From positions 83,697 through 147,696 of the forward strand of contig CAAGAD010000005.1 of NCBI GenBank assembly GCA_900767715.1: a DNA stretch of 64,000 nt, in the 5' to 3' direction. Below the pieces are notes generated by a model. The model made no database searches, was not told where the DNA came from, and saw nothing but the letters and a program-made list of their open reading frames with translations. The translations under genes and the position numbers were made by a program. Positions 1 through 64,000 of the stretch are shown here, in pieces. Numbering within the stretch: position 1 is the first letter of the stretch; the number at the start of each line of letters is the position of its first letter. This stretch comes from Clostridia bacterium. Its GTDB lineage: Bacteria > Bacillota > Clostridia > Christensenellales > UBA1242.

Positions 1-2
1 TC

Positions 3-3000
3 GGCGGTTCTAGCGGTATCAAGTCGGTGAACGTTTCGACATCGGCTGACGGCAGAGTATTCACCCCTGCTGGCACAATCACTCCAACGAGTGAAAGATA
101 TTTATTCGCAGTAGATAATAGTTATGCCGGAAATTATGTGAAATTCACAATCAGTTTCAACATTCCTGCTGACGATATTGAATATGTGGTATATGTCAAC
201 GACAACCTTCTGGTTGAAGAAAAAAATATACCATTTATTCACAACGGCACTCTCACAGCGTATTGTGGCGAGAGTTACAATATTGTTGATTACATTACAC
301 TAAAACATTTCGACGAAGGCGAATACACCAACTATGTGGCAAGTAACGCAACTGAAATTGAACTAACGGATTACATTATTAAAGAGTATCCAACATTTGA
401 CATTTCAACTGAATTTGTATGCGACTGGGCTTGGGTAGATAGCACTCTCAATGTCAGTTATAATGATAAAACAGTGCTTAAAATTGACGTTGTTAACCCA
501 TATAGCATTGTTGAACAGAATGCAGACTACACGCTAAAAGCATTGACGGCGGTTAGACTTGGCGACTTCATCACCGGCGCAGAAATCAAACTGCTCAAAA
601 AGGCAGTAGCATTCGACGCAACCGCGACATACTACAACGCACAAGGTCGCAAAATTGTCGATCCAGTGCCAGCCAATATTGAAGATTACTTCACGTTGGT
701 TGACGGCGGAAACTATGGCATTGAGTTCAAGACAAGTGATGTTTTGAGCAGTACAGACATAAGCGTCGGCACACTCAATGATGAAACATACATCTACATC
801 GGCAAGCAGACAGTTGCCGGCACACTGACCTTTATCGTCGCATTCAACGACAGCGAGGTGGTGCGTCAACAAGCCGACGTGATAGTGAACGTCGAGCCAA
901 ATCTTCCAGACAATTTCATCAAGGCAAATAGAGTAGGCACAAGTGGCAACACAATTGATTTGCGCGACTTTATCAATACTGAATACGGATACGACCGATT
1001 TGAATGGAATGATGTATTGGGCGAACCAGTCAAGGCAGTGGGCAACATAACCCTTGCACAAGAACCTTTCAGTTCAAACGACGTGGCACTTTTGAGTGAA
1101 GACAACAACAAATTTATCGCACCAGAGCCAACCGACCCACGTGGCGACTTGACGCTCACATTCACCGTGAATACCGATTTTGGTTATAGCAAAGACTTCA
1201 CTGTGACGATTCAGTCAGCCACTCAGTTGATTGCAACATATCCAACACACAGCACACGCGAAATCCAAATCGACAACCAACTCGTTACCGTTATGTACGA
1301 GCAAGTGGTCGCTGGTCAAACAGTCAATATGTTTGGCGTTGACGCTGACAACAAGGTTACACGTGTCAAGGCAATGAAAAACGGTACGGAAATCACCACA
1401 CCTTTGGAAATCAAGTATAGTTATCAAGCCGGTCGCGACACGACAGACGTGACAAGTTATATCACAATCAACAATGGCTCAATCACATTCAATGCTGGCG
1501 CTAGCGCACTCTTTGCTCTAACAATTAGCGAACCAGTAAGCCATCGTGAATTGTTGTACTATTTCTATCTAGCACCTAGCGTAAACAAGACATTTACACC
1601 AACTTACAACGGCACCAACACGCAAAACGTTTTGGTTGACAAAGACCACACAACGCTTGACATTGCCAGCCTTTTCGCGTTGACAATCGACGGTGTGGAA
1701 GCCAACAAAACCAATTTGCAGTACGAGATTTGCTATTCGACCAACACACAAACTGCGATAACGGACAGCACACTTACTTTCACAGAATCGAATGTGGAAA
1801 ACGACTACATCGTCGTTATATATGACAATATCTATATATATGGCTATTATAATATACATACCATTCCTAATGTGACAGCGCAGAACACGGTTATCAACTG
1901 GACGCCTGAAACTATCGGGGCGCAACTAGCCAACTTGCCAGAGTTTACCTACAATGGCGGAGTTATGACAATCGCGGAAATCAATGTTGACACCGCTTTG
2001 AGCACATACATTGACATCACCAATGACGCTAGTCGCACAATCACGCTCAAACAGTTCGTTCCAACCACTGTGGCGGGCGTGCTCACATACAAACTCGTGA
2101 TGATGTCGGGAGAAAGTGAAATCGGCATTTACGAGCACAATGTGGCACTCACAATTAATGCAAGACAATATTTCGCCGATAAATACAACGCTGGCACAAA
2201 AGCGCTAGAAGTGACGGCGGGAGACCAATTCAGTCTAACCAATGCGGAATACAACTTGGCTGGGCTCACAGTTGCCGATAATGGCTTGCATTATACCATT
2301 AAGGAAATTAACGGCGTGGCATACAATGGTCAGGATATGGGCGTTTATTACACCGAAGAGAACTTGACTTTCACTTTTAACCCAGTTGCCGACAATGTAA
2401 CATTACATTTCGTCATTGACACCGATTTCGGCTACAAACAAGACTTGTACATCAAGTTGATGGCAGACATCAAATCTGCTATTTACAAGGCAAAGGACGA
2501 AAACGGTCACGAACTGGGCACAGTGTCTAATCCATTGACGATTAACGACCAGTTCACAGAAGCGGAAACACCTTTGTTCGTGTTTAACCGCGCGATTGAC
2601 CTAGCAAACTATTTGTCAATTACATCACGCAAAGATAATGGCGAACTATTGACAGCAGGCAACTTCCGTTTGACTGCAACCATATTGTCCGATTGGGCAA
2701 TAGATAACAACATTTCTGTTGCAGATATCTATTCGTTGGACGGCACAACATTGACATTCGTGCCACTAGCAAGCGAATTAAGACTTGCATTCAAAGTCGA
2801 AATCAAGATGAGCGGGGACACTTACTTCGCTTCGGCGACAATGTTCTACATTACGCTATCTGCCAACTACAATGCGAATGTAAACTACGCATTCGTTGGC
2901 GATACCAGCGAGTTGATTGAGAATGGCAAACAAATTAATTTTAGCAATAGCAGTTTCATTGCAGTTAGAGATAATCTCACTGGCGTTGACAACTATAACG

Positions 3001-6000
3001 CTAAACGTATAAGTTTCTTCTACCCAGCAAACGCTAATAGTGAAATAACCGAATTTGATTACACCAATATTAGCGCTAGCGCTATTAACAAATTGACTGT
3101 CACAGTCGATAGCCAAACAAACACCGACATCACCGCACACATCGACGACAATGGTATAACATTTGACAATGCTACAACTAGCACAATCGGTTCGGTGACA
3201 TTGAGATTCAAGAACCAAGTGGGCATTGATTTGACAATGACATTCAAGATTTACCCAACCAACACACTCGACGCCATTAGTTCAATCAAATACAATGGCA
3301 AAGAGCCAAGTGCAACCAATGACCACGAACTTATCTTGAATAAGAATTTGAACATAAGCAAGGACTACACTATCACGACATTTGGTGATAGTTCGAGCCG
3401 TGTATTGTTTAGATACCCAGCCAACGAAAAGGGCGAGTTCATCGAATCGTTGAAGGCCAAGAGCACAGTTGTCTATGACGAAACAGGCGCTGTACAAGAC
3501 TGCTTCGACGTTCAAATCGATGAAACACTTATCAATATAAAGTTGAAACAAGACAGCGCAGGCAACTGGATTTATCCAGCACCTAAATTGTACACAATCC
3601 ACTTCTTGTCACGTGCCGGTTATTTGGGCAGTTACAAGTTCACATTCAGTCAGGACGTAAACTTCGATAATACTGGTTACAATGTTAGCGAAGGCGAGAA
3701 AATTTACGGCTCACAATCGGGCGTACAGTTGTTGGATAGAGTTGGTATAACACTTTATGAATACACTGCTGACGGTTATGAGTCTAGCCAAATTGATTTG
3801 GTTGACAAGATTTTGACTTCGGCAACCAACGAATACAATGGCTACTCATTGCAATTTGAATCGAACTCACGATACATCACCATTGGCAAGAATGACAACG
3901 GCACGCGTGACGACATTCTCTCATTCACGCAAGTGAGTGCAGACACCAATGCCAGCGTGACAGTCAAAGTTCTCTACAACGGCGTTGTAATTGCCAGTCA
4001 CGACTACAATTTCATCATTCAAGAACACCTAATTGTTTCACTCGGCTATTATAATGATACGACGACAGTTCGCTCAATCGACATCTATATGCGCGATTTC
4101 TACAAAGACAATTTCTACGATGAAACTCTGCCAGATAAGATTGAATACGATTTGACGAATTCATTGAACCCAACAGACGAATTGTTCTTCACACTACGCA
4201 ACGTTTTGCAAGGGAAGTATGGTGACCCTGCAGACTTGAAATTCACAATAGACACCAATGCTTCGACTAGTGGCATCAACAATTTCGTTGAACTAAATAA
4301 CTACAAACTCGTTTTCAAAAAAGACGTGACGGAAGACACACTTTTGGTATTGAACGTAGGCTATCAAGGTGGCACTAGCCGAAAGACATTTAGCATTACT
4401 ATCAAACCAAGCATTGCCGTTAGCCGATATACTGACGGCGGTAGCGGTCAATACATCTATGGCGTAGATAATAGTGGAGTAGATATCTATTCGTTAGACG
4501 ATTTGGTAATTGCCAACACCAACTCACCAAGTAATACATCGCAAGCAGAGATGCCAAAGATTGAAATGAACGACATCAAGACCAATGGCGTTGCTCCTTT
4601 GGCATTGTACACAGTGTCTAAGATGAAAGGTAACACTCCATACACACCACTCGCTGAGGATACAGACGGCTCAGTTAGAGTAGTGTCAATGGAATATGCA
4701 ATGTTTGCTAACGAAGAAGCGTTGAACAACACTTCAACAGGTTACAGACGCGCATCATATACGAAATTGTCTGTTGATTATGCAAGCACCGCGACTATCA
4801 GCGGAAAAAAAAGGCACAACAACTTTAAATTCACCGTGCCTAATGTAAATGCAAATAAGATAATGTCCGTTAAAGTTAAAGTTCGTCTTTTGGGCGGAAA
4901 TTACTACGAGTATTACTACTTCATTAAAGTAAACCCTGCACTAACTCTCGGTGAAAGTAAGAAATATACAGAATTCACGCAGATTTCATTGGCTAAATTG
5001 AAAGCAGATAACGCTGTTGTTGAAACAAAAGCAAATAATAAATACACATTATTCACAGCGAACGGCAAAGATACAAATGCTGCTGGCGATGATGGCGCAC
5101 TATTCTATTGGACGCCTATGCAAAATGAGTTTGGATTCGACAAGTTTAAGAACAACGTAGTCTTCGTCATCACCAATGTTGACAACGGAATAAACAATAA
5201 TGTCGCATTCAGCATTGATAAAGAGAGTGATATCACGCTTTCAATCACATCAAGTGAAGATGGCGGAATGCTCTTCAACAACGCATTGAAGTTTAGACTC
5301 TATGTGTTGGCACTTGATAGCAAAAACCTATTTGAATTCGGTGCAGACCAAATCGTCAAGACTTACACGGGCGCAATTAATAGCGATACACTTGCTTTGC
5401 TAGAAAACAATATGATTTTCGCACAAGATGTTGAGATAAAACCTAAAAAGGAACTTGGCATTTACACAACAGTGTGGGGCGAAATATCTCAGATTCACGC
5501 CATTAGTGACCTTGGATTGCCAATCGACTTGGGCTACACAGACAAGAGATGTCTAATGGACTATGTGTCTGTTGGCAGTGACACCAGTCGCGCAATCGAA
5601 CTAGTAAACGGAAACTTCAAGGGCAACTTGGTAAGCGATTACAAAGGCATAATGAATGGCTTTGACTTCACTGCCGACTATGGCTGGAAGATTTGCGTTG
5701 AAGATGTGACCATAAGTTACTCAAACTTTAAACTCACACGCACATTCAACTATATCGTATCTAACAGTGCTACATTCGTGAAGATTAACTATGCAACATT
5801 TAACGACCGTATCAAGATGACTCCAGAAATCAATGACGGCGTGTACGGCGAAAACAGTCGCGACCTTGCAAGGTCTATTAGCCTTGTGACAGTTGAGACA
5901 AGGTATATTCCTACTGAACCTGACAAGAAGATGAACGACCTTACAGAAACTAACAACGGTCTAACGATTTCCACATCGCTCGGTTCGTCCAAGTTGGGCA

Positions 6001-6398
6001 ATGATACACTTGCCGACAACAGAGTCCAAATCTTCACCAAAGATACCAAATGGTTTACAAAGGTTGATAACAACTATGTTGAATACGCGGGCAAAGTCTT
6101 TGAGTCTGGCGTAACGTATTACTATTACGACGAATACACGGTAACTTATCGCGCATTTGATTTGAATAAGTACACGTTATACGCAGAAGGCACAACCGCA
6201 GACACGGCTGGCCCTGGAATGAACTTGTACATTGATTTGAGCGAATGTTTGGACGGCAACATCTTTACACTCCCATACGAAGCGTGGAAGAGTGAATCGA
6301 TGATTCTCACATTCAATGTTGACGTCACTTACGACGGCACAACTTACAAGTCGCAGATTAGAATTCTAGAAATTACTGCCAAGCCTAATCTTGCATAA
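3..6398 (+). CDS. giant surface/secreted protein, 5'-truncated by window edge (>2,130 aa), unknown family
   Basis: Frame 3 is open from nt 3, with no stop upstream of the track's GTG at 27, to TAA at 6396-6398. Composition is N/T/Y/D-rich and beta-type. A TDFGY(S/K)(K/Q)D motif recurs at nt 1171-1200 and 2415-2447. A hairpin terminator follows. Confidence 0.8.
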   Translation, partial: GGSSGIKSVNVSTSADGRVFTPAGTITPTSERYLFAVDNSYAGNYVKFTISFNIPADDIEYVVYVNDNLLVEEKNIPFIHNGTLTAYCGESYNIVDYITLKHFDEGEYTNYVASNATEIELTDYIIKEYPTFDISTEFVCDWAWVDSTLNVSYNDKTVLKIDVVNPYSIVEQNADYTLKALTAVRLGDFITGAEIKLLKKAVAFDATATYYNAQGRKIVDPVPANIEDYFTLVDGGNYGIEFKTSDVLSSTDISVGTLNDETYIYIGKQTVAGTLTFIVAFNDSEVVRQQADVIVNVEPNLPDNFIKANRVGTSGNTIDLRDFINTEYGYDRFEWNDVLGEPVKAVGNITLAQEPFSSNDVALLSEDNNKFIAPEPTDPRGDLTLTFTVNTDFGYSKDFTVTIQSATQLIATYPTHSTREIQIDNQLVTVMYEQVVAGQTVNMFGVDADNKVTRVKAMKNGTEITTPLEIKYSYQAGRDTTDVTSYITINNGSITFNAGASALFALTISEPVSHRELLYYFYLAPSVNKTFTPTYNGTNTQNVLVDKDHTTLDIASLFALTIDGVEANKTNLQYEICYSTNTQTAITDSTLTFTESNVENDYIVVIYDNIYIYGYYNIHTIPNVTAQNTVINWTPETIGAQLANLPEFTYNGGVMTIAEINVDTALSTYIDITNDASRTITLKQFVPTTVAGVLTYKLVMMSGESEIGIYEHNVALTINARQYFADKYNAGTKALEVTAGDQFSLTNAEYNLAGLTVADNGLHYTIKEINGVAYNGQDMGVYYTEENLTFTFNPVADNVTLHFVIDTDFGYKQDLYIKLMADIKSAIYKAKDENGHELGTVSNPLTINDQFTEAETPLFVFNRAIDLANYLSITSRKDNGELLTAGNFRLTATILSDWAIDNNISVADIYSLDGTTLTFVPLASELRLAFKVEIKMSGDTYFASATMFYITLSANYNANVNYAFVGDTSELIENGKQINFSNSSFIAVRDNLTGVDNYNAKRISFFYPANANSEITEFDYTNISASAINKLTVTVDSQTNTDITAHIDDNGITFDNATTSTIGSVTLRFKNQVGIDLTMTFKIYPTNTLDAISSIKYNGKEPSATNDHELILNKNLNISKDYTITTFGDSSSRVLFRYPANEKGEFIESLKAKSTVVYDETGAVQDCFDVQIDETLINIKLKQDSAGNWIYPAPKLYTIHFLSRAGYLGSYKFTFSQDVNFDNTGYNVSEGEKIYGSQSGVQLLDRVGITLYEYTADGYESSQIDLVDKILTSATNEYNGYSLQFESNSRYITIGKNDNGTRDDILSFTQVSADTNASVTVKVLYNGVVIASHDYNFIIQEHLIVSLGYYNDTTTVRSIDIYMRDFYKDNFYDETLPDKIEYDLTNSLNPTDELFFTLRNVLQGKYGDPADLKFTIDTNASTSGINNFVELNNYKLVFKKDVTEDTLLVLNVGYQGGTSRKTFSITIKPSIAVSRYTDGGSGQYIYGVDNSGVDIYSLDDLVIANTNSPSNTSQAEMPKIEMNDIKTNGVAPLALYTVSKMKGNTPYTPLAEDTDGSVRVVSMEYAMFANEEALNNTSTGYRRASYTKLSVDYASTATISGKKRHNNFKFTVPNVNANKIMSVKVKVRLLGGNYYEYYYFIKVNPALTLGESKKYTEFTQISLAKLKADNAVVETKANNKYTLFTANGKDTNAAGDDGALFYWTPMQNEFGFDKFKNNVVFVITNVDNGINNNVAFSIDKESDITLSITSSEDGGMLFNNALKFRLYVLALDSKNLFEFGADQIVKTYTGAINSDTLALLENNMIFAQDVEIKPKKELGIYTTVWGEISQIHAISDLGLPIDLGYTDKRCLMDYVSVGSDTSRAIELVNGNFKGNLVSDYKGIMNGFDFTADYGWKICVEDVTISYSNFKLTRTFNYIVSNSATFVKINYATFNDRIKMTPEINDGVYGENSRDLARSISLVTVETRYIPTEPDKKMNDLTETNNGLTISTSLGSSKLGNDTLADNRVQIFTKDTKWFTKVDNNYVEYAGKVFESGVTYYYYDEYTVTYRAFDLNKYTLYAEGTTADTAGPGMNLYIDLSECLDGNIFTLPYEAWKSESMILTFNVDVTYDGTTYKSQIRILEITAKPNLA

Positions 6399-6412
6399 AG
6401 GCAAAAGCACAC

Positions 6413-6442
6413 AAAAAAAGTCCATTTTGTTGGACTTTTTTT
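6413..6442 (+). terminator. rho-independent terminator
   Basis: A-run, AGTCCA-ttttgt-TGGACT hairpin, then a T7 run directly after the giant ORF. Confidence 0.7.
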
Positions 6443-6452
6443 GATTTGGGTA

Positions 6453-6481
6453 TTGCAAATTGTGGATTGATATGCTAAAAT
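6453..6481 (+). promoter_or_regulatory. sigma-70-type promoter
   Basis: TTGCAA, 17-nt spacer, TAAAAT, with a TGC extended -10. It lies upstream of the GGAGG RBS at 6495-6499. Confidence 0.4.
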
Positions 6482-6503
6482 AAATCCAAAAGTGGAGGAA
6501 ACT

Positions 6504-9500
6504 ATGGCAATTAGTTCTAAATTTATTCAAGATTTGGCGCGAATCAACGGAGCCAAGGTTGATTTGAGTGATGCAAATGCTGTCAAAGATTGGTTTGATA
6601 ACTCTTCATACAAATATATGGCTGACGCCAGCGCGGACAATAGAAGTTTCGTGGAGCGCATTATCACTGCACTCTTGCTTTTGGGTGACGAAACAGACAA
6701 TGCGGTGGGCTTGACTATGGAAGAGCGCAACAGTGTTATGCGCATTGCTGACGACGCTTCATTAATTGGTAATGGCAGTTATTTGACTGAAATTTTGCGT
6801 CTATTTAGCAAGAAGGCTGGCGACAGAGATTTGGCTAGACCCGACGCTGAACTCAATATGGGCTTTGTTCAATCCCACCTTCACAATTATGGATTTGACG
6901 ACAGAGCCGTTGAAACTATTGTTAAGCGTGGCAACATTAGCGCCAAAGTTAAATTGGTGGACAGTGCGTCAAGAGTTATGCGTACCAACGCTAGCACCAA
7001 GACAATCATTGCCAAGACCAACGATATTGACGATGTAAAAGCAGAAGTAATCGACCTTGCCAAAGACGTTTACAAAAACAGTGGCGCTAGACCAGCATAT
7101 AGCATTAAAGGTATTCCAAACAGAATTTGGACAGACAGCGACGTGACTATCGTTGAAGACGCAGACGACAGAAAAGTGATTGCCAAGTCTAACGGTATCA
7201 AGTCTGCCGAAGAGAGAATTATGGCCGGTACTAGCCACCCATTGACAGGTGTTTTGAAGCACCTTGTTGACGGTCGTGCCAGAGCCGACGTTCAAACTCC
7301 TGACCAAATCATCGACGACATTCAAGCATATTTGTTGATGAATGACCGTTTAACCACAGTCAAGAAAGAAGACGAATGGAACGCCATTCGTAAGGAAATT
7401 GCCGTTGACGCTCGTTTGGCAGTAGATAAGGACGACAACGTTTCTCTCTACACACCTGCTCGTGGTGAAGAATTGAGCTCCAAGGACGACATCAAGAAAA
7501 TTGTTAACATCACCGAACTTGGTTCAGTAGGCATTGAAGCCGGCGCAAGTTTCGTAGGTTATGATATCTCCGACCCAGACGTTCGCGAGGCTTACGAATT
7601 GATGCAACAAGGTTTGCTCAGAGCCAACAACCGTAACGACAAACTCGCAATCAATTTGTTGAACGCACACAAATTGTATTCTAGCGCAGTTGGATTGCCA
7701 GTCAGCCCAAAGACTACCACAGCCAACATTTACGCTAATATGGTTGATGACCCAGAAGGCATTATTGGTAAGGACGGCTTGACCAGCGATATGCGCAATT
7801 TCTTCCGTAAAATCGCCAACAATCCTAACAGTCCATATTACCAAATCGAAATCGACAACGGCGTTGCAGAACAACGTAGCGACAAAAAGATGGGTCTGGA
7901 AATCAACTACATCTTCAAAAACAAAACCAAAAAATTGGTTAAGACCAAATTGCAATTCAGCACACGTTTCATCGGCTATGACGATGAAGGCAAGCCATCA
8001 CTCCTATTGAAGAGTGACGACGCAATCAAGTTCTCTGTAATTCAATCAATGGTTCTTGACTATGTAAGCAACTTTAAAGAAAAGGTAAACAACGTTGACT
8101 TCAAGATTGTCGGCGCTGAAAAAGACAAGGTTCGTGACCCTAATGAACGTGCTTTGATGGCTAACCTTGCTACACAATTCGTTATGATGGGTTACTCGTT
8201 CGGCGACAGCCCAGCACACAAGATTAACGAAGAACTTATCAGCACATATTTGATGGAAAACCAAGCCACCATTTTGGCAGGACTTGCGAAATCGGGCAAA
8301 GACTATGCGGTAGTATTGCCACGCGCATACAAATGGGCTATGAGAGTGGCAGAAATCGTTACTGACAGCCTTGGCATTGACAAGACTATGAAACGTGACT
8401 CTAAAACTGGCAGAATCACCGGCAAGAGCGAACTAGTTGCCAACTTTGAACGCCACGGCTTCACCTTCCCAAGAATGAACTCTAACGATCAACCTTTGTT
8501 CTTGTCCAACGAACAAAAAGCAAGACTTTCTGGCGCTGACTTGAAGAAATACAACGCTGAAGAAAAGCGTTTGCATGAACTAGGCATCACCTCACAAGAC
8601 AGTTTGGGTGCACTTTTGATATCTTGCATTGACACTCAACTTTCACCAAAAGAAATCACTTTTGAACCACAAAATCAAACTGTTAAGCAAGCCGACGAAA
8701 ACAAATTCGAAGACACTCGCGCTAGACTTGCCAACAAGCACGACGCATTGCCAGTCATTGACCCAAGCGTTATTCTTACTGATGATGACTTGACAGAAGA
8801 CACAGGTCTTGACGCAACAGATGTGGAAGAAATTGAAGAATCTCTTGAAGCAGGCAAGCCTAAGACTCCAACTCCAAAGTCAGTAGAGCCTAAGCCAGTT
8901 GAAACTGAAAAGAAAGAAGCCAGCGAAACTGCTCCAAAGACCAGTCCAGAAGACAAGAAAAAGCCTAGAAGCCTATTTGATATGATGACAGACCGTATCA
9001 AGAAGGGTATGGACAAAAAGGATAAGACAGTTCAACCTAAGGAAAAGACCGAAGTTGGCTATTTCTGGGACGAACACAAGGACGCTGGTCCAATGGAACG
9101 CCATTACGAAGAGCGTTCACTTGAAGAGATGAAGTCAGGTAACCTACCTGTAAGAACAAAGAGAACTTACGATGATGTTGAGTTCAGCGATAACACCACA
9201 TCAGCCGAAAATAGACCTGAAGTAATCTATTTGCCAGGCAAGGTAGAAGAAGTTTCAGCCGAAGAAATAACCGAAGAAGACAAAGATGCCGTAATCACCG
9301 GAAAACAAGCATTCAAAGACAGAATGAAGCAAGGTAAGTTGGAAGCACTTTTCAAAGAAAAAGATGAAAAGACACCTACCAAAGAAGCCATTTACGGTTA
9401 TATTGACGGCAAATTCTATTTCGCAATTAGACACATCAAAACTGGTAAGGTAACTGACAGATTTGAAACTGAATTGAGCAAAGCAACTAAGACTAAGATT

Positions 9501-9614
9501 GACAAAGCCCAAGGCGAAGAAAAAGATGCACTCATCGCTAAATACGCAGAGAAAGCAGCCAAGGCTTACAAACAATTTAAGAATGCTAAACGCGATACAA
9601 AAATCGAAAAATAA
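6504..9614 (+). CDS. hypothetical 1,036-aa protein with no signal peptide or TM segment: ~700-aa N-terminal region plus E/K/P-rich low-complexity C-terminal third
   Basis: ATG at 6504 sits 5 nt after GGAGG, so the track's GTG at 6492 lies on the RBS. I recognise no Walker or catalytic motif. PKTPTPKSVEPKPVETEKKE-type tracts begin at about nt 8860. Confidence 0.75.
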   Translation: MAISSKFIQDLARINGAKVDLSDANAVKDWFDNSSYKYMADASADNRSFVERIITALLLLGDETDNAVGLTMEERNSVMRIADDASLIGNGSYLTEILRLFSKKAGDRDLARPDAELNMGFVQSHLHNYGFDDRAVETIVKRGNISAKVKLVDSASRVMRTNASTKTIIAKTNDIDDVKAEVIDLAKDVYKNSGARPAYSIKGIPNRIWTDSDVTIVEDADDRKVIAKSNGIKSAEERIMAGTSHPLTGVLKHLVDGRARADVQTPDQIIDDIQAYLLMNDRLTTVKKEDEWNAIRKEIAVDARLAVDKDDNVSLYTPARGEELSSKDDIKKIVNITELGSVGIEAGASFVGYDISDPDVREAYELMQQGLLRANNRNDKLAINLLNAHKLYSSAVGLPVSPKTTTANIYANMVDDPEGIIGKDGLTSDMRNFFRKIANNPNSPYYQIEIDNGVAEQRSDKKMGLEINYIFKNKTKKLVKTKLQFSTRFIGYDDEGKPSLLLKSDDAIKFSVIQSMVLDYVSNFKEKVNNVDFKIVGAEKDKVRDPNERALMANLATQFVMMGYSFGDSPAHKINEELISTYLMENQATILAGLAKSGKDYAVVLPRAYKWAMRVAEIVTDSLGIDKTMKRDSKTGRITGKSELVANFERHGFTFPRMNSNDQPLFLSNEQKARLSGADLKKYNAEEKRLHELGITSQDSLGALLISCIDTQLSPKEITFEPQNQTVKQADENKFEDTRARLANKHDALPVIDPSVILTDDDLTEDTGLDATDVEEIEESLEAGKPKTPTPKSVEPKPVETEKKEASETAPKTSPEDKKKPRSLFDMMTDRIKKGMDKKDKTVQPKEKTEVGYFWDEHKDAGPMERHYEERSLEEMKSGNLPVRTKRTYDDVEFSDNTTSAENRPEVIYLPGKVEEVSAEEITEEDKDAVITGKQAFKDRMKQGKLEALFKEKDEKTPTKEAIYGYIDGKFYFAIRHIKTGKVTDRFETELSKATKTKIDKAQGEEKDALIAKYAEKAAKAYKQFKNAKRDTKIEK

Positions 9615-9636
9615 CATCTCAAAATAGGGGGAGAGT

Positions 9637-9879
9637 ATGGTATTAACACAAAAGGAATTTGACGAAAAGTGCATTGACCTTATGGAAAAAATCGTTCGTC
9701 TCAAAATCTGCACAATTAAGGAACGTGCTTTAAGCGTGGCAGAAGAGATGATGGTGAAAGCCAAGGCTGAAAAGTGCGACGATGAAACCAAGAAAGTTTT
9801 TGAAAAGGTTATCGAAGAATTTACTAACGTTTCAGCCGAAGATTATGCGACACTTCGTAAACAAATTTTGAATAAATAA
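9637..9879 (+). CDS. hypothetical 80-aa helical, charged protein
   Basis: GGGGGAG RBS before ATG 9637. The gene starts 22 nt after the upstream stop and is followed by a terminator. Confidence 0.6.
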   Translation: MVLTQKEFDEKCIDLMEKIVRLKICTIKERALSVAEEMMVKAKAEKCDDETKKVFEKVIEEFTNVSAEDYATLRKQILNK

Positions 9880-9885
9880 TAATAG

Positions 9886-9921
9886 AAAAGTAGGAATATA
9901 TCGAATATTTCTACTTTTTTT
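9886..9921 (+). terminator. rho-independent terminator
   Basis: AGTAGGAATAT/ATATTTCTACT hairpin with one G-T pair, followed by a T-run. Confidence 0.6.
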
Positions 9922-10104
9922 GTAGCAAAATCGATAGAAAATGTAATGTTTGTGCAAATTTATCAAAAAAACAAATAACTTTATTAGCACAGCAAAAAAT
10001 TCTTTGCGTTTACTTATACACAAAAATTTTGTAATTTTTGACAACAAATAAAAAATTGCTTTTCAAACTTTTTTTGCTATGATATAATACACACAGAGGC
10101 AATT

Positions 10105-10554
10105 ATGGGATTTTTTAGAAAACTTTTGCGTGGGCTAGGAATTGAAACTGAAAATGACAAGAAAAAACAACCTGAACAGCCCGCCGACAAATATGCCAAC
10201 TTCAATATGCATCAGCGCGAAGGCGAGCAGATTGGAACGTACGCGGAAGATATGGTGAACGGCTTTAATTTCGGTCAATCAATGCCAAATATGATTGTAC
10301 AGAAGCCAACGAGCCACCGTGACGTGCAACGTATCGCAGATTTTTTGCGCCAAGGTCAAGCGGAGATTATTGATTTGTCGGGCTTGCAGTCGCAAGATTG
10401 CGGACGCATTTTGGACTTTTTGAGCGGGGCAATATACGCGCTCAACGGGAGTATTTTGCGCATTAACGACAACCAGTTTGTGCTTATGCCAGCGGGTGCA
10501 AAGATTCTCGTGCCACAAGAAGAGAGCACTGCCGTAACCACCACCAACAAATAA
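10105..10554 (+). CDS. sepF: cell division protein SepF
   Basis: The C-terminal DUF552-type core reads MIVQKPTSHRDVQRIADFLRQGQAEIIDLSGL...ILDFLSGAIYALNGSILRI. It sits before lspA-rluD, as in Bacillus. Confidence 0.8.
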   Translation: MGFFRKLLRGLGIETENDKKKQPEQPADKYANFNMHQREGEQIGTYAEDMVNGFNFGQSMPNMIVQKPTSHRDVQRIADFLRQGQAEIIDLSGLQSQDCGRILDFLSGAIYALNGSILRINDNQFVLMPAGAKILVPQEESTAVTTTNK

Positions 10555-10556
10555 TT

Positions 10557-11096
10557 ATGAAGAAAAAATACATCACCATTTCAATTATTTTCATATTACT
10601 TTTAGCAGTTGACTTGATTACCAAGTCAACTTTTGTAGGCGCAGATTATGTGGTCATTCCGCACCTTTTCAATTTTCACTACACGCAAAACACGGGCGCG
10701 GGGTTCAGCATTTTGGCAGACAAAACTTGGCTGTTGATTCTGCTCAGTGTTGCAATGATTATTGGCATTGTGTTGTACGACATCTTTGCCAAGCGCAAAC
10801 ACCCCCTTTACAACGTCGCCTTTGCACTCATTTTGACGGGCGCAATTGGTAACCTTATTGACCGCGTGTTTTTGGGTTATGTGCGCGACTTTGTTCAATT
10901 TGCCTTTTGGCAAGAGTTTCCTATCTTTAATGTTGCAGACATCTGTCTAACTTTTGGCGTTATACTTTTCGTCATATTTGTGTTATTTTTAGATAAAGAC
11001 CCGTCAAAAGATATTTTATTGCAACAATCCAAAACGAAAAATAAAACAATAAACAACGAAGATAGAATCATAAAAAAGGACGATGAAGATGAGTGA
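10557..11096 (+). CDS. lspA: lipoprotein signal peptidase II
   Basis: Four TM segments. Motifs NTGAGFS, GAIGNLIDR and FPIFNVADICLTFG. Confidence 0.9.
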   Translation: MKKKYITISIIFILLLAVDLITKSTFVGADYVVIPHLFNFHYTQNTGAGFSILADKTWLLILLSVAMIIGIVLYDIFAKRKHPLYNVAFALILTGAIGNLIDRVFLGYVRDFVQFAFWQEFPIFNVADICLTFGVILFVIFVLFLDKDPSKDILLQQSKTKNKTINNEDRIIKKDDEDE

Positions 11097-11997
11097 AAAT
11101 TTTGTTTACCTTGGGGACGGCGAAAGACTAGACACATTCCTATCTAAAAACATTCCCCAGTTCACTCGTTCCTACATCAAGAAACTAATCGACGAAGGCA
11201 AAATTTTGGTTGAAGGCAAAAAGGTGAAAGCGGGCTACGAACTCAAAAATGGCACAGACATTTCCGTTGACTATGTCACACCAAGCGAGCCGTCCGCCAA
11301 ACCGGAGAACATCGACATTGACATCGTGTATGAAGATGACGACTTGGCGGTGATAAACAAGCCATACGGAATGGTGGTACACCCTTGCACCACCACGCCC
11401 GAGCACACGCTCGTCAACGCCTTGCTCTACAAAATGAAGAGTTTGAGCGGGGTCAACGGAGTGCTTCGCCCCGGCATAGTTCATCGCCTAGACAAAGACA
11501 CCAGCGGACTGCTTTGCGTGGCGAAGAATGATAAATCTCACCGCTTTTTGAGTGCGCAACTTGCCGACAAAACAATGTATCGCGAATATTACGCCATTTG
11601 CAACGGGGTAATCAAGCAAAACGAGATAGACATCGTGGGCAACATCGCCCGCTCGAAACGAGACCGCAAGAAAATGGACGTTGTGCCTGACGGCGAGGGG
11701 CGTTATGCAGAAACGCACTTGACCGTATTGAAACGCTTTTTGCGTCACACGCTCATCAAACTCCAACTCAAAACGGGTCGCACGCACCAAATCCGCGTAC
11801 ATACCGAGCACATCGGTCACTCGCTTATGGGCGACAAAATCTATGGTATCAAGAGTGACAAGACGGACAAACTTATGCTCGTGAGCAAGAAACTGTCTTT
11901 TATTCACCCAACTACACGCGAGCGCGTCACTTTCGAGATTGACTTGCCGGACTATTTCACTAATATGGTGGAAAAATTGGAAAGAGAATGCAAATAA
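11083..11997 (+). CDS. rluD: 23S rRNA pseudouridine synthase, RluD subfamily
   Basis: N-terminal S4-like region (RLDTFLS), HRLDKDTSGLL catalytic motif, and GRTHQIRVH. It overlaps the lspA stop. Confidence 0.85.
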   Translation: MKMSENFVYLGDGERLDTFLSKNIPQFTRSYIKKLIDEGKILVEGKKVKAGYELKNGTDISVDYVTPSEPSAKPENIDIDIVYEDDDLAVINKPYGMVVHPCTTTPEHTLVNALLYKMKSLSGVNGVLRPGIVHRLDKDTSGLLCVAKNDKSHRFLSAQLADKTMYREYYAICNGVIKQNEIDIVGNIARSKRDRKKMDVVPDGEGRYAETHLTVLKRFLRHTLIKLQLKTGRTHQIRVHTEHIGHSLMGDKIYGIKSDKTDKLMLVSKKLSFIHPTTRERVTFEIDLPDYFTNMVEKLERECK

Positions 11998-12060
11998 TCT
12001 TGCCAGATTATTGACAGTCACAAATTAAAAAAGTATAATAATAATATTATTGGAGGAGTT

Positions 12061-12324
12061 ATGTCAGATTTTAATTGGAAAAAAGTTGTAAATCTACTAG
12101 CATATATTGCGCTTATCGCAGTGGCAGTTGCCTTGATTTTTGTCAAGATATTCCAAGGCGGAGCAGTTGCCAACGCTCTCACAATTGTTGCCAACGCCAT
12201 TGCATATTTGGTTACAGCCATTTTTGCATTCGTATATGCACGTAGCAAGCGCAACCCTTGGGTTATGATTTGCTATGTAGTAGCAGTCATATTGGTAATC
12301 GTCTTTATGATTCTAGGCGCTTAA
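12061..12324 (+). CDS. small membrane protein (87 aa, 3 hydrophobic helices)
   Basis: GGAGGAG RBS before the ATG, hydrophobic throughout, hairpin plus T-run after the stop. Confidence 0.6.
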   Translation: MSDFNWKKVVNLLAYIALIAVAVALIFVKIFQGGAVANALTIVANAIAYLVTAIFAFVYARSKRNPWVMICYVVAVILVIVFMILGA

Positions 12325-12416
12325 CGAAAAGGGCTTCGGCTCTTTTTTTGTTTGCTTTTAGCAGTAAAAGTCACTAAACAAAACAAAATATGTTAAGATA
12401 AAGTCAATGCAATGTG

Positions 12417-12445
12417 TTGCCAAAATTAAATTATTGTGCTATAAT
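12417..12445 (+). promoter_or_regulatory. sigma-70-type promoter of tig-clpP-clpX
   Basis: TTGCCA, 17-nt spacer, TATAAT, with a TGC extended -10. Confidence 0.55.
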
Positions 12446-12520
12446 CATTTGCATTTTAATAGGGAAGTGCGTGCCCGACGACTGTCGTCGAACGCTCCAC
12501 CGACCAAATAAGGAGAAAAT

Positions 12521-13807
12521 ATGAAATACAAGATTGACAGAGAGACAAAAGGTTTAGTCAAAGTGAAAATCACCATTAAGGGTGACGAATTTAATAAATA
12601 TGTTGATGAAGCATACGAGCAAAACAAAGACCGTTATGCTGTTCAAGGTTTCCGCAAGGGTAAAGCACCACGCAGTGTAATTGAAGCACAATATGGCGCT
12701 AACACCTTTACACAAATCGCGCTCGACAACGCTTTTGACGCTAGTTACCACGAAATTATGGAGAAAGAAAAGGACATCGACCCAATCGACAGCCCAAAGG
12801 TTATGATGGACAAATACACCGAAAAAGAAGTCGTAATCTCAATGGAAATCCCAGTTTTGCCAGAATTTGAACTTGGTCAATACAAAGGTTTGACATTTAA
12901 ACGCCCAGAGAACGTGGTTAGCGAAGAGCACATTCAAGAGCACATCGACCACAACTTGATGCGCGGTAGCAAACTTGTTGACAGCGAGAACCCAGTGGCT
13001 ATGGACGACGTAGTCAACCTCAACTTTGAAGGTTTTGTTGACGGCAAAGCATTTGACGGCGGTAAGGCTGAGAACTATCAATTGAAGATTGGTAGCCACA
13101 CTTTCATCGATAATTTCGAAGACCAACTTATCGGTTTGAAGAAGGGCGACACCAAGGACGTTGTTGTTCGTTTCCCTAAGGAATACCACGAAAAGAGTTT
13201 GGCTGACAAAGAAGCCACTTTCAAAGTGCTTATCAACAACATTCGCACTCGCATTATGCCAAAATTCGACGAAGAATTCGTTAAAAATACTAGCGAATTT
13301 GACACTATCGAAGCATATAAAGAAAATATCAAGTCTATAATAACTAAGGAACAAGAAGCCAAGATTGAACGCGACCTTGACAACCAAATCGTTGATGCCA
13401 TTATAAATAACACCAAATTGGAAATTCCAACCGAACTAGTTGACCGTGAACAAGAAAGAATGATTTTGGGACTTCAAGACCAACTCGCTCAACAAGGTTT
13501 GCGCCTAGAAGACTACCTTGCATACATCGGCAAATCTATGGACGACTACAAGGCTGAACAAAGACAATATGCCGAAAAGAATGTTAAGACAAGATTCATT
13601 TTGGAAAGAATTATTACTACCGAAAACATCACTGTTACTAACGAAGAGTTTAACGCTCGACTTGAGGAATTTGCAAAAATGCAGAACGTCAGCCTTGACG
13701 AACTCAAAAAGCAAATGGGCGAACACAATATGTCACACATCTTGAACAATATGTTGATGGACAAACTTTTCGCATTCTTGAAAGAAAACAACACAATCAC
13801 TAAATAA
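12521..13807 (+). CDS. tig: trigger factor
   Basis: 428 aa. The N-terminal ribosome-binding motif FRKGKAP is present with a central FKBP-like region. The tig-clpP-clpX order is conserved. Confidence 0.9.
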
Positions 13808-13821
13808 TGGGAGAAAATATT

Positions 13822-14403
13822 ATGCTAATTCCTATGGTCGTTGACCAAGTAGGCAATAACGAACGCAGTTACGACATTTACAGCCGTTTGCTCGAAGACA
13901 GGATCATCTTTTTGACAGGCGAAATTAATGACCAAGTGGCTAACACTGTCGTGGCTCAACTCATCTATTTGGAAGGCAAAAATCCAGATAAAGACATTTA
14001 TATGTACATCAATAGCCCAGGTGGCAGTGTGAGCGCAGGCTTTGCCATCTATGACACTATGAACTACATCAAATGCGATGTCAGCACCATTTGCATTGGT
14101 CTTGCCGCTTCAATGGGAGCATTCTTGCTTAGCAGTGGCGCACGTGGCAAACGCGTTGCCTTGCCAAACAGCAAGATTATGATTCACCAGCCACTCGGCG
14201 GAGCGCAAGGTCAGGCAAGCGACATCGAAATTCAAGCGCGCGAAATGCAAAAGACAAAACAAAAACTCAACGAGATTTTGGCTCGCAACACGGGCAAGTC
14301 TATTGAAGAAATCGCTCGCGACACCGACCGCGACAACTATATGTCTGCCGAAGAAGCACAAAACTACGGTTTGGTGGACAAAATTTACGAACACAGAGTT
14401 TAA
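13822..14403 (+). CDS. clpP: ATP-dependent Clp protease proteolytic subunit
   Basis: [30 protein letters not shown] (catalytic Ser), MIHQPLGG. The start was moved to the ATG after the GGGAG RBS. Confidence 0.92.
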
Positions 14404-14418
14404 TTCTAGGAGAATATT

Positions 14419-15657
14419 TTGAAAGATTTAGACACCGTTTGCTCTTTCTGCGGACGTACAATGGCTAGCGCCAGTGATATGGTCGCCAGTCCAGACGGCA
14501 ACTGCTTTATCTGTAAGGATTGCATAGACATCTGTAAAGATTTGGTTGCCAAGAACAAAGCAAAAGACAAAAATTCAACACTTATTGACCTGCCAACTCC
14601 AAGCGAAATCAAGGCTAAATTGGACGAGTTTATCATCGACCAAGACGAAGCCAAGAAGGTTTTGAGTGTGGCGGTTTACAATCATTACAAGCGTATCAAC
14701 AGCAATCTGCAAAAGCAAGATAAGGACGATGACGTTGTGCTCGAAAAAAGCAACGTATTGCTCATTGGACCTACCGGCACAGGCAAAACATTGCTCGCTC
14801 GCACCTTGGCACGTACACTGAAAGTGCCTTTTGCCGTTGCTGATGCCACCACAATCACCGAAGCGGGTTATGTGGGCGACGATGTGGAAAATGTACTGTT
14901 GAAACTCATTCAAAACGCCGACTACGACGTAAAGAAAGCCGAACGCGGAATCGTGTATATCGACGAAATCGACAAGATTGCTCGCAAGGGTGAGAACAAA
15001 TCCATTACACGCGACGTTTCAGGAGAGGGCGTTCAACAAGCATTGCTCAAAATTTTGGAGGGCACTATTGCCAGCGTTCCACCACAAGGCGGACGCAAAC
15101 ACCCACAACAAGAAAATATTCAAATTGACACCACCAACATTTTGTTTATCTGTGGCGGTGCATTTGTTGGTCTAGATAAGGTCATTGCAATGCGCAATGG
15201 CAGTTCGGCACTCGGCTTTGGCGCTGACGTGAAGAACAAGGACGAAATGGCAAAAAATATCAACGTCAAAGATGTTCAACCAACCGACTTGCACAAGTTT
15301 GGTATGATTCCAGAATTTGTAGGTCGTTTGCCAGTCGTAGTCTGCTTGCAGAGTTTGACTCAACAAGCGCTCGAACGCATTTTGACCGAGCCAAAGAACT
15401 CAATCGTACGTCAATACAAGAAACTCTTTTCAATGGACGGCGTGGAACTCGAAATCACGCCGGAAGCCGTGCAAGCCGTTGCCAAAAAGGCAATTGAATT
15501 GAAGACGGGTGCGCGTGGACTGAGAGCCATTTTGGAAGAGAGAATGCTCGGCGTTATGTATGCCTATCCAACAGACAAGACGATTAAGAAAATTGTAATC
15601 GATAAAGACTTTATCGATTGCAAATCTGACCCGACAATCATCAAACAAGCAAGTTAA
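14419..15657 (+). CDS. clpX: ATP-dependent Clp protease ATP-binding subunit ClpX
   Basis: TTG start after AGGAG. Zinc-binding CSFCGR...CFICKDC, Walker [12 protein letters not shown], Walker [10 protein letters not shown]. Confidence 0.92.
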
Positions 15658-15685
15658 AAAAGTGCGTCAAATCGACGCATTTTTT
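15656..15685 (+). terminator. rho-independent terminator
   Basis: TGCGTC-aaatc-GACGCA hairpin followed by a T6 run. Confidence 0.7.
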
Positions 15686-15781
15686 CTTGTAAAAATTAAA
15701 CATAAAAAAAATGTTAAAAACCTATTTACAAACGTATTTCTTTGTGCTATAATACGGCTATACAAAAGGAGATTTCCAATA

Positions 15782-16021
15782 ATGGCAACAGTTAAATTCA
15801 ACGGGAAACAATATCCAGTTTTAGACTATTCAGAAGTCGGCGCAAACAAAGAATGCTTTTTCAAATTTAAAGACAAAATATTTTATCGTAATGGCAATGC
15901 TGTCACTCCAATCACTGACACGCACTGCAAGTTGCCAGAAACCAAAAAACGTATCTCTGCTATCAAGGCTAGACAGGCAAAAAACGCAGAGGCTATGACA
16001 GCAAAGGCAATGTCACGTTAA
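15782..16021 (+). CDS. hypothetical 79-aa protein with basic C-terminal tail
   Basis: AAAGGAG RBS before ATG 15782. A TGCTATAAT extended -10 lies upstream, inside the track's longer ORF. A terminator hairpin follows the stop. Confidence 0.55.
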   Translation: MATVKFNGKQYPVLDYSEVGANKECFFKFKDKIFYRNGNAVTPITDTHCKLPETKKRISAIKARQAKNAEAMTAKAMSR

Positions 16022-16118
16022 TTAATTTTAAAAGAGTCTTTTTGGACTCTTTTTTTATGCTCAAAATATTTTACAAAAAAATTCCAATGTGTTAATATAT
16101 AATTATATTGAGGTTATT

Positions 16119-16379
16119 ATGAGTGAATATGTTTATCCAGCAATAATATATCCAGACAGCGAAGGTCGTGGCTTTACTATCAGCGTACCGGACGTCAATA
16201 TTGTTACAGAAGGCGAAACTGTGGAAGAGGCTTTTTTGCGTGCCAAAGATTTTTTGGCTAGTTACATCGAAGTTTGCAACGAACTAGATAGCGACATCGA
16301 AGGCTCTACATCTTTTGCTGAAACGGCTAAGAAAAACCCTAAACGTATCATTTTATTGGTTGATGCAGACAACGAATAA
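16119..16379 (+). CDS. HicB-like (UPF0150-type) antitoxin-fold protein, no DNA-binding extension
   Basis: YVYPAIIYPDSEGRGFTISVPDVNIVTEGETVEEAFLRAKDFLASYIE matches the HicB N-domain pattern (Y.a.i..d..g.f...P.....G.t.eEA). GAGG RBS before ATG 16119. Confidence 0.55.
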   Translation: MSEYVYPAIIYPDSEGRGFTISVPDVNIVTEGETVEEAFLRAKDFLASYIEVCNELDSDIEGSTSFAETAKKNPKRIILLVDADNE

Positions 16380-16389
16380 GAGGTGAGCG

Positions 16390-16911
16390 ATGGAATACAA
16401 ACTCTGTCTTGAAAATTGGAGTCAATTCGATTTTCTAATCAACAACTTTTACGAAATTGTGGAATACAAGCGCGGACGTGGCGTGTATGGCGACAGAATT
16501 ATTTTGCGCCGACCACGCAATCCACAATCCGTGTTCGCCACACCGGATAAGCAGTACGATTTTTACTACCTTGACGCGCACAACACCAAAGAGTTGCCAC
16601 GCACCACGGCAGAGAAGATTGTGCTCATCACCAAATTTGTTTGCGACCCACAAGCAATGACTCAAATAATTCGCACCGATGACGCCAATGTCATCAGTTG
16701 GTCGTTAAATCTGCGCAAGAAAATGCGCTCTGCCAAATCTATCGACTACAACACTCTCAACGACATTTTGGTGGCAGAATATCACAAGATGTCGAACGAT
16801 TTTTTGGCAAAACTGCACGCTCATCGTCAAAAACAATACTTGCTTGCCAGCAGTGAAGCACTCGGTTTGGTTAGCCCAGAATTTGCCAACAATCAAATCA
16901 AAGTTTTATAA
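16390..16911 (+). CDS. hypothetical 173-aa protein, operonic with the HicB-like gene
   Basis: GAGGTG RBS. It starts 10 nt after the upstream stop. No motif recognised. Confidence 0.6.
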   Translation: MEYKLCLENWSQFDFLINNFYEIVEYKRGRGVYGDRIILRRPRNPQSVFATPDKQYDFYYLDAHNTKELPRTTAEKIVLITKFVCDPQAMTQIIRTDDANVISWSLNLRKKMRSAKSIDYNTLNDILVAEYHKMSNDFLAKLHAHRQKQYLLASSEALGLVSPEFANNQIKVL

Positions 16912-17011
16912 AAGACGCAAAATTTGTGTCTTTTTTTATTTTTATCGTCAAAATGCTTGCTAATTTTTAATATAATTGGTTAAAATAATAACGAAATGCA
17001 AGGAGGTGAAT

Positions 17012-19651
17012 ATGGAATATAATCACGAAAGAAGAAAATTGAGAATCGCGACCTGGATTGTCGTCGCACTACTCATTCTGTCTATCATTGGTGCTTCACT
17101 TTTGTTTGCGTTGAGCAACCGTACCAAGAATAAAACTAAACAGCCTAATGTCGTGAATGTGGGTGACAGTATCTCCAAAAACGGCACAAATAATGTCACC
17201 ATTCCCAACGCAAGCGTGTGGGACGGCACAAGTTCAACTAGTTGGTCTGGTAGCGGTACTGCGTCTAGTCCATATTTGATTAGTACTGCTAGTCAACTGG
17301 CAGGTCTTGCAACTAACGTTAATAATGGTAATACATACGCTGGAAAGTATTTTAAATTAACAAGCAATCTTGATATGGCTGGTGAAGGCTATGCGGATAG
17401 TACAGGCTATGCCTATCTAGACTATGAAACTTACAAGAACTATAAAGTGGGCTCCACTTTTACCGTAGGAAAATATACTTACAAGGTAATAAGTATTAAC
17501 CCACCATCTTCATCAGGTACAGAAATAGTTACGAAAGGACTATGCATTGCCGAGCCAGCGGGCACTTATTCTACCGGCGATATTTTGCAAAGCAGTGGCG
17601 ACGAGTCGGTTGAAGTAATGAGTTCCTACACGGGTAATATGGAAATGGCTGGCTATACCGGTTGGCGTCTAGGTGATTATACAACAATCACCGGTCAAGG
17701 CATTAGTTTCTCCGGCTATGCGCAAATGGTGCACGAGTCAGATTTCCAGAGTGGTGGCTATAATGAAACAGATTTTACTTATATTAATGATTCGTCAATG
17801 GAAGTCTATGATATAACGGTAAACTACTACTCCGGTTCAGATACAGACCCAGGCAGTGTGTATTGTAGTTATACCTATCAAAATGGTAAGGCATTCACTT
17901 CGATTGGTACAAGTTCTACTAAATATTTTGGTGGAAACTTTGACGGTGACGGTCATATAATTGGCAACTTGGCAACCAAGTATAATAGTTCAATATTCGG
18001 TTTGTTCGGCTACGTCAACTCAACAGGTGGCGCAGTAACGATCAAAAACTTAGTTTTAAATTATGACTATGCTGGTGGCAATTATAGTTATTCGTGCAAT
18101 ATATTTGGCGGATTGTGTTGCCAAATTAACACTACATCTTCATATGGCGTAACGATTGAAAATATTACAATCGACTTTGACAGTGGTAGTTATGCAAGTA
18201 CTTCATCTTCCACGAGATATTGTGGCGGACTTGTGGGCAAACACAATGGCGCCAACAATTTGGTTATTAGAGATTGTACGACTACAAAATTAAGTTGGCA
18301 ACATAATTCACCTTTGTATTTTGGTGGTATTATTGGTTACACAGTAGGCGCGACAATAGATAGATGTCAATCTAACTTAAAATCTAGAACAATCGGCAAA
18401 AATCCAACTTCCGACAATAAATATATCGGTGGAATAGTTGGTTATGCAAGTTTGGTAAAGATTAACGATTGCTACTTTAATGGTGAAATTGAAACTAAGT
18501 ATAATGAATCAAATGTAATCAAGGGCATTGGCGGTATTCTTGGCTATGGTTCAGCATATATAGCAAATTGCTTGTTCCAGGGTTCTATCCAATTTGGTGC
18601 GAAATCTGGGTTATCAGTTTACACCGTAAAAGTTGGTGGAATTTGTGGCTCCAACAACTGCTCGACCGCAGGCTATAAATCAATCGTGAACTGCATATCA
18701 AATGGCACAATTAAAAATACTTCTACATCGGTTCAAGCAAAATTTGCAGGCGGTGTAATCACGCCTTATGGCGCAACAGGTACAGGTGCGTTGAGTGAAC
18801 TCGTCGCTGTTTACAACACTAAGAATCATTCACCTAACAATGTGACAACCAGCAGTTCGTACGGCACAAATATTGATTCCAATTTGGCTACTAGTGATAC
18901 ACTTGTTAAATCGGCTTCAACATATGCATCTTGGACTGATTTTAGTTCTCACTGGTCGATAAATGAGAATATAAACAACGGTTATCCTATGCTAGCCGTG
19001 TTCACTCCTGAAGCACAAGTTACAGGCTTTGAAGGTAGTGGTAGTTCTGCAAGTCCTTATCTAATTAGCACTCAATCGGATATGATTGCTTTTGCAAACT
19101 ATTACAACAACAATCCAAAAACTGTATCGGGTGTTTATTGGAAACTCAATGCGAATATTGATATGACTAAGAACGCAAGCAATGTTCTCATTCACTTTGC
19201 GCCAGTGTGTTACAACGGCACATTTGACGGATATTTCGATGGCAATAGCAAGACAATTAGCGGGTTACTCATCGATAAGCAATATCAATACACTGGTTTG
19301 TTCGGCACGATTGCTAGTGGCAGTTATGTCAAGAACCTGACCGTAAACGGAACAATTTATTGGGATCAAACCTATGCGGTTGGCGGTGTGGCTGGTCGCG
19401 TGATGGCTGGTGGATATTTACAGAACTGCGTATTCAACGGCAACATCATTGGCGTACTCAACACCAAATCAAGCACGGAATGTCACGGCGTGGTAGGTAA
19501 GTATGAAATCGGCGGGGCGAATAATTGTTCTGCTACATACATAGAGTTGAAATACGCCAAGATTGGTGGCACAGCAACTGCGCCAACCTACACTTACTAT
19601 TTGTACGATTGGTCGCAAATCACTACCAGATTGTACAATAGTTTGGTTTAG
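17012..19651 (+). CDS. membrane-anchored surface protein with two GLUG-like repeat modules
   Basis: AAGGAGG RBS before ATG 17012, then an N-terminal TM anchor. The header SGSGTASSPYLISTASQLAGLA / GSGSSASPYLISTQSDMIAFA occurs twice. There are many G-G-[ILV]-x-G repeats (YCGGLVGKHNG, FGGIIGYTVG, IGGIVGYAS, IGGILGYGS, VGGICGS, VGGVAGRV). Confidence 0.8.
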   Translation: MEYNHERRKLRIATWIVVALLILSIIGASLLFALSNRTKNKTKQPNVVNVGDSISKNGTNNVTIPNASVWDGTSSTSWSGSGTASSPYLISTASQLAGLATNVNNGNTYAGKYFKLTSNLDMAGEGYADSTGYAYLDYETYKNYKVGSTFTVGKYTYKVISINPPSSSGTEIVTKGLCIAEPAGTYSTGDILQSSGDESVEVMSSYTGNMEMAGYTGWRLGDYTTITGQGISFSGYAQMVHESDFQSGGYNETDFTYINDSSMEVYDITVNYYSGSDTDPGSVYCSYTYQNGKAFTSIGTSSTKYFGGNFDGDGHIIGNLATKYNSSIFGLFGYVNSTGGAVTIKNLVLNYDYAGGNYSYSCNIFGGLCCQINTTSSYGVTIENITIDFDSGSYASTSSSTRYCGGLVGKHNGANNLVIRDCTTTKLSWQHNSPLYFGGIIGYTVGATIDRCQSNLKSRTIGKNPTSDNKYIGGIVGYASLVKINDCYFNGEIETKYNESNVIKGIGGILGYGSAYIANCLFQGSIQFGAKSGLSVYTVKVGGICGSNNCSTAGYKSIVNCISNGTIKNTSTSVQAKFAGGVITPYGATGTGALSELVAVYNTKNHSPNNVTTSSSYGTNIDSNLATSDTLVKSASTYASWTDFSSHWSINENINNGYPMLAVFTPEAQVTGFEGSGSSASPYLISTQSDMIAFANYYNNNPKTVSGVYWKLNANIDMTKNASNVLIHFAPVCYNGTFDGYFDGNSKTISGLLIDKQYQYTGLFGTIASGSYVKNLTVNGTIYWDQTYAVGGVAGRVMAGGYLQNCVFNGNIIGVLNTKSSTECHGVVGKYEIGGANNCSATYIELKYAKIGGTATAPTYTYYLYDWSQITTRLYNSLV

Positions 19652-19821
19652 AAGTTAATAAGGCAATCAAATAGTTTAAAAAGGGCTCGAATGAGTCCTT
19701 TTTTCTGTCCAAATATGCCACATCACAAGCAAATGAAATACTGTGCGAATATGTGTTGTTAGTTTTATGAAACACGCGTGCAAAAAGGCTGAATTTTTGG
19801 CAATAATTTGTCAAAAACTGG

Positions 19822-19850
19822 TTGACACTAGGGTCGGTTAAGTGTATAAT
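19822..19850 (+). promoter_or_regulatory. str-operon promoter
   Basis: Consensus TTGACA (19822-19827), 17-nt spacer, TATAAT (19845-19850), preceded by TG. Confidence 0.65.
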
Positions 19851-19923
19851 AACTCTGTTATATAGTGAAATATGCTGCTTTGCACTATGTAAAGAGGTTG
19901 CAAAAATTTTACAAGGAGGAAAT

Positions 19924-20295
19924 ATGCCTACAATTAATCAGTTGGTAAGAAAGCCTAGAAAGAAGCAAACAGTTAAGAGTAAATCAGAGTTGTTGAAGGC
20001 TTGCCCACAAAAACGTGGTGTGTGCCTTTCAGTTACTACTACTACACCTAAAAAACCTAACTCAGCAATGCGTAAGATTGCGCGTGTAAAACTTTCAAAC
20101 AAGGCTGAGACTACATGCTATATCCCAGGCGAAGGACACAACTTGCAAGAGCACAGTGTCGTACTCGTTCGTGGTGGTAAAGTGAAAGACTTGCCAGGCG
20201 TACGTTATCACATTGTTCGTGGTTCTTTGGATACTGCGGGTGTTGCTAAACGTAAACAAGGTAGAAGTCGTTACGGCGCTAAGAAATCTAAATAA
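19924..20295 (+). CDS. rpsL: 30S ribosomal protein S12
   Basis: [13 protein letters not shown]... after the AAGGAGG RBS. The track's 5' extension contains the promoter. Confidence 0.97.
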
Positions 20296-20326
20296 TGCGT
20301 CAATAAAAATAATATAAGGAGAAATT

Positions 20327-20797
20327 ATGTCTAGAAGAAATGCGGCAGAAGTTAGAGAAGTACTTCCAGACCCAGTCTATAACAGCACAGTTGTTACCAA
20401 AGTTGTCAACCAAGTTATGCTAGATGGTAAGAAGGGCGTTGCTCAACGTATTGTTTATGGCGCTATGGAAGAAGCCGGCAAGAAGTTGGAAAAAGAACCT
20501 ATCGAAGTATTTAACACTGCTATTGAAAATATTAAACCTAAACTTGAAACAAAGGCTCGTCGTGTAGGCGGTGCTACGTATCAAGTTCCTATGGAAATTA
20601 GACCAGCACGTCAACAAACATTGGCAATCCGCTGGCTCGTTATGTTCGCGCGTAAGCGTAGCGAACGCACAATGGACGAAAAATTGGCAAATGAATTGGT
20701 TGATGCTTGCAACCTTACTGGTGGCGCTGTGAAGAAGCGTGACGAAATGCATCGTACAGCCGAAGCAAACAAGGCATTTGCACACTTCAAATGGTAA
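20327..20797 (+). CDS. rpsG: 30S ribosomal protein S7
   Basis: [20 protein letters not shown]...; str operon order. Confidence 0.97.
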
Positions 20798-20809
20798 TCA
20801 GGAGAATAT

Positions 20810-22900
20810 ATGGAAAGACAAGTCCCACTCGAATTATGTAGAAATATCGGTATTATGGCTCACATCGATGCCGGTAAAACTACCACAACAGAGCGTATTT
20901 TGTATTACACAGGTAAAGTTCACAAGATTGGTGAAGTTCACGACGGTCAGGCTACTATGGACTGGATGGTTCAAGAGCAAGAACGTGGTATTACAATCAC
21001 TTCTGCTTGTACTACTTGTAAGTGGAAAAACCACAAAATCAACATTATTGATACCCCAGGACACGTTGACTTTACAGTCGAAGTTGAACGCAGTTTGAAA
21101 GTTTTGGACGGCGCCGTTGCAGTTTTCTGCGCACGTAGTGGTGTTCAAGCACAATCTGAAACAGTTTGGCGTCAGGCTAACGAGTACAAAGTTCCTCGTA
21201 TCTGCTATGTCAACAAAATGGATATGAACGACGCCAACTTCTTGCGCGCCGTTGACCAAATGAAAAAGAACTTGAAGGCTAATGCTGTACCTATTCAGTT
21301 GCCTATCGGTTCTGCCGACACTTTTGTTGGTATCGTTGACCTTATCAAGATGAACGCCATCTATTATATGGACGATATGGGCAATCAAGAAGAAATTCGC
21401 GAAATCCCAGACGATATGAAAGATTTGGCTAACCAATATCGTACAAACTTGATTGAAGCAATCGCTGAAACTGACGATGCTTTGATGGAAAAATATTTCA
21501 GCGGTGAAGAGTTCACTGAAGAAGAGATCCGCACTGCATTGCGTAAAGCAACTATTGAATTGAAAATCAACCCTGTACTTTGCGGTACATCATTCAAGAA
21601 TAAGGGCGTTAAGGAATTGTTGGACGCAGTAGTTTACTATATGCCATCTCCAATTGACATTCCTGCAATCCGTGGTTTCTTGCCAGGTCATGAAGAAGAC
21701 GGCTTGACAGAAGTCCGCAACAGCGACGACAAAGAACCATTCTCAGCATTGGCATTCAAAGTCGCTACTGACCCATACGTTGGTCGTATCACTTATGTAC
21801 GTGTTTACAGTGGTACACTCGTTGCTGGTTCATATGTTTTGAATTCCAGCAAGAATAAGAAAGAAAGAATTGGACGTATTCTTCAAATGCACGCTAACCA
21901 CCGTGAAGATATTGATGAATTGTTCGCTGGTGACATCGCAGCCGTTGTCGGCTTGAAAGATACCACTACTGGTAACACCCTTTGCGATGAAGAACACCCA
22001 GTAATTTTGGAATCTATGAAATTCCCAGAACCAGTTATCCGCGTTGCAATCGAACCAAAGAGCAAAGCAGCCCAAGAAAAGATGGCAATCGCACTTGGTA
22101 AGTTGGCAGAAGAAGACCCAACATTCAAGCGCTACACTGACGAAGAAACTGGTCAAACAATTATCGCCGGAATGGGCGAGTTGCACTTGGAAATCATTGT
22201 TGACCGACTTTTGCGCGAATTTAACGTAGAAGCCAACGTCGGCAGACCACAAGTTGCTTATAAAGAAACAATCAAGAACCGTGCCGAAGCCGAAGGCAAG
22301 TACATCAAACAATCTGGTGGTAAAGGTCAATACGGTCATTGTAAAATCGTTATCGAACCACTTGAAAGAGGTGAAGGCTACAAATTTGAAAACAAAATCG
22401 TTGGTGGTGCTATTCCTAAGGAATACATTCAACCTATCGATGACGGTATTCAAGAAGCCAAGAATAGCGGTATCGTAGCGGGCTATGAAACAATCGACTT
22501 CAAAGTTACTTTGGTCGATGGTTCATACCACGAAGTCGATTCAAGTGAAATGGCATTTAAGATTGCCGGCAGTTTGGCATTCAAAGATGGTTGCCAAAAG
22601 GCAGGCGCAGTATTGCTTGAACCTATGATGAAAGTTCAAGTTGACATTCCTGACGACTATCTAGGCGCAGTAATGGGCAACATCACTTCTCGTCGTGGCG
22701 TATTGCAAGGCACTGACACTATGGCTAGTGCAACTCGTGTTAACGCACTTGTTCCACTTTCTGAAATGTTCGGTTACGCAACTGACTTGCGTAGTGTAAC
22801 ACAAGGTCGTGGTAACTATACTATGACTTTCTCACACTATCAAGAAGTTCCTAAGTCTATCGCTGAAAAAATCATCGGCGAAAGAGCAAAACGCAACTAA
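20810..22900 (+). CDS. fusA: elongation factor G
   Basis: [25 protein letters not shown], 696 aa. Confidence 0.97.
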
Positions 22901-23041
22901 TTTTTGACAAATTTTGTAATATAACGAGCAAAGTTGTCTAGTTTGGGCGGAAAATAACTCGTCAAAATAATGGCAATTTTGCTTGACAATATTATAGAAA
23001 ATGTATATAGTTTAATTATAAATTCTAGGAGGATTAATATT

Positions 23042-24235
23042 ATGGCAAGAGCCAAGTTTGAAAGAACTAAGCCACACGTTAATATTGGTACTATTGGTCA
23101 CGTTGACCACGGCAAAACTACTTTGACCGCTGCTATCACTAAGTACCTTTCATTGGCAGGTTTGGCAGAAAGCAGATCTTATGATCAAATCGACAATACC
23201 CCAGAAGAAAAAGCTCGTGGTATTACAATTAACACTTCACACGTTGAATACGAAACAGCAACTCGTCACTACGCACACGTTGACTGCCCAGGACACGCAG
23301 ATTATGTAAAGAACATGATTACTGGTGCTGCTCAAATGGACGGCGCAATCCTAGTAGTTGCTGCTACTGATGGTCCAATGCCTCAAACTCGTGAGCACAT
23401 CGTGCTTGCTCGTCAGGTTGGCGTTCCATACATCGTAGTATTTATGAACAAATGTGACCAAGTTGACGACCCAGAGTTGTTGGATTTGGTTGAAATGGAA
23501 ATCCGTGATTTGTTGAGCACTTATGGTTTCCCTGGTGATACAACTCCGGTTATCCGTGGTAGCGCATTGTTGGCTTTGAACTGCAACGACGCTAACGCTC
23601 CTGAAATGGCTTGCATCAAAGAATTGATGGATGCTGTTGACACTTACATTCAAGAACCACAACGTCCTACTGACCAACCATTCTTGATGCCAGTTGAAGA
23701 AGTATACACTATCACTGGTCGTGGTACTGTTGCTACTGGTCGTGTTGAACGTGGCGTTTTGAAACTCGGTGAAGAAATCGAGTTGGTTGGTATCAAACCT
23801 ACACGTAAAGTTGTAGTTACTGGTATCGAAATGTTCCGTAAATCTTTGGACGAAGCACGCGCTGGTGATAACGCTGGTATCTTGCTCCGTGGTATTCAAA
23901 GAAACGAAATCGAACGTGGACAAGTTTTGGCTAAAACTGGTTCAATTCACCCACACACTAAGTTCAAAGCACAAGTTTATGTTTTGAAGAAAGAAGAAGG
24001 TGGCCGTCACACTCCATTCTTCAATGGTTACCGTCCACAATTCTACTTCCGTACTACTGATATTACTGGTTCAATCAAATTGCCAGAAGGCGTTGAAATG
24101 GTTATGCCTGGTGATAACATCACTATGGACGTTGAACTTATCAACCCAGTTGCAATCGAAAAAGGTCTCCGCTTCGCTATTCGTGAAGGTGGTAGAACTG
24201 TTGGTTCTGGTATCGTATCAGAAATCGAAGAATAA
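23042..24235 (+). CDS. tuf: elongation factor Tu
   Basis: [55 protein letters not shown] box at 22983 suggests an internal promoter. Confidence 0.97.
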
Positions 24236-24240
24236 TAAGC

Positions 24241-24270
24241 AAAAAAGAAGTCGTTTGACTTCTTTTTTTT
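24241..24270 (+). terminator. rho-independent terminator
   Basis: GAAGTC-gttt-GACTTC hairpin followed by a T8 run. Confidence 0.75.
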
Positions 24271-24401
24271 CATCTTGAATGTCTAAATATGTCGAAATTG
24301 CTAGATAAGGCTATTAATAGGTTAAATCAGTTGACGACGAACCTATTTTATTGGTATAAATAATTAAGTAGATAATAGTTCTACTAAAAAGGAGTAAGTT
24401 T

Positions 24402-25337
24402 ATGAATAAAAGAGTATTATTGACCGCACTGTGCACGACGGCGTTGCTCGTTCCAGTGGCTGCGGGATTCGCTGGTTGTAAAAAAGATAACGGCTTGAAT
24501 ATCAATGCCAAAGATGTGTACGCGCTTTCCGCATCTGCTAGTGCTAATTATTTGCATCATTTGGACGGAACAAAGGCAACGAAGAGCGTTGCAAGTTTGT
24601 CGCTGGAAGTAGCGAAAACACGTCCATCAGCAATCACAGACACGAATGTGACTGGTATGACAAATTGTTTGGCTATGTTTGATAACTTTATTCAAGGTGG
24701 CGGTGTCAATCAAAATACCAAGAAGAACGATGAAATGGGCGACCTAGGTGCTTATACATTCAAAATGACCATTTCTACACCATCTGGCAATGAATCTATG
24801 ACTATGTATTACAATGAAACCGAAACGGAAACAGAACGCAAAATTGAAGACGAGAAAGAAGAAGTTGAAGTTTCGTCCAAACTTGTTGGTGTTTTGGTAT
24901 TTGGTGACAGTCAGTATGACGTGACTGGCGAACGTGAATTTGAGAGCGAAGGCGATGAAACCGAAGCGTCTATCGAATTTACGACCAAAAGCAAGGTTAA
25001 TCCATTGAACTACATTGTAGTATCTCAATCAGTTGAAAACGAAACCGGCGAAACCGAAATTGAATATGAATACAAAATTTATCGTAATGGCAAACTTGTT
25101 CAAAAGACCGAAACCGAAATTGAAAATGAAAACGACAAGTTTGAACTTGAATTCAAATTCAAAAACGGCACGACATTAGAAAAAACCATTTACAAAATGT
25201 ACAAAGGTTCGGCTGATAATTCTTTCGTAATCAAATACACGATCGACGGCACGACCGATACAATCAACGTTGTTAGAACCGCAACTGGCTACACTTTCAC
25301 ATACACAAATGGTTATGTTGAAGAAGTCAAAGCATAA
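24402..25337 (+). CDS. lipoprotein, E/T-rich beta-type
   Basis: Signal peptide with lipobox AGFAG-C. AAAGGAG RBS. Alternating E-x-E strand-like repeats. Confidence 0.75.
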   Translation: MNKRVLLTALCTTALLVPVAAGFAGCKKDNGLNINAKDVYALSASASANYLHHLDGTKATKSVASLSLEVAKTRPSAITDTNVTGMTNCLAMFDNFIQGGGVNQNTKKNDEMGDLGAYTFKMTISTPSGNESMTMYYNETETETERKIEDEKEEVEVSSKLVGVLVFGDSQYDVTGEREFESEGDETEASIEFTTKSKVNPLNYIVVSQSVENETGETEIEYEYKIYRNGKLVQKTETEIENENDKFELEFKFKNGTTLEKTIYKMYKGSADNSFVIKYTIDGTTDTINVVRTATGYTFTYTNGYVEEVKA

Positions 25338-25394
25338 TTAATGCTGTTATAACTTTTACAGTTACTTGCCTATAACAATCACAAGGAGTATCGT

Positions 25395-26129
25395 ATGAAA
25401 AAGAGAAATTGGATAAAAAGTCTGGCGATCGCGATATGTTTAATTATTCCGGCATTGTTGCTATCAGCGTGCGGAGAAGGTGGCTACATTCCACCTGAAA
25501 CTAGGTACGCATGGGGCAGAACATTCACCTATCAAGGCGCATCGTTCAACGACTATTTGACTATTGGCGGAAACAATGGCACGCCAAGGGGCAAACTTTT
25601 AAAAGATGAATACACCAAAGGCAACTTGGATTTGGCAAACGCATTTATAAATGGAGTAGCGGTTGATTTATCGCAATATAGTGACTTGTCTGCAGATGCA
25701 TTCTTCCAGCACCTTATCAGTATGATGGAATCCAGATTGCACACCATGTGTGACGGCATAACTATTGTGGTCAGCACAGAAGAAGAACTTACTGTTACAG
25801 TCAACAAGAAACCATATAAATTGGTTGAAACTTCCGTAGGATCAAACTATTTCACATTGATTGACGAATCCGCTGTCGGTGGCGCTATTTTATCATGGGG
25901 CAATATGTCTTCGCTTTTGTTGAATAGTAGTGGTGACGGTCAAGAAGTGAACTATGGTCTAGACATTTCCGTTTTCGATGAAAAAATAAACGCTTATGAC
26001 AGAATTTCTACCATTGATGTTACAATTCCGACATTCAAGATTGTCAACGATGAAACGGCTGTATTAATCGACAACAAGTATAGCACTTTATCAATTAGTC
26101 TAAAACCATATTTTAACGAAGCAGTTTAA
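25395..26129 (+). CDS. lipoprotein, paralog A of a tandem pair
   Basis: Lipobox LLSAC. The mature region shares PETRYAWGRTF(T/S)YQG ... (K/T)PYFNE(A/V)V with the next gene. Confidence 0.8.
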   Translation: MKKRNWIKSLAIAICLIIPALLLSACGEGGYIPPETRYAWGRTFTYQGASFNDYLTIGGNNGTPRGKLLKDEYTKGNLDLANAFINGVAVDLSQYSDLSADAFFQHLISMMESRLHTMCDGITIVVSTEEELTVTVNKKPYKLVETSVGSNYFTLIDESAVGGAILSWGNMSSLLLNSSGDGQEVNYGLDISVFDEKINAYDRISTIDVTIPTFKIVNDETAVLIDNKYSTLSISLKPYFNEAV

Positions 26130-26232
26130 ATAGAATAAAAATAGTAAAAGGAAGTTTTATGAAAAAGTTTTCTAGTTTTTTGTTGGCGATATGCTTTTTA
26201 GTTCCGCTAGCGTTGGTTTTGACGGCTTGTGG
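26129..26232 (+). repeat. lipoprotein 5' cassette copy 1 (5'UTR + RBS + signal peptide + lipobox)
   Basis: Hand alignment to 27841-27944 gives 97 of 104 identical positions with no gaps. Confidence 0.85.
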
Positions 26233-26872
26233 TAAAGACGCTCCCGAAACAAGATACGCGTGGGGAAGGACGTTTAGTTATCAGGGCACTGTTATGCACA
26301 ATTTTTACTCTTATGGTGGTAATAACGGCACTGAAAATGGTCAACTCGTGAAGAGCGAATTTAAAAAGAGCAATCTTGATTTGGCAAAAGTGAAAATCAA
26401 TAACGTAACCACTGATTTGTCCGCGTTCTCAAATCTTTCTGCCGACCAATTTTTGCAGGAGATTACTAAACGGGCGAAAGCAGAAATGCAATCATTGTAC
26501 GGCAATATCACTATAAAAGTTGGCACGGAAGAAGAATGCAATGTGACTATCAACGGTAAAGTTTATAAACTGCAAAAAACTGAATTTGACCATAGATACA
26601 ATATTATCGACGAATCCGAATCAGAAACATCTTCAAATAGAGAATGCGGCAATTTAAGTGTAAAACTTTGCCATGACGGTAATAATCAAGACCTAAATTA
26701 TGGGCTTGACATCAGTAAGTACACATTGGACGGCAAAGCGGGTGTTGTGATTAGCTCTGTAACAATCGAGATTCCTACAATAAAAGTTATTGAATATGAA
26801 TCCGCATCGTTTAATGGTACATATTCATATATCACGATTAGCTATACGCCATACTTTAATGAAGTGGTGTAA
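26159..26872 (+). CDS. lipoprotein, paralog B of a tandem pair
   Basis: Lipobox VLTAC. The mature region is homologous to 25395-26129. The 5' end is shared with 27871-28554. Confidence 0.8.
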   Translation: MKKFSSFLLAICFLVPLALVLTACGKDAPETRYAWGRTFSYQGTVMHNFYSYGGNNGTENGQLVKSEFKKSNLDLAKVKINNVTTDLSAFSNLSADQFLQEITKRAKAEMQSLYGNITIKVGTEEECNVTINGKVYKLQKTEFDHRYNIIDESESETSSNRECGNLSVKLCHDGNNQDLNYGLDISKYTLDGKAGVVISSVTIEIPTIKVIEYESASFNGTYSYITISYTPYFNEVV

Positions 26873-27231
26873 GTAGTTACAAAAAAATCCAATTAAATTT
26901 GGATTTTTTTGTTGCTATAGTTGATGGTTGTTTGAGTTTTCAGTTTGCATAAATTGCGCATATTCTTGCGCCAGGGTGGAGAAGCGCTCTCCAAGTAGGG
27001 ATTAACATGCCTCGTCTACGCTCATTTCGTGAGTGTGACTGAGATAGGCTTGAAATTATGTGAGCATTGCTTCCTTTTCTGCTGTGGACCCGAATACAGA
27101 ACGAATTGGGTTTGGCAAGTGATAAATTTTGTTTTTGCAACATTAAAAATATATCAAATTCGGGTGCAATATTATGCGACATATGTTATAATGTTCATAT
27201 AAAATTGCAAGGTTGAGTTTATAATTTGTGA

Positions 27232-27333
27232 CAATATGTAATAGCAAATGCAGTTGAGTTTTTATTAAGCGACAAGGCAAGTTTTATTACTGGTCATATT
27301 TTAACCGTTGATGGCGGATTTAGTTTAATATAA
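27232..27333 (+). pseudogene. 3' remnant of a short-chain dehydrogenase/reductase gene
   Basis: Translates to QYVIANAVEFLLSDKASFITGHILTVDGGFSLI*, the classic SDR C-terminus. An in-frame TGA lies immediately upstream, and there is no start codon or Rossmann region. Confidence 0.7.
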
Positions 27334-27360
27334 AATTATAAACAAAATATTGGAGGAAAT

Positions 27361-27736
27361 ATGGCAAATATAAAAGATGTACACCAATTAGCATTGAAAC
27401 TAGGACTATTTCAAAAACAAATTACGATATAGACATCAAAGATTTGATGTATTCGTTTGAGAACGGACAAAACTCCATTGAGTGCAATGCTTCCTATCTT
27501 GCTGGCGAAAGTTTGAATGTTGTTGCTGATTTTATTAAGCAAACAACATTAATAATACTAAGGATATGCGTAAAAACATTGAAGCAATCATCGATTCGTA
27601 TTCTAGCCTACACACTGGTGCGGAACTTGATGCCAAGCGTTTAGCATATATGAAAGACAAGTTACCACTTTTGTGTCAAGAGGTGGTAAGCAAATTGCCT
27701 GAGTCAATTTCGACAAAGCATAGTGAAAGAGTTTAA
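27361..27736 (+). pseudogene. frameshifted small gene (three frame segments)
   Basis: GGAGG RBS plus ATG 27361 gives 23 codons and then TAG. Reading continues in a second frame (DIKDLMYSFENGQNSIE...) and a third (MRKNIEAIIDSYSSLHTGAELDAKRLAYMKDKL...). A terminator hairpin lies at about 27743-27771. Confidence 0.55.
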
Positions 27737-27840
27737 TAACGAAAAATCCAAGATTAGTCTTGGATTTTTTGTGCTTTGTGACGAATTTTGGCGAATAATT
27801 TTTTTTGCATAATTATTAGTAAAAAAGCAAAACTAATTTT

Positions 27841-27944
27841 AATAGAATAAAAATAGTAAAAGGAAGTGTTATGAAAAAGATTTTTAGTTTTTTGTTGGCG
27901 ATATGCTTTTTAGTTCCGCTAGCGGTCGTAATGACGGCTTGTGG
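27841..27944 (+). repeat. lipoprotein 5' cassette copy 2
   Basis: Hand alignment to 26129-26232 gives 97 of 104 identical positions. Similarity ends at the Cys+1/+2 codons. Confidence 0.85.
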
Positions 27945-28554
27945 AGAGAATGAAGTCGTGGTGAGTGTGGCAACGATTGAAGAATTGATGACGGCTGTTG
28001 ACGGCGACAACGATGTCATCAAGTTGACTGAAGATATGGAAGCGACCAGCGCGATTGTCGTGAAACGCAAAGTCACGTTTGACTTAAACGGCAAGACGCT
28101 CACGGGCGATGGCGATTATGGCGTGATATACACACAAGGCGACGCGGAAGTCACAATCACGGGCGACGGCAAAATTGTGGCAAAGGAAAGCGCCGACCAT
28201 TATGCAATGGTTATTTGGGCAAAGGATAACTCAAAAGTAATGATTGAAAACGGCACGTTTACGCAGTCTATCACTGGAACCGACTCGCAGTATGATATGA
28301 TCTATATCACGGAAAGTGCTCAGTTGACAATCGAAGGCGGCAAATTTGATTGCCACACACCAAAGTGGACGCTCAATATTCAAGACAAAGATGCTACAAC
28401 TGCCAAATTTATCGTTAAAGGTGGCGAATTTAAGTCTTACGACCCTGCAAACGTGATAACCGAACCAAAGGACTCGAATGTGACGAGTTTCTTGCCAGAG
28501 GGTTATAAATCCACCTACAACAAGACTACACAATATTACACAGTTAATAAATAA
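27871..28554 (+). CDS. lipoprotein, probable beta-helix-type repeat protein
   Basis: Lipobox VMTAC. Repeated G-x-I/V strand pattern (TLTGDGDYGVIYTQGDAEVTITGDGKIVAK...MIENGTFTQ...TIEGGKFD...IVKGGEFK). Terminator GCCGATTTCGGC plus T-run. Confidence 0.75.
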   Translation: MKKIFSFLLAICFLVPLAVVMTACGENEVVVSVATIEELMTAVDGDNDVIKLTEDMEATSAIVVKRKVTFDLNGKTLTGDGDYGVIYTQGDAEVTITGDGKIVAKESADHYAMVIWAKDNSKVMIENGTFTQSITGTDSQYDMIYITESAQLTIEGGKFDCHTPKWTLNIQDKDATTAKFIVKGGEFKSYDPANVITEPKDSNVTSFLPEGYKSTYNKTTQYYTVNK

Positions 28555-28773
28555 AAAAAAGCCGATTTCGGCTTTTTTATTTATCCAATTTGATATTGTC
28601 AATTAGTGTTTAGATTCTGTGTTCTATATAACATTTTTAATTAGTGGTTTGTTATGTCAACCTTAAAAATTTATAGTTATATTTTGACCAATCCCAAATC
28701 TTTGCAATAATTGTTTTGAAATGGTTATCTTAATATGTTACAATTAAAATATTAAACATAAAGGAGAAACAAA

Positions 28774-29085
28774 ATGCAAAATAAAGTTAAAATCTTTAAT
28801 GAAAGTATGCAAAACCACATAAGCCCAATGCCTTGCTCTGCTAGATTACTAGACATTGTTAGCGAATTAGGGGAGGTCAGCAAAGAATATTTGAAGGCAG
28901 CCAAATATGGTGCACAGCCAGTGGAAGCGACAGAAGATTTTAAATTAGAATTTGGCGATGTTTTATACTCCTTACTCAGTCTTGCCAATGAAATGAATAT
29001 TGATGCCAATGATGCACTAGATAAAGTAATCACTAAATACCAAAATAGATTAAACAGAAACGGCAATCTAGGAAGCGGAAGGTAA
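28774..29085 (+). CDS. MazG-like nucleotide pyrophosphohydrolase domain protein
   Basis: 103 aa. LLDIVSELGEVSKEY ... EFGDVLYSLLSLANEMNIDANDALDKVITKYQNR matches the MazG helix pairs. AAAGGAG RBS. Confidence 0.7.
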   Translation: MQNKVKIFNESMQNHISPMPCSARLLDIVSELGEVSKEYLKAAKYGAQPVEATEDFKLEFGDVLYSLLSLANEMNIDANDALDKVITKYQNRLNRNGNLGSGR

Positions 29086-29243
29086 TAAGTTGTTATAATT
29101 CAAATGCAACTAGTAATCGGCGCAGGCTGAAATGAACAATATTTGTTAATAAATAAAGAGCATATTTATGAGTGTGAGTATGCTCTTTTTTATGATTAAA
29201 CTATAAACAAAAAAAACAGGTTAAACCCGTTTTTCAGTATTAT

Positions 29244-29329
29244 TGGTGCCGAAGGTGGGACTTGAACCCACATGAAGTTGCCCTCGCAAGATTTTGAGTC
29301 TTGTGCGTCTGCCATTTCGCCACTTCGGC
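29244..29329 (-). tRNA. tRNA-Leu (anticodon CAA), long variable arm, encoded CCA
   Basis: The reverse complement reads GCCGAAGTGGCGAAATGGCAGACGCACAAGACTCAAAATCTTGCGAGGGCAACTTCATGTGGGTTCAAGTCCCACCTTCGGCACCA. Acceptor GCCGAAG/CTTCGGC, anticodon loop CT-CAA-AA, T-loop GGTTCAAGTCC. Confidence 0.9.
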
Positions 29330-29348
29330 ATATATTGAATGCTTTATT

Positions 29349-29377
29349 AATATATCACATAGTGACGATATTTGCAA
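29349..29377 (-). promoter_or_regulatory. promoter of tRNA-Leu
   Basis: On the minus strand: TTGCAA, 17-nt spacer, TATATT, ending about 20 nt upstream of the mature 5' end. Confidence 0.5.
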
Positions 29378-29562
29378 GTATTTTTAAGCATTTTTTTTGC
29401 GCGCAGGTGCAGATTTTGTAAAATATTAATAAAATTGGCAATTAAAGTACAACCATGCTCGCGAAAAAGTGTGTCATTTATTTTGCTAAAACAATATTTT
29501 ATTGTATAATAAACATAAATGAATATAATGTTGGACTATGCCAATAATTGTAAGGAGTATCA

Positions 29563-30498
29563 ATGGTTAGCGAACAAAACAAACTTTTCAACTTAAATCA
29601 CATCATAAATTGCAGTAAATCAGACATTACAAAATTGGTAAAGTCTAGCGAAAATTATCTTAAAAAACAACTAATCGAGGTTACCCGTGAAATCTGCTCG
29701 AAAAACGTCGACATCAAGGTTGTGTGCATTGCCGGTCCATCTTGCGCAGGCAAAACGACCTTTATGAGAATGCTTTGCGAAAAAATGGTGACATTCGGTG
29801 CTGAGCCAATAATGGTTTCGACGGACAATTTCTACATCGACCGCGACAAAACACCTTTCTTGGAGGACGGCGTAACGCGTGATTTTGAGTCACTCCGCGC
29901 GCTCAATTTGCGACAAATGAACGAGTGCTTCCACGTTTTGCGCACACAACGTAAGTGCAAGTTCCCAATTTACGATTTCGTCACAGGCAAAAACATTCCA
30001 GACCAAATCCCAATGACGCTTACCAAAAACACCGTTATCGTAATGGAAGGCATTCACGCGCTCAACCCAGAGGTTATCAGCGCGCTCGACTTCAAGAATG
30101 TGTACAAAATTTTCATCTCACCTAATTCGAGTTTCGTACTAAACAAAAAGACGGTCATCACGGGCGAGCAATTGCGTTTTATGCGTCGTATAACTCGTGA
30201 TAGAGTAGCGCGCGGTTATTCGCCAGAAAAGACTTATCTAACTTGGCCGAACGTGCTTGCCGCCGAGCAGATTTACATCAACAAATATAAATACACAGCC
30301 AATGCAATTATCGACACCACGCACGCATACGAACTCGTTTTGTACAAATACTATCTTTACAAAACGCTCGCCGAGATGAATTATAGTGCGGAAGCATTGT
30401 ATTTGCATTATATTTTGAAAGACATCAAAGGCTATAGCAAGAAAATCGTGCCAGACTTTTCTTTGATGTGGGAATTTATGGTAAACAAGGAGGACTAA
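29563..30498 (+). CDS. uridine kinase-family nucleoside kinase (P-loop)
   Basis: Walker A IAGPSCAGKTTF, STDNFY, VIVMEGIHAL, RRITRDRVARG. Confidence 0.7.
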   Translation: MVSEQNKLFNLNHIINCSKSDITKLVKSSENYLKKQLIEVTREICSKNVDIKVVCIAGPSCAGKTTFMRMLCEKMVTFGAEPIMVSTDNFYIDRDKTPFLEDGVTRDFESLRALNLRQMNECFHVLRTQRKCKFPIYDFVTGKNIPDQIPMTLTKNTVIVMEGIHALNPEVISALDFKNVYKIFISPNSSFVLNKKTVITGEQLRFMRRITRDRVARGYSPEKTYLTWPNVLAAEQIYINKYKYTANAIIDTTHAYELVLYKYYLYKTLAEMNYSAEALYLHYILKDIKGYSKKIVPDFSLMWEFMVNKED

Positions 30499-33029
30499 TG
30501 CGTAACATACTCTTGATTGACGGCAATAACCTAATGTTTAGAGCGTATTACGCACTGCCACCACTTCGCTCGCTCTCGGGCAAACTATGCAACGCCGTAT
30601 ATGGCTTTTGCAATATGCTCATCAGCGCAATCGAACAGCACAAGCCGGACTACATTTTGGTCGCGTTCGACAAGGGCAAAAAGACCTTCCGTCACAAACT
30701 TTTCGCAGACTACAAAGCACAGCGCCACCCAACGCCCGAAGACCTAATTGCGCAATTTCCGATTGTGAAAGAAATGCTCGACACGATGGGTGTCAAATAT
30801 TATGATGACGACCGCTATGAAGCGGACGATATTTTGGGCTGTCTGTCTAGCCAAAATTCGCAAGACAATGTAATTATTATGTCGGGCGATAGGGACCTTT
30901 TGCAACTCGTGGACAAGTCTGTTTCCTTGCAAATGAATAAAAAGGGCGACAGCGAATTTAATCTAATCACGCCGGACAATATTGTTGAGAGTTTTGGCGT
31001 TCGCGCTGACCAAGTGGTTGACCTAAAAGCGCTTATGGGCGACACCAGTGATAACATTCCGGGCGTGGCAGGCGTTGGCGAAAAAACAGCATTAAACCTA
31101 ATCCACGACTATGATAACCTTGACAATGTTTACGCACACATCGATGAAATAAAGGGCAAATTGCACGAAAAACTACTTAACGGCGTTGAGTCAGCAAAGT
31201 TGTCGAAAACACTTGCGACCATTGACCGAAATTGCGATTTGCCATTCAACATTACCGACTGCACTTACACCTATCCGTTCGGCAGTGAAGTGAGAGCATT
31301 TTTCACTGAATACAATTTCAATTCATTGCTTTCCAGAAGCAAGTTGTTCGCGTTCAGTGCGTCAACGCCTGTGGAAGAAAACGATGGCGATGTAGAAGTC
31401 GAGAATGTCGAAACCAAAGAAGATTTGAGTGCGATGTTCGACCAAATCTACAACACCAAACAAGTGGTAATCTGCTATTTGGACAAGGTGTGGCATTTCT
31501 CATTTTCAAGATATTATGAATACACAATTAATCCGCTAATTAGCGATAGCAATGACTTTGTTCTGGGACTCAAAAAATTGCTCGAAAACAGCGATGTTGA
31601 GAAGATTTTGTTTGACGCAAAAGAGTTTATGCATATGCTCTCGGGTCAGGAAATAAACAACTTTTTCGACCTAAGCATTGCCATATATTTGATTGAGCAA
31701 TCTGACCGCATTTTGAATGTGATTGACGGGCTGAAACTTATCAATATGAAAGCGAAATTCGTCGCAACAGATATGTTCATATCGCGAACTAAACTCATTG
31801 AAGAATTGCAAAACCGTGACCAAAAAGATTTATACTACAACATTGAATTGCCACTCGTAAAAGTGCTTTACGAAATGGAAGAACAAGGCTTTAAAGTAGA
31901 TAAGTATGCAATGGCAGAACTCAACGATAAATACACTGCCGAACTAAAAGAAATCGAGCAGAAGATTTACTCGCTTGTGGGCAACGAATTCAACATCAAT
32001 TCGCCACAACAAGTCAGCGACCTTTTGTTCAACCAGTTGCAATTGAAATATCGAGGCAAAAAGAGTACAAGCGCGGACGTGTTGGAAGCAATCAGCGACC
32101 AGCACCCAGTCGTCAAGGAGATTTTGCGCTACCGCAAAGTCAATAAACTGCTCAGCACCTACATTTCTGGCTTCTTGCCTTACCTTGACAGCCACGACAA
32201 AGTGCACACCACCTTTATGCAGTCCATCACCAGCACGGGCAGACTTGCCAGCCGTTCACCGAATTTGCAGAACATTCCTGTGCGCGACGACGAGGGTAAG
32301 ACGTTAAGAAAGTTATTTGTCAGCAGTTTCCCAGACGGCAAAATTGTCAGCGCCGACTATAACCAAATTGAATTGCGTTTAATGGCTCATTTCAGCCAAG
32401 ACAAATTAATGCTTGCCGACTTTAACGCCGGTCACGACATTCACTCCGCCACTGCCAGCAAGGTATTCGGCGTGCCGATTGACCAAATCACGCCTAAACA
32501 ACGTCGCATTGCCAAGACTGTCAACTTCGGCATAATATACGGCATAAGTGAATATGGTTTGGCAAAGACCTTGGACATCAAACCGAGCGAAGCCAAAGAG
32601 TTTATCGCCAAATATTTTGAAACCTTTCCAGCGGTCAAAGAATGTATGAACAATAGCGTAATTTCTGCCAAGGAAAAGGGTTATTCACTCACGCTCTTTA
32701 ATCGCCGTCGCTACATTCCAGAACTCAGTTCGTCTAGTCCGCTTGTTCGCAAGTTCGGCGAGCGCGTGGCGATTAATGCACCATTGCAGGGTACTGCCAG
32801 CGACATAATAAAAATTGCAATGCTCAAAGTGAGCAATGCAATCAAGGAGAGCAAAATTAACAGCCGACTGATATTGCAAATCCACGACGAACTTATCGTT
32901 GATTGCTATCCGGGAGAAGAAGAAATTGTAAAACAAATTTTGCAAGAAAATATGAACGACGTTGTAAAAATCAGCGTCCCACTTAAAGTGGAAGTTTCAA
33001 TGGGTAAAAGTTGGTTTGATTGTAAATAG
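30498..33029 (+). CDS. polA: DNA polymerase I
   Basis: ATG overlaps the upstream TAA (TAATG), after AAGGAGG. 5'-nuclease region LLIDGNNLMFRAYYAL, motif A SADYNQIELRLMAH, motif B RRIAKTVNFGIIYG, motif C LQIHDELIVD. Confidence 0.95.
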   Translation: MRNILLIDGNNLMFRAYYALPPLRSLSGKLCNAVYGFCNMLISAIEQHKPDYILVAFDKGKKTFRHKLFADYKAQRHPTPEDLIAQFPIVKEMLDTMGVKYYDDDRYEADDILGCLSSQNSQDNVIIMSGDRDLLQLVDKSVSLQMNKKGDSEFNLITPDNIVESFGVRADQVVDLKALMGDTSDNIPGVAGVGEKTALNLIHDYDNLDNVYAHIDEIKGKLHEKLLNGVESAKLSKTLATIDRNCDLPFNITDCTYTYPFGSEVRAFFTEYNFNSLLSRSKLFAFSASTPVEENDGDVEVENVETKEDLSAMFDQIYNTKQVVICYLDKVWHFSFSRYYEYTINPLISDSNDFVLGLKKLLENSDVEKILFDAKEFMHMLSGQEINNFFDLSIAIYLIEQSDRILNVIDGLKLINMKAKFVATDMFISRTKLIEELQNRDQKDLYYNIELPLVKVLYEMEEQGFKVDKYAMAELNDKYTAELKEIEQKIYSLVGNEFNINSPQQVSDLLFNQLQLKYRGKKSTSADVLEAISDQHPVVKEILRYRKVNKLLSTYISGFLPYLDSHDKVHTTFMQSITSTGRLASRSPNLQNIPVRDDEGKTLRKLFVSSFPDGKIVSADYNQIELRLMAHFSQDKLMLADFNAGHDIHSATASKVFGVPIDQITPKQRRIAKTVNFGIIYGISEYGLAKTLDIKPSEAKEFIAKYFETFPAVKECMNNSVISAKEKGYSLTLFNRRRYIPELSSSSPLVRKFGERVAINAPLQGTASDIIKIAMLKVSNAIKESKINSRLILQIHDELIVDCYPGEEEIVKQILQENMNDVVKISVPLKVEVSMGKSWFDCK

Positions 33030-33031
33030 AG

Positions 33032-33056
33032 AAAAGAGCGTTTTGCTCTTTTTTTT
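33032..33056. terminator. bidirectional rho-independent terminator
   Basis: A-run, AGAGC-gtttt-GCTCT hairpin, T-run. It lies between the convergent polA and small minus-strand ORF. Confidence 0.65.
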
Positions 33057-33255
33057 AGATGAATGAACGATTTACGCCAGGGCAGTTGGACGTGCAGTTG
33101 CCATGATTTGAAGATGACGAACTGCCAGAGCGATACGCACCCAGTGCCAAAAGCAACAACAGTAAAAAGTTGGTGTTGGTTGCCAGTTCGGTGTTGGTGG
33201 CTTGCGCGATGACTCCAATCAGCAACACAATCAAAATATCTTGCGAAAATGTCAT
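33055..33255 (-). CDS. small hydrophobic protein (66 aa) with Ser-rich, CxxxC-containing C-terminus
   Basis: Strong GGAGGGAG RBS just upstream of ATG 33255. Two hydrophobic segments (DILIVLLIGVIAQA, FLLLLLLALGAY), then SGSSSSSNHGNCTSNCPG. Divergent from the ArsR-family gene. Confidence 0.55.
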   Translation of the reverse strand: MTFSQDILIVLLIGVIAQATNTELATNTNFLLLLLLALGAYRSGSSSSSNHGNCTSNCPGVNRSFI

Positions 33256-33299
33256 TTCTCCCTCCATTAAACAAAATAATTGGTTTTTCTTATATATTC

Positions 33300-33318
33300 C
33301 ACAAAATATACTTTTGTG
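33300..33318. promoter_or_regulatory. perfect inverted repeat, candidate ArsR-family operator
   Basis: CACAAAA-tatac-TTTTGTG in the 103-bp divergent intergenic region, immediately upstream of the arsR-side -35 box. Confidence 0.45.
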
Positions 33319-33358
33319 ATAGTTTGGAAGAATCTCAAAAAGGTTTTATACTATAACT

Positions 33359-33712
33359 ATGTTAAGTTTACAAGAATACACGAAAGACCAAGCCGAGAGA
33401 GCCATTATAGAAGAGAATATGCCTAATGTTGAGAATGTGAAAAAGTTGTCCAACTATTTTTCCATTTTTGCCGATTGTACTCGACTGCGTATTCTCATAT
33501 TGCTGTCAATCAGGCAAATGCAAGTGGGCGACATTGCCGACTATTTGGGTATAAACCAGACGACGACTAGCCACCAACTTAAAATATTGAAATTCAACAA
33601 TGTAGTCGATTACGTTCGCGAGGGCAAGAACATTACATATTTTCTAAAAGATGGCTTTTTTGTGAAAATGATGAACTATGTGGTGGACGAAGTGGCGTCC
33701 ATAACCATATAA
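33359..33712 (+). CDS. ArsR/SmtB-family transcriptional regulator
   Basis: Winged-HTH pattern FSIFADCTRLRILILL...VGDIADYLGINQTTTSHQLKILKFNNVV. TTGGAA, 17-nt spacer, TATACT, ending 6 nt before the ATG, with no SD (possibly leaderless). Confidence 0.8.
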   Translation: MLSLQEYTKDQAERAIIEENMPNVENVKKLSNYFSIFADCTRLRILILLSIRQMQVGDIADYLGINQTTTSHQLKILKFNNVVDYVREGKNITYFLKDGFFVKMMNYVVDEVASITI

Positions 33713-33825
33713 TTGTTTATGTCAATCATATTTTTAATAAATTTTAAATTTAAGGTCAATTTATTTGGCTTTTCTTTTATTTTATTGTAAAATAGAGTAA
33801 GCCTAATTATGCGTGGAGGAATTTG

Positions 33826-35007
33826 ATGAATGCAAAAACGTTAAAGGACATTGACGTTGAGAATAAAAAAGTCCTTTTGAGAGTAGATTTTAATGTACCA
33901 TTCCAAGATGGCAAGATTGTTGACGACAGTCGCATTGTTGCTGCACTTGACACTATAAAATATTTAATTGACCACAATGCGATTGTTATTATTTGTTCGC
34001 ACTTGGGTCGTCCAGACGGCAAAAAAGACAAGAAATATAGTCTTGAACCAGTTGCCAACTATCTTGCAAAATTGTTGCAAAAAGACGTGTTGTTCGTCGA
34101 AGATATTTTCGGCAAAAACACTAAACCATTGATTGAGAACCTTGAACCAAAGGACGTTGTACTTTTGGAGAACGTGCGCTTCTATAAACAAGAAGAAGAA
34201 TGCGAAAAAGAGTTCAGCAAGAAACTTGCTAGCCTTGCCGACATCTATGTCAACGACGCATTCGGCACAATGCACCGCAAACACGCCAGCACTTACGGCG
34301 TGGCAGAATTTTTGCCTAGTGCAGTTGGTCTTTTGGTGGAGAAGGAGTTGTCCGCTTTTGACAAACTCAACAATCCAGAGCGTCCACTTGTTGCCATTTT
34401 GGGCGGGGCAAAAGTCAAAGACAAATTGCCTATTGTAGAGAACCTATTGAACATTGCTGACACCATTTTGATTGGTGGCGGAATGAGTTATACTTTTGTG
34501 AAAGCCATCGGTGGAGAAGTTGGCGATTCACTAGTTGACGAAACCAAAGTTGAACTCGCAGGTCAAATTTTGGAGAAAGCCAAAGAAAAGGGTGTAAAGA
34601 TTGTATTGCCTATCGACAATGTTTGTGCCAACGCATTTAGAATTGATGCCGATAAAAAGAGTTTCAATAGCGCGTTCATTCCAATGGGTTATCAAGGTAT
34701 GGACATTGGCAAAAAGACTATCAAACTTTTCAAGAAATATATTCGTTCAGCCAAGACAATAGTATGGAATGGACCGATGGGCGTATATGAATTCCCACGT
34801 TTCGCCAAGGGCACTATCAAGATCGCCAAAGCCGTTGCCAAGAGCCGTGCATATAGCATAATCGGTGGCGGGGACAGTGCGGCCAGCATTAAGTCATTGA
34901 AACTAAACAAAAAAGTAGGACACATTTCAACCGGTGGCGGTGTTTCACTTCGTCTTTTGGAAGGGAAGACCTTGCCAGCCGTGGACATTATTTCTAGTCA
35001 AAACTAA
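33826..35007 (+). CDS. pgk: phosphoglycerate kinase
   Basis: KKVLLRVDFNVP, GRPDG, GGGDSAA. GGAGG RBS. Confidence 0.95.
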   Translation: MNAKTLKDIDVENKKVLLRVDFNVPFQDGKIVDDSRIVAALDTIKYLIDHNAIVIICSHLGRPDGKKDKKYSLEPVANYLAKLLQKDVLFVEDIFGKNTKPLIENLEPKDVVLLENVRFYKQEEECEKEFSKKLASLADIYVNDAFGTMHRKHASTYGVAEFLPSAVGLLVEKELSAFDKLNNPERPLVAILGGAKVKDKLPIVENLLNIADTILIGGGMSYTFVKAIGGEVGDSLVDETKVELAGQILEKAKEKGVKIVLPIDNVCANAFRIDADKKSFNSAFIPMGYQGMDIGKKTIKLFKKYIRSAKTIVWNGPMGVYEFPRFAKGTIKIAKAVAKSRAYSIIGGGDSAASIKSLKLNKKVGHISTGGGVSLRLLEGKTLPAVDIISSQN

Positions 35008-35032
35008 TGTTAGAAAAACGAAGGAGTTAAAT

Positions 35033-36547
35033 ATGACAAGTCGCAAAGGTGTTTTAGTTATTTTGGACGGCTATGGAGAAGCCGAGAAAACTGTGCGCAA
35101 TCCAAGTTATGTGGCATACACGCCATTTTTGGACTATTTGAAGAGATATTGCCCAACCACATATATTCAAGCCAGTGGAGAAGCCGTTGGCGTCAAGCCG
35201 GGTCAAATGGGTAATAGCGAAATCGGTCACCTAAACATCGGTGGCGGACGCGTTGTTGAACAAATGGGTGTGCGCATTACACGTGAACTAAATAACAACT
35301 ATTTGGCTAAAAACAAAAAGTTTAATGCGCTCATCAAGGACACAATTGACGGCAAAGGTGCTGTGCACATTGTGGGTCTTTTGTCCGACATCGGCACGCA
35401 CGCCGAGATTGCACATATGTACAAACTTATTGACCATGCAGTCAAGATGAATGTGCCACGCGTATATTTGCACCTTATTACTGACGGACGCGATGAAGAA
35501 ACGGACGGCGGTTTGCAACACCTTATCGACCTTGAACAATACATCGCACCATACAAGAATGTGAAAATTGCCAGCATAGGCGGTAGATATTTCGGTATGG
35601 ACAGAGATAAATATCTCGACCGCACCAAACTTGCGTTCAACTCAATGTTTATGCCTAACCAAGAAGTTAGCAAGGCAAGTGCAGAAGAGTATTTAAAGGC
35701 GAATTATAAAGAAGGCGTTTCGGACGAATTTATCATTCCTGTACGCTTGCTTAACGACAGACAATTCAAGTCTTGCGCCAACGATATGGTAGTTTTCTAC
35801 AACTTCCGTGCTGACCGTATGCGCCAGATTTGTCAAATGTGCATTGACACAATGCCAGAGAGCGTAAAATTGGTGTCAATGACACAATACAGTGAAGCCG
35901 AGCAGTTCAATCGCTTCTTTGTGCTTTTCCCAGAACAACTAATCCACAACGGATTGACCGAATATTTGACAAGCAATGGTCACAAAGTGCTCAAAGTGGC
36001 AGAAACGACTAAATATGCTCACGTCACATATTTTTTCAATGGCGAAATCGAGAAGCCTTTTGACGGCGAAGATAGAGTGCTCATTCAAGGCAAGAATTTC
36101 AAAACAACCAACATTCCACCTTCAATGCGCACCAAGGAAATCACTAACGCAGTGATTAAGGGAATTAAGAGTAACGAATATGATTTGATTGTGGTGAACT
36201 ATGCCAGCCCTGACATCATCGGTCACACAGCAGATTTGAAACGCTGTATCAAGGCACTCGAAATCCTTGACGTGAACTTGCAAAAGTTGGTGGCTAAGGC
36301 AGCCGGCGCGGGCTATTTCGTAGCAGTGACTGCTGACCACGGCAACATTGAATATGTGCGTGATGAACACAATAAGCCATTCCCAGCGCACACAACCAAC
36401 CCAGTAATGTTCACAATCGTTGACCAGACCATTCCTGACATCAAAATGGCACCAGACGGCAAACTAGCCGATGTTGCGCCAACAATTTTGAAATTGATGG
36501 GTGAGAAACCAAACCCAGATTTCACGGGTACGCCTTTGTACAAATAA
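35033..36547 (+). CDS. gpmI: 2,3-bisphosphoglycerate-independent phosphoglycerate mutase
   Basis: AAGGAG RBS before ATG 35033. VLVILDGYG, NSEIGHLNIGGGRVV, TDGRD, ADHGN. Confidence 0.93.
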   Translation: MTSRKGVLVILDGYGEAEKTVRNPSYVAYTPFLDYLKRYCPTTYIQASGEAVGVKPGQMGNSEIGHLNIGGGRVVEQMGVRITRELNNNYLAKNKKFNALIKDTIDGKGAVHIVGLLSDIGTHAEIAHMYKLIDHAVKMNVPRVYLHLITDGRDEETDGGLQHLIDLEQYIAPYKNVKIASIGGRYFGMDRDKYLDRTKLAFNSMFMPNQEVSKASAEEYLKANYKEGVSDEFIIPVRLLNDRQFKSCANDMVVFYNFRADRMRQICQMCIDTMPESVKLVSMTQYSEAEQFNRFFVLFPEQLIHNGLTEYLTSNGHKVLKVAETTKYAHVTYFFNGEIEKPFDGEDRVLIQGKNFKTTNIPPSMRTKEITNAVIKGIKSNEYDLIVVNYASPDIIGHTADLKRCIKALEILDVNLQKLVAKAAGAGYFVAVTADHGNIEYVRDEHNKPFPAHTTNPVMFTIVDQTIPDIKMAPDGKLADVAPTILKLMGEKPNPDFTGTPLYK

Positions 36548-36589
36548 ATTAAATCTTGACAACTCACAAATTGGTGATATAATTCGGGT

Positions 36590-36811
36590 ATGATTAATAC
36601 TTTGTTTAATTATATCACCGATTTTATTCGTGGGCTCACTACCTTCCAGTATGTGTTCGTTATTTGTGTGATATTCATTGTATGTTTGACCTTTATCAAG
36701 AACTTTTTAAAGGCGAATAAGGGTGACACTGACAAAGTAAACAAATTGCCTTGCATACTTGGTGTCGCAATTTGTCTAATAGTTTTGGCAGGTATTTCGT
36801 CAATTAGATAG
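36590..36811 (+). CDS. small membrane protein (73 aa, 2 TM)
   Basis: ORF with two hydrophobic helices. No recognisable family and a weak RBS. Confidence 0.4.
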   Translation: MINTLFNYITDFIRGLTTFQYVFVICVIFIVCLTFIKNFLKANKGDTDKVNKLPCILGVAICLIVLAGISSIR

Positions 36812-36899
36812 TGAATTGCTTGATTAATTTGTGAGTTTGTGTTAAAATCTCATAGTAAGATAAATAGTTAGATGAATTTCATCATTATAGGAGTTATAT

Positions 36900-37205
36900 A
36901 TGCTAAATCTTTTACTAGACCAACCAATCAGCGATTTTAGTGCGTGGTTTTTCCCAACAGCACGTATCATTCTAGTTGTGCTTATGAGTTTGTGTGCCAT
37001 TGCGGTCATCATTCTCACATTTATGCAACTAGACAACAACAGCGACGTGGGTAATGTCATCACTGGCAATCGCGAGAGTTACTATTCTCAAAATAAGGGC
37101 AACAACAAGCAAGGACGTTTGACAAAATGGATTATCGTTTGCGGTATTGTCATTGCCGTTAGCATCATTTTGTTCTTCTTGACTTATTTGGGCAATACAA
37201 TTTAG
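36900..37205 (+). CDS. secG: preprotein translocase subunit SecG
   Basis: Two TM helices flank the loop ...GNRESYYSQNKGNNKQGRLTK (compare the Bacillus SecG ES.F..K.RG...L.r.T pattern). The secG-rnr-smpB-ssrA synteny is conserved. AGGAG RBS. Confidence 0.7.
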   Translation: MLNLLLDQPISDFSAWFFPTARIILVVLMSLCAIAVIILTFMQLDNNSDVGNVITGNRESYYSQNKGNNKQGRLTKWIIVCGIVIAVSIILFFLTYLGNTI

Positions 37206-37263
37206 ACACATTAAGTGTCTTTTTTTATTTGCCAAAATTTGCGCACTAGTGTAAAATAATTAT

Positions 37264-39576
37264 ATGAAAGAAGAAATACTAGATTATATTACATCAAATC
37301 AACTATTATATTTGAGAAGAAAAGAATTAACCGCACTCCTAAAAGCGCGTTTTGAATATGTCGATGTCAATAAAGTTATTGACGAGTTGCTAGATAGTGG
37401 CGACTTGTTTTTGGACGCCAGCAACAAGATTTGTTCGACCAAAAGCAAGGGTTATTTAAAGGGCAAAATCATCGGCAATGCCAAAGGCTTTGGTTTTTGC
37501 AAGGTGGACGGCGAAGAGCAAGACGTGTTCATTCCTGCCAGTAAACTTAACGGCGCGGTCAATAACGATTTTGTACTCATAAAGATTGACTATCGTCCGC
37601 AAGACAACAATCCGGAAGGTTGCGTTATCAAGGTCTTGAAACGTGGCACTAACGAAGTGGTGGGCAGATTTGAGCGCACGAAAAGTTGTGGTTATGTTTT
37701 CAGTGATGATACCAAGTTTAGCGCTGGCGTTTACATTGCCAAGCAAAATTTCAAGACGGCACAAGATGGCGACCGCGTTGTTGCCCGCATTATTGATTTC
37801 GGCGACGGAATGAACCGCAAAATTTGTGGCGAAATCGTGGAAGTGTTGGGCAGATATGATGATGAATCGGGCGAAGAAGACGCACTCATTAGACAGTTCA
37901 AAGTTCGCACAGAGTTTGACCCCGCCACGCTTGACGAAGCCCGTCGCATTCGCTCGGTTGTGGTGGAGAAAGATTTTGCGGGTAGAGAAGATTTCCGCGA
38001 CCTAAATATTTTCACTATTGACGGCAGTGATACGCGCGATGTCGATGACGCAATCAGCGTGCGCCGACTAAAAAAAGGCGTGTATCGCGTGGGCGTGCAT
38101 ATCGCGGACGTAAGCAATTATGTCAAGCCTGACAGTGCGCTTGACAAAGAAGCCTTTGACCGTGGCACGAGCGTCTATTTCCCAGACCGCGTTTTGCCAA
38201 TGCTCCCAGTCGAACTTTCGAACGGAATTTGCTCGCTAAACGAAGGCGTTGACCGCTTGACCTTGTCTGTGATTATGGACTTGGACGAGAATGCCAACGT
38301 TTTGTATAGCGACGTCTGTGAGAGCGTTGTCAATGTTAAAAAACACCTTGTTTATGATGACGTCTATTTGGCATTGCAGGGCGACCCAGTGCAAGTGGAG
38401 AAGTTGCAGTCCGTTTTGCCGGACTTGAAGATTTTGGCAGACCTAACGCTTAAACTTGAAATGAAACGTCACAACCGAGGTGCAATTGACCTTGATATGC
38501 CAGAAGCATATATTGAAGTAGATGACAAGGGTGATGTAACCAACATCACCAAGCGACCACGCACTCTCGCTCATCGCTTGATTGAGAGTTTTATGATTTT
38601 GGCTAATGAAACTGTGGCGAATAGATATTTTATCAAGAAAACACCTTTCGTTTATCGTGTGCACGAGAAACCAGATCCAGCCAAGTTGAATAGATTTTTG
38701 AAGTTCGCCGAATTGCACGGTTTTAACAACTTCAAGATTAATCCGGAAGACGTCAAGCCAATGGAATTGCAAAAACTTTTGGAGAGCGTAAAGGACGACG
38801 TCGTTCGCGAAACGATGAGCAGTGTTTTGTTGCGCAGTCTTGCCAAGGCGCGTTATGCACCGGAATGCCTAGGTCACTATGGCATCGCCAGCACCTACTA
38901 TTGTCATTTTACCTCACCAATTAGGCGTTATCCAGACCTTGCAATTCATCGTATGATAAAGATGGATTTGCACGACAAAATTTCCAGTGAAAACAAACCT
39001 TATCTTGAAGAGTTTGTGAAGCAGGCGAGCGAACGTTCAAGCGATATGGAAGTGGTGGCAGACGACGCCGAGCGTGCAGTTGACGATTTGAAAAAATGTC
39101 AGTATATGAAGTCGTTCGTTGGTCAAGATTTCCACGCGCGTGTCACGGGCGTTCAAGAGTTCGGTATATTCGTTATGCTAGACAATACAGTTGAAGGATT
39201 GGTTCGACTCGAAGCCTTGCCAGAAGACGATTACAATTTTGACGACCTTGCCATAACACTCAAAGGCAATAGTCATTCATACACGCTTGGCGATGAAGTG
39301 GAAGTAACTCTCTTGTCCGCAGACATTAAAGCACGCAAACTCAGTTTCGCCATTAAAGGTGTAGAGCCTCGTCCGCGTGAATTTGAGAACCCAATAAAAA
39401 ATATAAATAAAATTGGAAAAAATAAAAATTCAAGAAATTATAAAAATAATAAAAACGAAAAAATAAATAAAAATTCCAATAAAAAATCGAATAAATCTAA
39501 TAAAAATAACAATAGATTAAATAAATTAGATAAAAAATCTAATAAAAAAGATTTAAAAAATAAAAAAAGAAAATAA
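37264..39576 (+). CDS. rnr: ribonuclease R with long K/N-rich C-terminal tail
   Basis: Cold-shock-like N-domains, RNB motif IDGSDTRDVDDAISV, an S1 domain (FHARVTGVQEFGIFVML), and a C-terminal lysine/asparagine tail. Confidence 0.93.
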   Translation: MKEEILDYITSNQLLYLRRKELTALLKARFEYVDVNKVIDELLDSGDLFLDASNKICSTKSKGYLKGKIIGNAKGFGFCKVDGEEQDVFIPASKLNGAVNNDFVLIKIDYRPQDNNPEGCVIKVLKRGTNEVVGRFERTKSCGYVFSDDTKFSAGVYIAKQNFKTAQDGDRVVARIIDFGDGMNRKICGEIVEVLGRYDDESGEEDALIRQFKVRTEFDPATLDEARRIRSVVVEKDFAGREDFRDLNIFTIDGSDTRDVDDAISVRRLKKGVYRVGVHIADVSNYVKPDSALDKEAFDRGTSVYFPDRVLPMLPVELSNGICSLNEGVDRLTLSVIMDLDENANVLYSDVCESVVNVKKHLVYDDVYLALQGDPVQVEKLQSVLPDLKILADLTLKLEMKRHNRGAIDLDMPEAYIEVDDKGDVTNITKRPRTLAHRLIESFMILANETVANRYFIKKTPFVYRVHEKPDPAKLNRFLKFAELHGFNNFKINPEDVKPMELQKLLESVKDDVVRETMSSVLLRSLAKARYAPECLGHYGIASTYYCHFTSPIRRYPDLAIHRMIKMDLHDKISSENKPYLEEFVKQASERSSDMEVVADDAERAVDDLKKCQYMKSFVGQDFHARVTGVQEFGIFVMLDNTVEGLVRLEALPEDDYNFDDLAITLKGNSHSYTLGDEVEVTLLSADIKARKLSFAIKGVEPRPREFENPIKNINKIGKNKNSRNYKNNKNEKINKNSNKKSNKSNKNNNRLNKLDKKSNKKDLKNKKRK

Positions 39577-39694
39577 TTAAATAAACCTTTCGGGGTTTAT
39601 TTTTTTATTTAAATAATTAAAAAATAAAATTAATTATTTTTATATATTGATTTTAAATTTAATATTTGCTATAATTAACGCGTTAGGAGTTTTT

Positions 39695-40156
39695 GTGGAA
39701 AACATTTGTCAAAACAAACGCGCATCATTCGATTACGAACTTTTGGACAGATACGAGGCTGGCGTTGTTTTGACTGGCGACGAGATTAAGTCGGTGCGTG
39801 CTGGCAGTATGTCTTTGAATGACAGTTTTTGCCTTGTGCGAAATGGTCAAGTGATTTTGAAGAACGCATACATCAAACCATACACCAATGCGTACAGTGG
39901 CTACCAAGGTAAGCACGACGCTCGTCAAGACAGAGTGCTACTTTTGAACAAATATGAGATTAAGCAAATCAAGAATGCAATTGAGCAAAAAGTACTCACA
40001 ATAGTTCCAACGCGTGCATACTTTGTTAAGCATCTTGTCAAGGTGGAAATCGCAGTCGCACGTGGCAAAAAACTTTTCAACAAAAAGGACAGCATAAAAG
40101 AAAAAGACATTGCTCGTTCAAGCCAGCGCGCATTGGCAGATATGGGGATGAAATAG
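39695..40156 (+). CDS. smpB: SsrA-binding protein
   Basis: GTG start 5 nt after AGGAG, and a TGCTATAAT extended -10 upstream. NKRASFDYELLDRYEAGVVLTGDEIKSVR. Confidence 0.9.
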   Translation: MENICQNKRASFDYELLDRYEAGVVLTGDEIKSVRAGSMSLNDSFCLVRNGQVILKNAYIKPYTNAYSGYQGKHDARQDRVLLLNKYEIKQIKNAIEQKVLTIVPTRAYFVKHLVKVEIAVARGKKLFNKKDSIKEKDIARSSQRALADMGMK

Positions 40157-40487
40157 TTTCGACAGTGTTGGTTAGGTTAGAATACGCACGTAGTAGTAGG
40201 CGCTACTATAAAAACCAAATCGTTTAATAAACGCAAACAATAATAATGTAGCCGTTGCTGCCTAGTCAGCCGGCCGTTGACCTACTTGCACCGAAAGGGT
40301 AGCCATCAACGTCATAATTTCGGTGAACGGACGCGTTCGATTTCTCTAAAACGTGTCGGCATTTAGAGAATAGTTTGGTACAAGTCGTTAGCAGACTTCA
40401 CCAAGCGAAATAGATTGCTAACTAAACGTGTAGGGTATTCAGCAGATTCAATATTGGACATGGGTGCAACTCCCATCATCTCCACCA
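40144..40487 (+). ncRNA. ssrA: tmRNA (ssrA)
   Basis: 5' GGGGATG pairs with 3' CATCTCC-A-CCA and includes a G3:U pair. T-arm ATGGGTGCAACTCCCAT. Tag ORF GCA AAC AAT AAT AAT GTA GCC GTT GCT GCC TAG (40233-40265) = ANNNNVAVAA*. It lies directly after smpB. Confidence 0.88.
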
Positions 40488-40496
40488 AACTAAATA

Positions 40497-40527
40497 ACTC
40501 ACTAAAAAGTTCTAGTGAGTTTTTTTT
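40497..40527 (+). terminator. rho-independent terminator of ssrA
   Basis: ACTCACTA-aaaagttc-TAGTGAGT hairpin followed by a T7 run. Confidence 0.75.
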
Positions 40528-40586
40528 GTCGTAACTAATTACCACTTTTTGACAAATTGTGCTATAATTTATGTAAGGTAAAATTT

Positions 40587-41036
40587 ATGGGAGCATTTAA
40601 TTACGTTGGTTTAATAATAATCGTACTTATGATGATACCGAATTTGATTTATATGTACGTCAATAGAAACACAAAACCAGTGGTATATGCAGACAAGAAA
40701 CTGGACACATTAGAGCAGATTGGGCGTTACGGCTGTTTTGCTTGTATGATAGTCAATTTTCCATACACATATTTTGACTTTTGGTTCAAAAATGCCGAAC
40801 TAGTTTACATTATCGTTAGCGCTGTATTGATGACTTGTTATATGCTTTGCTGGATTATATTTTGGAAGAAAACAACAATGTTCAAGGTATTGGCGTTGTC
40901 TGTCTTGCCTTCTATGATGTTTTTGTTCACCAGCATAATGCTTGGCAGTCTGTTGTTGTTCTTTTTCACACTCATCTTTGCACCAACGCACTTCATCATC
41001 GGTTACAGAACCGTCAAATTGAATCAATCAAAATAA
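40587..41036 (+). CDS. integral membrane protein (149 aa, ~5 TM)
   Basis: Hydrophobic throughout. ATG 40587 lies downstream of a TGCTATAAT extended -10. Confidence 0.6.
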   Translation: MGAFNYVGLIIIVLMMIPNLIYMYVNRNTKPVVYADKKLDTLEQIGRYGCFACMIVNFPYTYFDFWFKNAELVYIIVSAVLMTCYMLCWIIFWKKTTMFKVLALSVLPSMMFLFTSIMLGSLLLFFFTLIFAPTHFIIGYRTVKLNQSK

Positions 41037-41044
41037 AACAAAAC

Positions 41045-41070
41045 AAAAAAGCCCAGACGGGCTTTTTTTT
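41045..41070. terminator. bidirectional rho-independent terminator
   Basis: A6, GCCC-agac-GGGC hairpin, T8. It lies between convergent genes. Confidence 0.7.
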
Positions 41071-41504
41071 CATTCAAACTTTACACCAACAAGGTAGTCT
41101 AGTGAGCAAGTGAGATTTTCCGCAATTGAAATTAGGCGTGGTAGGGAAGGGTAATGCCCGTTCTGCCAATGGCGATAAGACGCCTCACTGCAATTGGTCT
41201 GTTTGGAAAGTTTCCAGTTGGAAGTGTTGTTCAAAACCAGCACTTTATCGTATCTGTCCACAAACTGTGTCATATCATAGCCGGCGATGTTAACGTGTTT
41301 GTAGTTGTCGTCAATGCCGAACAGATAGTCTAGCGTACAATGAAAATATTTCGCAATCTTGACGGCAAAATCTATTGACGGATAAATCCCGCGCAAATAT
41401 CTGCTGAGCAAAGTGCCAGCCACACCACTTTCGCGACCAATTTGGTTGATAGACTTATTCGTGTCTGTGATAAGGTCTTTCAAGATGTCAACAAAATTTT
41501 CCAT
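41070..41504 (-). CDS. XRE-family protein with two HTH modules
   Basis: GGGAG RBS before ATG 41504. The HTH pattern occurs twice: SINQIGRESGVAGTLLSRYLRG...AVKIAKYFHCTLDYLFG and KLSKQTNCSEASYRHWQNG...LISIAENLTCSLDYLVG. Confidence 0.7.
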   Translation of the reverse strand: MENFVDILKDLITDTNKSINQIGRESGVAGTLLSRYLRGIYPSIDFAVKIAKYFHCTLDYLFGIDDNYKHVNIAGYDMTQFVDRYDKVLVLNNTSNWKLSKQTNCSEASYRHWQNGHYPSLPRLISIAENLTCSLDYLVGVKFE

Positions 41505-41954
41505 TCTTATCTCCCACAAGTTTTCGACAAAACTAAACACCGTGTGACAAAACTAGTGTCATTATTACATTTAATTTTATTTTGTTATATTGTATGATTG
41601 TTATGCGTGTACTATTTTGCTAGTATAAAAGTGCACGATAAAAGGAAAAAACGATATGGAAAAACTCAATGAAAACAATTTCAGTGAAGCCCTAGGCAGA
41701 ATGTTGATTGCTAATTATGAAAACAAAGTGATTGCGACCTCCGATAAAATTTATGTGACGCTGGATGACAAACTGTCTATAATTATTAAAATTTCCAAAA
41801 TTGTTAGTTAAAAACCGCAAAAATGGAAGAAATAGTGGGCAAAAACCAGTAAAAATGTAAAAATTTTAAAAAAAATTAAAAAAGACTATTGAAAAATTTT
41901 GCATTCCGTGTATAATGTACGAGAACAAAACTCATTTTTAAGGAGAGTAGGGGA

Positions 41955-43331
41955 ATGTTTTGGAATGCATTTGTTAATGTTTTGGCCATAATTGCGATTA
42001 TAGTTGTCGCAGCATTTGTGATGATTTTTCTCGGCGATTTGCTAATCAGCATTATTGACGGCAAGAGTGGCATTTTCTTTAAGCGAAACAAGAAAGCGAA
42101 AGTGGAAGAATTGGAAGATGAGGACGATAAGTCTAACTATGCAACACGCGAAGAGTTGGCAAAGTTGCAAGAGATGTATCGCAACAAGGAAACTCAATCT
42201 GCACCAGTTGTAGTTGTTCAGCCACAACCTGTTCAAAAGAACGTAACAGACGACTACCTAAACAACGCAGTGCCAGTTGACTACGATTTGGCTAAGAAAG
42301 AAGAAGAAATTATGAATGCCAAGAAAAATAGACTTTTGGTTCCAAAGGAGGAAGAAAAAGTTGAGAGTGGCATTACGAAAGACGAAATTCTTGACCAAGT
42401 TGATAAAGTGGCTGACGACATCTTGTCTAACTACGAAGCAGAGAAGACCAACAAGCAAAAGATTGACGATTACGCAAAAGAATTGGAAAACTACAAGATT
42501 GAGACATCTCTTGACGACGTAAACGAAGAAGAGTCGAATGCAAACACCGACAACAGCAATAATGACAATAATGACAATAATGACAATAATGACAATGATG
42601 ACAACGGTGACGATGATGGCGCAATTTTGGAACCAGCACCAGCACCAGAAAAGATTGTTGAGAAAGAAGTTGTCAAAGAAGTAATGGTTGACAATCCTGA
42701 AATTGTTGAAGAAAACAAAAAATTGCAACAACAACTTGAAGAACTCCGCAACGCATTGCAAGAAGCAAATAATCGTGCTAGCGAACTCGAACAAGAACAC
42801 GAAGAAGAAAAAGACGCCGGTCCAATGATTTACACAACTGTTGAAGACTGCGAAGCCCGTCTTGAAATCTTGGAAGAGCGTTTGAGAGTGGCAAAGAAAG
42901 AACTCAAAATCAATGACAAAGAGTTCAAACCATTGTTCAAGGTTCGTAAGAATCTCAACAAATACAAAGAAAAACTTCGTCGTAAAGAAGTCAGTGTAGC
43001 ACGTCAAAAGGTCGTTTTGTATGGTGTAAACAACTATGTGGATATCGACAAAGACCGTGCAGAAAAGTTGGCTAACGACATTGAATTGCTTGACGGACTC
43101 CGTTTGAGCGTTCAAGATTGTGAAAACGTGGTTGAAGCAAGCAAGGACCGTTATCCAATCTTGGAACAAACTAACCGTTTGTTGAAGACTAACATTGCAG
43201 ACTTGGAACACGACATTGAAACAACAACACAAGTTTTGGAAGCATTGAAGGCTGACACTCTCGTTGACCTTAACGACAACGGCATTGATGACCGCGCCGA
43301 AGACAATGACGACGACAAAAACAATAAATAA
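41955..43331 (+). CDS. membrane-anchored coiled-coil protein with acidic N/D repeat
   Basis: AAGGAGAG RBS. N-terminal TM segment (VLAIIAIIVVAAFVMIFLG), long E/K-rich heptad-like regions, and an NNDNNDNNDNND tract. Confidence 0.75.
   Translation: MFWNAFVNVLAIIAIIVVAAFVMIFLGDLLISIIDGKSGIFFKRNKKAKVEELEDEDDKSNYATREELAKLQEMYRNKETQSAPVVVVQPQPVQKNVTDDYLNNAVPVDYDLAKKEEEIMNAKKNRLLVPKEEEKVESGITKDEILDQVDKVADDILSNYEAEKTNKQKIDDYAKELENYKIETSLDDVNEEESNANTDNSNNDNNDNNDNNDNDDNGDDDGAILEPAPAPEKIVEKEVVKEVMVDNPEIVEENKKLQQQLEELRNALQEANNRASELEQEHEEEKDAGPMIYTTVEDCEARLEILEERLRVAKKELKINDKEFKPLFKVRKNLNKYKEKLRRKEVSVARQKVVLYGVNNYVDIDKDRAEKLANDIELLDGLRLSVQDCENVVEASKDRYPILEQTNRLLKTNIADLEHDIETTTQVLEALKADTLVDLNDNGIDDRAEDNDDDKNNK
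42558..42593 (+). repeat. in-frame 9-bp tandem repeat (AATAATGAC x4) with degenerate copies to ~42620
   Basis: Four perfect head-to-tail copies counted directly, followed by AATGATGAC, AACGGTGAC and GATGATGGC. Confidence 0.9.
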
Positions 43332-43385
43332 AAATAAGCACTAATTTAGTGCTTTTTTTATTTGAATATGCTAAAATAAAATCGT

Positions 43386-44507
43386 ATGACGATAAAAACA
43401 AAGGAAAATAACGGCAAAAAACGTGCTACGATACTGACTTTTTCCGTACTGCTGATAATTTTTACGGCAGTATTATGTTTTTCTTCGCTAATTACACAAG
43501 GAATTAGAAACACATTGTTTAATCACAATGTGTTGGAAGATAACGACAGTTTGCGTGTGCATTTTATAGATGTAGGGCAGGGCGACTGCATTGCAATCAA
43601 TTTGCCAGACGGCAAAACAATGCTTATTGACGCCGGACCGAATAGCGCCACAAAGGACGTCAGCGATTATCTACTGACAAATGTGGTGAACCACCGCTCA
43701 AACAGAAAATTAGATTATGTCGTTTTGACCCATAGTGACGCCGACCATATTGGTGGAATGAGTAAGATATTGACCATATTCAAAATTGGCACGATTTTCC
43801 GTCCAGCAATTGCCAGCATGGTCGATGACGACTATGGTGTGGCAAGTTGCTCGTCAACTAGTGACACGTATGCCAGCGTCATCACACGTGCAAAGCAGTT
43901 GCAAGAGACGGGCACAACTGTTATCACCACTGCACGCGGTCTTACGATTGAGGGCTCGAACTATACAATCGAGTTTTTGTCGCCGTTTAAGGACACTTAC
44001 ACCACAACCAACGAATATTCACCTTATATATTGTTGAACTGTTTTGGTAAATCGTTTTTGTTCACGGGCGACGCCACCAAAGAAAACGAAACTGAACTGA
44101 TGACCTATGAGCCAAGTTTGGATATTGACGTCTTGAAAGTGGCTCACCACGGCTCGAATTCATCTACGTCTAGCGAGTTTATGGCATACATCAGCCCCAA
44201 GTATGCTGTTATTTCGGTTGGAAAGAATAACTCATTCGGTCACCCAACTAGCGAAACGCTGGCAAATATTCGCTCTGTCGTTAATGATGACAACGTTTTA
44301 ATGACTAGCGCGGTGAGCAATGTTAGTTTCGTAATAGGTGACGGATACGAGTTTTCATATTTGACCGGCGCGATTTACACAACAATCAACGTTAGTTGGG
44401 AATTGATAGTCATTATTGCGGTCGGCGTGGACGCTCTTTGTGTCTGTATTATCATTATTACTTGCGTTCGACAAAAGGCGACAAAAAATGGCGGTAATAA
44501 AAGTTGA
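43386..44507 (+). CDS. ComEC/Rec2-related metallo-beta-lactamase-fold membrane protein
   Basis: N- and C-terminal TM segments. HFIDVGQGDCI, LTHSDADHIGG, KVAHHGSNSS, GKNNSFGHP. Confidence 0.75.
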   Translation: MTIKTKENNGKKRATILTFSVLLIIFTAVLCFSSLITQGIRNTLFNHNVLEDNDSLRVHFIDVGQGDCIAINLPDGKTMLIDAGPNSATKDVSDYLLTNVVNHRSNRKLDYVVLTHSDADHIGGMSKILTIFKIGTIFRPAIASMVDDDYGVASCSSTSDTYASVITRAKQLQETGTTVITTARGLTIEGSNYTIEFLSPFKDTYTTTNEYSPYILLNCFGKSFLFTGDATKENETELMTYEPSLDIDVLKVAHHGSNSSTSSEFMAYISPKYAVISVGKNNSFGHPTSETLANIRSVVNDDNVLMTSAVSNVSFVIGDGYEFSYLTGAIYTTINVSWELIVIIAVGVDALCVCIIIITCVRQKATKNGGNKS

Positions 44508-44586
44508 TTAATGTATATAACTTTGTTAAAATTGGTAATTGTTTGTAAAATTAATAAGAACAATTGCTCCCATTCAGGAGGTAAAG

Positions 44587-45069
44587 TTGGATAAAAACGT
44601 ACTTATTATTGGACTGGCAGAAGAAAATGTAAAACGCATTGCCGTAGCGCTGGCTGAAAAACTGAATCGTATGTATATGGACGTCGATGAATTGATTGAA
44701 TATCAACTTGTAAACAAGCAAGGGTTAAAAAAAGTTGGTCGCGAATATTTCGAAAAAATACAAAAAGGTTGTATTCGTCAAGCGTGCGATTGCGTGAATA
44801 CGGTGATCACAATTTCCACAGATTTGTATTTATTTGCTGATTATGCCGAAATTTTGTCCAAATTTTATGTTATTTTCGTTAATTTTACAAAAAATGATTA
44901 TTTATTCGCCATAGAAAGTTGCCCAAAAGAAAGACAATTAGAATTGAAAAATAGAGTAGTGGTGTTTGACGAATTAAATGCTCAACTGCGCAAGCGTGCA
45001 AATCTGTGCATAAATTATTCGACAGACGACAATGTGGTGGATAAAATTTTGATTAAACTTTGTAAATAG
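44587..45069 (+). CDS. shikimate kinase-like protein with degenerate P-loop
   Basis: TTG start after AGGAGG. NVLIIGLAEENVKRIAVALAEKLNRMYMDVDELIE aligns with AroK N(I/V)xLxGxxGxGKSTxGxxLAxxL...D.D..IE, but the GxGKS/T residues are replaced. Confidence 0.6.
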   Translation: MDKNVLIIGLAEENVKRIAVALAEKLNRMYMDVDELIEYQLVNKQGLKKVGREYFEKIQKGCIRQACDCVNTVITISTDLYLFADYAEILSKFYVIFVNFTKNDYLFAIESCPKERQLELKNRVVVFDELNAQLRKRANLCINYSTDDNVVDKILIKLCK

Positions 45070-45071
45070 TT

Positions 45072-46895
45072 ATGATGGATAAGCAAAAGATATTGACCCA
45101 ATTAGAATTGTTAGCACTAGGGCGTGCGGAATTGATGAGCGAAAGCGAACTAGACATAGCAGAGTTAAATTCTCTCTATGTTTTGTTTAGGTGGCATTTT
45201 AAATCTAGTAGTAACGCAAATCAATGGTTTAACAGAGATAGACTCATTATGCCTAACGCGGACAATTCCAGTTTGGTGACCACGCTATTTACCTTTGGTT
45301 TTTTAGATTACGACAGCACTTTCTTGCCATTTTCACCCACCGAACTAAAAAGTTGCGTGGACTTTATCAATGAGTACAACTCTGGGTGTGAAATGATAGG
45401 CAATGCGATAGGAATGGCAATCGCGGAAACCGTCTTTGACGAGAAGTTCAGCGCTAAAGATTTGCCTGTATGCAGTCACCGAACATTTGCGATGATTAAT
45501 GATGATATTATCGACGAAAACGCGTTAAAGGTGAGCGAGTATGCCGTTAAATTTGCACTAGATAAAATTACGATAATCTGCACCACAAAAGACTTTCATT
45601 TATACGATAAATTTCACGATTTGGGTTGGGACGTCCATCGCGTTGATGATGTCACAGATATAAATCTCTTGAAAGAGAGTTTTGACCAGTCTGTGCAAAA
45701 TAAATTGAAGCCCTCGATTATTTTCGTAAAAACTAACAAAATTTCAGTAAAAAACAAGCGAAATTTGCAACACGAACTAAAAATTGATAAAAATCATTTA
45801 TTGTCTAATGACTTTTACCAAATTGTAGATAAAAATAGAGCGATATTCAATGATGAATATATTAAGAGTAAAATTCAGTTAATTGACTACGCACACATAC
45901 TTCCAAGCACGGCAAAAGAATTGAAACTCGTTCAGTCGGGAAAGTTGCTAAACTTTGACACAGTCTTCTATGATTACGATATTTCTACATATGAATGCTT
46001 CATCGTATTCTTAAAAGAGTATCTGGCGAAGAATAGGGCGACGGTTATTTTGTCTAACGAGAAAGACCAGTTAGAATTGGGCGTAGACAACAAGTATTAT
46101 GGCGCGAAAACTCGTTATGGTACAAAAATAATAGTCGATGAGCCATTCATTATCATCAACTCGATCGCCAACGGATTAGCAATGCATCAGCATATGACCA
46201 CCTTTGTCATCACCAGCACAAGCGAACTAGATTGCGCGGGATTAAGAGTGACAGCCAGCCAGCATTTAGGCGTAAAATATATGGTGTTGGACGACAGCAG
46301 TTTGACGGGTGGCAAACAACATTCGGTCGAAGGGTATCTAAATATTTCAAGGCAAAAACGTATGCCAACAAGCGCGGTTTTCAAGCCTTGTGATTCGGCG
46401 GAAATGTATATGTGTTTCGACCACATCTTGCGTTGGCAGGGCGTAGGATTGATGTTCGTCACAACCGGGCAGTTGAATTGTATAAACAAGTCAACTTTCA
46501 GGGTTAATTGGGGCGCATATTTTATGCAGAATAATGTGAAGAACAGGAACGGAATTATTTATAGTTCGGGGCTGGAAATGCGCAACAGTTTGCGTGCCCG
46601 AAAACGACTAATAAAATATGGCTATAACTTCTTAACGGTTAGTGTTCCGTGTGTTGAAGTATTCAAAAAACAGACCCCACATTATTGCTCCCAACTCAAA
46701 CCAAATGATGACGATATTGTTCTCATTGTTGATAGTTTGGCGAACAAAAATTTGAGTGTCTTTTATGGTAAAAACACCACCATTATAAACGTGGAAGAAA
46801 CGGACGACATCAACTCCGCAAAGCAAAAATTCTCGATAGATAATATCGTAAAAACCATTATCGATTTGTGCAAAAAAGAAATGAAAAATAGTTAA
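45072..46895 (+). CDS. transketolase-family protein with degenerate ThDP-binding/catalytic motifs
   Basis: Collinear with Tkt: NRDRLIMPNAD (Tkt DRDRFVLSNGH), IGNAIGMAIAE (GQGIANAVGMAIAE), FAMINDDIIDEN (FMGDGCMMEG), SIANGLAMH (AIANGISLH), VLDDSSLTGGKQHS (THDSIGLGEDGPTHQP), FKPCDSAE (WRPCDQVE). Confidence 0.65.
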   Translation: MMDKQKILTQLELLALGRAELMSESELDIAELNSLYVLFRWHFKSSSNANQWFNRDRLIMPNADNSSLVTTLFTFGFLDYDSTFLPFSPTELKSCVDFINEYNSGCEMIGNAIGMAIAETVFDEKFSAKDLPVCSHRTFAMINDDIIDENALKVSEYAVKFALDKITIICTTKDFHLYDKFHDLGWDVHRVDDVTDINLLKESFDQSVQNKLKPSIIFVKTNKISVKNKRNLQHELKIDKNHLLSNDFYQIVDKNRAIFNDEYIKSKIQLIDYAHILPSTAKELKLVQSGKLLNFDTVFYDYDISTYECFIVFLKEYLAKNRATVILSNEKDQLELGVDNKYYGAKTRYGTKIIVDEPFIIINSIANGLAMHQHMTTFVITSTSELDCAGLRVTASQHLGVKYMVLDDSSLTGGKQHSVEGYLNISRQKRMPTSAVFKPCDSAEMYMCFDHILRWQGVGLMFVTTGQLNCINKSTFRVNWGAYFMQNNVKNRNGIIYSSGLEMRNSLRARKRLIKYGYNFLTVSVPCVEVFKKQTPHYCSQLKPNDDDIVLIVDSLANKNLSVFYGKNTTIINVEETDDINSAKQKFSIDNIVKTIIDLCKKEMKNS

Positions 46896-47178
46896 AAAAT
46901 AAGCGTAAAAATAAAATAAAAAAGCGACATTATAGTCGCTTTTTATTGTGTGGTTTTTCACCACTTGTGAAGTATTTGCTTCACATTATAAATTTGTGTA
47001 AAAATTTTATAAATATTCATAAAAATTGCATATTTTTAACATAAAAATGCAATTTTTACGCCTTTTTTCGTATATTTGATAAAATTATTTGAAATATATT
47101 TAATTTGAATTTGTCAATAAATTATTTAATTTTTTATTAATCAAATTAACAAATGATTAATTAATAAATATTTAAATT

Positions 47179-50100
47179 TTATTTAATAAATTTTTTGTAA
47201 TTTTCGCGTCTTGCGATGGCGTCTTGTTCGCACAATTTTTGCAAGATTTCTGCTTGCTCTGGTTCGGCTCTTCTTAACGCCGAGAAACGATTTTCAGTTT
47301 GCAAAAATTCTTGCATTGTTATGGTTGGGTCAGGTGAGTCAATTTGCATTTTGTGCTCGGTGCGTGGGTCGTATCTAAACAATGTCAAATAGCCCGACGC
47401 AACGGCGAGTCTTTGGTGCAGATTTGCGTTCTTCATATCTATGCCGTGATTGATACAAGGCGCGTATGCAAACACGATACTTGGACCGTCAAAACTCTCG
47501 GCTTCGACGAGTGCGCGCATCAGTTGATTTGGGTCAGCGCCAAGGCAAACATTCGCTACATAAACATCGCCATAAGTCATCGCAATTGATGGCAAATCTT
47601 TTTTCTTGGTTTGCTTGCCGTCCGCACTAAATTTTGCCATTGCTCCGCGTGGAGTTGACTTGCTAGTTTGACCACCCGTGTTGCTGTAAACTTCGGTGTC
47701 GAGTACGAGAATATTTACGTTCTCGCCCGACGCTAAAACGTGGTCGAGTCCGCCAAATCCAATGTCATAAGCCCAGCCGTCACCACCTATAATCCAAACG
47801 CTTGGTTTGACTATAAGGTTTGAATTTAAAATCCATTTTTCTTTTGGAGATAGTTTCAATTCTTTTAGTTGTTCATAGCACTTTTCGCTTATGCCCGCGT
47901 CGTCACTGTTGGCAACGAATTTGTCAACAATATTTTTCACGTCAGGCGAGAGTGCAGTTTCATTTTTTAGTCGGTTGATGAAACAATTTCTTGCATTCTT
48001 GCGACCCAGTGCAATCCCGAGCCCGTACTCCGCATTGTCCTCGAACAAACTGTTCGCCCAAGCAGGCCCGCGTCCGCTTTCGTCTTCTGCGTATGGGCAA
48101 CTAGGGAAGGACGCTGAGTAAATGCTACTGCAACCCGTCGCGTTGGCAATAATCATACGATTGCCGAATAGTTGGCTGACAATTTTTAGATACGGCGTTT
48201 CGCCACAACCAGCGCACGCACCACTAAACTCGAAATAACTCTTTTCAAACTGACTGCCTTTGACGCTTGTTCGGTCATAAGGATTGACAGATTTAATTTT
48301 GTCAAATGAGTTGTATTTTTTCAGTTCGTTATCCACGCACTCGGTGTATGGGCGCATTTGCAAGGCTTTTTGCTTGGCGGGGCAAACTTGTGCGCACAGA
48401 CCACAGCCCGTGCAGTCGAGCGGACTGACTTGCAACACAAACTTTCCGTCCGCGCCGAATGCGTTACGTTGTGCCAGACAACCATCAATCTCTTCGCCGT
48501 TCTTGACGAACTTCGGTCTAATGGCTGAATGTGGACAAACGAATGAACAGCGGTTACATTGAATACAGTTTTCGCTAATCCAGCAAGGAAGTTTGTCTGC
48601 AATTCCGCGCTTCTCCAACTTGGCGGTGTCGGTAGGCATACTTCCGTCCGGATTGAATGCCGAAACCTTAATTTTGTTACCTTGGCAACTAGCGATTGGT
48701 TGCATGATGTTGGTGTAAAATGCGGATTTTTCCTTAGATTTTTGCGTTGTGGCAAACTCTACCTTGTCGTAGTCAATCTTTTGCAAGAGTCCGCGAGCCT
48801 TTTCCAGTGCAGAGATATTGATATTGATGACATCAGCACCTTTCTTGGCTAACGTTTTCATAATCGAGTTTTTCAGTTCGAGCAAAGCAATCTTGGAGTC
48901 GAACTTACCGTTTAGGGCGAAGAAGCCCGCCAGCATAATGTTGTTGATTTTATTATTCAATCCACATTCGTGGGCAAGGGTGGTGGCGTCCAAAGTGTAG
49001 AAATGCACATTTTTGGCTTTGAGCGAGTCAACCAATTCGCGACTTATTGGCGCTTTTGGTGGCATATTCGCCAAAATCACTCCGCCGTCCTTAATATACT
49101 CGCCATAAGGGAACTTATTGACGAACGCCGAGTTGTTTATCATCAAGAAATCCACTTTCGCCGAATTGAAACTGTCAATAATAGGCTTATCGTCCAAACG
49201 AATATGGCTCGTTGTCATACTGCCAGACTTTTTGCTGTCGTATTCAAAATAGCCCTGCGAGTATTTGCCCGTAATCTTGGACAAAATCTTGCCCAACGTT
49301 TTGGACGCCGACACACTGCCATCACTACCAATGCCATAGATACGCACGCAGTATTGACTGTCGTCCGCGATGTATGTGTTCTCGACGGCGAGCGAGTTGC
49401 CCGACAAATCATCGTCAATGCCCACACTGAAACGAACCTTGCCGTCTTTGCGCATATTATCATATACGGCATTAGCCATATTAGCGTCAAATTCCTTACC
49501 GCCTAAACCGTAAATTCCGGCAAACAAGTTGGCTTTGATGCCTTGATTGTGGCAAGCGTTCAAAACCGCATTGTATAGGCTGTCAGCATTCACAAAGTCG
49601 GCATTTCGGTCGAGAATGGTGATATTTTTCACCGTTTTAGGTAAGATTTCAGCAAGACGCTTCTCATCAAATGGCGCAAACAATCTAATCTGCACCACGC
49701 CACACTTTTCACGCTTTTCGCACGCCAAAATGCAACTATTCGTTGATGAACCCAGTGTTACAATCACGTTTTCTGCTTTTGGGTCACCCACATAGTCCAG
49801 CGTGTGATAGTTTTTTCCCGTTAGTTCGTTGATTTGGGTAAGTGCGGAATTGAAATTTTCAATTACATTATTATACGCGGGCGCGCTAGCCATACGGTTT
49901 TGGAAGAACACGTCAGGGTTTTGCGCCGTGCCTTTGCAAATAGGCTTGATAGGGTTGAGCCCAACACTGCGGAAAGCGTCCACAAGGTTTATAGGCAAGA
50001 CAGATTTAATCTCTTCTGGTGTGAATTGGTCAATGGTGTTGAGTTCGTGGCTGGTTCTAAACCCGTCAAAGAACACAACGAATGGTAAACGGCTCTTCAA

Positions 50101-50574
50101 TGCACAAATTTGGGTGGCAAGCGCAAGGTCGTTCACTTCTTGCACACTGTCGCAAGCAACAAAGTTGTACCCAGTTTTTAGGCAAGCGTAGATGTCGCCG
50201 TGGTCGCAGAAGATGTTCAGCGCGTGCGTAGCCACACTGCGCGAAGCCACGTACATAACGTTAGGCAAGTGCTCGCCTGCAATCTTGTACATATTAGGAA
50301 TCATCAACAATAACCCCTGGCTAGATGTAAAGGTGGTGGCGAGTTGTCCACTGGTGAGTGCGCCGTGCATAGCCCCGCTAGCACCCGCTTCGCTCTGCAT
50401 TTCGGTGATGGTCATCGTGTTGCCATATACGTTCGCGACCCCTTCACTGCGCATAAGGTCGCAACTTTCACTCATACTGCTACTAGGCGTAATAGGGTAG
50501 ATAAACGCACTATCATTGCATTGATAGGCGATGTGTGAGGCGGCTGTATTGCCGTCAACTGTGATTCTCTTCAT
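47179..50574 (-). CDS. nifJ: pyruvate:ferredoxin (flavodoxin) oxidoreductase, single-chain
   Basis: About 1,130 aa. Two ferredoxin-type clusters (CIQCNRCSFVCP, CTGCGLCAQVCP) and the ThDP motif GGDGWAYDIGFGGLDH. The second ATG was chosen for spacing from AAGGA. Confidence 0.93.
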   Translation of the reverse strand: MKRITVDGNTAASHIAYQCNDSAFIYPITPSSSMSESCDLMRSEGVANVYGNTMTITEMQSEAGASGAMHGALTSGQLATTFTSSQGLLLMIPNMYKIAGEHLPNVMYVASRSVATHALNIFCDHGDIYACLKTGYNFVACDSVQEVNDLALATQICALKSRLPFVVFFDGFRTSHELNTIDQFTPEEIKSVLPINLVDAFRSVGLNPIKPICKGTAQNPDVFFQNRMASAPAYNNVIENFNSALTQINELTGKNYHTLDYVGDPKAENVIVTLGSSTNSCILACEKREKCGVVQIRLFAPFDEKRLAEILPKTVKNITILDRNADFVNADSLYNAVLNACHNQGIKANLFAGIYGLGGKEFDANMANAVYDNMRKDGKVRFSVGIDDDLSGNSLAVENTYIADDSQYCVRIYGIGSDGSVSASKTLGKILSKITGKYSQGYFEYDSKKSGSMTTSHIRLDDKPIIDSFNSAKVDFLMINNSAFVNKFPYGEYIKDGGVILANMPPKAPISRELVDSLKAKNVHFYTLDATTLAHECGLNNKINNIMLAGFFALNGKFDSKIALLELKNSIMKTLAKKGADVININISALEKARGLLQKIDYDKVEFATTQKSKEKSAFYTNIMQPIASCQGNKIKVSAFNPDGSMPTDTAKLEKRGIADKLPCWISENCIQCNRCSFVCPHSAIRPKFVKNGEEIDGCLAQRNAFGADGKFVLQVSPLDCTGCGLCAQVCPAKQKALQMRPYTECVDNELKKYNSFDKIKSVNPYDRTSVKGSQFEKSYFEFSGACAGCGETPYLKIVSQLFGNRMIIANATGCSSIYSASFPSCPYAEDESGRGPAWANSLFEDNAEYGLGIALGRKNARNCFINRLKNETALSPDVKNIVDKFVANSDDAGISEKCYEQLKELKLSPKEKWILNSNLIVKPSVWIIGGDGWAYDIGFGGLDHVLASGENVNILVLDTEVYSNTGGQTSKSTPRGAMAKFSADGKQTKKKDLPSIAMTYGDVYVANVCLGADPNQLMRALVEAESFDGPSIVFAYAPCINHGIDMKNANLHQRLAVASGYLTLFRYDPRTEHKMQIDSPDPTITMQEFLQTENRFSALRRAEPEQAEILQKLCEQDAIARRENYKKFIK

Positions 50575-50682
50575 AATCATTCCTTATATATGTAAATTCA
50601 TAGTTAAGTGTATATATATTGGCTCAAAAAGTCAAATGTTACAATCGCTTTACGAACTTTTTTTGTTATGTTATAATAAGGT

Positions 50683-51417
50683 ATGAGATATTTATTGCAG
50701 TTAGCCTATAAGGGCACTAATTTCAACGGTTATCAACGCCAGCCAGACAAACGCACCGTCCAAGGCGTGTTGGAAGACGCCATAAACAAGGTTTTTGGCG
50801 AAGAAATCGTGAGTTTTGCGTCAGGCAGAACGGACGCGGGAGTGCATGCGCTCGGTCAAATAGTGCATTTCGATAGCGAAAAGTTCGTAGATTTTTCCAG
50901 CCTAAAATACTCGCTCAATTCGCTTTTGCCTAACGATGTGCGAGTGATGAACATCACTGACGGCGGTCAACTGCACGCACGCTATTCCGCCAAGCACAAA
51001 CGCTATGGCTACACCTTCTATGTGGACGATTGCGAACGAGTTATGCTCACTGACCGCGCATATTTCGTATATGGTGATTTAAATGTCCGCATAATGAAAC
51101 GCGCTTGCCGTCTTTTCAAGGGCGAACACGATTTCAAGGCGTTTCAAGCCACGGGTAGCACGGCAAAGACGACAGTGCGCACAATCTATGATTGCTGTAT
51201 CGTTTACGACCGTATGAACGACACCTACCGCATTGAAGTGGAAGGCAACGGCTTTTTGTATAAAATGGTGCGCTTCATCGCGGGCAGTCTTATCAAGGTG
51301 GGCAAGGGCAAACTAACGCTCGATGAACTCGAAGACGCTATTGACGGCGGTGAATTGCCTAAAAATATCGTCTTGCCAGCCCACGCACTGACTCTATTGA
51401 ATGTAAAATATGACTAA
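50683..51417 (+). CDS. truA: tRNA pseudouridine(38-40) synthase
   Basis: GRTDAGVHALGQIVHF catalytic Asp motif. truA-rplM-rpsI synteny. Confidence 0.92.
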   Translation: MRYLLQLAYKGTNFNGYQRQPDKRTVQGVLEDAINKVFGEEIVSFASGRTDAGVHALGQIVHFDSEKFVDFSSLKYSLNSLLPNDVRVMNITDGGQLHARYSAKHKRYGYTFYVDDCERVMLTDRAYFVYGDLNVRIMKRACRLFKGEHDFKAFQATGSTAKTTVRTIYDCCIVYDRMNDTYRIEVEGNGFLYKMVRFIAGSLIKVGKGKLTLDELEDAIDGGELPKNIVLPAHALTLLNVKYD

Positions 51418-51431
51418 CGCGCCACGCCGGG

Positions 51432-51741
51432 CTGTAAGGCAATATTTACTGGGACGAAGCGTATGCAGTAGGTGGTGTTGCGGGCAGAGTGCTGGCAAAC
51501 GGATATTTGCAGAACTGCTCGTTCAATGGCAACATCATCGGCGTACTCAACACAAAAACTAGCACTGAAAAGTGGCGTGATAGGTAAGTATGAAATAAAT
51601 GGAGCAATCGACTGCACAGCAACTTATACCGACCTAAAATATGCCAAAATAGGTGACACAGCCGAATCACCAACTTACACATATTATCTCTATGACTGGG
51701 CGCAAATGACAACCTATTTGTACAACAAAAAGGTTGTCTAG
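51432..51741 (+). pseudogene. frameshifted 3' remnant of a GLUG-like surface-protein paralog
   Basis: Aligns to nt ~19350-19651. NIYWDEAYAVGGVAGRVLANGYLQNCSFNGNIIGVLNTKTSTEK runs to a stop at 51585-51587. After a frame shift near 51568-51575 it continues GVIGKYEINGAIDCTATYTDLKYAKIGDTAESPTYTYYLYDWAQMTTYLYNKKVV*. There is no 5' part, no start codon and no RBS. Confidence 0.8.
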
Positions 51742-51924
51742 CACGATCTAAGGTTAGAAAACACGAACAAAAATAAACACATTTAAAAAGGGGCGTGAGA
51801 GCCCTTTTTTGCTGTGAAATAGGACGGAGTAACAAGGTTTGGGCGGGGTGAAATTGCACAAAATTGCCCGCAAAACGTGGCACATAAAAAATGCAAAATT
51901 GCGACACAATTTCCAAAAATATGC

Positions 51925-51953
51925 TTGACACACGGCTGGAATTATTATATAAT
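51925..51953 (+). promoter_or_regulatory. rplM-rpsI promoter
   Basis: Consensus TTGACA, 17-nt spacer, TATAAT. A 79-nt leader precedes the ATG. Confidence 0.65.
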
Positions 51954-52032
51954 AACAAACGAATTGATAATCTTAGTTTAGGTATCCACACGCTTAAAGG
52001 GGATTTAGGTTCAAATTTTTAGGGAGAAAAAT

Positions 52033-52473
52033 ATGAATACTATTTCAGCAAACAAATCGACCGTCAACAAGAAATGGTACATCATTGATGCTAATGGCAA
52101 AGTTTTGGGACGTGTAGCAAGCGAAGCAGCAGCAATTCTTCGTGGCAAGCACAAAACCAACTTCACACCAAACGTGGATTGTGGCGACAATGTCATCATC
52201 ATCAATAGTGACAAGGCTGTTTTGACTGGCGATAAACTTACACAGAAAAATTTTAAAACATATTCAGGTTATGTAGGCGGACTTAAACTTACTCCATATA
52301 AGACAATGATGGCAGAGAAATCTGACGTAGCAATGTTGAGAGCAGTTAGAGGTATGCTTCCAAAGAATTCACTTGGACGTAAAATGTTGACACACTGTCA
52401 CGTTTACAAAGACGAAAAGCACGGCCAAGAAGCACAAAAACCAGAAGTATGGACATTGAAGGGGGATAAATAA
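52033..52473 (+). CDS. rplM: 50S ribosomal protein L13
   Basis: [29 protein letters not shown]. Confidence 0.97.
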
Positions 52474-52475
52474 TT

Positions 52476-53054
52476 ATGGCAGAAGAAGTTAAGACTGTTA
52501 AGACTAGCGAAGAACTAGTTGAAAAGAAAGCCCCTGCAAAGCGTACACGCAAGACCGCAGTTAAGGCTGAGGCAGAGGTTGCTACTACCGAAGTTAAGGA
52601 AGAAGCACCAAAGGCTAAGAGAGCCCCTGCAAAGAAAACTGCTAGCAAGAAAGTGGCTACAAGCAAAGAACAAGTTTTCTGCGCTACTGGTAAACGTAAA
52701 CGTTCAATCGCAAGAGTACGTTTGACTGTCGGCACTGGCAAAATCACAATCAACGGCAGAGATATTGAAGAATACTTGCCACTTGCAACTCTTCGTATCG
52801 TTGCTCGTCAACCATTGACATTGACTGGCACTGACAAGAGCGTTGACATTGAAGCCAACATCATTGGTGGCGGTTTCACTGGTCAAGCAGGCGCTTTGCG
52901 TCACGGCATTACTCGTGCTTTGATGCTCTACAACCCAACTTTGAGAACAGAACTTAAAAAGGCTGGCTTCGTAACTCGCGACGCTCGCATTAAGGAACGT
53001 AAGAAGTACGGTTTGAAGAAGGCTCGTAAGGCTCCACAATTCAGTAAACGTTAG
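52476..53054 (+). CDS. rpsI: 30S ribosomal protein S9 with ~67-aa K/A/E-rich N-terminal extension
   Basis: The canonical S9 core starts at [27 protein letters not shown] and ends [11 protein letters not shown]. It is preceded by [10 protein letters not shown]...[14 protein letters not shown]. Confidence 0.95.
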
Positions 53055-53061
53055 TACAAAC

Positions 53062-53091
53062 AAAAAGAGTGTGTTTCTACACTCTTTTTTT
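53062..53091 (+). terminator. rho-independent terminator
   Basis: AGAGTGT-gtttct-ACACTCT hairpin followed by a T7 run. Confidence 0.75.
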
Positions 53092-53128
53092 GTTTCCATT
53101 ATTTGGTTTGTATTTTGTAACTATAAAA

Positions 53129-53800
53129 CTACTTCTTGATAGATACGACTTTGCCAGTTGACGCACTGATTAGCACTCCATAAGTTTGTTCTTTGCACGC
53201 GAACCCAACATACCAATAATATTCGCTCTGCTCGCTAGAAAAGTCTTTCCAAATCTTCACATACACTTCACCGCATAATGTATCTTTTGAGATGTGGTCG
53301 TCAATCTTTCCTTTCAGCGCGTTGTAGGCAATTTTGATTGCGTCGGTTTGGCTGGTGGCAAAGTCTTTTGATACGCAAATAAGGTTGGCTTGCGCCTCAA
53401 AGTCGTCCTTGAATACGCGTGCGCTGACTGTCGCCGTTTGTGGCACATAGATTTCGAGGTCAACCACGTAACCGGACGAATAATCACTCTTTTCAAGGTC
53501 ACCCTCATACTCGAAATTGTCAATCACGACGAAATAGTGTAGGGTAGTGTAGGTTGGCACTTTTGCTGGCTCGAAACTAAACAATGCAAAGTCAACCAAT
53601 TTTTCTACGACGCCGTCCGTTTGATATGGGTCTTCGCGTTTGCCAGACACGAGCGTGAATAGATTGTCTTTGTCCTGACTAACGAAATACGCGTCACGGC
53701 TTTCGACAATGTTTTTCTGCAAAATGGCTAAATTGTCTTGTCCGCAACCGCCCAGCATAAATACCAGTGCAAGCATTGGTAATAAAAAAAACTTCTTCAT
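53129..53800 (-). CDS. lipoprotein, unknown function
   Basis: GAGG RBS before the ATG at 53800. Signal peptide with lipobox MLGGC. Confidence 0.75.
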   Translation of the reverse strand: MKKFFLLPMLALVFMLGGCGQDNLAILQKNIVESRDAYFVSQDKDNLFTLVSGKREDPYQTDGVVEKLVDFALFSFEPAKVPTYTTLHYFVVIDNFEYEGDLEKSDYSSGYVVDLEIYVPQTATVSARVFKDDFEAQANLICVSKDFATSQTDAIKIAYNALKGKIDDHISKDTLCGEVYVKIWKDFSSEQSEYYWYVGFACKEQTYGVLISASTGKVVSIKK

Positions 53801-53846
53801 AAAAAACCTCAATGTATTTTATGAAAAAGTAATTTTTAATAGAACA

Positions 53847-54278
53847 CTATTTGTCCAACAACTCGTTGCGCTTTTGATAATGTCCGCCGTTGAAACGCGT
53901 GGTGATAAACGTTGCTGTTCTTATCTCGGCAGTAGTCTTGCCAGTCTGTCTAGCGCCAAGGCATAGAACGTTGGCATCATTGTGCATACGTGCCGACTTC
54001 ACCGTCTTTGTGTTGTCGCCAAGCACAGCGCGAATGCCTTTAAATCTGTTGGCTTGCATTGTCATTCCAACGCCCGAACCGCACACCAAAATACCGCGGT
54101 TATCCTTGTCTTGCAACACCTTTTTGCACAAAAGTTTTGCATAAGTGTTGTAGTCGTCATCGCTGACAAACTCTGTCGCACCCACATCGATGGCAGAAAT
54201 GCCAAACTTAGCGAGATATTTCACCAAACTATCTTTTAATTTTAGACCATTGTGGTCGCACCCAATGTAAACTTTCAT
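53847..54278 (-). CDS. rpiB: ribose-5-phosphate isomerase B
   Basis: MKVYIGCDHNG, CGSGVGMTMQANR, NDANVLCLGAR. Confidence 0.9.
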   Translation of the reverse strand: MKVYIGCDHNGLKLKDSLVKYLAKFGISAIDVGATEFVSDDDYNTYAKLLCKKVLQDKDNRGILVCGSGVGMTMQANRFKGIRAVLGDNTKTVKSARMHNDANVLCLGARQTGKTTAEIRTATFITTRFNGGHYQKRNELLDK

Positions 54279-54387
54279 TGATTTCTCCTTAATTTATTAT
54301 GCCGTTTTTAAAAACAAAAAGTCAACTAATTTTTAATATGCGAAAAAAACAATTTATTTTTTCTTTCATATATGCTATAATCTAACT

Positions 54388-54864
54388 ATGAAACAGAAAT
54401 TGACAAAGCGTTGCCCAAGGTGCAACACCGTTCTGCCCGTTGGAGTGGGTGTGTGCTATGATTGTGGGCTCAATTTTGACAAATTCAAGAACGCAACCAA
54501 TGCCGAAGCCAAGAAAGCAATGCGCGCGGGCGAAAAAGAGCGCGTGCTAAACTCACGCATTCTGCCTAGCGACGTCAGTAAAACCAAACTTTTGCTCGCT
54601 TGCATATTCGGCGGGTTGTTTGGCGCACACGAGTTTATGGTGGGCAGGTGGCTCAAAGGACTGATTTACACCGTTTTGACCGTGTTGTCATTGAGTTTGA
54701 GCGCGCTGGAAGTGTTCGGCGAACTCGAAACTATTGCAATGCAATACGCGACCGACATCGTTTACACAGCGTGGGCGGTGGTGCTCTTGATTTGGCTCGA
54801 CGATTTGATAAAAATCATATTCAACAGATACAAAGTTCCGGTTTCATTACCATATAAGGATTAA
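54388..54864 (+). CDS. zinc-ribbon + TM2-domain membrane protein
   Basis: CPRCNT...CYDCG ribbon, then the TM2 pattern LLLACIFGGLFGAHEFMVGRWLKGLIYTVL. Confidence 0.7.
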   Translation: MKQKLTKRCPRCNTVLPVGVGVCYDCGLNFDKFKNATNAEAKKAMRAGEKERVLNSRILPSDVSKTKLLLACIFGGLFGAHEFMVGRWLKGLIYTVLTVLSLSLSALEVFGELETIAMQYATDIVYTAWAVVLLIWLDDLIKIIFNRYKVPVSLPYKD

Positions 54865-54866
54865 TT

Positions 54867-55970
54867 ATGTCAACAATAGTTGTAGGATTGAGCGGTGGCG
54901 TGGATTCATCGGTCGCCGCGTACCTTTTGAAACAGCAAGGTAACAACGTGATTGGAATGTTTATGCTTAACTGGGAAGACAGCGACGGGTCGGGCAGGTG
55001 CAATGCACAAGCCGACTTCGAGGACGCGCGCCGAGTGGCAGACAAAATCGGCATTCCATATTACACAGTGAACTATGCAAAAGAATATTGGGACAAGGTC
55101 TTCCAATATTTCCTAGATGAATACAAAAACGGCTTCACGCCAAACCCAGATGTTTTGTGCAATCGCGAAATCAAGTTTGGCCCATTTTTGCAACACGCAA
55201 TGGCAATCGGTGCGGACAAAATCGCCACAGGACATTACGCCAAACTCGTTGAACGCGACGGACAATTCTATCTGTACAAAGCCAAAGATTTAAACAAAGA
55301 CCAGTCATATTTTTTGCACCAACTCAGCCAAGAGCAGTTGTCCAAAACGCTTTTCCCTTTGGACGAGATTGAGAAGCCGAAGGTGAGAGAGATTGCCAAA
55401 GAACTCGGGCTTGTAACGGCGACGAAAAAGGATTCTACCGGCATTTGCTTTATCGGTGAACGCAATTTTAGGCAGTTTATGAAGACCTTTTTGCCAGCAC
55501 AACCGGGCGAAATCCGTGATTTGAACGACAAGGTTGTCGGTCACCACGAGGGTGTTATGTATTATACAATCGGTCAGCGTCGCGGGCTCAACATTGGTGG
55601 CACGGCTGACGGCAATGGCGAGAGATGGTTCGTTGTCAGCAAGGACGTCAAGCGCAACATTCTTTATGTCAACGAAGGCGAATGTAAAGAGATGTTTAGC
55701 GACGGACTGGTTATCAATAATATGCACTGGATTAACGGGACACCAACTGAAAAGAAATTTGCTTGCAACATTAAGTGCAGATATCGCCAACCCGACCAAA
55801 AATGCGAGGTTGAAGTCGTTGATGATAACAAGGTGATTGTTCATTTTGTTGAAGCACAACGCTCGGTCGCATTGGGTCAATATGGTGTGCTTTATGCAGA
55901 CGACGGAATGTGCTATGGCGGTGGCAGAATCGATGAGTTGATACCAATCGCCAACTGGACAAAAAAATAA
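54867..55970 (+). CDS. mnmA: tRNA 2-thiouridine(34) synthase
   Basis: PP-loop VGLSGGVDSSVAAYLL, NPDVLCN, DSTGICFIGE. Confidence 0.93.
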   Translation: MSTIVVGLSGGVDSSVAAYLLKQQGNNVIGMFMLNWEDSDGSGRCNAQADFEDARRVADKIGIPYYTVNYAKEYWDKVFQYFLDEYKNGFTPNPDVLCNREIKFGPFLQHAMAIGADKIATGHYAKLVERDGQFYLYKAKDLNKDQSYFLHQLSQEQLSKTLFPLDEIEKPKVREIAKELGLVTATKKDSTGICFIGERNFRQFMKTFLPAQPGEIRDLNDKVVGHHEGVMYYTIGQRRGLNIGGTADGNGERWFVVSKDVKRNILYVNEGECKEMFSDGLVINNMHWINGTPTEKKFACNIKCRYRQPDQKCEVEVVDDNKVIVHFVEAQRSVALGQYGVLYADDGMCYGGGRIDELIPIANWTKK

Positions 55971-55980
55971 TGCAATTTGG

Positions 55981-56010
55981 AAAGTGAATCAAATTTGGTT
56001 CACTTTTTTT
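55981..56010. terminator. bidirectional terminator between mnmA and mazF-like gene
   Basis: AAAGTGAA...TTCACTTT hairpin flanked by A- and T-runs. Confidence 0.6.
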
Positions 56011-56022
56011 GTTGCATTATTA

Positions 56023-56364
56023 TTACAAACCAAGACTTATATACAGCGCTTGGTCAACGCGATTCATAAACCCGTCAGGTAGGTGAGTGACAAAAGTTTG
56101 CAAGCGCATTTTGTCCAGTGTGCGAATCTGTTCGAGCAGAACCACGCTATCTTTTTTCAGTCCAAAAGTGCGTGCGTCGAGTTCAATGTGTGTTGGCAAT
56201 TTTGCCTTGGAAATTTGGCTAGTGATTGCCGCAATTATGACAGTGGGACTAAACTTGTTGCCAATGTCATTTTGAACAACTAAAACGGGACGCAAACCAC
56301 CTTGCTCGCTACCTACAACGGGACTCAAATCAGCATAGAAAATGTCGCCACGTTTTACTGTCAT
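56023..56364 (-). CDS. mazF: MazF/EndoA-family mRNA interferase toxin
   Basis: [59 protein letters not shown] is close to the Bacillus EndoA pattern. Confidence 0.88.
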
Positions 56365-56580
56365 TTAATCTCCTAAAATAAACTTTTCTGTAAGTGTCAA
56401 ACTATCTACCACATTGTATAGTTGGTTCAACTCATACATCAGTGACAAATAGTCATTATCAGTGTATGCATTGAGTTGTGAGTTTGAGATTATGTCGGCT
56501 GTGTTTTTGGTGTGTTTATCTTTTGGAAGGTTCTCCTTTTTAGAGTATTCTTTTGCTAGTTCATTAACGTTATATTTCAT
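56365..56580 (-). CDS. putative cognate antitoxin (71 aa), not recognisably RHH/AbrB type
   Basis: Its stop abuts the mazF ATG (TAAATG), and an AGGAG sequence sits inside its 3' end. Assignment is by position only. Confidence 0.5.
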   Translation of the reverse strand: MKYNVNELAKEYSKKENLPKDKHTKNTADIISNSQLNAYTDNDYLSLMYELNQLYNVVDSLTLTEKFILGD

Positions 56581-56866
56581 ATAATTTCCACCCTTAAAAT
56601 TTTTAAACTTTAACTGCTTTTAATTTGTGAAAAAAGATAATAAATATGTAAAAATATTTTGTCTAAAAAATAAATTAATTGTAAAAATAATTAAATGAAT
56701 AATTGTTTAATATATTGAAATAATTTTTAAAATAAATAAAAAATAGCGATAAAATATTAATTTTTATCGCTATTTTACATATTTTTTACGTGTTTTTATA
56801 TTTTTTAATCTAATATTTGTAAATATTTTATTAAATAAATTTGCTAACATTATTTAAAAATAAATA

Positions 56867-57490
56867 TTAATCATCAATTTGATTTTTATAATTTTTTAGA
56901 CAACTATTTATCGTGTCCCAACCGTAACCTTTGTATTGCAAATGACAAATCAATTTCTCAATATTTTTTTGTTCGACGGCGTGAGATAAAAAATATTTAT
57001 CTACAATCTTTTTTGCCGACTCTACGTCCTCAATTTCAGCCACACTTTCGTTGATGATTTCCGGACTGATTCCCGCCTCAAAAAGTTTGTTTTTAATGTA
57101 AGATTTTGACTTGGATTTTTGCATTGAGTTGGTATACATTTTGGCGTAAGTTTCATCGCTAATAAGATTGTATGAACTCATCTTGTCCACCAGTCGATTG
57201 ACAGTGTCTGCCGAGTAGCCTTTTTTATATAAATATGTCCTTAATTGTTTGGCGGTTTTCAACTGCCTTGACACGAAGTTCATAGCATTCGCGCACGCAA
57301 TCAACCACTCACTTTTTTCGACTGCATTTATGAACACTTGTGCATCAATCTCACTGTTCAGCACAATGCCGTATTCAAGCATTGCGTCGGCGTGGAGTTC
57401 AAACACTTCGCCCGTTTCACAAGTCGCCTTGAAAATGTTGGGTTGAGTTTTCTTGGTGTTTTTAAGAGATACAATTTTCATACACAACAT
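56867..57490 (-). CDS. recX: recombination regulator RecX
   Basis: Three-repeat helical pattern: LRTYLYKKGYSADTVNRLVDKM...YIKNKLFEAGISPEIINESV...LQYKGYGWDTINSCL. The start is uncertain (57490 or 57481). Confidence 0.75.
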   Translation of the reverse strand: MLCMKIVSLKNTKKTQPNIFKATCETGEVFELHADAMLEYGIVLNSEIDAQVFINAVEKSEWLIACANAMNFVSRQLKTAKQLRTYLYKKGYSADTVNRLVDKMSSYNLISDETYAKMYTNSMQKSKSKSYIKNKLFEAGISPEIINESVAEIEDVESAKKIVDKYFLSHAVEQKNIEKLICHLQYKGYGWDTINSCLKNYKNQIDD

Positions 57491-57565
57491 TTTATCAAAT
57501 GATTTACTTTTTGTCGAGCAAAGTGTTATACTTGAAATGAAGATTTTTCAAAAGGGGTTGATAAA

Positions 57566-58228
57566 ATGATTGCGATTACGATTGACGGACCATCGGGTTC
57601 GGGCAAGTCCACTGTTGCCGACGTGTTGGCGCTGAAGTTGGGTTTTAACCATTTAAACACGGGCGCATTGTACCGCGCAGTGACGTACGGGTGTTTGCAA
57701 GCGGGCATTCGTCCGGACGAAGATGACAAAATTTCCAATTACATTGCTAACTGCGGGCTTAATGTAAAATTTGTGGGCGGTGACCAAAAAGTTTATTTAG
57801 GCGACCAAGACGTTACGCCTTATTTACGCCAAAACGAGATAAGCGTCCAATCTCCATTATATTCAGTCAGCCCAAGTGTGCGCTATGGTTTGACCGACTT
57901 TTCGCGCAAACTCAGCAAGAAAATGAACATCATTTTGGACGGCAGAGATAGCGGAAGTTTCGTTCTGCCTGACGCGGACTATAAATTTTACCTTGACGCC
58001 AGCGTGACCGAGCGTGCGCACCGTCGCCAATTAGAACTAAAAGCCAAAGGCGAGAGCGTTGACCTTGACACACTAGTCCGCCAACTCACCGAACGCGACG
58101 AGTTTGACAAGCACAAGAAGATTGCTCCGTTGGTCGTGCCAGAGAACGCAATCATCATCGACAACACCCACCTCAACCTTGAACAAACCGCCGAAGAGAT
58201 GATGAAATATATCAAAATAGGCAAATAA
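57566..58228 (+). CDS. cmk: cytidylate kinase
   Basis: IAITIDGPSGSGKSTVA, LNTGALYRA, DGRD. Confidence 0.92.
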   Translation: MIAITIDGPSGSGKSTVADVLALKLGFNHLNTGALYRAVTYGCLQAGIRPDEDDKISNYIANCGLNVKFVGGDQKVYLGDQDVTPYLRQNEISVQSPLYSVSPSVRYGLTDFSRKLSKKMNIILDGRDSGSFVLPDADYKFYLDASVTERAHRRQLELKAKGESVDLDTLVRQLTERDEFDKHKKIAPLVVPENAIIIDNTHLNLEQTAEEMMKYIKIGK

Positions 58229-58356
58229 ACATAGTTTTTTCACTAAAAAGTGGTCATTTATGGCCATTTTTTATGTAAATTTTGAAAATAGGTATTGAAA
58301 AATGGAAAATATGGTGGTATAATGTCGCTATCAAAAACAAAAGGTAGGGGTAATTT

Positions 58357-59637
58357 ATGGCAAGACAAAACAAAACTACTGAAGTTACAATGCATTCACT
58401 TGATGTCACCGAAGGTAAGATGAAGTCTAAATACAATAGACCTAAGCGTTTTTTGGGCGCCTTGTTTAAAAAGATTTTGTTACCATCTCTCATTGTGGCG
58501 GGTGTTGCTGTGGGTGCTTTTGCCCTTATTCCAGCACTTTCCACTGCTGTCAGTCTAACTTTTGCCAACGCGGCACTCATTGGCGCGGGCACATTCGCAG
58601 CCACTAGCACACTTATTGGTGGTGGCACTATTATTCACGAAAAGGCGAGCGCACGCCGTCGCGTAAAGAAAGCCTTGCGCAAGAACCTTGAACTCGAAGC
58701 AATGGACTTTATCCAACCAAAGACAATTATGGTCAATGGCCGTGCACAATACGCCAACGGCATCAATCCACCACAAAGGGGTAAAGGCTTCTGGCGTCGT
58801 CGTAATATGCTTTACGAATTCTTGAAGCAAAACCGCCATTGCTGTGCCGAGAACGCTTGCTCGAATCACGCACTCGTTCAACGCATTGTTGATGGTCACG
58901 AAACCAGCAAATTCTTGGACTTGGTAGTTTTGGCAGCCAAACGCGGTTACCTTGGTGACAGATGCCGTGACGCAATCAAGGACAAAGAAAACAAACAAAA
59001 ACTCAAAAACTTGAAATATCTCAGCGAACCCGAAGCCGATCAACTTATGGAAGACGTTTTCGGCATTGAAAACCACTTCAAGACATTGGGCGTTAGCCAA
59101 GGCAGTCCGGTAGTCACTTCTTCACGCAAATCTAAAAAATCTGTTCAAAAAGATTATGAATACGATGATGAAGCCAGCCTTGACGCACTCCGTCAGCAAA
59201 TGACAGGAGCAAGTCAATCACAAGGCTTGACCCCAGAACAACTTACTGCTCTTGCAGGCTATGCACAAGCAATGAACGCTCAACCAGCACAACCAACAGC
59301 ACCGGTTGCTGAGCCAAACTCATACACTTCCCAAGCAGAAAAGAAAGATAGTTTGGTCAAAGCCGTTCTCACCAACCCAACGCCAGCGGTTACAGCAGAA
59401 CCAAAGGTTGAAGAAACTCACGGCGAGATTGAAGACAAATCTCTCATCAAGTCAATCGTCGATGAAGAGCCAAAGCCAGCACCAGCCGTAGCCGAGGTGG
59501 CAAAGACTGATGAAATCATCGACCAAAAGAAGAGTTTGCTAGACAGACTGGGCGCAACTCAACAACCAGTTCGTAAACCAGTTGAAGCAAAGAAACCACA
59601 AAAGCCACTTGTAACTCTAAGCGGTAAAGTATTATAA
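58357..59637 (+). CDS. hypothetical membrane protein with Cys cluster and disordered P/A/E/K tail
   Basis: RBS GGTAGGGG. TM region LLPSLIVAGVAVGAFALIPAL...GAGTFAATSTLIGGG. Cys cluster NRHCCAENACSNH. The C-terminal half is low complexity. Confidence 0.65.
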   Translation: MARQNKTTEVTMHSLDVTEGKMKSKYNRPKRFLGALFKKILLPSLIVAGVAVGAFALIPALSTAVSLTFANAALIGAGTFAATSTLIGGGTIIHEKASARRRVKKALRKNLELEAMDFIQPKTIMVNGRAQYANGINPPQRGKGFWRRRNMLYEFLKQNRHCCAENACSNHALVQRIVDGHETSKFLDLVVLAAKRGYLGDRCRDAIKDKENKQKLKNLKYLSEPEADQLMEDVFGIENHFKTLGVSQGSPVVTSSRKSKKSVQKDYEYDDEASLDALRQQMTGASQSQGLTPEQLTALAGYAQAMNAQPAQPTAPVAEPNSYTSQAEKKDSLVKAVLTNPTPAVTAEPKVEETHGEIEDKSLIKSIVDEEPKPAPAVAEVAKTDEIIDQKKSLLDRLGATQQPVRKPVEAKKPQKPLVTLSGKVL

Positions 59638-59713
59638 AAAAATGTCGCGCGTGCGACATTTTTTGTTGCACATATCATTTGACAAGTGAATAGAAAGAGA
59701 ATAAGATTTAGTT

Positions 59714-60493
59714 ATGAAAAATTATTTTACCATAGGTTCGTTAGAGATTTATTATTATGGTGTGCTTATGGCATCGGCAATGCTCATTGGCATTTTTTTG
59801 GCTTTTGGTATTAGCGAACGCAAAAACATCAAACGCGAATCAATCTTTGACCTTGCGCTCATCGTTCTGCCACTCGCCGTATTGGGCGCGCGCACATATT
59901 ATTGTATATTTAGCGATTATCACTACACATTTGCGGAGTTTTGGCAGATAAACAAAGGCGGTCTCGCCATTTATGGCGGTGTCATCGGCGGGTTTATAGG
60001 CGTTGTGATTTTCAGTCTTATCAAGAAAAAAGACATTCGCTCGGTGTGTGATGTCATCGCGCCGTCGCTCATACTTGGACAGGCAATTGGTCGTTGGGGC
60101 AACTTTATCAACCAAGAAGCCTATGGTTATGTCATTAACAACCCAAAATGGCAGTTTTTCCCAGTGGGTGTGGAAGTTGACGGCGTTTGGCATTTGGCAA
60201 CCTTTTTCTATGAGTCAATGTGGAACTTGGTTGTCTTTGCCGTCATCTTGACCATATTCTTCAAGACCAAGTCAAAGGGCACAACTACTGCTTGGTATCT
60301 CATCTTGTACGGGCTCGGGCGCACCGTCATTGAAGGACTCCGCACCGACAGCCTTTACATCGGTAGCACGGGCATACGCGTGTCGCAGGCGTTGAGCGTG
60401 GTGCTGATTTTGTGCGGAATTGGTATGCTTATCTACAATCTTGTCAAAAATAAGAAGACTAAGGTTGTAGAAAGTGATTCGAACAAAGTATAA
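59714..60493 (+). CDS. lgt: prolipoprotein diacylglyceryl transferase
   Basis: GLAIYGGVIGG, GRWGNFINQEAYG, multiple TM segments. Confidence 0.92.
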   Translation: MKNYFTIGSLEIYYYGVLMASAMLIGIFLAFGISERKNIKRESIFDLALIVLPLAVLGARTYYCIFSDYHYTFAEFWQINKGGLAIYGGVIGGFIGVVIFSLIKKKDIRSVCDVIAPSLILGQAIGRWGNFINQEAYGYVINNPKWQFFPVGVEVDGVWHLATFFYESMWNLVVFAVILTIFFKTKSKGTTTAWYLILYGLGRTVIEGLRTDSLYIGSTGIRVSQALSVVLILCGIGMLIYNLVKNKKTKVVESDSNKV

Positions 60494-60968
60494 TTTTTAT
60501 CTATGGTTTATCATTATATTTTACCTAAATTTTGCCATAAACTTGGCGGTCTATTTGATATGGCGACCTAGCGCTTTGCTCCGTTTTGACTATATTGTGT
60601 ACCAAATATTAGCCACGATTTCCGTCGTTCTCATAATGCGCGGGTTCGGGCTAAAAATCGATTCCAGCCTTTTGCTCGGCATATTCTACCTTGGCGTCGC
60701 GATTATAGGATTTATCAACATTTTCGCCGGCGTGCCGTACGGCTCGCTTTGGCCTTACTATTTTTTGGCGGGCGCTTTTGCCAATTTTGCCAATAGAGTT
60801 TTCTTTTTCGACAGACTGCAAGGTTTTTTTGCCATAATTTGTGTTTTAATTTTTATAATTTCTTTGTGTTTTGACTTGAAATTATTCGGTTGGTTGTGTT
60901 ATACTATACTCGTATTGATAACCATTTCCGCCAGCGTTATGTTCTTGGCATTGCGCACCAAGCGTTAG
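60474..60968 (+). CDS. integral membrane protein (164 aa)
   Basis: Hydrophobic ORF with a GTG start that overlaps the lgt 3' end. No family recognised. Confidence 0.5.
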   Translation: MIRTKYNFYLWFIIIFYLNFAINLAVYLIWRPSALLRFDYIVYQILATISVVLIMRGFGLKIDSSLLLGIFYLGVAIIGFINIFAGVPYGSLWPYYFLAGAFANFANRVFFFDRLQGFFAIICVLIFIISLCFDLKLFGWLCYTILVLITISASVMFLALRTKR

Positions 60969-60980
60969 AAGGAGTTTTTT

Positions 60981-61625
60981 GTGGAGAAGAGTAAACTTTA
61001 TACAGAAGAACAAGTGCAAAAACTGATTAACGAACGTTGTACCGCTCTGTCCAACAAATTGGACGAACAGCGCGCCACCATCGACCGCCAGTCAGCCACT
61101 ATTGCGCAGATTAGCAGTGAAATCAATGAGTACAAGTCCAAAGATTCCACCATTTCAATGGCAATCATCAGCGCCGTGGAAAAGGCTCAACAGATTGAAT
61201 CCACTAGCAAGAAACTCTACCAAATGGAGATTGAGCGCATACGCCTTTTGTATTTGAAGATGGAGAACGTCTTGAAACAACTCTATGCCAGATATCCCGA
61301 ACTGAGAAAGAATAGCGAAGTCAACGACATTATGGACAAGGTCGGCTTGGTGCTCAGCAACAACATTTCGCCAGTGAGCAGTCAGCCGTTGATGAAATAC
61401 GCAATGAGCAGTGCCACTGTCGAAGACCCTATCAAGAAATTGCTCAATAAAATCACCACAATTTTCGATAAAAACGACGACCAAAAAGTTACTCTCAAAC
61501 GCAAAACTATTCCTGAAAGTAGTAGCGGTTTTGACCTAAAAGAAGCCCTTAATCCTACCGAACAACTCAGCGATATTATGAAGGCTTTCAACATTGAACC
61601 TGCCAAAAAGAACGGACAAAAATAA
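60981..61625 (+). CDS. coiled-coil protein, possibly DivIVA/GpsB-like
   Basis: GTG start after AAGGAG. N-terminal YTEEQVQKLINE...LDEQRATIDRQSATIAQISSEINEYKSKDSTISMAIISAVEKAQ resembles the DivIVA layout, but similarity is weak. Confidence 0.4.
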   Translation: MEKSKLYTEEQVQKLINERCTALSNKLDEQRATIDRQSATIAQISSEINEYKSKDSTISMAIISAVEKAQQIESTSKKLYQMEIERIRLLYLKMENVLKQLYARYPELRKNSEVNDIMDKVGLVLSNNISPVSSQPLMKYAMSSATVEDPIKKLLNKITTIFDKNDDQKVTLKRKTIPESSSGFDLKEALNPTEQLSDIMKAFNIEPAKKNGQK

Positions 61626-61783
61626 CTTGGCTTTTCGCCGAGTTTTTTTATTTTCCACATTCGCTTTTTTGTAGAATTTTGCCTAAATATTTTCCATTTT
61701 GTTTGTCGTTTGTTTGATAATTTTTTTTCTATGTGTTAATCTAGTATTAGTATAACTAATAAAACGAAAGAATTGGAGAATTT

Positions 61784-64000
61784 ATGGTTAGTTTGAGAAA
61801 GAAAAAATTATCAAAAGTCTTGACGTTTTTTGCACTAAGTTTTTGCTTGGCACTTATTTCCGTCTTTACGCTTTTGCCTACCACAATGGCGTCTAGTTTC
61901 GACGTTTGGGACGGTACAACAGTGTCCGCCAGTCTGTCCGGCTCGGGTACGGAAGGCGACCCATATTTGATTCAGTCCGCCAGCGACCTGGCGTTTTTGC
62001 ACTCAAACGTACAGACTAATAAATACTATAAACTAACCGCGGATATAGATTGGAATAGTAAAACTTGGAACCCAGTTGCCGTTACATATTTTGACGGTGG
62101 CAACCATACTATTAAATCATTTAAACCAACCCTAATCAGCAATGGCTCAAATACTTATCGTTTTGGCATATTTAGTCAAGTTAAAGAATTATCCAATTTA
62201 AGAATTGAGTACCCAACAAGTTTTTCAGTTGATAGCAGTCAAAAAGCCAACCATTTGATAGCAGGCGCTGTGGCAGAAACAGTGGCAAATGCAATAATTG
62301 ATAATGTGCACGTCGTTGGCACTGGCGTAGCAGGCAGTGTTAGCAGTATTGATGTAATTGACAGCACTGTGACTAGCGGTAATATAAGTGCTAGTTATTG
62401 CTATGTAGGTGGAATCGTTGGTAAAACTGGCGCAAACGCAACAATCACCAATTCATCGACAAACTTAGAATTTTCGGTTACATCTAACATGCACGTTTAT
62501 GCGGGCGGTATCGCTGGCTACGCTACGAGCAACACTATTCAAAATTGCTACACCCGTGGCTCCATTCTTGCGTTTAATGCAAGTGCTTCAAGTGGTTACG
62601 GCATTTTCAATGTAGGTGGTATTACTGGCTTCAAATCTGGCACTGTAAAGAATGTATATACTACAATGGACATTTACGCTAACACTTCTCACACCGTGCA
62701 AGGTAATGAAATCTACAAAGATGAATACAAGACTTGCCAAGGTCACGAATACTATACTTGCTATGGTCACTGTCAAGGTCATCAAGTGACAGTAGGCTCG
62801 TGCCACGGTGGCGGGCATTACAAGTGTAATAGTTATACCACAGTAATTGATAAAGAGAACTCTTATGCGCTTTGTAATGATAAGACTACAACGTATTTCT
62901 ACCGTTGCCGAAATTGTAATTATAGGACTTCTGCCGTGGCTGGCGACCCTAGTTATACTGTTATAAATTCCCATAGGGTTGTCACAGAAGAAGGCGATAC
63001 TACAACGGAGATTTGCAATGGCAAAATGGCAGACCTATACAGTGAAGAGAAGTCCACACACGGCTCTGGTACAGTGGCGTATCTGGAAGGCAGGGGTTGT
63101 TCAAATTATAAAATTACATCCCAAGCCACAAAAACTGAAAAATGCTATGCAAACGAACAGGGATTTATAATGTGTGAGGACAATCTTGATGGTGCGTGGA
63201 GCGAATCGCATTTATGTCCGTATTGCGGTGGCACTGACTTGTTATATCAATATGGTCAAGATAGTTGTATTGATGAGAATTGTGCAGGATGGCAAACTAC
63301 CACAGAAACACAATATCATAGTGCTAGTGAATTGGATAAGTGCACAGATAAGTATGAGCACGCTGATGGTTATGAACAAGATGGCAACTCATTTACCGCT
63401 GTGAGAATTGATGGCTGTGACAATCAAGAGTATGTAAGTTATGGCAATTGTGGTGGATATCACTATTATTCTGAGCCAACTGGCACATATGAAACAATTA
63501 CTATTAAAACAGGCTATGTGAATGCAATTTCGGGGGTGAATGACGGCAGTGCATTCTTCTGTAAGGATAGCACGCTGACGGCAAGCAATACGCTTACTGC
63601 GCCTACCAATTGCGGACGCACACTCGCGCAACTCAAAGCTAGGTCAACCTATGACGGCTGGACAGATTTTGATAACTATTGGATTATAGACTCCACCTTG
63701 AATGACGGCTTGCCAGTGCAGAAATCTACCATTAGTTTGGGAGTGACAACCGCACCAGTGCTTGTCGATGAGAACAATAGCGAAATCACGGCAAAAGATG
63801 CTAATAGTTGGAACCAAGTCAAGACGACAGGCGACGGATATTATATGAGCCAAGACATCGGCTCGCCAACCAATGAAACGGTCACACTGGGTGCGACATA
63901 CGATGATGGTAAATACCAGTTCGTAGGTTGGGCAAGGCGAGATGGCTCGAATTACACTATCAAATCGAACAAAACACCATATTCGTTCGAGATGACGAAT
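61784..64000 (+). CDS. secreted GLUG-like repeat surface protein with Cys/His-rich insert, 3'-truncated by window edge
   Basis: Not in the ORF track because it runs off the window. I translated it by hand from ATG 61784 (GGAG RBS) and found no stop to nt 64000. Signal peptide KVLTFFALSFCLALISVF, header SGSGTEGDPYLIQSASDLAFL, and repeats YVGGIVGKTG / YAGGIAGYAT / VGGITGFKSG. Confidence 0.8.
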   Translation, partial: MVSLRKKKLSKVLTFFALSFCLALISVFTLLPTTMASSFDVWDGTTVSASLSGSGTEGDPYLIQSASDLAFLHSNVQTNKYYKLTADIDWNSKTWNPVAVTYFDGGNHTIKSFKPTLISNGSNTYRFGIFSQVKELSNLRIEYPTSFSVDSSQKANHLIAGAVAETVANAIIDNVHVVGTGVAGSVSSIDVIDSTVTSGNISASYCYVGGIVGKTGANATITNSSTNLEFSVTSNMHVYAGGIAGYATSNTIQNCYTRGSILAFNASASSGYGIFNVGGITGFKSGTVKNVYTTMDIYANTSHTVQGNEIYKDEYKTCQGHEYYTCYGHCQGHQVTVGSCHGGGHYKCNSYTTVIDKENSYALCNDKTTTYFYRCRNCNYRTSAVAGDPSYTVINSHRVVTEEGDTTTEICNGKMADLYSEEKSTHGSGTVAYLEGRGCSNYKITSQATKTEKCYANEQGFIMCEDNLDGAWSESHLCPYCGGTDLLYQYGQDSCIDENCAGWQTTTETQYHSASELDKCTDKYEHADGYEQDGNSFTAVRIDGCDNQEYVSYGNCGGYHYYSEPTGTYETITIKTGYVNAISGVNDGSAFFCKDSTLTASNTLTAPTNCGRTLAQLKARSTYDGWTDFDNYWIIDSTLNDGLPVQKSTISLGVTTAPVLVDENNSEITAKDANSWNQVKTTGDGYYMSQDIGSPTNETVTLGATYDDGKYQFVGWARRDGSNYTIKSNKTPYSFEMTN

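Follow-up and report, generated by a model that had tools for sequence, protein, structure and literature searches.

Gene content and organisation of the locus

Three genes on one strand open the window, the 64,000-nucleotide stretch of DNA from a Clostridia bacterium that was analysed (CAAGAD010000005.1:83697-147696). They encode a giant protein cut by the edge of the window, a protein of 1,036 aa and a protein of 80 aa. The module occurs only in one narrow clade of gut Clostridia that have not been cultured, and its three products have no match in Pfam, NCBIfam, PHROGs, PADLOC or the PDB sequences. The features are as follows.

3–6398, + strand: giant gene, last 2,131 codons and stop; open in frame 3 from nt 3, stop at 6396–6398
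4410–6395, + strand: codes for residues ~2600–3261 of the giant, its hypervariable and mosaic distal end, delimited with 15 conspecific alleles
6412–6443, + strand: terminator-like hairpin and U run after the giant gene (pattern scan; −16.5 kcal/mol, z −4.9)
6453–6481, + strand: sigma-70-like putative promoter of the 1,036-aa and 80-aa genes, TTGCAA-17-TAAAAT with a TG extension
6504–9614, + strand: gene for the 1,036-aa protein, ATG at 6504, seven nt after AGTGGAGGA
6504–8708, + strand: its residues 1–735, conserved helix-rich domain
8709–9275, + strand: its residues ~736–924, variable acidic/K/P-rich linker
9276–9611, + strand: its residues ~925–1036, basic C-terminal domain
9637–9879, + strand: gene for the 80-aa protein, 22 nt past the 1,036-aa stop, with its own RBS
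9885–9919, + strand: terminator-like AT-rich hairpin and U run closing the second transcription unit (−13.9 kcal/mol, z −5.7)
10060–10088, + strand: promoter-like site of sepF, downstream of the preceding hairpin

The initial annotation had described an uninterrupted ORF to 6398 with its N-terminus outside the window, followed by the 1,036-aa ORF and, 22 nt further on, the 80-aa ORF, and these coordinates were confirmed. But where does the giant begin? The window matches scaffold_2 of ENA ERZ28570572, a human-gut metagenome scaffold, with 0 mismatches across 19,614 nt, and this scaffold completes the ORF: it starts 3,388 nt upstream of the window and its product is 3,261 aa long. A promoter of the giant gene lies 3.4 kb upstream of the window (TTGACT-17-TATAAT, 11 of 12 consensus positions, read in the conspecific locus L007). 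Four lineages retain the hairpin that follows the gene, L006 with a G-U change. The next promoter keeps an invariant -35 hexamer and a -10 element of the form TAnnAT in four lineages, although the flanking coding sequence is only 25–31% identical at the amino acid level. This conserved terminator–promoter pair, lying between the first two genes, divides the module into at least two transcription units. Both terminator-like hairpins noted at the outset are real. No terminator separates the 1,036-aa and 80-aa genes, and GGGGGAG precedes the 80-aa ORF.

In five lineages the genes come in one constant order (giant, ~1,000 aa, 80 aa), always with tatD-ksgA on one side and sepF-lspA-rluD on the other. 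The three genes are adjacent and co-occur in every relative found, including those whose giant is only 31% and whose 1,036-aa protein only 25% identical. Even relatives at only 31% identity keep the lengths and the colinearity, and pN lies well below pS, so the three ORFs are genuine genes and did not arise by chance. The gene order from tatD to fusA is kept throughout the clade; in the five lineages the module occupies a fixed core-genome site, and neither an integrase nor att-like repeats accompany it.

The giant protein

What kind of protein is the giant? The full chain (361 kDa, pI 4.6) is acidic, rich in Thr, Asn, Ser and Tyr and poor in Cys and His, and its orthologs measure 3,239–3,261 aa if complete, and more than 3,283 and more than 3,298 aa if cut by a contig end. 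Recovering the N-terminus revealed the single hydrophobic segment of the protein, at residues ~7–29, with ~3,230 residues after it that are predicted to be nearly all beta-strand. This segment may serve as a signal anchor or be a signal peptide: residues 26–29 (VMA-I) are compatible with a signal-peptidase site, and if cleavage occurs another attachment would be needed. The segment is nearly identical between lineages whose giants share only 31% overall identity, which argues for a retained anchor over a disposable signal peptide. The C-terminus has no hydrophobic tail, and a scan for LPXTG-like motifs found none. Together with the empty database searches, this bears out the initial annotation, which had recognised no catalytic, nucleotide-binding, anchoring (LPXTG) or known adhesin motif; for the giant, Pfam scans of the entire chain, of ten overlapping 400-aa pieces and of five orthologs gave nothing at E up to 10.

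Self-BLASTP detected no internal repeats, the DNA of window positions 1–10200 contains no direct repeats of at least 30 nt, and an all-against-all hhalign comparison of 45 profile windows of the giant gave one weak internal pair above 80% probability. Nor does the giant look like the target of a diversity-generating retroelement, which would have a template/variable repeat pair and a nearby reverse transcriptase: besides the missing direct repeats, the neighbours scanned contained no reverse-transcriptase domain. An AF2 model of the C-terminal 1,150 aa consists almost wholly of beta structure, with low confidence (pLDDT 41). Searched with Foldseek, this low-confidence model matches multi-Ig and cadherin-like arrays with E down to 1e-8 and TM-scores of at most 0.2; its best PDB matches are the S-layer proteins SbsB (E 6.5e-8), Sap and SbsC, and viral BIG2/Ig-like proteins match it equally well. 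The Ig-like reading is based on secondary structure and generic Foldseek matches obtained with low-confidence models, and the resemblance to Ig-like arrays is best taken as generic and fold-level only. The uncharacterised status first given to the module stands, no adhesin or S-layer profile having matched with confidence.

The 1,036-aa protein and the 80-aa protein

The length of the second protein (116 kDa, pI 5.6) is also that of public gene calls; a mechanical ORF taken from GTG 6492 gives 1,040 aa. It had been described as signal-less, and neither a signal peptide nor a TM segment was found. It is predicted to be helical, with a low-confidence structure model (pLDDT 47), and a profile search of 1.84 billion representative proteins restricts its family to the clade. 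Its gene has the highest codon adaptation of any non-reference gene in the window (observed/expected 1.25, z 8.7) and ranks top among non-reference genes in two further lineages, so that on codon usage the protein is apparently abundant. The giant, by comparison, has average codon adaptation (observed/expected 1.01), which argues against a very abundant coat.

The 80-aa protein carries two conserved Cys and nothing resembling a TM or signal segment, and neither family libraries nor the PDB gave a significant match. It is 100%, 96%, 91% and 87.5% identical in four other lineages. Its gene appears to be co-transcribed with the 1,036-aa gene but evolves like a housekeeping gene, and its product is unlikely to serve either large protein as a specificity partner.

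Evolutionary rates and the variable end

In species pairs with 95–100% identity of housekeeping proteins, the 1,036-aa protein reaches only 52–62%, and set against neighbouring genes at 95–100% the two large proteins are 52–60% identical. Their pN is 0.24–0.28 against 0–0.065 in neighbouring genes (sepF 0.003), and their nonsynonymous evolution is 5–50 times faster than that of sepF and the other neighbours. Identities for the giant and the 1,036-aa protein are 60/52, 59/55, 34/27 and 31/25% in the lineage pairs compared, the other genes of the region being far more conserved. Since between-species synonymous sites of the large genes are near saturation (pS 0.61–0.76, against 0.2–0.65 in flanking genes), positive selection is not separable from relaxed constraint. 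Is the module then one evolutionary unit? The comparison does not support this, because the 80-aa protein is 87.5–100% identical where the two large proteins are 25–60% identical. The co-conservation of the three genes that the initial annotation had put forward for checking holds for their adjacency in five lineages but does not extend to a common rate of change.

Within the giant the divergence is graded, identity dropping from 91% at the N-terminus to 48% at the C-terminus. Among 15 conspecific alleles the mean pairwise amino acid difference is 9–12% in the distal end and 0.3–2% upstream, the last ~660 residues being 5–40 times more variable than the rest. In this distal end the four-gamete test fails in 47% of informative site pairs and haplotype blocks are visible. 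For the last 560 codons pS is 0.28 and pN 0.085, compared with pS of 0.03–0.09 and pN up to 0.013 elsewhere; over the whole giant, within-species pN/pS is 0.22, i.e. below 1. The extreme C-terminus is alignable in all lineages, with FTLPYEAW and the final residues conserved and no swap to unrelated modules. As judged from these alleles, the last residues of the giant are shown to be reshuffled among strains by homologous recombination, a pattern that fits an exposed tip. Between species, the 1,036-aa protein has diverged about as fast as the stalk of the giant, but within a species it is conserved (99% identical, pN/pS 0.07).

What does the module do?

The N-terminal hydrophobic segment, the pI of 4.6, the beta-rich Ig-like model and the hypervariable distal end together support a surface or envelope role for the giant. 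Of the envelope, surface or division-associated system first suggested, the surface or envelope part is thus retained for this protein, and the division part is not. Our main reading, to which we give a probability of roughly 0.55, is that the locus encodes a fibre or coat of the cell surface that is peculiar to this lineage, along with an uncharacterised partner. The N-terminal segment of the giant would be inserted in the membrane as a signal anchor, and the chain would reach out from the cell as successive Ig-like beta-sandwich domains. Its C-terminal end would be the exposed tip, contacting a ligand, host antibody or phage, and such contact would place the tip under diversifying selection. 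The giant would then be a fibrillar adhesin or coat fibre whose orientation is reversed with respect to the usual Gram-positive design. The 1,036-aa protein may be its abundant structural partner, acting as a scaffold, an assembly factor or an unconventionally exported component. Its missing export signal counts against this reading of the partner, as does the slow evolution that is normal for abundant cytoplasmic proteins.

Could either large protein, the giant or the apparently abundant one of 1,036 aa, or the two together form a regular surface lattice instead? Such an S-layer-like coat is unlikely, though it has points in its favour: conserved cell-proximal and variable exposed regions are paralleled by the SlpA cassettes of Clostridioides difficile and by Sap/EA1 of Bacillus anthracis, the composition of the giant and its near-consensus promoter suit the idea, as do the best PDB matches of its model, and the 1,036-aa gene combines fast evolution with the codon usage of an abundant protein. 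The model of the giant, however, fits cadherins and viral Ig-like proteins just as well, which makes the S-layer match generic, and the giant itself has average codon adaptation and a mass far above that of typical S-layer proteins. Searches of Pfam and NCBIfam brought up no wall-binding domain, SLH and CWB2 included, and a 1,036-aa protein that is predicted to be helical and has no signal peptide is unlike known S-layer proteins.

Quite unlikely, too, is that the two large genes are unrelated neighbours, one for a surface giant and the other forming with the 80-aa gene an operon for an abundant cytoplasmic structure (cytoskeletal or scaffold), their adjacency being mere conserved synteny in a small clade. 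Separate transcription units, the missing export signal of the 1,036-aa protein and its within-species uniformity, so unlike the variation of the giant, are all in line with this, and with the whole tatD-fusA order conserved, adjacency alone is weak evidence of a functional tie. But the two large genes diverge in parallel in all lineage pairs, and both families share the same extremely narrow distribution.

A more radical version of the main reading is distinctly doubtful: giant and 1,036-aa protein would build an unprecedented envelope structure, in which a non-repetitive, fixed-length ectoprotein of ~3,250 residues is anchored N-terminally and an abundant helical protein reaches the surface, or organises it from inside, with no recognisable signal, the pair co-evolving fast and attaching these gut Clostridia to host surfaces or other microbes.

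An association with cell division, which the initial annotation had drawn from the neighbourhood of sepF, is improbable. The module does lie directly upstream of sepF in all lineages and the 80-aa protein is conserved like core genes, but tatD-ksgA and not dcw/ylm genes lie upstream, a terminator and a separate promoter precede sepF, and a weak FtsN-like match belongs to another protein, these three having no division-related match. The fast nonsynonymous evolution of the large proteins, which far outpaces SepF, also makes them a poor fit to core division machinery. Largely refuted is the view of the giant as a polymorphic toxin or contact-dependent inhibition effector with a C-terminal toxin and downstream immunity: giant size, a variable C-terminal end shuffled by recombination and genes directly downstream recall such systems, but the extreme C-terminus is homologous throughout, the variation covers ~660 residues instead of a discrete cassette of 100–300 aa, the small downstream protein is invariant where immunity proteins are expected to co-vary, and Pfam scans found no toxin, RHS/YD, LXG or pre-toxin domains. 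Hardly more credible is a prophage remnant with a tail-fibre-like giant or an anti-phage defence system, for a receptor-like hypervariable giant whose low-confidence model matches viral Ig-like proteins is set against a fixed core-genome position and against empty searches of 50,697 phage genomes by tblastn, of 2.9 million viral contigs, of PHROG and, for all three proteins at E up to 1, of PADLOC.

Comparison with known systems

Mycoplasma mobile, a bacterium related to Firmicutes, glides with Gli349 and Gli123, a surface protein of ~3,200 aa whose N-terminus holds a membrane segment and, beside it, a ~1,100-aa protein. The present pair of neighbours, ~3,200 and ~1,000 aa long with an N-terminal hydrophobic segment in the larger, offers a loose analogy only: Gli349 has ~100-aa repeats and Gli123 a membrane segment, which the giant and the 1,036-aa protein, respectively, do not have, and the profile search of 1.84 billion representatives returned clade members and no sequence relation to Gli349/Gli123.

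With the S-layer proteins SbsB, SbsC and Sap the giant shares fold-level similarity, through its low-confidence model, and a similar composition, and with S-layer cassettes a conserved attachment side, a variable exposed region and strain variation through recombination. It differs in its average codon usage, in having no SLH or CWB2 and in being three to five times the size of typical S-layer proteins. The slpA cassette of C. difficile is a phage receptor (PMC8809339).

Recombining surface antigens in general are associated with hot regions of homologous recombination (PMC4866539), and the giant resembles them in that its variation is concentrated in one, probably exposed, segment, with mosaic haplotype blocks and four-gamete failures; this likeness is one of evolutionary pattern and not of protein family, and says nothing on the molecular function of the giant.

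The fibrillar adhesins of Gram-positives, as defined in PMC8286594 and PMC9210967, are also single very long, acidic, fast-evolving polypeptides. The giant probably shares with them many beta-sandwich domains and would likewise project its functional end away from the cell. It has no known stalk or adhesive Pfam domain, no tandem sequence repeats (the one weak internal profile pair aside) and no LPXTG-like anchor motif; its length is near constant across lineages, unlike the repeat-number variation of these adhesins, and a conserved partner gene accompanies it. Nearly half of fibrillar adhesins have no recognisable anchor, and those of Firmicutes usually carry the adhesive domain at the N-terminus and the sortase anchor at the C-terminus (PMC8286594), a polarity that the giant would invert, with its anchor at the N-terminus and its variable end at the C-terminus. 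The module is best read as a new sequence family of a familiar kind.

The module and its proposed role

The three adjacent genes at the start of the window probably (at roughly 55%) encode a surface fibre or coat protein particular to this lineage, with an N-terminal tether and a recombining, hypervariable C-terminal end, and a co-conserved, probably abundant partner. The giant protein would be held to the cell by its N-terminus and would display the hypervariable, recombining end outward, and the 1,036-aa protein would be its partner. The parts of the module are as follows.

Features of the module in the window.
3 to the stop at 6396–6398, + strand: 3′ part of the giant gene, open in frame 3 (2,131 codons)
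About 4410–6395: variable end of the giant
6399–6503: spacer between the giant and 1,036-aa genes, carrying a terminator and a promoter
6453–6481: sigma-70-like promoter, TTGCAA-17-TAAAAT with a TG extension
6504–9614, + strand: 1,036-aa gene, its ATG start seven nt 3′ of AGTGGAGGA
9637–9879, + strand: 80-aa gene, 22 nt past the 1,036-aa gene

The layout described in the initial annotation holds throughout: the giant frame is uninterrupted, the promoter-like site is in place, and a hairpin followed by a U run closes each unit (−16.5 kcal/mol, z −4.9, and −13.9 kcal/mol, z −5.7). The giant's N-terminus does lie outside the window, which matches a 521-kb human-gut metagenome scaffold (ENA ERZ28570572 scaffold_2) without a mismatch over 19,614 nt; the scaffold extends the ORF to a full-length protein of 3,261 aa, 361 kDa and pI 4.6.

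Do these proteins belong to any known family? The earlier view that the genes are unassignable is borne out by current libraries, as Pfam (whole proteins, 400-aa pieces and every ortholog scanned), NCBIfam, PHROGs, PADLOC and PDB sequence profiles all return no accepted match, and no part of the giant, from the window or from four orthologs, matches the family libraries. Two hits are judged spurious, a weak SIR2_2 match in one ortholog only (E 0.017) and an OS-D match of the 80-aa protein under the cut-off (21 bits). A word-indexed search of 5.8 billion proteins, the single probe used for the giant family beyond the clade, yields clade members only, the giant's hits forming three clusters and those of the 1,036-aa protein six. 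Used as the profile query in an exhaustive search of 1.84 billion representatives, the N-terminal domain of the 1,036-aa protein brings in just one further true relative, again in the clade; a saposin-repeat protein from the same search is spurious. Two carriers, both labelled uncultured Clostridia, appear among the GTDB species genomes, scanning metagenomes for the 80-aa protein returns a single conspecific 2-kb contig, and phage genomes and viral contigs hold no relative of the module.

The giant protein

The giant begins with MFKRIMKIVGLSFCGVVGVFGIIAGVMAIRGDFKK, the sole hydrophobic segment of the whole protein. This segment is nearly invariant even in orthologs with only 31% overall identity, which hints at a retained signal anchor; cleavage after VMA instead is conceivable. 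Beyond it the composition is high in T, N, D, S and Y and low in Cys and His. An LPXTG-like motif is absent. Neither self-BLASTP nor DNA repeat finders detect internal repeats, and 946 profile-profile comparisons of 140-residue windows give one weak pair only. The AF2 model of the last 1,150 residues, built like the other model here from input alignments of four or five sequences with the most divergent ortholog left out, is almost wholly beta-strand at low confidence (pLDDT 41.4). Foldseek matches this low-confidence model to multi-domain Ig-like or cadherin-like arrays with TM-scores all ≤0.28; the PDB list is headed by the S-layer proteins SbsB, Sap and SbsC, the viral list by BIG2/Ig-like proteins. 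The main rival to a tethered fibre with a variable end is an S-layer-like coat, which we consider unlikely; the model can be read only as ‘a string of beta-sandwich domains’, with no family membership.

Where does the giant vary? Fifteen conspecific giants from different metagenomes, compared in 200-residue blocks, differ by 0.3–2% per block up to residue ~2600 and by 9–12% past it, with a maximum of 29%. The variable sites form alternative blocks reassorted between strains, and 47% of informative site pairs fail the four-gamete test. When two strains are compared, pS (synonymous divergence) reaches 0.28 and pN (non-synonymous) 0.085 in the last 560 codons, a joint jump characteristic of imported segments. 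A diversity-generating retroelement is excluded as the source, since the DNA repeat search found no template repeat. The extreme C-terminus is kept, including FTLPYEAW and the last residues, and toxin-module swapping is thereby ruled out. Variability of this kind among alleles is what an exposed, interacting or antigenic portion of a surface protein classically shows.

Gene order and divergence between species

Five lineages carry the module: the window species (loci L001 and L007), a sister species (L002, L003, L004 and L011), a third species (L009 and L010) and two distant ones (L005; L006). The initial annotation proposed to check whether the three genes co-occur and stay adjacent in related genomes, and the order giant, ~1,000-aa protein, 80-aa protein, with all three adjacent, is indeed found in 5/5: the genes are co-conserved and pass that check. 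Wherever the contig reaches, the flanks are tatD–ksgA upstream and sepF–lspA–rluD–tig–clpP–clpX downstream. Across four lineages the ~100-nt spacer is more conserved than both adjoining coding regions (down to 25–31% aa identity) and retains both terminator and promoter; the 1,036-aa gene therefore has a transcript separate from that of the giant, probably shared with the 80-aa gene. That the two large genes are unrelated neighbours, not linked in function, ranks next after an S-layer-like coat, and we think it improbable. Toxin, prophage and defence readings, and the division-associated role suggested earlier, are each contradicted by the tests run.

Identity of the module proteins to those of relatives.
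Protein: sister species; third species; L005; L006
Giant: 60.5%; 59%; 34%; 31%
1,036-aa protein: 52–62%; 55%; 27%; 25.5%
80-aa protein: 100%; 96%; 91%; 87.5%

Identity in the sister species is 97–100% for SepF, RluD, Tig, ClpP and ClpX and 94% for LspA; in L006 SepF stands at 65.5% and EF-G at 93%. Under the Nei-Gojobori method the giant and the 1,036-aa protein reach pN values of 0.24 and 0.28, against 0–0.065 across 17 flanking genes. Their pS values (0.75 and 0.61, against 0.2–0.65 in the flanks) are near saturation, so positive selection is inseparable from relaxed constraint. The high synonymous divergence might have meant giant alleles much older than the genome; this was dropped because weakly expressed flanking genes upstream reach pS 0.5–0.65, leaving a small excess, and because of the saturation. 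The first 150 residues of the giant are 91% identical, and conservation declines along the chain to 48% at its C-terminal end.

The 1,036-aa and 80-aa proteins

The 1,036-aa protein, which has no hydrophobic segment, consists of three parts: a conserved domain of 735 residues, a linker that is variable and acidic/K/P-rich, and a small basic C-terminal domain. The AF2 model of residues 1–732 is helical and unreliable (pLDDT 46.7), and a fold search with this low-confidence model finds nothing. Its codon usage, tested against composition-matched simulations as the raw index favours K/E-rich proteins, has an observed/expected ratio of 1.25 (z 8.7), the top value among non-reference genes of the window and similar to that of trigger factor; the top rank is repeated in two other lineages, and the giant's codon usage is average. 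Such adaptation suggests an abundant protein. Conspecific copies are conserved, at 99% identity and pN/pS 0.07. In the sister species its C-terminal domain takes two very different forms, which implies that the 3′ end of the gene has recombined between species. Over the C-terminal ~110 residues (window 9276–9611), comparison of L011 (1624–4608) with L002 (19863–22919) gives one form nearly identical to that of the window and another barely alignable. Fast divergence, probable abundance judged from codons and no export signal make an unusual combination.

The 80-aa protein has two conserved cysteines, is without a TM or signal-like segment and has no significant match in any library searched. 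Its gene is always present with the module and apparently co-transcribed with its neighbour. It is more conserved than SepF and thus does not co-evolve with its module neighbours.

Other genes of the region

Upstream of the window, in the same chromosome region (L007 1–9700; L002 541–9700), tatD and ksgA are accompanied by two Gate-domain genes resembling spmA/spmB and a trio with a Peptidase_M73 (camelysin/TasA-like) gene; a cysteine desulfurase and NifU pair is present in the window species and absent from the sister species. Other genes noticed in the window are these.

16119–16911, + strand: two genes separating clpX from the 891-aa gene, one of 86 aa and weakly HicB-like, the other a conserved 173-aa orphan (93% identity in the sister species, 68% in L006)
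16976–19651, + strand: 891-aa orphan carrying GLUG-like GG[IL]xG repeats (Pfam Glug sub-threshold, E 0.065) and, at its N-terminus, a membrane segment
24402–28554, + strand: four orphan genes (311, 244, 237 and 227 aa), no Pfam family for any, with similar, lipoprotein-signal-like N-termini; two are paralogs at 45% identity
39647–40487, + strand: smpB, then directly the tmRNA gene, tag peptide ANNNNVAVAA
41955–43331, + strand: 458-aa orphan, membrane segment at the N-terminus, with a long acidic region of coiled-coil-like character; second-highest codon adaptation among non-reference genes

The 891-aa orphan is 49% identical to its sister-species ortholog, adjoining genes being 93–100% identical, and is missing between the 173-aa gene and rpsL in L009 and L006. 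It has the look of another fast-evolving surface protein tethered at its N-terminus.

Meaning and comparison with known systems

Uncultured bacteria often encode large surface proteins that evolve fast, and the module is familiar in that kind. Less ordinary in the giant are the lack of repeats with near-constant length, the proposed N-terminal tether and the sharp within-species variability boundary. Above all, the least ordinary point is a fast-evolving, codon-adapted partner without an export signal: abundant proteins usually evolve slowly, and this one, running counter to the rule, merits experiment. If the proposal is true, the module is the main surface-exposed, strain-distinguishing structure of an uncultured human-gut Clostridia lineage. 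It would then be likely to determine adhesion, sensitivity to phages or recognition by antibodies, and would lend itself naturally to typing strains in metagenomes. A 361-kDa probable surface protein with no known domain, repeat or anchor motif also marks a blind spot of domain-based adhesin surveys. Under the domain-based definition of fibrillar adhesins the giant fails on repeats, known domains and anchor type (PMC8286594), and its polarity is reversed relative to the usual Firmicutes design (PMC8286594); the likeness to a fibrillar adhesin would lie in how the giant is proposed to work.

Follow-up and report, generated by a model that had tools for sequence, protein, structure and literature searches.

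A lipoprotein gene of an uncultured gut Clostridia bacterium that shares its translation start and signal peptide with an unrelated neighbouring beta-helix gene

Introduction

The erp genes of Borrelia burgdorferi (ospE/ospF/elp, with their 'upstream homology box') have bodies that arose independently but begin with a common promoter-proximal region and leader peptide. The family is large and occupies allelic sites on multiple cp32 prophage plasmids; its members have a conserved operator and are co-expressed, and recombination between their alleles yields mosaics. Chimeric genes are also formed between bacterial neighbours by ectopic (non-allelic) gene conversion, which leaves short, sharp tracts bounded by usable homology or microhomology.

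In the Mycoplasma vsp, vpma and vsa systems the 5' UTR and signal-peptide region is highly conserved and the gene bodies differ (PMC2268961). These are multigene clusters with one promoter and with recombination sites in the 5' UTR, in which an adjacent tyrosine recombinase (Xer1, Mbr or HvsR) accompanies high-frequency inversions. In the lpl cluster of Staphylococcus aureus (nuSa-alpha island) a short conserved segment serves as the site of homologous recombination that reshuffles adjacent lipoprotein genes, and the evolutionary unit does not coincide with the ORF (PMC2568036).

Here we describe a chromosomal locus between tuf and polA in which two lipoprotein genes with unrelated bodies share a 5' end, referred to below as the cassette. 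The host is an uncultured Clostridia MAG from the human gut; it encodes Lgt and LspA and is not a mollicute. The window, the whole stretch of DNA that was analysed, represents ~64 kb of the source genome. Genes are named by their first position in the window, and the features are collected in Table 1.

Table 1. Features of the locus and of the lipoprotein pathway (c1 and c2, cassette copies 1 and 2)
Feature	Position	Strand	Remarks
LspA, signal peptidase II	10557..11096	+	PF01252 Peptidase_A8, E 8e-35
First lipoprotein gene of the cluster, 311 aa	24402..25337	+	no family assignment
Paralogue of 26159, 244 aa	25395..26129	+	retains the family's own MKKRNWI-type signal peptide
c1	26125..26232	+	entire 29-nt spacer after the 25395-26129 stop, RBS, ATG, signal peptide
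TAGAAT of c1	26131..26136	+	
RBS of c1	26147..26154	+	AAAGGAAG
ATG of c1	26159	+	
Cys codon of c1	26228..26230	+	TGT, followed by GG
Strain-variable module, 1.2 kb	26130..27332	.	c1, 237-aa body, terminator, gene remnants; BLASTN breakpoints
Probable chimeric lipoprotein gene, 237 aa	26159..26872	+	beta-helix-family signal peptide, orphan PETRYAWGRTF-family mature domain
Intrinsic terminator T1, after 26159	26881..26911	+	hairpin -17.1 kcal/mol over 26876-26916
Pseudogene remnant	26936..27088	-	C-terminal 55 residues of a homologue of a 374-aa HExxH protein
Orphan C-terminal fragment	27262..27333	+	ends ..LLSDKASFITGHILTVDGGFSLI and stop; right end of shared module; from translation
Decayed gene	27362..27736	+	in-frame stop and frameshift
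Terminator T2, of the decayed 229-aa-type gene	27743..27771	+	kept in L001, L003, L021
c2	27837..27944	+	native 5' end of the beta-helix lipoprotein gene
Putative -10 of c2	27843..27848	+	TAGAAT
RBS of c2	27859..27866	+	AAAGGAAG
ATG of c2	27871	+	
Cys codon of c2	27940..27942	+	
Beta-helix lipoprotein gene, 227 aa	27871..28554	+	cassette source family; 88 homologues
Lgt, prolipoprotein diacylglyceryl transferase	59714..60493	+	PF01790 LGT, E 4e-66

Results

The shared block and its limits

Pairwise comparison within the window confirmed the gapless match of 97 of 104 nucleotides that had been counted by hand between 26129-26232 and 27841-27944. A repeat search lengthens the block to 108 nt with 93% identity. 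The seven differences between the copies fall at -4, +10, +14, +55, +57, +60 and +61, numbered from the ATG, and 22 of the 24 third codon positions through the Cys codon are identical. As the original prediction had it, the block contains 30 nt of 5' UTR, the RBS and the signal peptides through the lipobox Cys. Copy 1 is bounded on its left by the stop codon that ends the upstream gene 25395-26129, a junction that is identical in L005 and L025-L028, and the block closes on its right with the Cys codon plus GG. The abrupt end of similarity after the Cys was borne out: the 10-nt bins beyond the block have 0-6 matching positions each, mostly 1-4, which is background on both flanks.

Sub-patterns of 27 and 33 nt from the cassette, with up to three mismatches allowed, match only these two sites in the window and give 0 matches in shuffled sequence. 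An assembly artefact is ruled out as the source of the repeat, since the two-copy arrangement recurs in the independent assemblies L005, L025 and L028 and the short contigs L026 and L027 also show the junction from the stop codon of the 244-aa gene through copy 1 into the 237-aa gene.

Signal peptides and translation start

The signal peptides of genes 26159 and 27871 are MKKFSSFLLAICFLVPLALVLTACG and MKKIFSFLLAICFLVPLAVVMTACG. Both fit the type II pattern, with an MKK... start, the h-region FLLAICFLVPLA and the lipobox L-T-A-C or M-T-A-C; the criterion was a basic n-region, a hydrophobic h-region and the lipobox [LVI][ASTVI][GAS]C, applied as a pattern match and not with a trained predictor. 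A consensus LAIC-x2-P...TAC is common to otherwise unrelated lipoprotein families. The lipoprotein pathway is present in this genome, since LspA and Lgt are both encoded, and the products of 26159 and 27871 are presumably lipidated.

TAGAAT is a possible -10 box, as suggested by its alignment with an alternative upstream region, which in L002, L020 and L010 contains the promoter-like sequence TAGACA-17-TGaTATATT; a consensus scan called no promoter at c2. The alternative promoter/UTR types join precisely at the ATG. Genes 24402, 25395 and 26159 probably form one transcription unit, because their spacers are short (57 and 29 nt) and no terminator lies between them.

Two unrelated gene bodies

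The product of 27871 is modelled as a right-handed beta-helix (AF2 pLDDT 92.5, pTM 0.84). The top Foldseek matches in the PDB are all pectate-lyase-like beta-helix proteins, none of them with E < 1e-3; one example is the pectate lyase 7xks (E 0.017, prob 0.97), and the matches include pectate lyases, SRRP and alginate lyases. In Pfam the protein reaches 15.5 bits on PF13229, below the gathering cut-off of 25.9. Two homologues, P0018 (33.2 bits) and P0028 (26.8 bits), pass the 24.3 cut-off of PF20585 (Pectate_lyase_5, 'putative pectate lyase-like adhesive domain'), under which a third, P0064, stays with 21.2 bits. The product of 27871 is thus tied to this adhesive-domain group by a chain of homology, not directly. 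The gene is an allelic mosaic between strains. Peptides of the MKK(K)IFSFLLAIC type are carried by the beta-helix members P0055, P0064 and P0073, whose bodies are only 33-39% identical and whose host genomes have 27-29% GC, and one beta-helix subgroup has a non-signal N-terminal module instead.

The mature parts of 26159 and 27871 show no significant similarity (BLASTP E 0.079), in agreement with the claim that they are unrelated. The mature domain of 26159 was correctly assigned to the family of gene 25395, which has a different signal peptide. These true paralogues are 45% identical in amino acids, 53% in nucleotides and 35% at third codon positions, and their alignment contains no high-identity tract. 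An AF2 model of the PETRYAWGRTF family, built from 5 sequences only, has a pLDDT of 42 and is unusable.

Gene 26159 as a chimera

Set against the diverged paralogues, the near-identity of c1 and c2, which extends to third codon positions, indicates that the common origin of the two copies is recent. The family relatives P0090 and P0091 have MKKRNWI-type signal peptides, and MKKIFSFLLAIC is read as foreign to the PETRYAWGRTF family and not ancestral. No 237-type gene with the ancestral signal peptide was found, and the pre-graft state is one that we infer. Because the signal peptide of 26159 belongs by origin to the beta-helix family and is alien to the family of its body, we consider it likely that the 5' end of 26159 was taken from gene 27871 by non-reciprocal recombination, which produced a chimera. 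The description of 26159 as a mosaic gene, with a 5' region and a body from separate sequence lineages, holds. The cassette-type signal peptide and the same junction are present in all 16 known sequence variants of the 237-aa gene, and dN/dS between the window and L005 is 0.25; these two findings indicate a fixed, working gene under purifying selection.

The 104-108-nt block would thus be the footprint of one non-reciprocal event, in which a distant paralogue of the adjacent PETRYAWGRTF lipoprotein gene received the translation-initiation region and type II signal peptide of 27871. Such a graft, from the upstream stop codon to the lipobox Cys, would span what is needed for ribosome binding, Sec targeting, lipidation by Lgt and cleavage by LspA. 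The right junction lies in the lipobox-coding motif ACGGCTTGYGG, a plausible microhomology crossover point since the motif is common even to unrelated lipoprotein genes of the clade. The two copies may now act as short direct repeats that occasionally convert each other.

A strain-variable module and gene remnants

Population-level rearrangement, whose absence would have counted against the prediction, is present at the locus, with at least six gene-content haplotypes among related contigs. From these haplotypes, three gene remnants and the mosaic beta-helix gene, the tuf-polA interval can be described as a recombination-prone, junkyard-like hotspot. The window strain (of which L025 is a further sample), L005 and L028 carry the 1.2-kb module, which L001-L004 and L017-L024 lack.

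The remnant at the minus strand is convergent to 26159, lies 25 nt past its terminator, contains two in-frame stops and shows 58% amino-acid identity to its 374-aa homologue. In relatives (L001-L004, L010, L012, L020) the 374-aa gene is convergent and directly downstream of the beta-helix gene. The fragment at the right end of the module presumably derives from a short-chain dehydrogenase, which we recognised by motif only; a link to the SDR gene near distant beta-helix homologues (L013/L016) was rejected for lack of similarity. Over its last 68 codons (27529-27736) the decayed gene matches the C-terminus of an intact 229-aa gene in L002 and L017-19 with 91% identity.

The event might have replaced the 5' end of a PETRYAWGRTF gene or, instead, the body within a copy of the beta-helix locus; the second is conceivable because the 374-like remnant behind the terminator of 26159 corresponds in placement to the 374-aa gene that follows the beta-helix gene in relatives. 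On that account a copy of the beta-helix locus (cassette, body, terminator and convergent 374-aa gene), maybe from a diverged lineage, exchanged its body for a PETRYAWGRTF body and the module was then inserted beside the residents, so that the body moved and the cassette never did. The foreign fragments in the module agree with it. However, amino-acid identity of the remnant to the resident 374-aa family is only 58%, against 93% nucleotide identity for the cassette, so that the two flanks would be of very different age unless a later conversion affected the cassette. Unrelated terminators follow the bodies of 26159 and 27871, and no intermediate was found. We regard this course of events as unlikely.

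The original prediction also held that T1 and T2 are alike. The pair AATCCAA..TTGGATT does occur in the window only at these two (26886-26905 and 27745-27766), but an 80-nt alignment of T1 and T2 scores 23, against 21 for other window terminators, and the likeness is weak. Terminator homology as a sign of a larger duplicated unit was rejected for this reason and because T2, of which L002 and L020 have a sequence variant, is the terminator of the 229-aa gene. A Campbell-type single-crossover insertion at c2 was rejected since c2 retains its original upstream and downstream context.

Cassette copies across strains

The second copy is conserved across 17 orthologous loci and is the best-conserved block of the beta-helix gene between strains; an apparent 17-nt extension of L017 into the cassette is a spurious AT-rich alignment. 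Between the window and L005 there are 2 mismatches per 104 nt for c1 against c1 and 3 for c2 against c2, while c1 and c2 of the same genome differ at 7-10 in these two strains. The copies therefore cluster by position and not by genome, which argues against continuous homogenisation.

L028 differs from this pattern. Its c2 has the c1 state at 6 of 6 diagnostic sites, c1 and c2 within L028 differ at 3 of 104, and it keeps the -15 A otherwise found only in the sister haplotype L005. A further exchange between the 5' ends, at least one, is the probable origin of this haplotype and would explain why the L028 beta-helix gene bears a copy-1-type cassette. Alternatively, the allele in L028 could be that of the original donor and not the product of a later conversion; three c1-specific states are also present in c2 alleles of the divergent strains L004 and L010. 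Recombination between the two 5' ends has occurred at least once and probably twice.

These data bear on the possibility that the cassette descends from an old duplication kept uniform by frequent, ongoing gene conversion, perhaps selected for co-regulation or export efficiency. The L028 sequence and the status of the cassette as the most conserved block of the locus favour it, but the clustering by position in the window strain and L005 does not, and a c1-type peptide is found in only 1 of the 15 listed members of the beta-helix cluster. A regulatory RNA in the cassette was rejected, as Rfam has no match in the region and the cassette RNA folds no better than shuffles (z -1.8 and +0.4); this lack of conserved structure also speaks against concerted evolution, to which we give little credence.

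At least one recombination of 5' ends aside, the proposal that shuffling or gene conversion diversifies the lipoprotein repertoire here is not supported. Two copies and two junction types were found, and the additional exchange alters signal-peptide residues only and leaves the surface-exposed body of the L028 protein unchanged.

Searches for further copies and for a recombinase

The window, 185,579 species genomes, JGI metagenomes and 1.84 billion cluster representatives yielded no more than two copies and two junction types; further copies elsewhere in the strain are excluded indirectly only. A degenerate signal-peptide DNA pattern had one true match in the 185,579 genomes, a single copy in the related species L010, with a pattern that demanded F-S-F and that window copy 1 (F-S-S-F) would escape. 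A match in L011 was a chance match in an unrelated membrane protein. Among JGI metagenome contigs the cassette DNA pattern matched once, in the c2 orthologue of L012. In a phmmer search of the 1.84 billion representatives with the 30-residue N-terminus, a length at which sensitivity is low, the sole real match was P0089, and P0092 and P0093 were repeat-protein artefacts. The condition named as refuting the prediction is borne out by half: only two genes carry the cassette, but the similarity is clearly not the uniform decay of an old duplication.

The statement that no recombinase is visible in the window was upheld: a Pfam scan of 36 window ORFs, nine of which had no match of any kind, detected no domain of an integrase, recombinase or transposase, nor was a recombinase or transposase present in precomputed annotations within 10 kb in L001, L004 and L017. 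A mobile-element origin was rejected, as BLASTN of 26100-28600 gave no match to phages or plasmids and PHROG and NCBIfam had no matches for the locus.

The analogy to the variable lipoproteins of Mollicutes, drawn in the original prediction, is not supported. A system whose cassette is the site at which a dedicated recombinase switches the expressed body is formally similar, in that vsp and vpma likewise have a conserved 5' UTR and signal peptide in front of differing bodies (PMC2268961), but here there are two copies only, in the same orientation and each in a complete gene, and the related species has a single one. No recombinase domain was detected, every 237-aa variant has the same junction, and no inverted or swapped arrangement was found in the ~20 related assembled contigs fetched, in which minority variants are collapsed by assembly. 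Programmed antigenic or phase variation is largely refuted and very improbable. That the secretion machinery imposed a signal-peptide consensus without DNA transfer is refuted by the nucleotide-level data and deserves practically no weight: all four clustered lipoproteins and most beta-helix homologues do have a T/S-A-C lipobox and, some 9-10 residues ahead of its Cys, the motif (L/I)(V/I)P, but the near-identity reaches synonymous sites and 30 nt of upstream non-coding DNA, and 25395, under the same constraints, is only ~65% identical in nucleotides in the equivalent region.

Discussion

The capture of the 5' end of 27871 by gene 26159 would be a clean, datable natural example of how a signal peptide and translation start give rise to a working chimeric lipoprotein gene in an uncultured gut Firmicute. 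The strain haplotypes preserve both the state without the chimeric module and a probable later conversion. Loci for surface lipoproteins of commensals would then show the leader-sharing mosaicism of Borrelia and mycoplasmas through ordinary recombination, with no dedicated switch. For annotators and pangenome pipelines, N-terminal identity of lipoproteins does not imply homologous bodies, and deletions or assembly errors can start from short direct repeats of this type. The locus is a minor, ordinary case of how a mosaic lipoprotein gene originates, and it opens neither a new mechanism nor a long-standing question.

A wider idea, hinted at by some of the signal-peptide and upstream features described above, is that the segment from the -10 or RBS to the Cys is a reusable 'expression-and-export module', captured repeatedly by unrelated bodies in the clade with the lipobox motif as recombination joint. 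We think this improbable; if true, the two-copy case would be the latest instance of a general way in which commensals gain new surface lipoproteins.

The closest analogue of this locus is the erp family of Borrelia burgdorferi. In both, bodies that arose independently share a promoter-proximal region and leader peptide, here in two genes, and recombination has made mosaics. Unlike the plasmid-borne erp family, the present genes are two, chromosomal and without a phage or plasmid link. Since the shared block begins ~30 nt before the ATG, at most a -10 box is shared here. The conserved 5' UTR and signal peptide on differing bodies are like those of Mycoplasma vsp, vpma and vsa, whose multigene cluster, linked tyrosine recombinase and inversions were not found at this locus. 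The S. aureus lpl genes are also adjacent lipoprotein genes of a Firmicute in a variable island; their conserved segment is central and all are paralogues, whereas here the segment is at the 5' end and the bodies are unrelated. The process at this locus is ordinary recombination and not a programmed variation system. It resembles ectopic gene conversion in its short, sharply limited tract within a highly recombining locus, but here the tract is exactly a functional module of RBS, start and signal peptide, a coincidence that is probably a filter of selection rather than a property of the mechanism.

Extent of the shared cassette

Alignment of 26129-26232 with 27841-27944 gives 97 identical positions out of 104 without gaps, exactly the match that the original prediction had counted by hand. 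These are the two copies of the cassette, c1 on gene 26159 and c2 on gene 27871 (genes are named by their start positions). A repeat search returned the same pair as 108 nt at 93% identity (26125-26232 and 27837-27944). Within the cassette lie the RBS AAAGGAAG, the ATG and a signal peptide of lipoprotein type that ends in L/M-T-A-C. On the left, c1 starts with the stop codon that closes the preceding gene (25395-26129). The similarity ends as sharply after the Cys as had been claimed: the right edge lies 2 bases past the Cys codon, and in the flanks on both sides only 0-6 of 10 positions match per 10-nt bin, mostly 1-4. The seven differences between the copies, at -4, +10, +14, +55, +57, +60 and +61 from the ATG, cause four amino-acid changes; third codon positions are identical at 22 of 24 sites up to and including the Cys codon.

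Two long sub-patterns of the cassette, allowing up to 3 mismatches, match the window at c1 and c2 alone and shuffled sequence nowhere. The cassette region matches no RNA family in Rfam and folds no better than shuffled sequence. The two-copy arrangement is found again in independent assemblies, one of which (L025) matches the window at 100% across 19.8 kb, and is therefore not an assembly artefact.

The lipoprotein genes and their families

Lipoprotein signal peptides are present in four consecutive ORFs, 24402, 25395, 26159 and 27871. Genes 25395 and 26159 are paralogues as predicted, with 45% amino acid identity, 53% nucleotide identity and 35% identity at third positions, a value close to saturation. 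Their mature-domain family, PETRYAWGRTF, is an orphan comprising three 90%-identity clusters in all among 5.8 billion proteins; it has no match in Pfam, PHROG or NCBIfam, and its AF2 model is unusable. Gene 27871 has 88 homologues, some of which reach the threshold of Pectate_lyase_5, an 'adhesive domain' model in Pfam. Its AF2 model is a confident right-handed beta-helix (pLDDT 92.5), with Foldseek matches of weak E-value to pectate lyases, SRRP adhesins and alginate lyases. The mature parts of 26159 and 27871 have no significant similarity to each other, which agrees with the prediction of unrelated domains.

An (L/I)(V/I)P motif was observed about 9-10 residues ahead of the lipobox Cys in nearly all of the clade's lipoprotein signal peptides, unrelated families included (24402, 25395, 26159, 27871 and the homologues P0018-P0048 were surveyed); it may stem from a constraint particular to the lineage or from earlier sharing of leaders. 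A large beta-helix subgroup (P0050-P0072, P0074/P0077) has no signal peptide and carries in its place a conserved N-terminal module of about 45 residues (MIVTTRKHSYFVNDL...), and thus joins the same body to a different N-terminal unit. One of these proteins, P0052, has no match in a PHROG search.

Direction of transfer

The cassette-type peptide, MKK(K)IFSFLLAIC, is found in close orthologues of 27871 and also in beta-helix members only 33-39% identical (P0055, P0064 and P0073), whose genomes have 27-29% GC and carry the gene at a different locus. At that locus the DNA coding for the signal peptide matches c2 at 81% and 69%, whereas the body matches at about 60%. The other PETRYAWGRTF members (25395, P0090 and P0091) have an MKKRNWI-type peptide, so that 25395 differs from 26159 in its signal peptide, as predicted. 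By this family distribution the cassette peptide belongs originally to the beta-helix gene and is an import in 26159, which is the chimera.

The beta-helix gene is itself a patchwork across strains, of which the signal-peptide block is the most conserved piece. In L002, L020 and L010 an alternative upstream region is joined exactly at the ATG; the two promoter/5' UTR types are unrelated, about 60% identical, with 100% identity from the ATG onward. The alternative type has a good promoter-like sequence, TAGACA-17-TGaTATATT. In L021 (8001-8687, P0016) the cassette is identical to the common allele (L001), and for roughly its first 150 nt this allele stays within 0-3 mismatches of the window in each 50 nt, then falls to 53-78% identity per 50-nt bin, which implies a recombination breakpoint within the gene; downstream lie ABC-2 transporter genes in place of the 374-aa gene and MazG.

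Population context

Synteny around the locus is conserved in about 20 related contigs. The order is rpsL-rpsG-fusA-tuf, the 311-aa lipoprotein, the 244-aa lipoprotein, a variable stretch, the beta-helix lipoprotein, an optional 374-aa HExxH gene, MazG, PRK and polA. At least six different sets of genes occur in the variable stretch. In most strains it is occupied by a 36-codon ORF and AT-rich DNA, to which some add a 229-aa gene; in the window strain (sampled again as L025), L005 and L028 a 1.2-kb module takes its place, whose left end coincides exactly with that of c1. The predicted likeness of the two terminators is weak evidence at best, since the second belongs to a decayed gene related to the 229-aa one, which in the window lies to the right of the module. 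At that position L005 and L028 carry a 175-aa gene instead.

Features of the locus and of the rest of the window (window coordinates unless a contig is named)
Feature	Coordinates	Strand	Remarks
LspA gene	10557-11096		encoded in window
1.2-kb module	26130-27332		chimeric gene 26159 and terminator
Remnant of 374-aa-gene homologue	26936-27088	opposite	C-terminal, stop-riddled; 58% aa identity
Extended -10-like element	27180-27205		TGTTATAAT; between 374-like remnant and SDR-like fragment
Fragment resembling dehydrogenase C-terminus	27262-27333		inside module
Decayed relative of 229-aa gene	27362-27736		right of module, window strain
Terminator	27743-27771		belongs to decayed relative
Upstream types compared	L002:3400-3478, L020:3480-3561, L010:1850-1920		against window 27772-27870
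175-aa gene	L005:4329-4853, L028:7243-7773		in place of window 27333-27528
374-aa HExxH gene	L001:10736-11860	-	weakly astacin-like; convergent to beta-helix gene in many strains
Site lacking 374-aa gene	28555-28773		gene cleanly missing, also in L005, L017-19, L023 and L028
tRNA-Leu(CAA)	29244-29329	-	directly downstream of lipoprotein/MazG cluster
tmRNA	40144-40487		tag ANNNNVAVAA; adjoins smpB
Surface-type protein gene fragment	51438-51735	+	frameshifted; between truA and rplM
Lgt gene	59714-60493		encoded in window

The 374-aa gene is missing from the window, yet the remnant of a homologue lies within the module of the 237-aa gene (26159). The -10-like element in the module is probably a promoter left behind when its gene was deleted. 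The 175-aa gene has no significant Pfam match; in L005 the 3' half of the 36-codon ORF comes next, and a poly-A frameshift is possible there.

One graft or continuing exchange

The 237-aa protein occurs in 16 sequence variants, each with the cassette-type peptide, and the dN/dS of its gene between the window and L005 is 0.25, similar to its neighbours. These values indicate a graft old enough for fixation and a functional gene. Orthologous cassettes of the window strain and L005 differ at 2 and 3 positions, c1 and c2 within one genome at 7 and 10. Cassettes thus group by position, which argues against continuous homogenisation.

In L028 the beta-helix gene (8392-8592, orthologous to window 27771-27971) has the c1 state at six of six diagnostic sites, with MKKFFSFLLAICFLVPLALVLTACG + ENEVV, and its c1 and c2 differ at only 3 of 104 positions. 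We read this c2 as a later c1-to-c2 conversion tract of at least 66 nt, because it retains the -15 A, elsewhere seen in the sister haplotype L005 alone, and because its peptide type occurs in one of 15 listed beta-helix proteins. Alternatively the L028 allele class may have been the original donor of the cassette, a reading kept plausible by the presence of three c1 states in divergent c2 alleles too (L004 and L010).

Mechanism

The best-supported origin of 26159 is a single non-reciprocal recombination, which would have joined the RBS, start codon and signal peptide of the beta-helix gene to a diverged PETRYAWGRTF body. The cassette limits match functional edges, the upstream stop codon and the lipobox, and short common motifs lie at both limits (TTTAA / TTTTA on the left; ACGGCTTGYGG, also in P0091's gene, on the right). 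Together these make microhomology-assisted illegitimate recombination, followed by selection for a working gene, a likely route. By a rival, less likely route a copy of the beta-helix locus would have kept its 5' end and exchanged its body; the convergent 374-like remnant in the module fits this order of events. A 29-nt spacer with no terminator suggests co-transcription of 26159 with 24402 and 25395. The TAGAAT within the cassette lines up with the -10 box in the alternative promoter type and is thus a candidate for the beta-helix gene's own -10 box.

Further copies or junctions of the cassette were not found in the window, JGI metagenomes or 1.84 billion protein cluster representatives. Among 185,579 species-representative genomes there was one true match, a single copy in a related species (scan pattern F-S-F; c1 is F-S-S-F). 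A scan of 36 window ORFs revealed no domain of a recombinase, integrase or transposase, which bears out the earlier remark on recombinases, and precomputed annotations of the relatives' flanks show none either. The locus has no phage or plasmid similarity, and an inverted arrangement was seen in none of the related contigs.

Elsewhere in the window, the fragment between truA and rplM is 70-84% identical in amino acids to the last 100 or so residues of an 891-aa surface-type protein (16976-19651; matched part 19355-19638) and is another stranded piece of a surface-protein gene. At E 1e-5 Pfam has no match for the very large plus-strand ORFs 27-6398 (2123 aa) and 6492-9614 (1040 aa), nor for 16390-16911, 16976-19651, 40557-41036, 41955-43331, 58357-59637, 60474-60968 and 60981-61625.

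Comparison with known systems

The original prediction drew an analogy with the variable lipoproteins of Mollicutes. The Mycoplasma vsp/vpma systems resemble this locus in conserving 5' UTR and signal peptide. Their defining features, however, are multigene clusters together with a linked recombinase (PMC2268961); neither was found in the searches made, and the analogy fails in this respect. The closest functional analogue is the Borrelia erp family, in which one leader is joined to many unrelated bodies by recombination (PMC10016077). Among Firmicutes, the lpl cluster of S. aureus already provides a case of lipoprotein genes that evolve in units other than the ORF (PMC2568036). The present case is a minimal two-gene chromosomal instance, via general recombination, and the chimeric 26159 is not a new system but a neat example of an already known process.

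Follow-up and report, generated by a model that had tools for sequence, protein, structure and literature searches.

If two adjacent genes encode homologues of shikimate kinase and transketolase that have lost the residues essential to these enzymes, are the genes decaying, or are they kept for another function? This question is raised by a pair of open reading frames (ORFs) in a 64,000-nucleotide stretch of DNA (the window) from an uncultured gut bacterium, whose genome is probably small (probably about 0.9 Mb). An earlier note, made from the sequence alone, had described both ORFs as full length and stripped of their essential motifs, and had suggested that they encode pseudoenzymes kept under selection and perhaps repurposed together. 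Pseudoenzymes have been documented well in eukaryotes, whereas few bacterial ones have been characterised. Neither a bacterial pseudo-transketolase nor a shikimate kinase homologue without a P-loop turned up in the searchable literature.

Both ORFs were present as described (44539/44587..45069 and 45072..46895, separated by 2 nt). The shikimate kinase-like (SK-like) gene starts with the TTG at 44587, which yields a protein of 160 aa; in the orthologues of loci L002 and L003 an in-frame stop lies upstream of this position. A consensus scan found a weak promoter-like site upstream of the SK-like gene (44504-44532). A 2-nt gap separates the SK-like stop from the ATG of the transketolase-like (Tkt-like) gene, which is not preceded by a separate Shine-Dalgarno sequence. 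The features of the locus are:

43386..44507, + strand: MBL-fold protein similar to the ComEC C-terminal domain, 373 aa (Pfam Lactamase_B, 69 bits; NCBIfam ComEC_Rec2, 140 bits, model positions 401-646)
44576..44581, + strand: Shine-Dalgarno sequence AGGAGG of the SK-like gene, 5 nt ahead of the TTG start (read from the sequence)
44587..45069, + strand: SK-like pseudoenzyme, 160 aa (Pfam SKI match; alignment to AroK and PDB shikimate kinases; dN/dS)
45072..46895, + strand: Tkt-like pseudoenzyme, 607 aa, positional tkt orthologue (homology, residues, model, dN/dS, synteny)
46919..46944, no strand: palindromic hairpin bordered by one run of A and one of T, where the Tkt-like and PFOR genes converge (consensus scan, 10-bp stem)

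The hairpin, as a consensus match only, is likely a bidirectional terminator. The MBL-fold protein carries hydrophobic stretches at both termini, which are probably membrane-spanning. Membership in a defence system was considered and rejected: PADLOC gave no match for the SK-like or the Tkt-like protein, and only generic MBL matches for the MBL-fold protein.

Loss of functional residues in both proteins

Comparison with real sequences (E. coli TktA and AroK from NC_000913.3 and PDB structures, with residue numbering checked on the E. coli sequence) bore out the replacement of essential motifs in both proteins. Pfam detected Transketolase_N (47.6 bits) and Transketolase_C_1 (39.4 bits) in the Tkt-like protein, and gave no match to Transket_pyr. 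Against the NCBIfam transketolase equivalog TIGR00232 the protein scored 118 bits, far below the cut-off of 682.25, and its identity to any real transketolase was 19-24%. In a 159-sequence alignment, of 17 residues that serve cofactor binding, catalysis or substrate binding in E. coli TktA, one alone was kept; the losses include the cofactor histidine and the ThDP/Mg motif that the earlier note had reported missing. Canonical transketolases kept 15-17 of the 17, except for about ten intermediate sequences. HMMER alignments to PDB transketolases agreed with these losses.

At the level of single motifs, SGHPG has become SE--SE and SNGHGS has become PNADNS. The ThDP/Mg2+ motif GDG-X(25-30)-N (D155 and N185 in E. 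coli) is gone, with ND-DIIDEN in place of GDGCMMEG, a lysine in place of N185 and a deletion of the loop that follows the N185 position; what remains of the GDG stretch varies even among members of the species. Where E. coli TktA reads THDSIGLGEDGPTHQP, the Tkt-like protein reads LDDSSLTGGKQHSVEG. In the E. coli enzyme E411 is the cofactor-activating glutamate, and H26, H66, H100, H261 and H473 are catalytic or cofactor histidines. At the positions of H26, H66, H100, H261, E411 and H473 we found a gap, D, a gap, a gap, F and V, while the substrate phosphate/sugar residues R358, S385, H461, D469 and R520 are replaced by Y, a gap, D, K and T. All four blocks previously listed as retained are present and still similar to real transketolases: NRDR, IGNAIGMAIAE (AIGMAIAE), IANGLAMH (IANGxAxH) and KPCD ((K/R)PCD). 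The same holds for a C-terminal SxGxE...VSxP. A newly conserved polar block, FKPCDSAEMYMCFDH, is unrelated to the old motifs. Charge and pI displayed no trend between dead and live proteins.

An AlphaFold2 model of the Tkt-like protein (pLDDT 83, pTM 0.86), computed from an alignment that was dominated by real transketolases and thereby biased toward the transketolase fold, predicted a complete three-domain PP / Pyr / C-terminal fold. Foldseek aligned the model over its full length to about 50 solved transketolases (TM 0.80-0.85), and all top PDB matches were transketolases. That is, the protein resembles a bacterial transketolase (EC 2.2.1.1; TktA, TIGR00232; PF00456 + PF02779 + PF22613/PF02780) in its predicted architecture and structural blocks, but differs from it throughout the active site. 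It probably still dimerises, and its former active-site cleft would no longer bind ThDP.

The SK-like protein shares with shikimate kinase (AroK/AroL, EC 2.7.1.71; PF01202) a length of about 160 aa and the layout of beta1, P-loop position and helix. It matched Pfam SKI with 30.8 bits, above the gathering cut-off of 22.1, which was also exceeded in three further independent lineages (L018, 29.2; P0029, 26.9; P0181, 26.1 bits). In contrast, its NCBIfam scores were about one tenth of the equivalog cut-offs, with 24.7 bits against 204 for the best match, PRK13947, and hhalign aligned it to E. coli AroK only weakly (E 0.002). The AlphaFold2 model was poor (pLDDT 54), and Foldseek returned no significant match, with adenylate and shikimate kinases as the top non-significant ones. 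Given this poor model, the fold is assigned from sequence matches that are themselves weak.

Alignment to E. coli AroK and PDB shikimate kinases confirmed the reported absence of Walker A, with GLAEENVKR opposite GPMGAGKST, and the replacement of GGG (Walker B / shikimate binding) by STD. The relic of the P-loop differs among lineages (GLAEFNVKN, GLLDDKRKL, GVLDDKVKS, IFEKTSFKD); where shikimate kinases have GxxGxGK[ST], the family has G-[LV]-x-[DE]-x-x-x-K-x or has lost the motif entirely. A glutamate aligns with the arginine of the 'FR' motif, which we take to be the shikimate-binding arginine, a 10-residue deletion lies in the segment ahead of it, and part of the shikimate-binding segment is missing. 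The DxD that contacts Mg2+ and shikimate is kept, with DVD opposite the DSD of E. coli AroK, and its second aspartate is invariant throughout the SK-like family. Polar blocks that are conserved in this family (Y-x-D-[VI]-D-x-L-[IV]-[ED]-Y-x-L-V-N-K, YF[ED]K[IV]Q and E-x-[KE]-N-R) are new to it and unrelated to the old motifs.

The SK-like family is rare. A profile search of 5.8 billion proteins yielded six clusters only, a scan of metagenome contigs two near-identical loci only, and a scan of a genome collection L002 only. On one 857-bp contig (L005) an SK-like C-terminus was present without a following Tkt-like gene; this contig is very short and may be chimeric.

Purifying selection on intact reading frames

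With all catalytic motifs gone, and with the Tkt-like gene as the fastest-evolving gene of its neighbourhood over long distances, both genes might be plain pseudogenes that have yet to gain a stop codon or frameshift. However, dN/dS among orthologues was far below 1. In comparison with the sister species L002 (83-89% identical, with saturated dS) we obtained values of about 0.05 for the Tkt-like gene (YN00 omega 0.047) and 0.12 for the SK-like gene (NG86 omega 0.117). The SK-like value against L004 was 0.17, and neighbouring genes ranged from omega 0.01 to 0.18. In each domain tested separately dN was far below dS, and in the Pyr remnant (residues 363-480) identity with L002 reaches 94%.

The reading frames were equally well preserved. 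Both are intact in three species-level lineages (including L004) and in 15 within-species variants and, with more divergent relatives counted, in five lineages or more, whose SK-like proteins are as little as 43% and whose Tkt-like proteins are as little as 22% identical. The Tkt-like cluster at 90% identity comprises 90 members, and the 15 that we examined measured 604-607 aa and aligned end to end except for the C-terminal tail. A frameshift in L004, where the gene had been called as two ORFs, was rejected, as a stretch of N in the scaffold accounts for the break. The canonical Shine-Dalgarno sequence is kept as well. Omega values of 0.05-0.17 with saturated synonymous sites, together with this long-term conservation of the ORFs, refute the plain-pseudogene reading, to which we attach almost no probability. 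Because of purifying selection and intact ORFs, we class both genes as pseudoenzymes rather than pseudogenes under the operational definition of the term (essential residues lost, ORF intact, purifying selection), as the earlier note had supposed.

Gene order and the succession of losses

The two genes belong to a cluster with the order MBL(ComEC-like) - SK-like - tkt - PFOR(-) - truA - rplM - rpsI. In L002, L003, L017, L018 (41% identity) and L020 (36%), the SK-like gene is immediately preceded by the MBL gene. L008 has the gene order of the window, with SK-like proteins 43%, Tkt-like proteins about 22-23% and neighbours 58-82% identical, and has no MBL gene ahead of the SK-like gene. In two more distant relatives a live transketolase occupies the same place. 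In L018, an MBL gene and a dead SK-like gene are followed, across the same 2-nt junction as in the window, by a transketolase with all 17 functional residues (P0034). In L020, the order is MBL, a 136-aa SK-like relic, a live transketolase (P0037, 16 of 17 residues), PFOR, TruA, L13 and S9. The SK-like family aligned to the L018 protein with high significance (hhalign probability 96.8%, E 2e-10), whereas the homology of the 136-aa protein of L020 is transitive only, via a BLASTP match to L018 (E 6e-8) in a tiny database. The junction between the SK-like gene and tkt measures 2 nt in the window and in L018, is a 4-nt overlap in L008 and extends to 31 nt in L020, where tkt has a Shine-Dalgarno-like sequence of its own.

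Judged from this synteny, the cluster from the MBL gene to rpsI is ancestral to a wider clade. Since the Tkt-like gene sits in the ancestral tkt position, it is, by position, the lineage's own tkt orthologue, like the genuine tkt of L018 and L020, and not a duplicate or spare paralogue. The same comparison gives the order of events. As a dead SK-like gene precedes a live tkt in L018 and L020, the SK-like gene died first: a much wider clade inherited it with the P-loop already destroyed, well ahead of the loss of the transketolase. The death of the tkt orthologue came later, and its sequence has since changed to about 22% identity, against 58-82% for the genes around it. The reading of the earlier note therefore stands in part: both proteins are non-catalytic and under purifying selection, but they were neither inactivated nor repurposed together. 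Their common ancestry in the route from pentose phosphates to shikimate, which the earlier note had stressed, is probably less relevant than the long-standing adjacency of the two genes.

Transketolases have died elsewhere, too. We found at least 27 further clusters of dead transketolases. A single family of such proteins was rejected by all-against-all BLASTP, in which most of them matched live transketolases better than one another; their gene contexts also differ, and they appear to have arisen independently. Since three of them (P0055, P0039 and P0067) have no SK-like neighbour, the retention of a dead transketolase does not in general need an SK-like partner. In the window, the PFOR adjoining the Tkt-like gene keeps its GDG...N motif and is 94% conserved, which indicates that ThDP is in use in this cell.

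Possible functions of the pair

Homologues of both enzymes with altered roles have been described in eukaryotes. Plant SKL1 and SKL2 are shikimate kinase homologues without shikimate kinase activity, in which the shikimate-binding and catalytic sites are not conserved and which are kept under selection in a new non-enzymatic role; they are products of gene duplication in plants, and the ATP-binding sites are preserved in SKL1 (PMC2593004; PMC12203367). The SK-like protein differs from them in being bacterial, in the loss of the P-loop itself and in its linkage to a transketolase gene. Human TKTL1 is a transketolase homologue of questioned catalytic competence, for which non-canonical and regulatory roles have been proposed (PMC3485151; disputed by PMC6334435). 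A deletion variant of human TKT that lacks 38 residues and serves as a model of TKTL1 had no enzymatic activity (PMC3485151). TKTL1 is a paralogue, has most of its active-site residues in place and exists alongside an active TKT. The Tkt-like protein, by contrast, represents the orthologue, altered at practically all of its functional positions.

We favour, with moderate confidence, the explanation that the pair is kept for a surviving non-catalytic function, with both proteins now non-enzymatic and most likely acting together. In the ancestor, the SK-like protein and the transketolase would already have shared a function that was independent of kinase chemistry, whether as a complex or in regulation, scaffolding or ligand sensing, and tight or overlapping gene junctions would have secured their co-expression. 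When the transketolase reaction was no longer needed in this probably small-genome gut lineage, catalysis would have been lost. The Tkt-like protein may then have been remodelled in a burst of fast evolution, while selection on the second, non-catalytic function preserved both ORFs. Today the two would act as non-enzymatic cytoplasmic proteins, most likely jointly.

Alternatively, the two functions could be unrelated and the adjacency merely historical, with the Tkt-like protein being, for instance, structural and the SK-like protein a partner of the MBL/ComEC-like membrane nuclease. On its upstream side the SK-like gene indeed has the more constant partner in the MBL gene (L002, L017, L018, L020), dead transketolases of other lineages persist without an SK-like neighbour, and the rates of the two proteins differ greatly (43% against 23% identity between the window and L008). 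We nevertheless consider this unlikely, as a 2-nt gap or 4-nt overlap joins the SK-like gene and tkt in three of four deeply diverged lineages (31 nt in L020), and the tight junction persists even without the MBL gene, as in L008. By analogy with what has been proposed for human TKTL1 and TKT, the Tkt-like protein might also be a regulatory pseudo-subunit that heterodimerises with, or titrates, an active transketolase encoded elsewhere (full-length or split into N and C parts). The blocks that it has kept (NRDR, IGNAIGMAIAE, IANGLAMH, KPCD) belong to the PP and Pyr domains, where the transketolase dimer interface is formed, and a strongly conserved RpiB in the window (53847-54278, omega about 0.03) hints that pentose-phosphate interconversion still matters to the cell. 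This idea appears quite doubtful to us, however, given that a gene in the ancestral tkt position is the orthologue and not a duplicate, and that no second tkt came up in the 64-kb window or in the fetched loci, which sample little of a genome of probably about 0.9 Mb. An aro gene was likewise absent from the window and these loci.

A further possibility is that one or both proteins are not inert binders or scaffolds but enzymes with a new chemistry that requires neither ThDP nor an ATP P-loop. Strong purifying selection, the several newly conserved polar blocks in both proteins and the retained DxD of the kinase fold are all consistent with this. Yet the relic active-site positions are not fixed and differ among the window, L004, L008 and L017, and the relic GDG stretch varies within the species. 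In addition, a single conserved new active site is hard to square with dead transketolases that are only about 22% identical between the window and L008, and we regard new enzymes as distinctly improbable.

A retained non-catalytic function, our preferred explanation, would point to a role of transketolase and a small partner that standard annotation misses. The locus is an unusually clean case: the dead gene is the tkt orthologue, live and dead versions occur in the same neighbourhood of related genomes, and synteny reveals the order of events. Homology-based annotation would probably label the two genes 'transketolase' and 'shikimate kinase', and would thus create false pentose-phosphate and shikimate capabilities in reconstructions from gut MAGs. 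The many other dead transketolases suggest that this error is widespread. More tentatively, we suggest as a minority possibility that the transketolase of this clade, perhaps of low-GC Firmicutes at large, has long had a second function independent of catalysis, exerted in this clade with a P-loop-less partner of the shikimate kinase fold and strong enough to keep a dead gene under purifying selection. If true, this old function would account for the full-length dead tkt orthologues that persist in situ in at least 27 apparently independent lineages, and the pair in the window would represent a natural separation-of-function allele that exposes a moonlighting role of a core metabolic enzyme.

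Gene pair and lost catalytic residues

The shikimate-kinase-family (SK-like) and transketolase-family (Tkt-like) open reading frames run in the same direction (44539/44587 to 45069 and 45072 to 46895) and are separated by 2 nt. An SK-like start at 44587, proposed in the earlier note, was borne out: AGGAGG (44576-44581) lies 5 nt upstream of the TTG codon, and in the related loci L002 and L003 there is a stop codon in frame just 5' of the orthologue's start. The Tkt-like gene lacks a Shine-Dalgarno sequence of its own.

Features of the gene pair and its flanks
41955-43331, 458-aa acidic coiled-coil-like protein with a hydrophobic N-terminal stretch and a NDNNDNNDNNDN repeat
43336-43354, hairpin terminator-like site after the coiled-coil-like gene
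43386-44507, metallo-beta-lactamase-fold (MBL), ComEC-like protein with the metal motif THSDADH
44587-45069, SK-like protein, 160 aa, start TTG
45072-46895, Tkt-like protein, 607 aa, start ATG
46919-46944, palindromic hairpin 3' of the Tkt-like gene, before PFOR
47179-50580, PFOR gene, convergent with the Tkt-like gene

The coiled-coil-like protein matched no family and has a 56% identical homologue at the same position in the related contig L008. The best match of the MBL protein was the C-terminal part of ComEC/Rec2 (140 bits); it also matched MBL-type proteins of defence systems (LmuA with 103 bits, DRT RTasMBL, Avs1a).

We scored 17 residues of E. coli TktA (H26, H66, H100, D155, G156, N185, H261, R358, S385, E411, F434, F437, Y440, H461, D469, H473, R520), whose functional roles we take to be those of the transketolase literature. 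TktA and AroK references were from NC_000913.3, and the numbering was confirmed on the TktA sequence. Most of the 159 aligned sequences fell into two groups, canonical transketolases keeping 15-17 of the 17 residues and dead ones keeping 0-5, with about ten intermediates. The window protein kept one of the 17, and HMMER alignments to PDB transketolases gave the same replacements. The putative E411 position is Phe both here and in L004, a third lineage, and nearby acidic residues are not conserved. Compared with AroK, the SK-like protein reads GLAEENVKR for GPMGAGKST and STD for GGG, and Glu is aligned to the arginine of the 'FR' motif, leaving DxD as the sole surviving motif (definitions as in PMC2593004). 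Thus, alignments to E. coli TktA and AroK and to PDB transketolases proved every motif statement of the earlier note correct. The relic GDG stretch of the Tkt-like protein (residues 142-148) is a small within-species hotspot of conservative polymorphism, and the SK-like P-loop relic varies by lineage, as expected if these sites no longer bind anything.

The SK-like protein scored 30.8 bits against Pfam SKI (gathering cut-off 22.1), and the Tkt-like protein 47.6 bits against Transketolase_N and 39.4 bits against Transketolase_C_1, with no match to Transket_pyr in the Pfam search. Scores against the NCBIfam equivalogs were 118 for transketolase (cut-off 682) and 24.7 for shikimate kinase (cut-off 204). 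Judged by sequence, the homology to both enzyme families is real and extremely weak. When 1.84 billion representative proteins were scanned exhaustively with HMMER, only 325 matched the Tkt-like protein at E <= 0.001. Its AlphaFold2 model (pLDDT 83, pTM 0.86), built from an input alignment of mostly real transketolases that favours a transketolase-fold outcome, could be superposed along its whole length on known transketolase structures (TM 0.80-0.85, 15-19% identity). For the SK-like protein, the model was of low quality (pLDDT 54) and a structure search with it yielded nothing significant. Both proteins belong to their respective fold superfamilies. They are not functional members of the enzyme families, since the residues that define these families were checked and are missing.

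Many other window proteins have no Pfam match, among them three very large open reading frames (2123, 1040 and 891 aa at 27-6398, 6492-9614 and 16976-19651) and several mid-sized ones at 24402-28554 (none at E <= 1e-5). The longest frames of S12 (19822-20295) and EF-Tu (22970-24235) extend about 50 and 33 codons, respectively, upstream of the Pfam domain; these are probably mechanical upstream picks of the ORF caller and not real extensions. A tmRNA (40144-40487, tag peptide ANNNNVAVAA) directly follows smpB, and a single tRNA-Leu(CAA) lies at 29244-29329 on the minus strand.

Intactness and selection

The sister species used for comparison, L002, is a Hadza-gut MAG labelled 'uncultured Clostridia bacterium' (CAKVHC010000002.1).

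Comparison with L002
Tkt-like, 83% identity, dN/dS 0.047 (YN00; dS about 2, saturated)
SK-like, 89% identity, dN/dS 0.117 (NG86)
Thirteen neighbouring genes, 82-99% identity, dN/dS 0.01-0.18

When the Tkt-like domains were tested one by one, dN was far below dS in each, and residues 363-480 were 94% identical to L002. Both genes are also intact in L004 (72-74% identity), where an apparent frameshift was rejected as a run of N. Of the 90 members in the 90%-identity cluster of the Tkt-like protein we read 15; these were 604-607 aa long and aligned end to end, varying in length at the C-terminal tail only. Intact frames and low dN/dS reject plain pseudogenes. Both genes encode non-catalytic homologues under purifying selection. 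ORF-poor stretches near the pair hold small called genes (SecG, an HTH protein, a PemK toxin pair) and not obvious wrecks.

Related loci and the order of events

We found the pair in several related loci. The 71-kb contig L008 (GC 38%) has the order PGK, iPGM, SecG, RNase R, SmpB, x, coiled-coil protein, SK-like (160 aa), Tkt-like, PFOR(-), TruA, L13, S9, with a 4-nt overlap at the SK-like/Tkt-like junction. Identity to the window was 58-82% for housekeeping neighbours, 43% for the SK-like protein and 23% for the Tkt-like protein, a dead Tkt of cluster P0033. L017 holds the MBL C-terminus, an SK-like gene (55% identity) and an N-terminal fragment of a dead Tkt. In L018 (GC 26%), MBL (41% identity) and an SK-like gene whose P-loop is destroyed (IIIFEKTSFKD) are followed, after a 2-nt junction as in the window, by P0034, a live Tkt with 17 of 17 residues. 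L020 (GCA_964457935.1) reads MBL, a 136-aa relic, P0037 (a live Tkt with 16 of 17 residues), PFOR(-), TruA, L13, S9. The SK-like family profile matched the L018 protein with an hhalign probability of 96.8%; the L020 relic is tied to the family through L018 alone (BLASTP E 6e-8, tiny database), and a direct match of it to the family profile was not found. We checked the SK-like/tkt junction in four lineages, and in three of them it is 2 nt or overlapping. On a separate 857-bp contig, L005, the C-terminal half of the SK-like gene (20-388, 80% identity over 75 aa) gives way to unrelated sequence that lacks a Tkt-like gene, so the contig could be an assembly chimera or come from a rearranged strain.

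By PFOR (69.5% versus 49.8%) and L13 (81.5% versus 71.2%) identities, the window groups with L008, and L020 falls outside. With this grouping, their common ancestor had a dead SK-like gene already and a live tkt, whose catalysis was lost later on the branch or branches of the window, L008 and L017. These loci show that the window Tkt-like gene is the tkt orthologue of that ancestor, and that the SK-like gene lost its P-loop first and stayed beside tkt, live or dead, across deep divergence. We are highly confident that the two are selected pseudoenzymes, with a tkt orthologue among them.

The live Tkts of L020 and L018 are 45% identical to each other and 36-41% to E. coli; the dead orthologues of the window and L008 share 21.6% and are no closer to each other than either is to a live Tkt. 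Using Kimura-corrected identities with PFOR as a clock, the window-L002 Tkt-like rate leads one to expect that window and L008 share about 40% identity, so by our own arithmetic the observed distance would be about twice that predicted. It would seem that the loss of catalysis set off a burst of change, relaxed or adaptive, before today's constraint took hold. Dead-Tkt relic motifs have no derived residues in common across lineages, and tkt may have been inactivated once or twice.

Dead transketolases elsewhere and possible function

The 150 best matches of the exhaustive scan include at least 27 further clusters (50% identity) of full-length Tkt homologues that keep 0-5 of the 17 residues.

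Clusters of dead transketolases (associated loci L009-L014)
P0060, P0067, P0071, P0133, P0021, P0033, P0055, P0057, P0076
P0094, P0097, P0115, P0145, P0160, P0166, P0039, P0061, P0074
P0100, P0124, P0130, P0038, P0066, P0090, P0086, P0131, P0144

Dead Tkt with 138-aa protein (P0067, P0039)
L013, 5904-10451
L014, 1643-6190
L011, 642-2928
L012, 414-2700

Most dead Tkts are nearer to live Tkts than to one another, hence their apparently independent origins. The sample is skewed to divergent sequences and yields no frequency. GC was 24-27% in L009, L011 and L013 and 47% in L010 (four loci computed). The 138-aa protein lies 3' of the dead Tkt (46% identity between the L011 and L013 copies) and has no Pfam match; L013 and L014 also have a LexA gene a few genes 5' of the dead Tkt. 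We take this arrangement to resemble the Bacillus lexA...tkt-sirA locus; if the likeness holds, P0067 and P0039 would be tkt orthologues that died in situ in further low-GC lineages. Gene contexts differ, and none of the three dead Tkts of examined context has an SK-like neighbour. In-situ death of tkt with the frame kept is thus recurrent.

What the pair does can be read in several ways. SK-like and Tkt would share a non-catalytic function older than the death of the Tkt, which would be the reason that both survive; we lean somewhat towards this combined statement, and the tight junctions and long adjacency are consistent with it. That the two proteins act together as a complex is a tentative idea that we rate below even chance. 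Adjacency could instead be merely historical and the functions unrelated, possibly with an MBL/SK-like partnership: MBL precedes SK-like in L002, L017, L018 and L020. The Tkt-like protein might also serve a live Tkt, encoded elsewhere, as its regulatory pseudo-subunit. Neither the window nor the fetched loci contain a second tkt or any aro gene. RpiB is present in the window and constrained. New chemistry that needs neither ThDP nor the ATP P-loop is a further rival, compatible with the purifying selection on both genes; the variable relic sites speak against it. The adjacent PFOR, 94% conserved, keeps the ThDP motif GGDGWAYDIGFGGLDH...SNTGG in translation and a TPP_enzyme_C match, so loss of the Tkt ThDP site is not due to cofactor loss. 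Contigs of up to 0.86-0.94 Mb carrying the same proteins (clusters of 45072-46892 and 20810-22897) hint that this gut lineage has a genome of roughly 1 Mb. Its 90 cluster members show that the organism occurs in many samples.

The closest analogues are plant SKL1 and SKL2, with human TKTL1 as another; each of them is a eukaryotic paralogue. ATP-binding sites are preserved in SKL1, and TKTL1 retains most of its active site. The plant proteins are SK homologues that have lost activity and taken on new roles (PMC2593004; PMC12203367), and the activity of TKTL1 is disputed (PMC3485151; PMC6334435). Our literature searches turned up neither a bacterial pseudo-transketolase nor a gene pair of the SK-like/Tkt kind. 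This pair of bacterial pseudoenzymes is real and well supported, and has an informative evolutionary history. Annotation by homology would probably give both genes the wrong label of active enzymes.

Follow-up and report, generated by a model that had tools for sequence, protein, structure and literature searches.

Near its end, the window (the whole stretch of DNA that was analysed, 64,000 nucleotides) enters a gene for a predicted exported protein, in which a GLUG-like repeat architecture is interrupted by a region rich in cysteine and histidine. This locus raises the question of what such a region is in a protein of an anaerobic bacterium: a known domain or a lineage-specific addition, a set of metal sites or of disulfides, and a mere spacer or an exposed functional surface.

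Host Protein and Position of the Module

The frame starting at position 61784 on the plus strand is open for 739 codons inside the window and runs past its end. The parts of its product within the window, and a paralogous gene, are as follows.

61784–61891, plus strand: Sec-type signal peptide, aa 1–36 (MVSLRKKKLSK, hydrophobic core, TMA-SS), read from the sequence
61892–62695, plus strand: scaffold, N-terminal “VWDGT..GSGT..PYLI” domain and three GLUG-like β-helix rungs, aa 37–304
62696–63514, plus strand: Cys/His-rich module proper, aa ~305–577, 19 Cys and 11 His
63515–63721, plus strand: resumed last β-helix rung and cap, aa 578–646 (GYVNAISG...AFFC593KDS...GRTLAQL...STYDGWTDFDNYWIIDSTLNDGLPVQ)
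63722–64000, plus strand: start of the long repeat stalk, InlB-B/Flg_new-like (“DGKYQFVGWARRDG”), where the gene leaves the window
16976–19651, plus strand: paralog sharing scaffold and cap motif, without the Cys/His insert and with a different, Cys-poor insert of ~185 aa in another loop

The scaffold is predicted to be a β-helix of the GLUG type by homology to proteins of the PF07581/PF05342 kind. The Pfam GLUG model matches two stretches of the protein at 19.6 bits, below the cut-off of 20.5; a search with a profile of 738 aa gave 622 matches with E-values down to 7e-33, several of them annotated as PF07581 or PF05342, and the paralog aligns to the scaffold with E = 4e-11. The protein has in common with GLUG/Peptidase_M26_N-type proteins the N-terminal VWDG..GSGT..PYLI motif, the GG[IV]xG rungs, and the WDF..W..P cap. 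The three GLUG-like repeats which the earlier note had placed ahead of the Cys/His-rich region are indeed present (VGGIVG, AGGIAG, and VGGITG), and the cap motif it had seen in both paralogs, STY..WTDF..W..I...N.G.P, occurs in each of them, RSTYDGWTDF... belonging to the 61784 protein and ASTYASWTDF... to the paralog, which lacks the insert.

Beyond the window, a contig from the same species (L083) carries the frame on past 2,650 aa, and the ortholog P0001, described below, is 3,239 aa long, contains Flg_new_2 and YDG domains, and has a transmembrane helix and then a basic tail at its C-terminus; the signal peptide is kept in P0001 and in a second ortholog, P0002. Judging its length and anchor by P0001, the protein is predicted to comprise about 3,240 aa, to be exported via Sec, and to be anchored by a C-terminal membrane helix, with a putative stalk of InlB-B/Flg_new-type repeats about 2,600 aa long. 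Since the head is N-terminal and is followed by the stalk and the C-terminal anchor, it would lie farthest from the cell.

At the DNA level, the module region gave no match to Rfam, contains no repeat, and shows no anomaly in GC content, and the minus-strand open reading frames overlapping it are not credible as genes.

The position of the module was judged by direct inspection of three canonical homologs (P0012, P0014, and P0017). In these proteins and in the paralog, the last GG.xG rung runs through “NCYY” and, after a further 40–50 aa or so, reaches the WDF..W cap, so that rung and cap are about 40–60 aa apart. The rung-to-cap distance in the 61784 protein is about 340 aa, about 270 aa of which is intervening insert. 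The resumed rung and cap (aa 578–646) are about 70% identical between lineages, and C593 of “AFFCKDS” is the counterpart of the canonical “NCYY” rung. This arrangement points to an insertion within the β-helix head, in the loop of its last GLUG rung. None of the GLUG/Peptidase_M26_N-type homologs examined carries the module, and the proposal of a lineage-specific module within a family scaffold holds, given the ~270 additional residues before the cap and occurrence in only two other lineages.

Composition and Internal Organization

The stretch of aa 316–611 (nt 62729–63616), 296 aa long, contains 21 Cys and 11 His. The count of 21 Cys claimed earlier is thus confirmed, as are all six quoted strings (TCQGHEYYTCYGHCQGH, GSCHGGGHYKC, YRCRNCNY, HLCPYCGG, SCIDENCAGW, and GNCGGYHYY); the coordinates 62730–63615 given for it delimit the right region, but are shifted by one base relative to the codons, and only 19 of the Cys belong to the module, C593 and C610 lying in the resumed scaffold. 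C610 is strain-specific, being replaced by Tyr in the 98.7%-identical strain L083 and also in P0001 and P0002. Cys accounts for 7.3% of aa 316–575, compared to 1.2% in the 25 other open reading frames of the window (binomial P = 9e-10), and His for 4.2% compared to 1.5% (P = 0.002). The content of ILVMFW is 13% in the module and 26% in the flanking β-helix, and the module is predicted to have almost no hydrophobic core.

The spacing of the ligands is less telling than their number. Neighboring ligand pairs spaced by two residues occur six times, versus 2.6 in shuffled sequences (P = 0.04), whereas pairs spaced by two to four residues occur ten times, versus 7.0 (P = 0.13). Hence, of the paired, metal-site-like spacing noted earlier, a marginal excess of x2 pairs stands and the wider x2–x4 class does not; close spacing exceeds the expectation from composition only marginally.

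Four parts can be distinguished within the module.

62735–62827, plus strand: N-terminal CxGH cluster, C318-x2-H321-x4-C326-x2-H329-C330-x2-H333-x6-C340-x4-H345-x2-C348
62825–63100, plus strand: putative repeat A, aa 348–439 (C348, C364-x10-C375-x2-C378, H397, C411, H426, “GC439SN”)
63098–63418, plus strand: putative repeat B, aa 439–545 (C439, C464-x13-C478-x2-C481, C495-x4-C500, H512, C520, H526, “GC545DN”)
63416–63514, plus strand: C-terminal piece, IDGC545DNQE, C556, H560, YE..T..TGYV, with columns invariant in alignments A1 and A2

Repeat A matches repeat B with a hhalign E-value of 0.009 and six aligned ligand positions, and those of repeat B are invariant in the orthologs.

Distribution and Conservation

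Among 1.84 billion cluster representatives, searched exhaustively with phmmer, only two true relatives were found, P0001 and P0002, which are syntenic orthologs (Lgt, a 164-aa gene, a 214-aa gene, and the giant gene). Two other matches, P0003 and P0004, are eukaryotic proteins of repetitive sequence, in which numerous weak matches to repeats add up to the score, and were rejected as spurious. No relative of the 61784 protein was found in the GTDB genome scan, and the metagenome scan yielded two sequences of the same species, the contig L083 and the mosaic fragment L084, with no further lineage carrying the module. A scan with EF-G, at no more than 70% identity, placed the organism in the Clostridia and no more closely. 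A word-indexed homolog search with the insert, as a single sequence or as a four-sequence alignment, returned nothing, and with the 738-aa profile it returned scaffold homologs only; as it never returned P0001 or P0002, both present in the collection, its negatives are weak, and we rely on the exhaustive phmmer search. The module appears to be confined to a small clade of only three lineages.

The Cys positions, whose lack of conservation among orthologs would have spoken against the reading of the earlier note, are largely kept: 17 of the 19 module Cys, and eight or nine of the 11 module His, are invariant across the three lineages. Invariance is concentrated in these residues, as it is observed for 25 out of 30 Cys/His and 45 out of 230 other residues (odds ratio 20.6, P = 7e-12), and in the N-terminal cluster for all nine ligands (five Cys and four His; alignments A1 and A2). 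The conserved ligands, 26 in ~260 aa, would correspond to about one site per 40 aa. The total number of module Cys differs between orthologs (19, about 21, 23, and 18). Several non-ligand motifs, IDGCDNQE, TxYHS, GWxT, and HGxGT, are strictly kept as well.

Comparison With Known Domains and Structures

Neither the insert nor the whole protein gave any match above threshold in Pfam, NCBIfam, or the PDB, the latter searched both by sequence and by profile, so that no well-known domain accounts for the region. A run of zinc-ribbon units, one of the possibilities raised in the earlier note, does not fit either, at least in the classical form with two knuckles: there are only two CxxC knuckles in the module (C375/C378 and C478/C481), and the zinc-ribbon matches that coincide exactly with them are well below cut-off, namely 15.6 vs. 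34.4 bits for Zn_ribbon_8 and 18.2 vs. 39.6 bits for a Lar-family ribbon. As in classical zinc ribbons, the knuckles follow an aromatic-rich β-strand (YFYRCRNC, HLCPYCGG); unlike in these, a unit contains a lone CxxC together with isolated Cys/His farther away instead of two paired knuckles, and the setting is extracellular.

The AF2 model of aa 290–650 was unusable (pLDDT 41.6), with very low confidence over the N-terminal CxGH cluster. For aa 338–462, one out of five models reached pLDDT 73.8, consisting entirely of β-hairpins and one short helix. In Foldseek comparisons of both models with the PDB, the best E-values were 0.27 and 0.6; recurrent matches to MCM and HypA were set aside, the TM-scores being below 0.2.

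By analogy, the closest known kind would be the predicted zinc-binding domains of the M64 IgA protease from Thomasclavelia ramosa (UniProt Q9AES2), an extracellular protein with 24 Cys and no disulfides (PMC12237041). Its ZBD1 and ZBD2 (CTD2 and CTD4, “metal-associated periscope domains”) have Cys/His zinc sites that are predicted, not measured, one per ~35–43 aa, in β-sheet domains without a hydrophobic core (PMC12237041; PMC12415215). The module resembles them in being an extracellular part of an anchored surface protein of an anaerobic gut Bacillota, in having Cys and His as its only conserved ligands, in the similar predicted density of sites, and in having little hydrophobic core; the β-only architecture would also agree, judging by one out of five AF2 sub-models of the insert.

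There are also differences. The T. ramosa domains, with the hallmark motifs W..D..HWH.C.CG..H and TC..G..CxxC..GH, belong to a stalk, whereas the insert lies in the head, within a β-helix loop upstream of the ~2,600-aa stalk; it contains a unique CxGH-x4-CxGHCQGH cluster, is hypervariable between strains, and has no significant sequence similarity to these domains. The insert profile gave nothing below E = 0.3 against 119 homologs, many with ZBD-type units, and the HMM of the ZBD unit scored at most 4.6 bits on the inserts of the three orthologs. The profile from alignment A2 did not match 9QA6, the T. ramosa IgA protease, among PDB sequences; since AI models were used for the ZBDs in the paper, their coordinates are probably absent from this entry.

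TC..G..CxxC..GH units homologous to the T. ramosa ZBDs (E = 2e-13) are present in 90 out of ~119 GLUG homologs retrieved, often directly after the β-helix. Cys-rich exported modules are thus not rare in these proteins, and the opinion that an anaerobe would seldom export a protein with such a region is not supported. The published cysteine-exclusion rule was worked out for aerobic Firmicutes (PMC2823432).

Metal Sites or Disulfides

Taking the ligand pattern into account, we lean toward structural metal sites formed by Cys and His, about six in number and probably occupied by zinc, rather than disulfides. The 17 invariant Cys and eight or nine His would coordinate about six structural metal ions, the likeliest sites being tetrahedral C2H2, C3H, or C4 zinc that would staple short β-hairpins. 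This preference is based on the invariance of the ligands, the low hydrophobic content (13%), the varying number and parity of Cys, and the lack of CxxCH and HExxH.

A Cys density of 7.3% in an exported protein could also indicate a disulfide knot, with the Cys pairing as cystines after export and the His being incidental. Many extracellular Cys-rich modules of other organisms are disulfide-bonded, and the profile search of the PDB produced a weak, non-significant match (E = 0.62) to midkine, a disulfide-rich fold. However, the number of invariant Cys is odd and parity is not kept in the ortholog totals, unlike in a fully disulfide-bonded design, and the His are conserved as strongly as the Cys, which fits metal sites. 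Moreover, the host, for which the window encodes pyruvate:ferredoxin oxidoreductase, is an anaerobe with a presumably reducing gut habitat, and in the closest precedent the experimental structures contain zero disulfides (PMC12237041). We consider a knot quite unlikely.

If the sites are metal-binding, they might instead form a functional center for capture or sensing of Ni, Cu, Zn, or Fe, for Fe–S or redox chemistry, or for a novel metalloenzyme built around the GHCQGH cluster. The N-terminal cluster, with its nine invariant ligands within 31 residues, is unusually dense, and the acidic invariant IDGCDNQE could bind metal or substrate. Yet a regular-expression search of the 738 aa found neither a CxxCH heme motif nor an HExxH motif, no enzyme or metallochaperone family is matched, no metal-transport genes are adjacent to the giant gene at the three syntenic loci, and ligand-only conservation amid variable surroundings would be typical of structural sites. 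This makes a functional center very unlikely; the module has the look of neither an enzyme nor a redox center.

Strain-Level Variability and Possible Role

The predicted structural sites are embedded in sequence that changes rapidly. Between P0001 and P0125, 41 out of 91 amino acid differences fall within aa 300–599, where dN is 0.084, compared to 0.006–0.009 elsewhere, and dN/dS is 0.9, compared to 0.14–0.44. Between the window and L084, mismatches climb to 42 per 100 nt inside the insert, with dS of 0.52 against 0.08; in repeat A, the divergence hot-spot, aa 361–417 have dS of 0.77 and dN of 0.38. The raised dS indicates that recombination accounts for much of the divergence between strains. 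The insert is nearly identical in the window and L083 while the flanks differ, so the alleles are mosaic. Compared with L001, neighboring genes are 90–97% identical, and aa 100–500 of the head 25–41%. Strain-level change and recombination are concentrated in the head as a whole, and since its GLUG rungs diverge between lineages to the same extent, the variability is not insert-specific.

Hypermutation by a diversity-generating retroelement (DGR), which would be specific to adenine, was considered and rejected: the substitutions between the window and L084 hit A, T, C, and G (21, 19, 16, and 12, respectively) and are accompanied by a 6-nt indel. No second copy of the region that could serve as a DGR template repeat was found in the 64-kb window.

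The value of dN/dS, 0.9 and not above 1, is equally consistent with relaxed constraint on the loops. Together with the raised dS and the divergence of the neighboring rungs, it suits a zinc-stapled spacer or “periscope” without a binding role, whose variability would come from relaxed constraint and recombination hitch-hiking; CTD2 and CTD4 of the T. ramosa protease have been read as such structural periscope domains (PMC12415215). On the other hand, the module sits inside a β-helix loop of the head and not in the stalk between anchor and head, the ~2,600 aa of stalk repeats are already present, and the strictly kept non-ligand motifs suggest a functional surface. A pure spacer is unlikely on this balance.

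Occurrence in one small clade and sharp variation among strains suggest, instead of a standard domain, an exposed knob with a binding or antigenic role. We consider most likely that the module is a clade-restricted, metal-stapled part of an adhesin-like head, forming a variable knob exposed for binding or antigenic in nature, and give this model as a whole about an even chance. The metal staples would leave the inter-ligand stretches free to vary, and alleles are swapped among strains by recombination. A bolder version, of which we are rather doubtful, is an undescribed bacterial variable recognition scaffold, with about six Cys/His metal staples as a rigid frame, with hypervariable loops at the adhesin tip, and with alleles shuffled by homologous recombination among strains living together. 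If true, it would alter ligand specificity or evade IgA or phage, and would be a functional parallel to scaffolds with conserved Cys and variable loops elsewhere in biology.

Giant surface proteins of uncultured gut Clostridia mostly have no annotation, and the widespread TC..G..CxxC..GH units of GLUG proteins are still without a curated family model. The proposal of metal-stabilized Cys/His modules of this kind dates only from 2025 and concerned the T. ramosa IgA protease, and the advance made here is a matter of degree, not a new principle, the functional role of the module being predicted. If the module is zinc-stapled, the Cys/His metal modules of exported proteins from anaerobic Bacillota would reach the exposed head, as a variable tip, beyond their role in the stalk. 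One module here combines a strict ligand skeleton, loops whose divergence is about 10-fold that of the remaining protein, and exchange of alleles, and it thus may offer a concrete target for strain-level host, IgA, or phage interactions of a commensal.

The Cys/His-rich insert and its limits

The plus-strand ORF starting at 61784 remains open in translation up to the end of the window (739 codons). The earlier note had counted 21 Cys in a part of this protein, and aa 316–611 indeed contain 21 Cys and 11 His per 296 aa; all six motif strings quoted there (6/6) are found in the translated protein, and the nucleotide coordinates given there are off the codon register by one base (in frame, 62729–63616). 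Compared with 25 other ORFs of the window, aa 316–575 are enriched in both Cys (7.3 vs. 1.2%, P = 9e-10) and His (4.2 vs. 1.5%, P = 0.002). The close, metal-like spacing of these residues exceeds that in same-composition shuffles only weakly, with 6 vs. 2.6 x2-spaced Cys/His pairs (P = 0.04) and 10 vs. 7.0 for x2–x4 spacing (P = 0.13). The real signal of the insert is its composition and conservation, not ligand spacing. The region has no match in Rfam and shows neither a DNA repeat nor an anomaly of GC content; short ORFs overlapping it on other frames were rejected as not credible genes.

The giant protein shares with its paralog (16976–19651, plus strand) an N-terminal VWDGT..GSGT..PYLI domain, GG[IV]xG (GLUG-like) rungs, and a C-terminal STY..WTDF..W..I...N.G.P cap. 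Pfam GLUG scores just below the threshold on the giant protein (19.6 vs. 20.5 bits); it has 622 homologs, the best at E = 7e-33, several being annotated with PF07581 or Peptidase_M26_N. In the canonical members P0012, P0014, and P0017, ~40–50 residues separate the last "..aGGI.G...i.NCYY" rung from the WDF..W...P cap. In the giant protein, ~270 extra residues follow "VKNVYTTMDIYANTS", after which the rung picks up again as "GYVNAISGVNDGSAFFCKDS", and then comes "GRTLAQL..STYDGWTDFDNYW". This comparison therefore sets the module proper at aa ~305–577 (nt 62696–63514), with 19 Cys, C593 being part of the resumed rung, outside the module, and C610 a strain-specific Tyr-to-Cys change (Tyr in the same-species contig L083 and in orthologs P0001 and P0002). 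Thus, the proposal of a lineage-specific insert in the family scaffold is supported by the ~270 aa extra to the canonical homologs and by its occurrence in three lineages, and the paralog does lack it, its stretch from the last rung to the cap being as in the canonical members.

The paralog has an insert of ~185 aa (aa ~134–315), Cys-poor and rich in Tyr, Gly, and Thr, in a different loop; it is flanked by "KYFKLTSNLD" and "FGGNFDGDGHIIGNL", motifs that are 13 aa apart in the 61784 protein. Hence, different loops of the scaffold seem able to take up different modules.

Protein architecture and genomic context

The N-terminus of the giant protein reads as a typical Sec signal peptide. L083 (98.7% nucleotide identity) carries the giant ORF past 2,650 aa, and the full-length ortholog P0001, of 3,239 aa, contains Flg_new_2 and YDG repeats, with a TM helix and, behind it, a basic tail at the C-terminus. 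These features point to a layout of a signal peptide, a beta-helix head, a very long repeat stalk, and a membrane anchor, an architecture that would place the head and its Cys/His region at the distal tip.

The window, with a GC content of 41%, comes from the chromosome of an anaerobic Bacillota and encodes EF-G, PolA, RNase R, PFOR, and Lgt; in the scanned GTDB representatives, identity of EF-G to Clostridia MAGs does not exceed 70%. In each of the four loci for which the upstream region was recovered (the window, L001, L002, and L085), the giant gene is directly preceded by two genes:

60474–60968, plus strand: 164-aa multi-pass membrane protein, no Pfam match
60981–61625, plus strand: p214, 214-aa coiled-coil protein, no Pfam match, 96–97% conserved

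MnmA, Lgt, and p214 are 96–97% identical between the window and L001. The 426-aa ORF at 58357–59637 (plus strand; no Pfam match) is 65% identical to its syntenic L001 counterpart, the genes flanking it being 90–97% identical, and so it appears to be another fast-evolving gene of the locus. Two further plus-strand ORFs have no Pfam match, one of 2,123 aa with seven Cys (27–6398) and one of 1,040 aa with a single Cys (6492–9614), the latter product being highly charged, Lys/Glu-rich, and of low complexity toward the C-terminus.

Distribution and conservation

Exhaustive phmmer search of 1.84 billion cluster representatives with the insert yielded four matches, of which two, repetitive eukaryotic proteins, were rejected as spurious. 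The remaining two, P0001 and P0002, are orthologs in conserved synteny, with Lgt, a 164-aa gene, a 214-aa gene, and the giant gene in this order. No additional lineage with the insert came from word-indexed searches, from scanning GTDB, or from scanning JGI metagenomes; the word-indexed negatives are unreliable for the giant protein, as that search missed P0001 and P0002, although the collection it covers includes both as representatives. Judging by these searches, the module is confined to three closely related lineages.

Between the lineages, identity is ~40% in the insert core, ~48% in the N-terminal/GLUG part, and ~70% in the cap and early stalk. Within aa 316–575, 25 out of 30 Cys/His are invariant vs. 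45 out of 230 other residues (odds ratio 20.6, P = 7e-12). The invariant ligands are C318, H321, C326, H329, C330, H333, C340, H345, and C348 in the N-terminal part, and C364, C375, C378, C411, C439, C478, C481, C495, C500, H512, C520, H526, C545, C556, and H560 in the remainder; H397 and H426 are conserved, their position in P0002 being off by a few columns of the alignment. Invariance also extends to the motifs HGxGT, GCxN (twice), CID..C.GW, T.YHS, IDGCDNQE, and YE..T..TGYV. A weak self-match (hhalign, E = 0.009) pairs C348, C364, C375, C378, H426, and "GC439SN" with C439, C464, C478, C481, H526, and "GC545DN", respectively, and suggests that a unit of ~95–105 aa was duplicated within the insert, behind a unique CxGH cluster.

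Cys/His units of GLUG homologs

Arrays of Cys/His units occur in seven GLUG homologs (P0114, P0046, P0054, P0015, P0028, P0108, and P0005), and such units in about 80 others, from gut Clostridia; no Pfam or NCBIfam model matches them. The unit types seen in GLUG surface proteins are TC..G..CxxC..GH, H.YDNACDADCNVCG, and W..D..HWH.C.CG. Residues 19–89 of P0114 match the "IgA protease" sequence of PDB 9QA6, the IgAse of Thomasclavelia ramosa (E = 2e-13), and by this similarity the units are homologous to the IgAse domains ZBD1 and ZBD2 (PMC12237041), which PMC12415215 names CTD2 and CTD4. These domains have been presented as beta-sheet "metal-associated periscope domains" that lack a core and putatively bind zinc, with predicted C2H2 and C3H sites, one per about 35–43 aa, zinc binding being predicted, not measured (PMC12237041; PMC12415215); IgAse has 24 Cys, and no disulfides were seen in experimental structures (PMC12237041).

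The TC..G..CxxC..GH unit is present in 90 out of ~119 homologs retrieved, often directly behind the beta-helix, so Cys/His-rich extracellular modules are common in the GLUG family of gut Clostridia. The expectation that such a module is unusual for an exported protein of an anaerobe is not supported, given this frequency and the fact that the published cysteine-exclusion rule came from aerobic Firmicutes (PMC2823432). Homology of the insert itself to these units is not demonstrable at the sequence level: neither the insert profile against the homologs nor the unit HMM against the insert gave a significant match, the best unit-HMM score being 4.6 bits (P0002, "TTATCQETIYRYQCTNC"), and the insert profile did not match 9QA6 among PDB sequences.

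Metal sites or disulfides

The Cys/His-rich region had been suggested to be either zinc-ribbon-like or disulfide-rich. His residues are as well conserved as Cys, and the parity of Cys is not preserved, since the module has 19, about 21, 23, and 18 of them across orthologs, 17 being invariant. The hydrophobic content is 13% vs. 26% in the flanks, as expected of a fold held by cross-links rather than by a core. Taken together with the T. ramosa precedent, these indirect data favor metal sites and narrow the choice to a structural Cys/His metal scaffold, with 26 conserved ligands in about 260 aa implying approximately six tetrahedral sites. No CxxCH or HExxH motif occurs in the 738 aa of the giant protein encoded in the window, and no enzyme or metallochaperone family of Pfam or NCBIfam matches the insert.

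AF2 prediction for aa 290–650, based on 3–4 sequences only, gave a pLDDT of 41.6; for aa 338–462, it reached 73.8 in one out of five models, consisting entirely of beta-hairpins. Foldseek comparison of both models with PDB yielded nothing meaningful (E ≥ 0.27, TM-score < 0.2), and hence the fold may be new or else poorly modeled so far. By sequence, and so far by fold as well, the module is an orphan.

Variation of the head

The whole head (aa 100–500) is 25–41% identical between lineages, compared to 58–82% for the stalk and 90–97% for neighboring genes, and is thus the fast-evolving, presumably exposed end of the protein. Within species, the insert is its most variable portion. P0001 and P0125, members of the same 90% cluster, have 41 out of 91 amino acid differences within aa 300–599, 9% of the length, the insert exceeding other regions in dN (0.084 vs. 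0.006–0.009), dS (0.093 vs. 0.02–0.045), and dN/dS (0.9 vs. 0.14–0.44). The same-species fragment L084 is 97.7% identical to the window overall, with 1–6 mismatches per 100 nt climbing to 10, 16, and 42 from 62700 to 63033, where its contig breaks; in this interval, dS is 0.52 vs. 0.08, and there is a 6-nt indel, all Cys and His being retained. With L083, the insert is nearly identical (dS 0.006) and the N-terminal part differs (dS 0.085), mainly at 62200–62400.

Divergence along the head (61784–64000) is mosaic in comparisons of the window with L083, L084, and L001/L085. The patterns seen with P0001/P0125, L084, and L083 indicate mosaic alleles swapped by recombination, which points to its being frequent and may also account for assembly breaks. 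DGR mutagenesis was rejected, as substitutions hit all four bases and the window has no template repeat.

The insert could be a zinc-stapled, variable, exposed binding knob; we consider this mechanism as a whole evenly balanced between right and wrong, its zinc-staple part being more likely than the binding function. In kind, the insert resembles the zinc-associated domains recently proposed for surface proteins of gut Bacillota.
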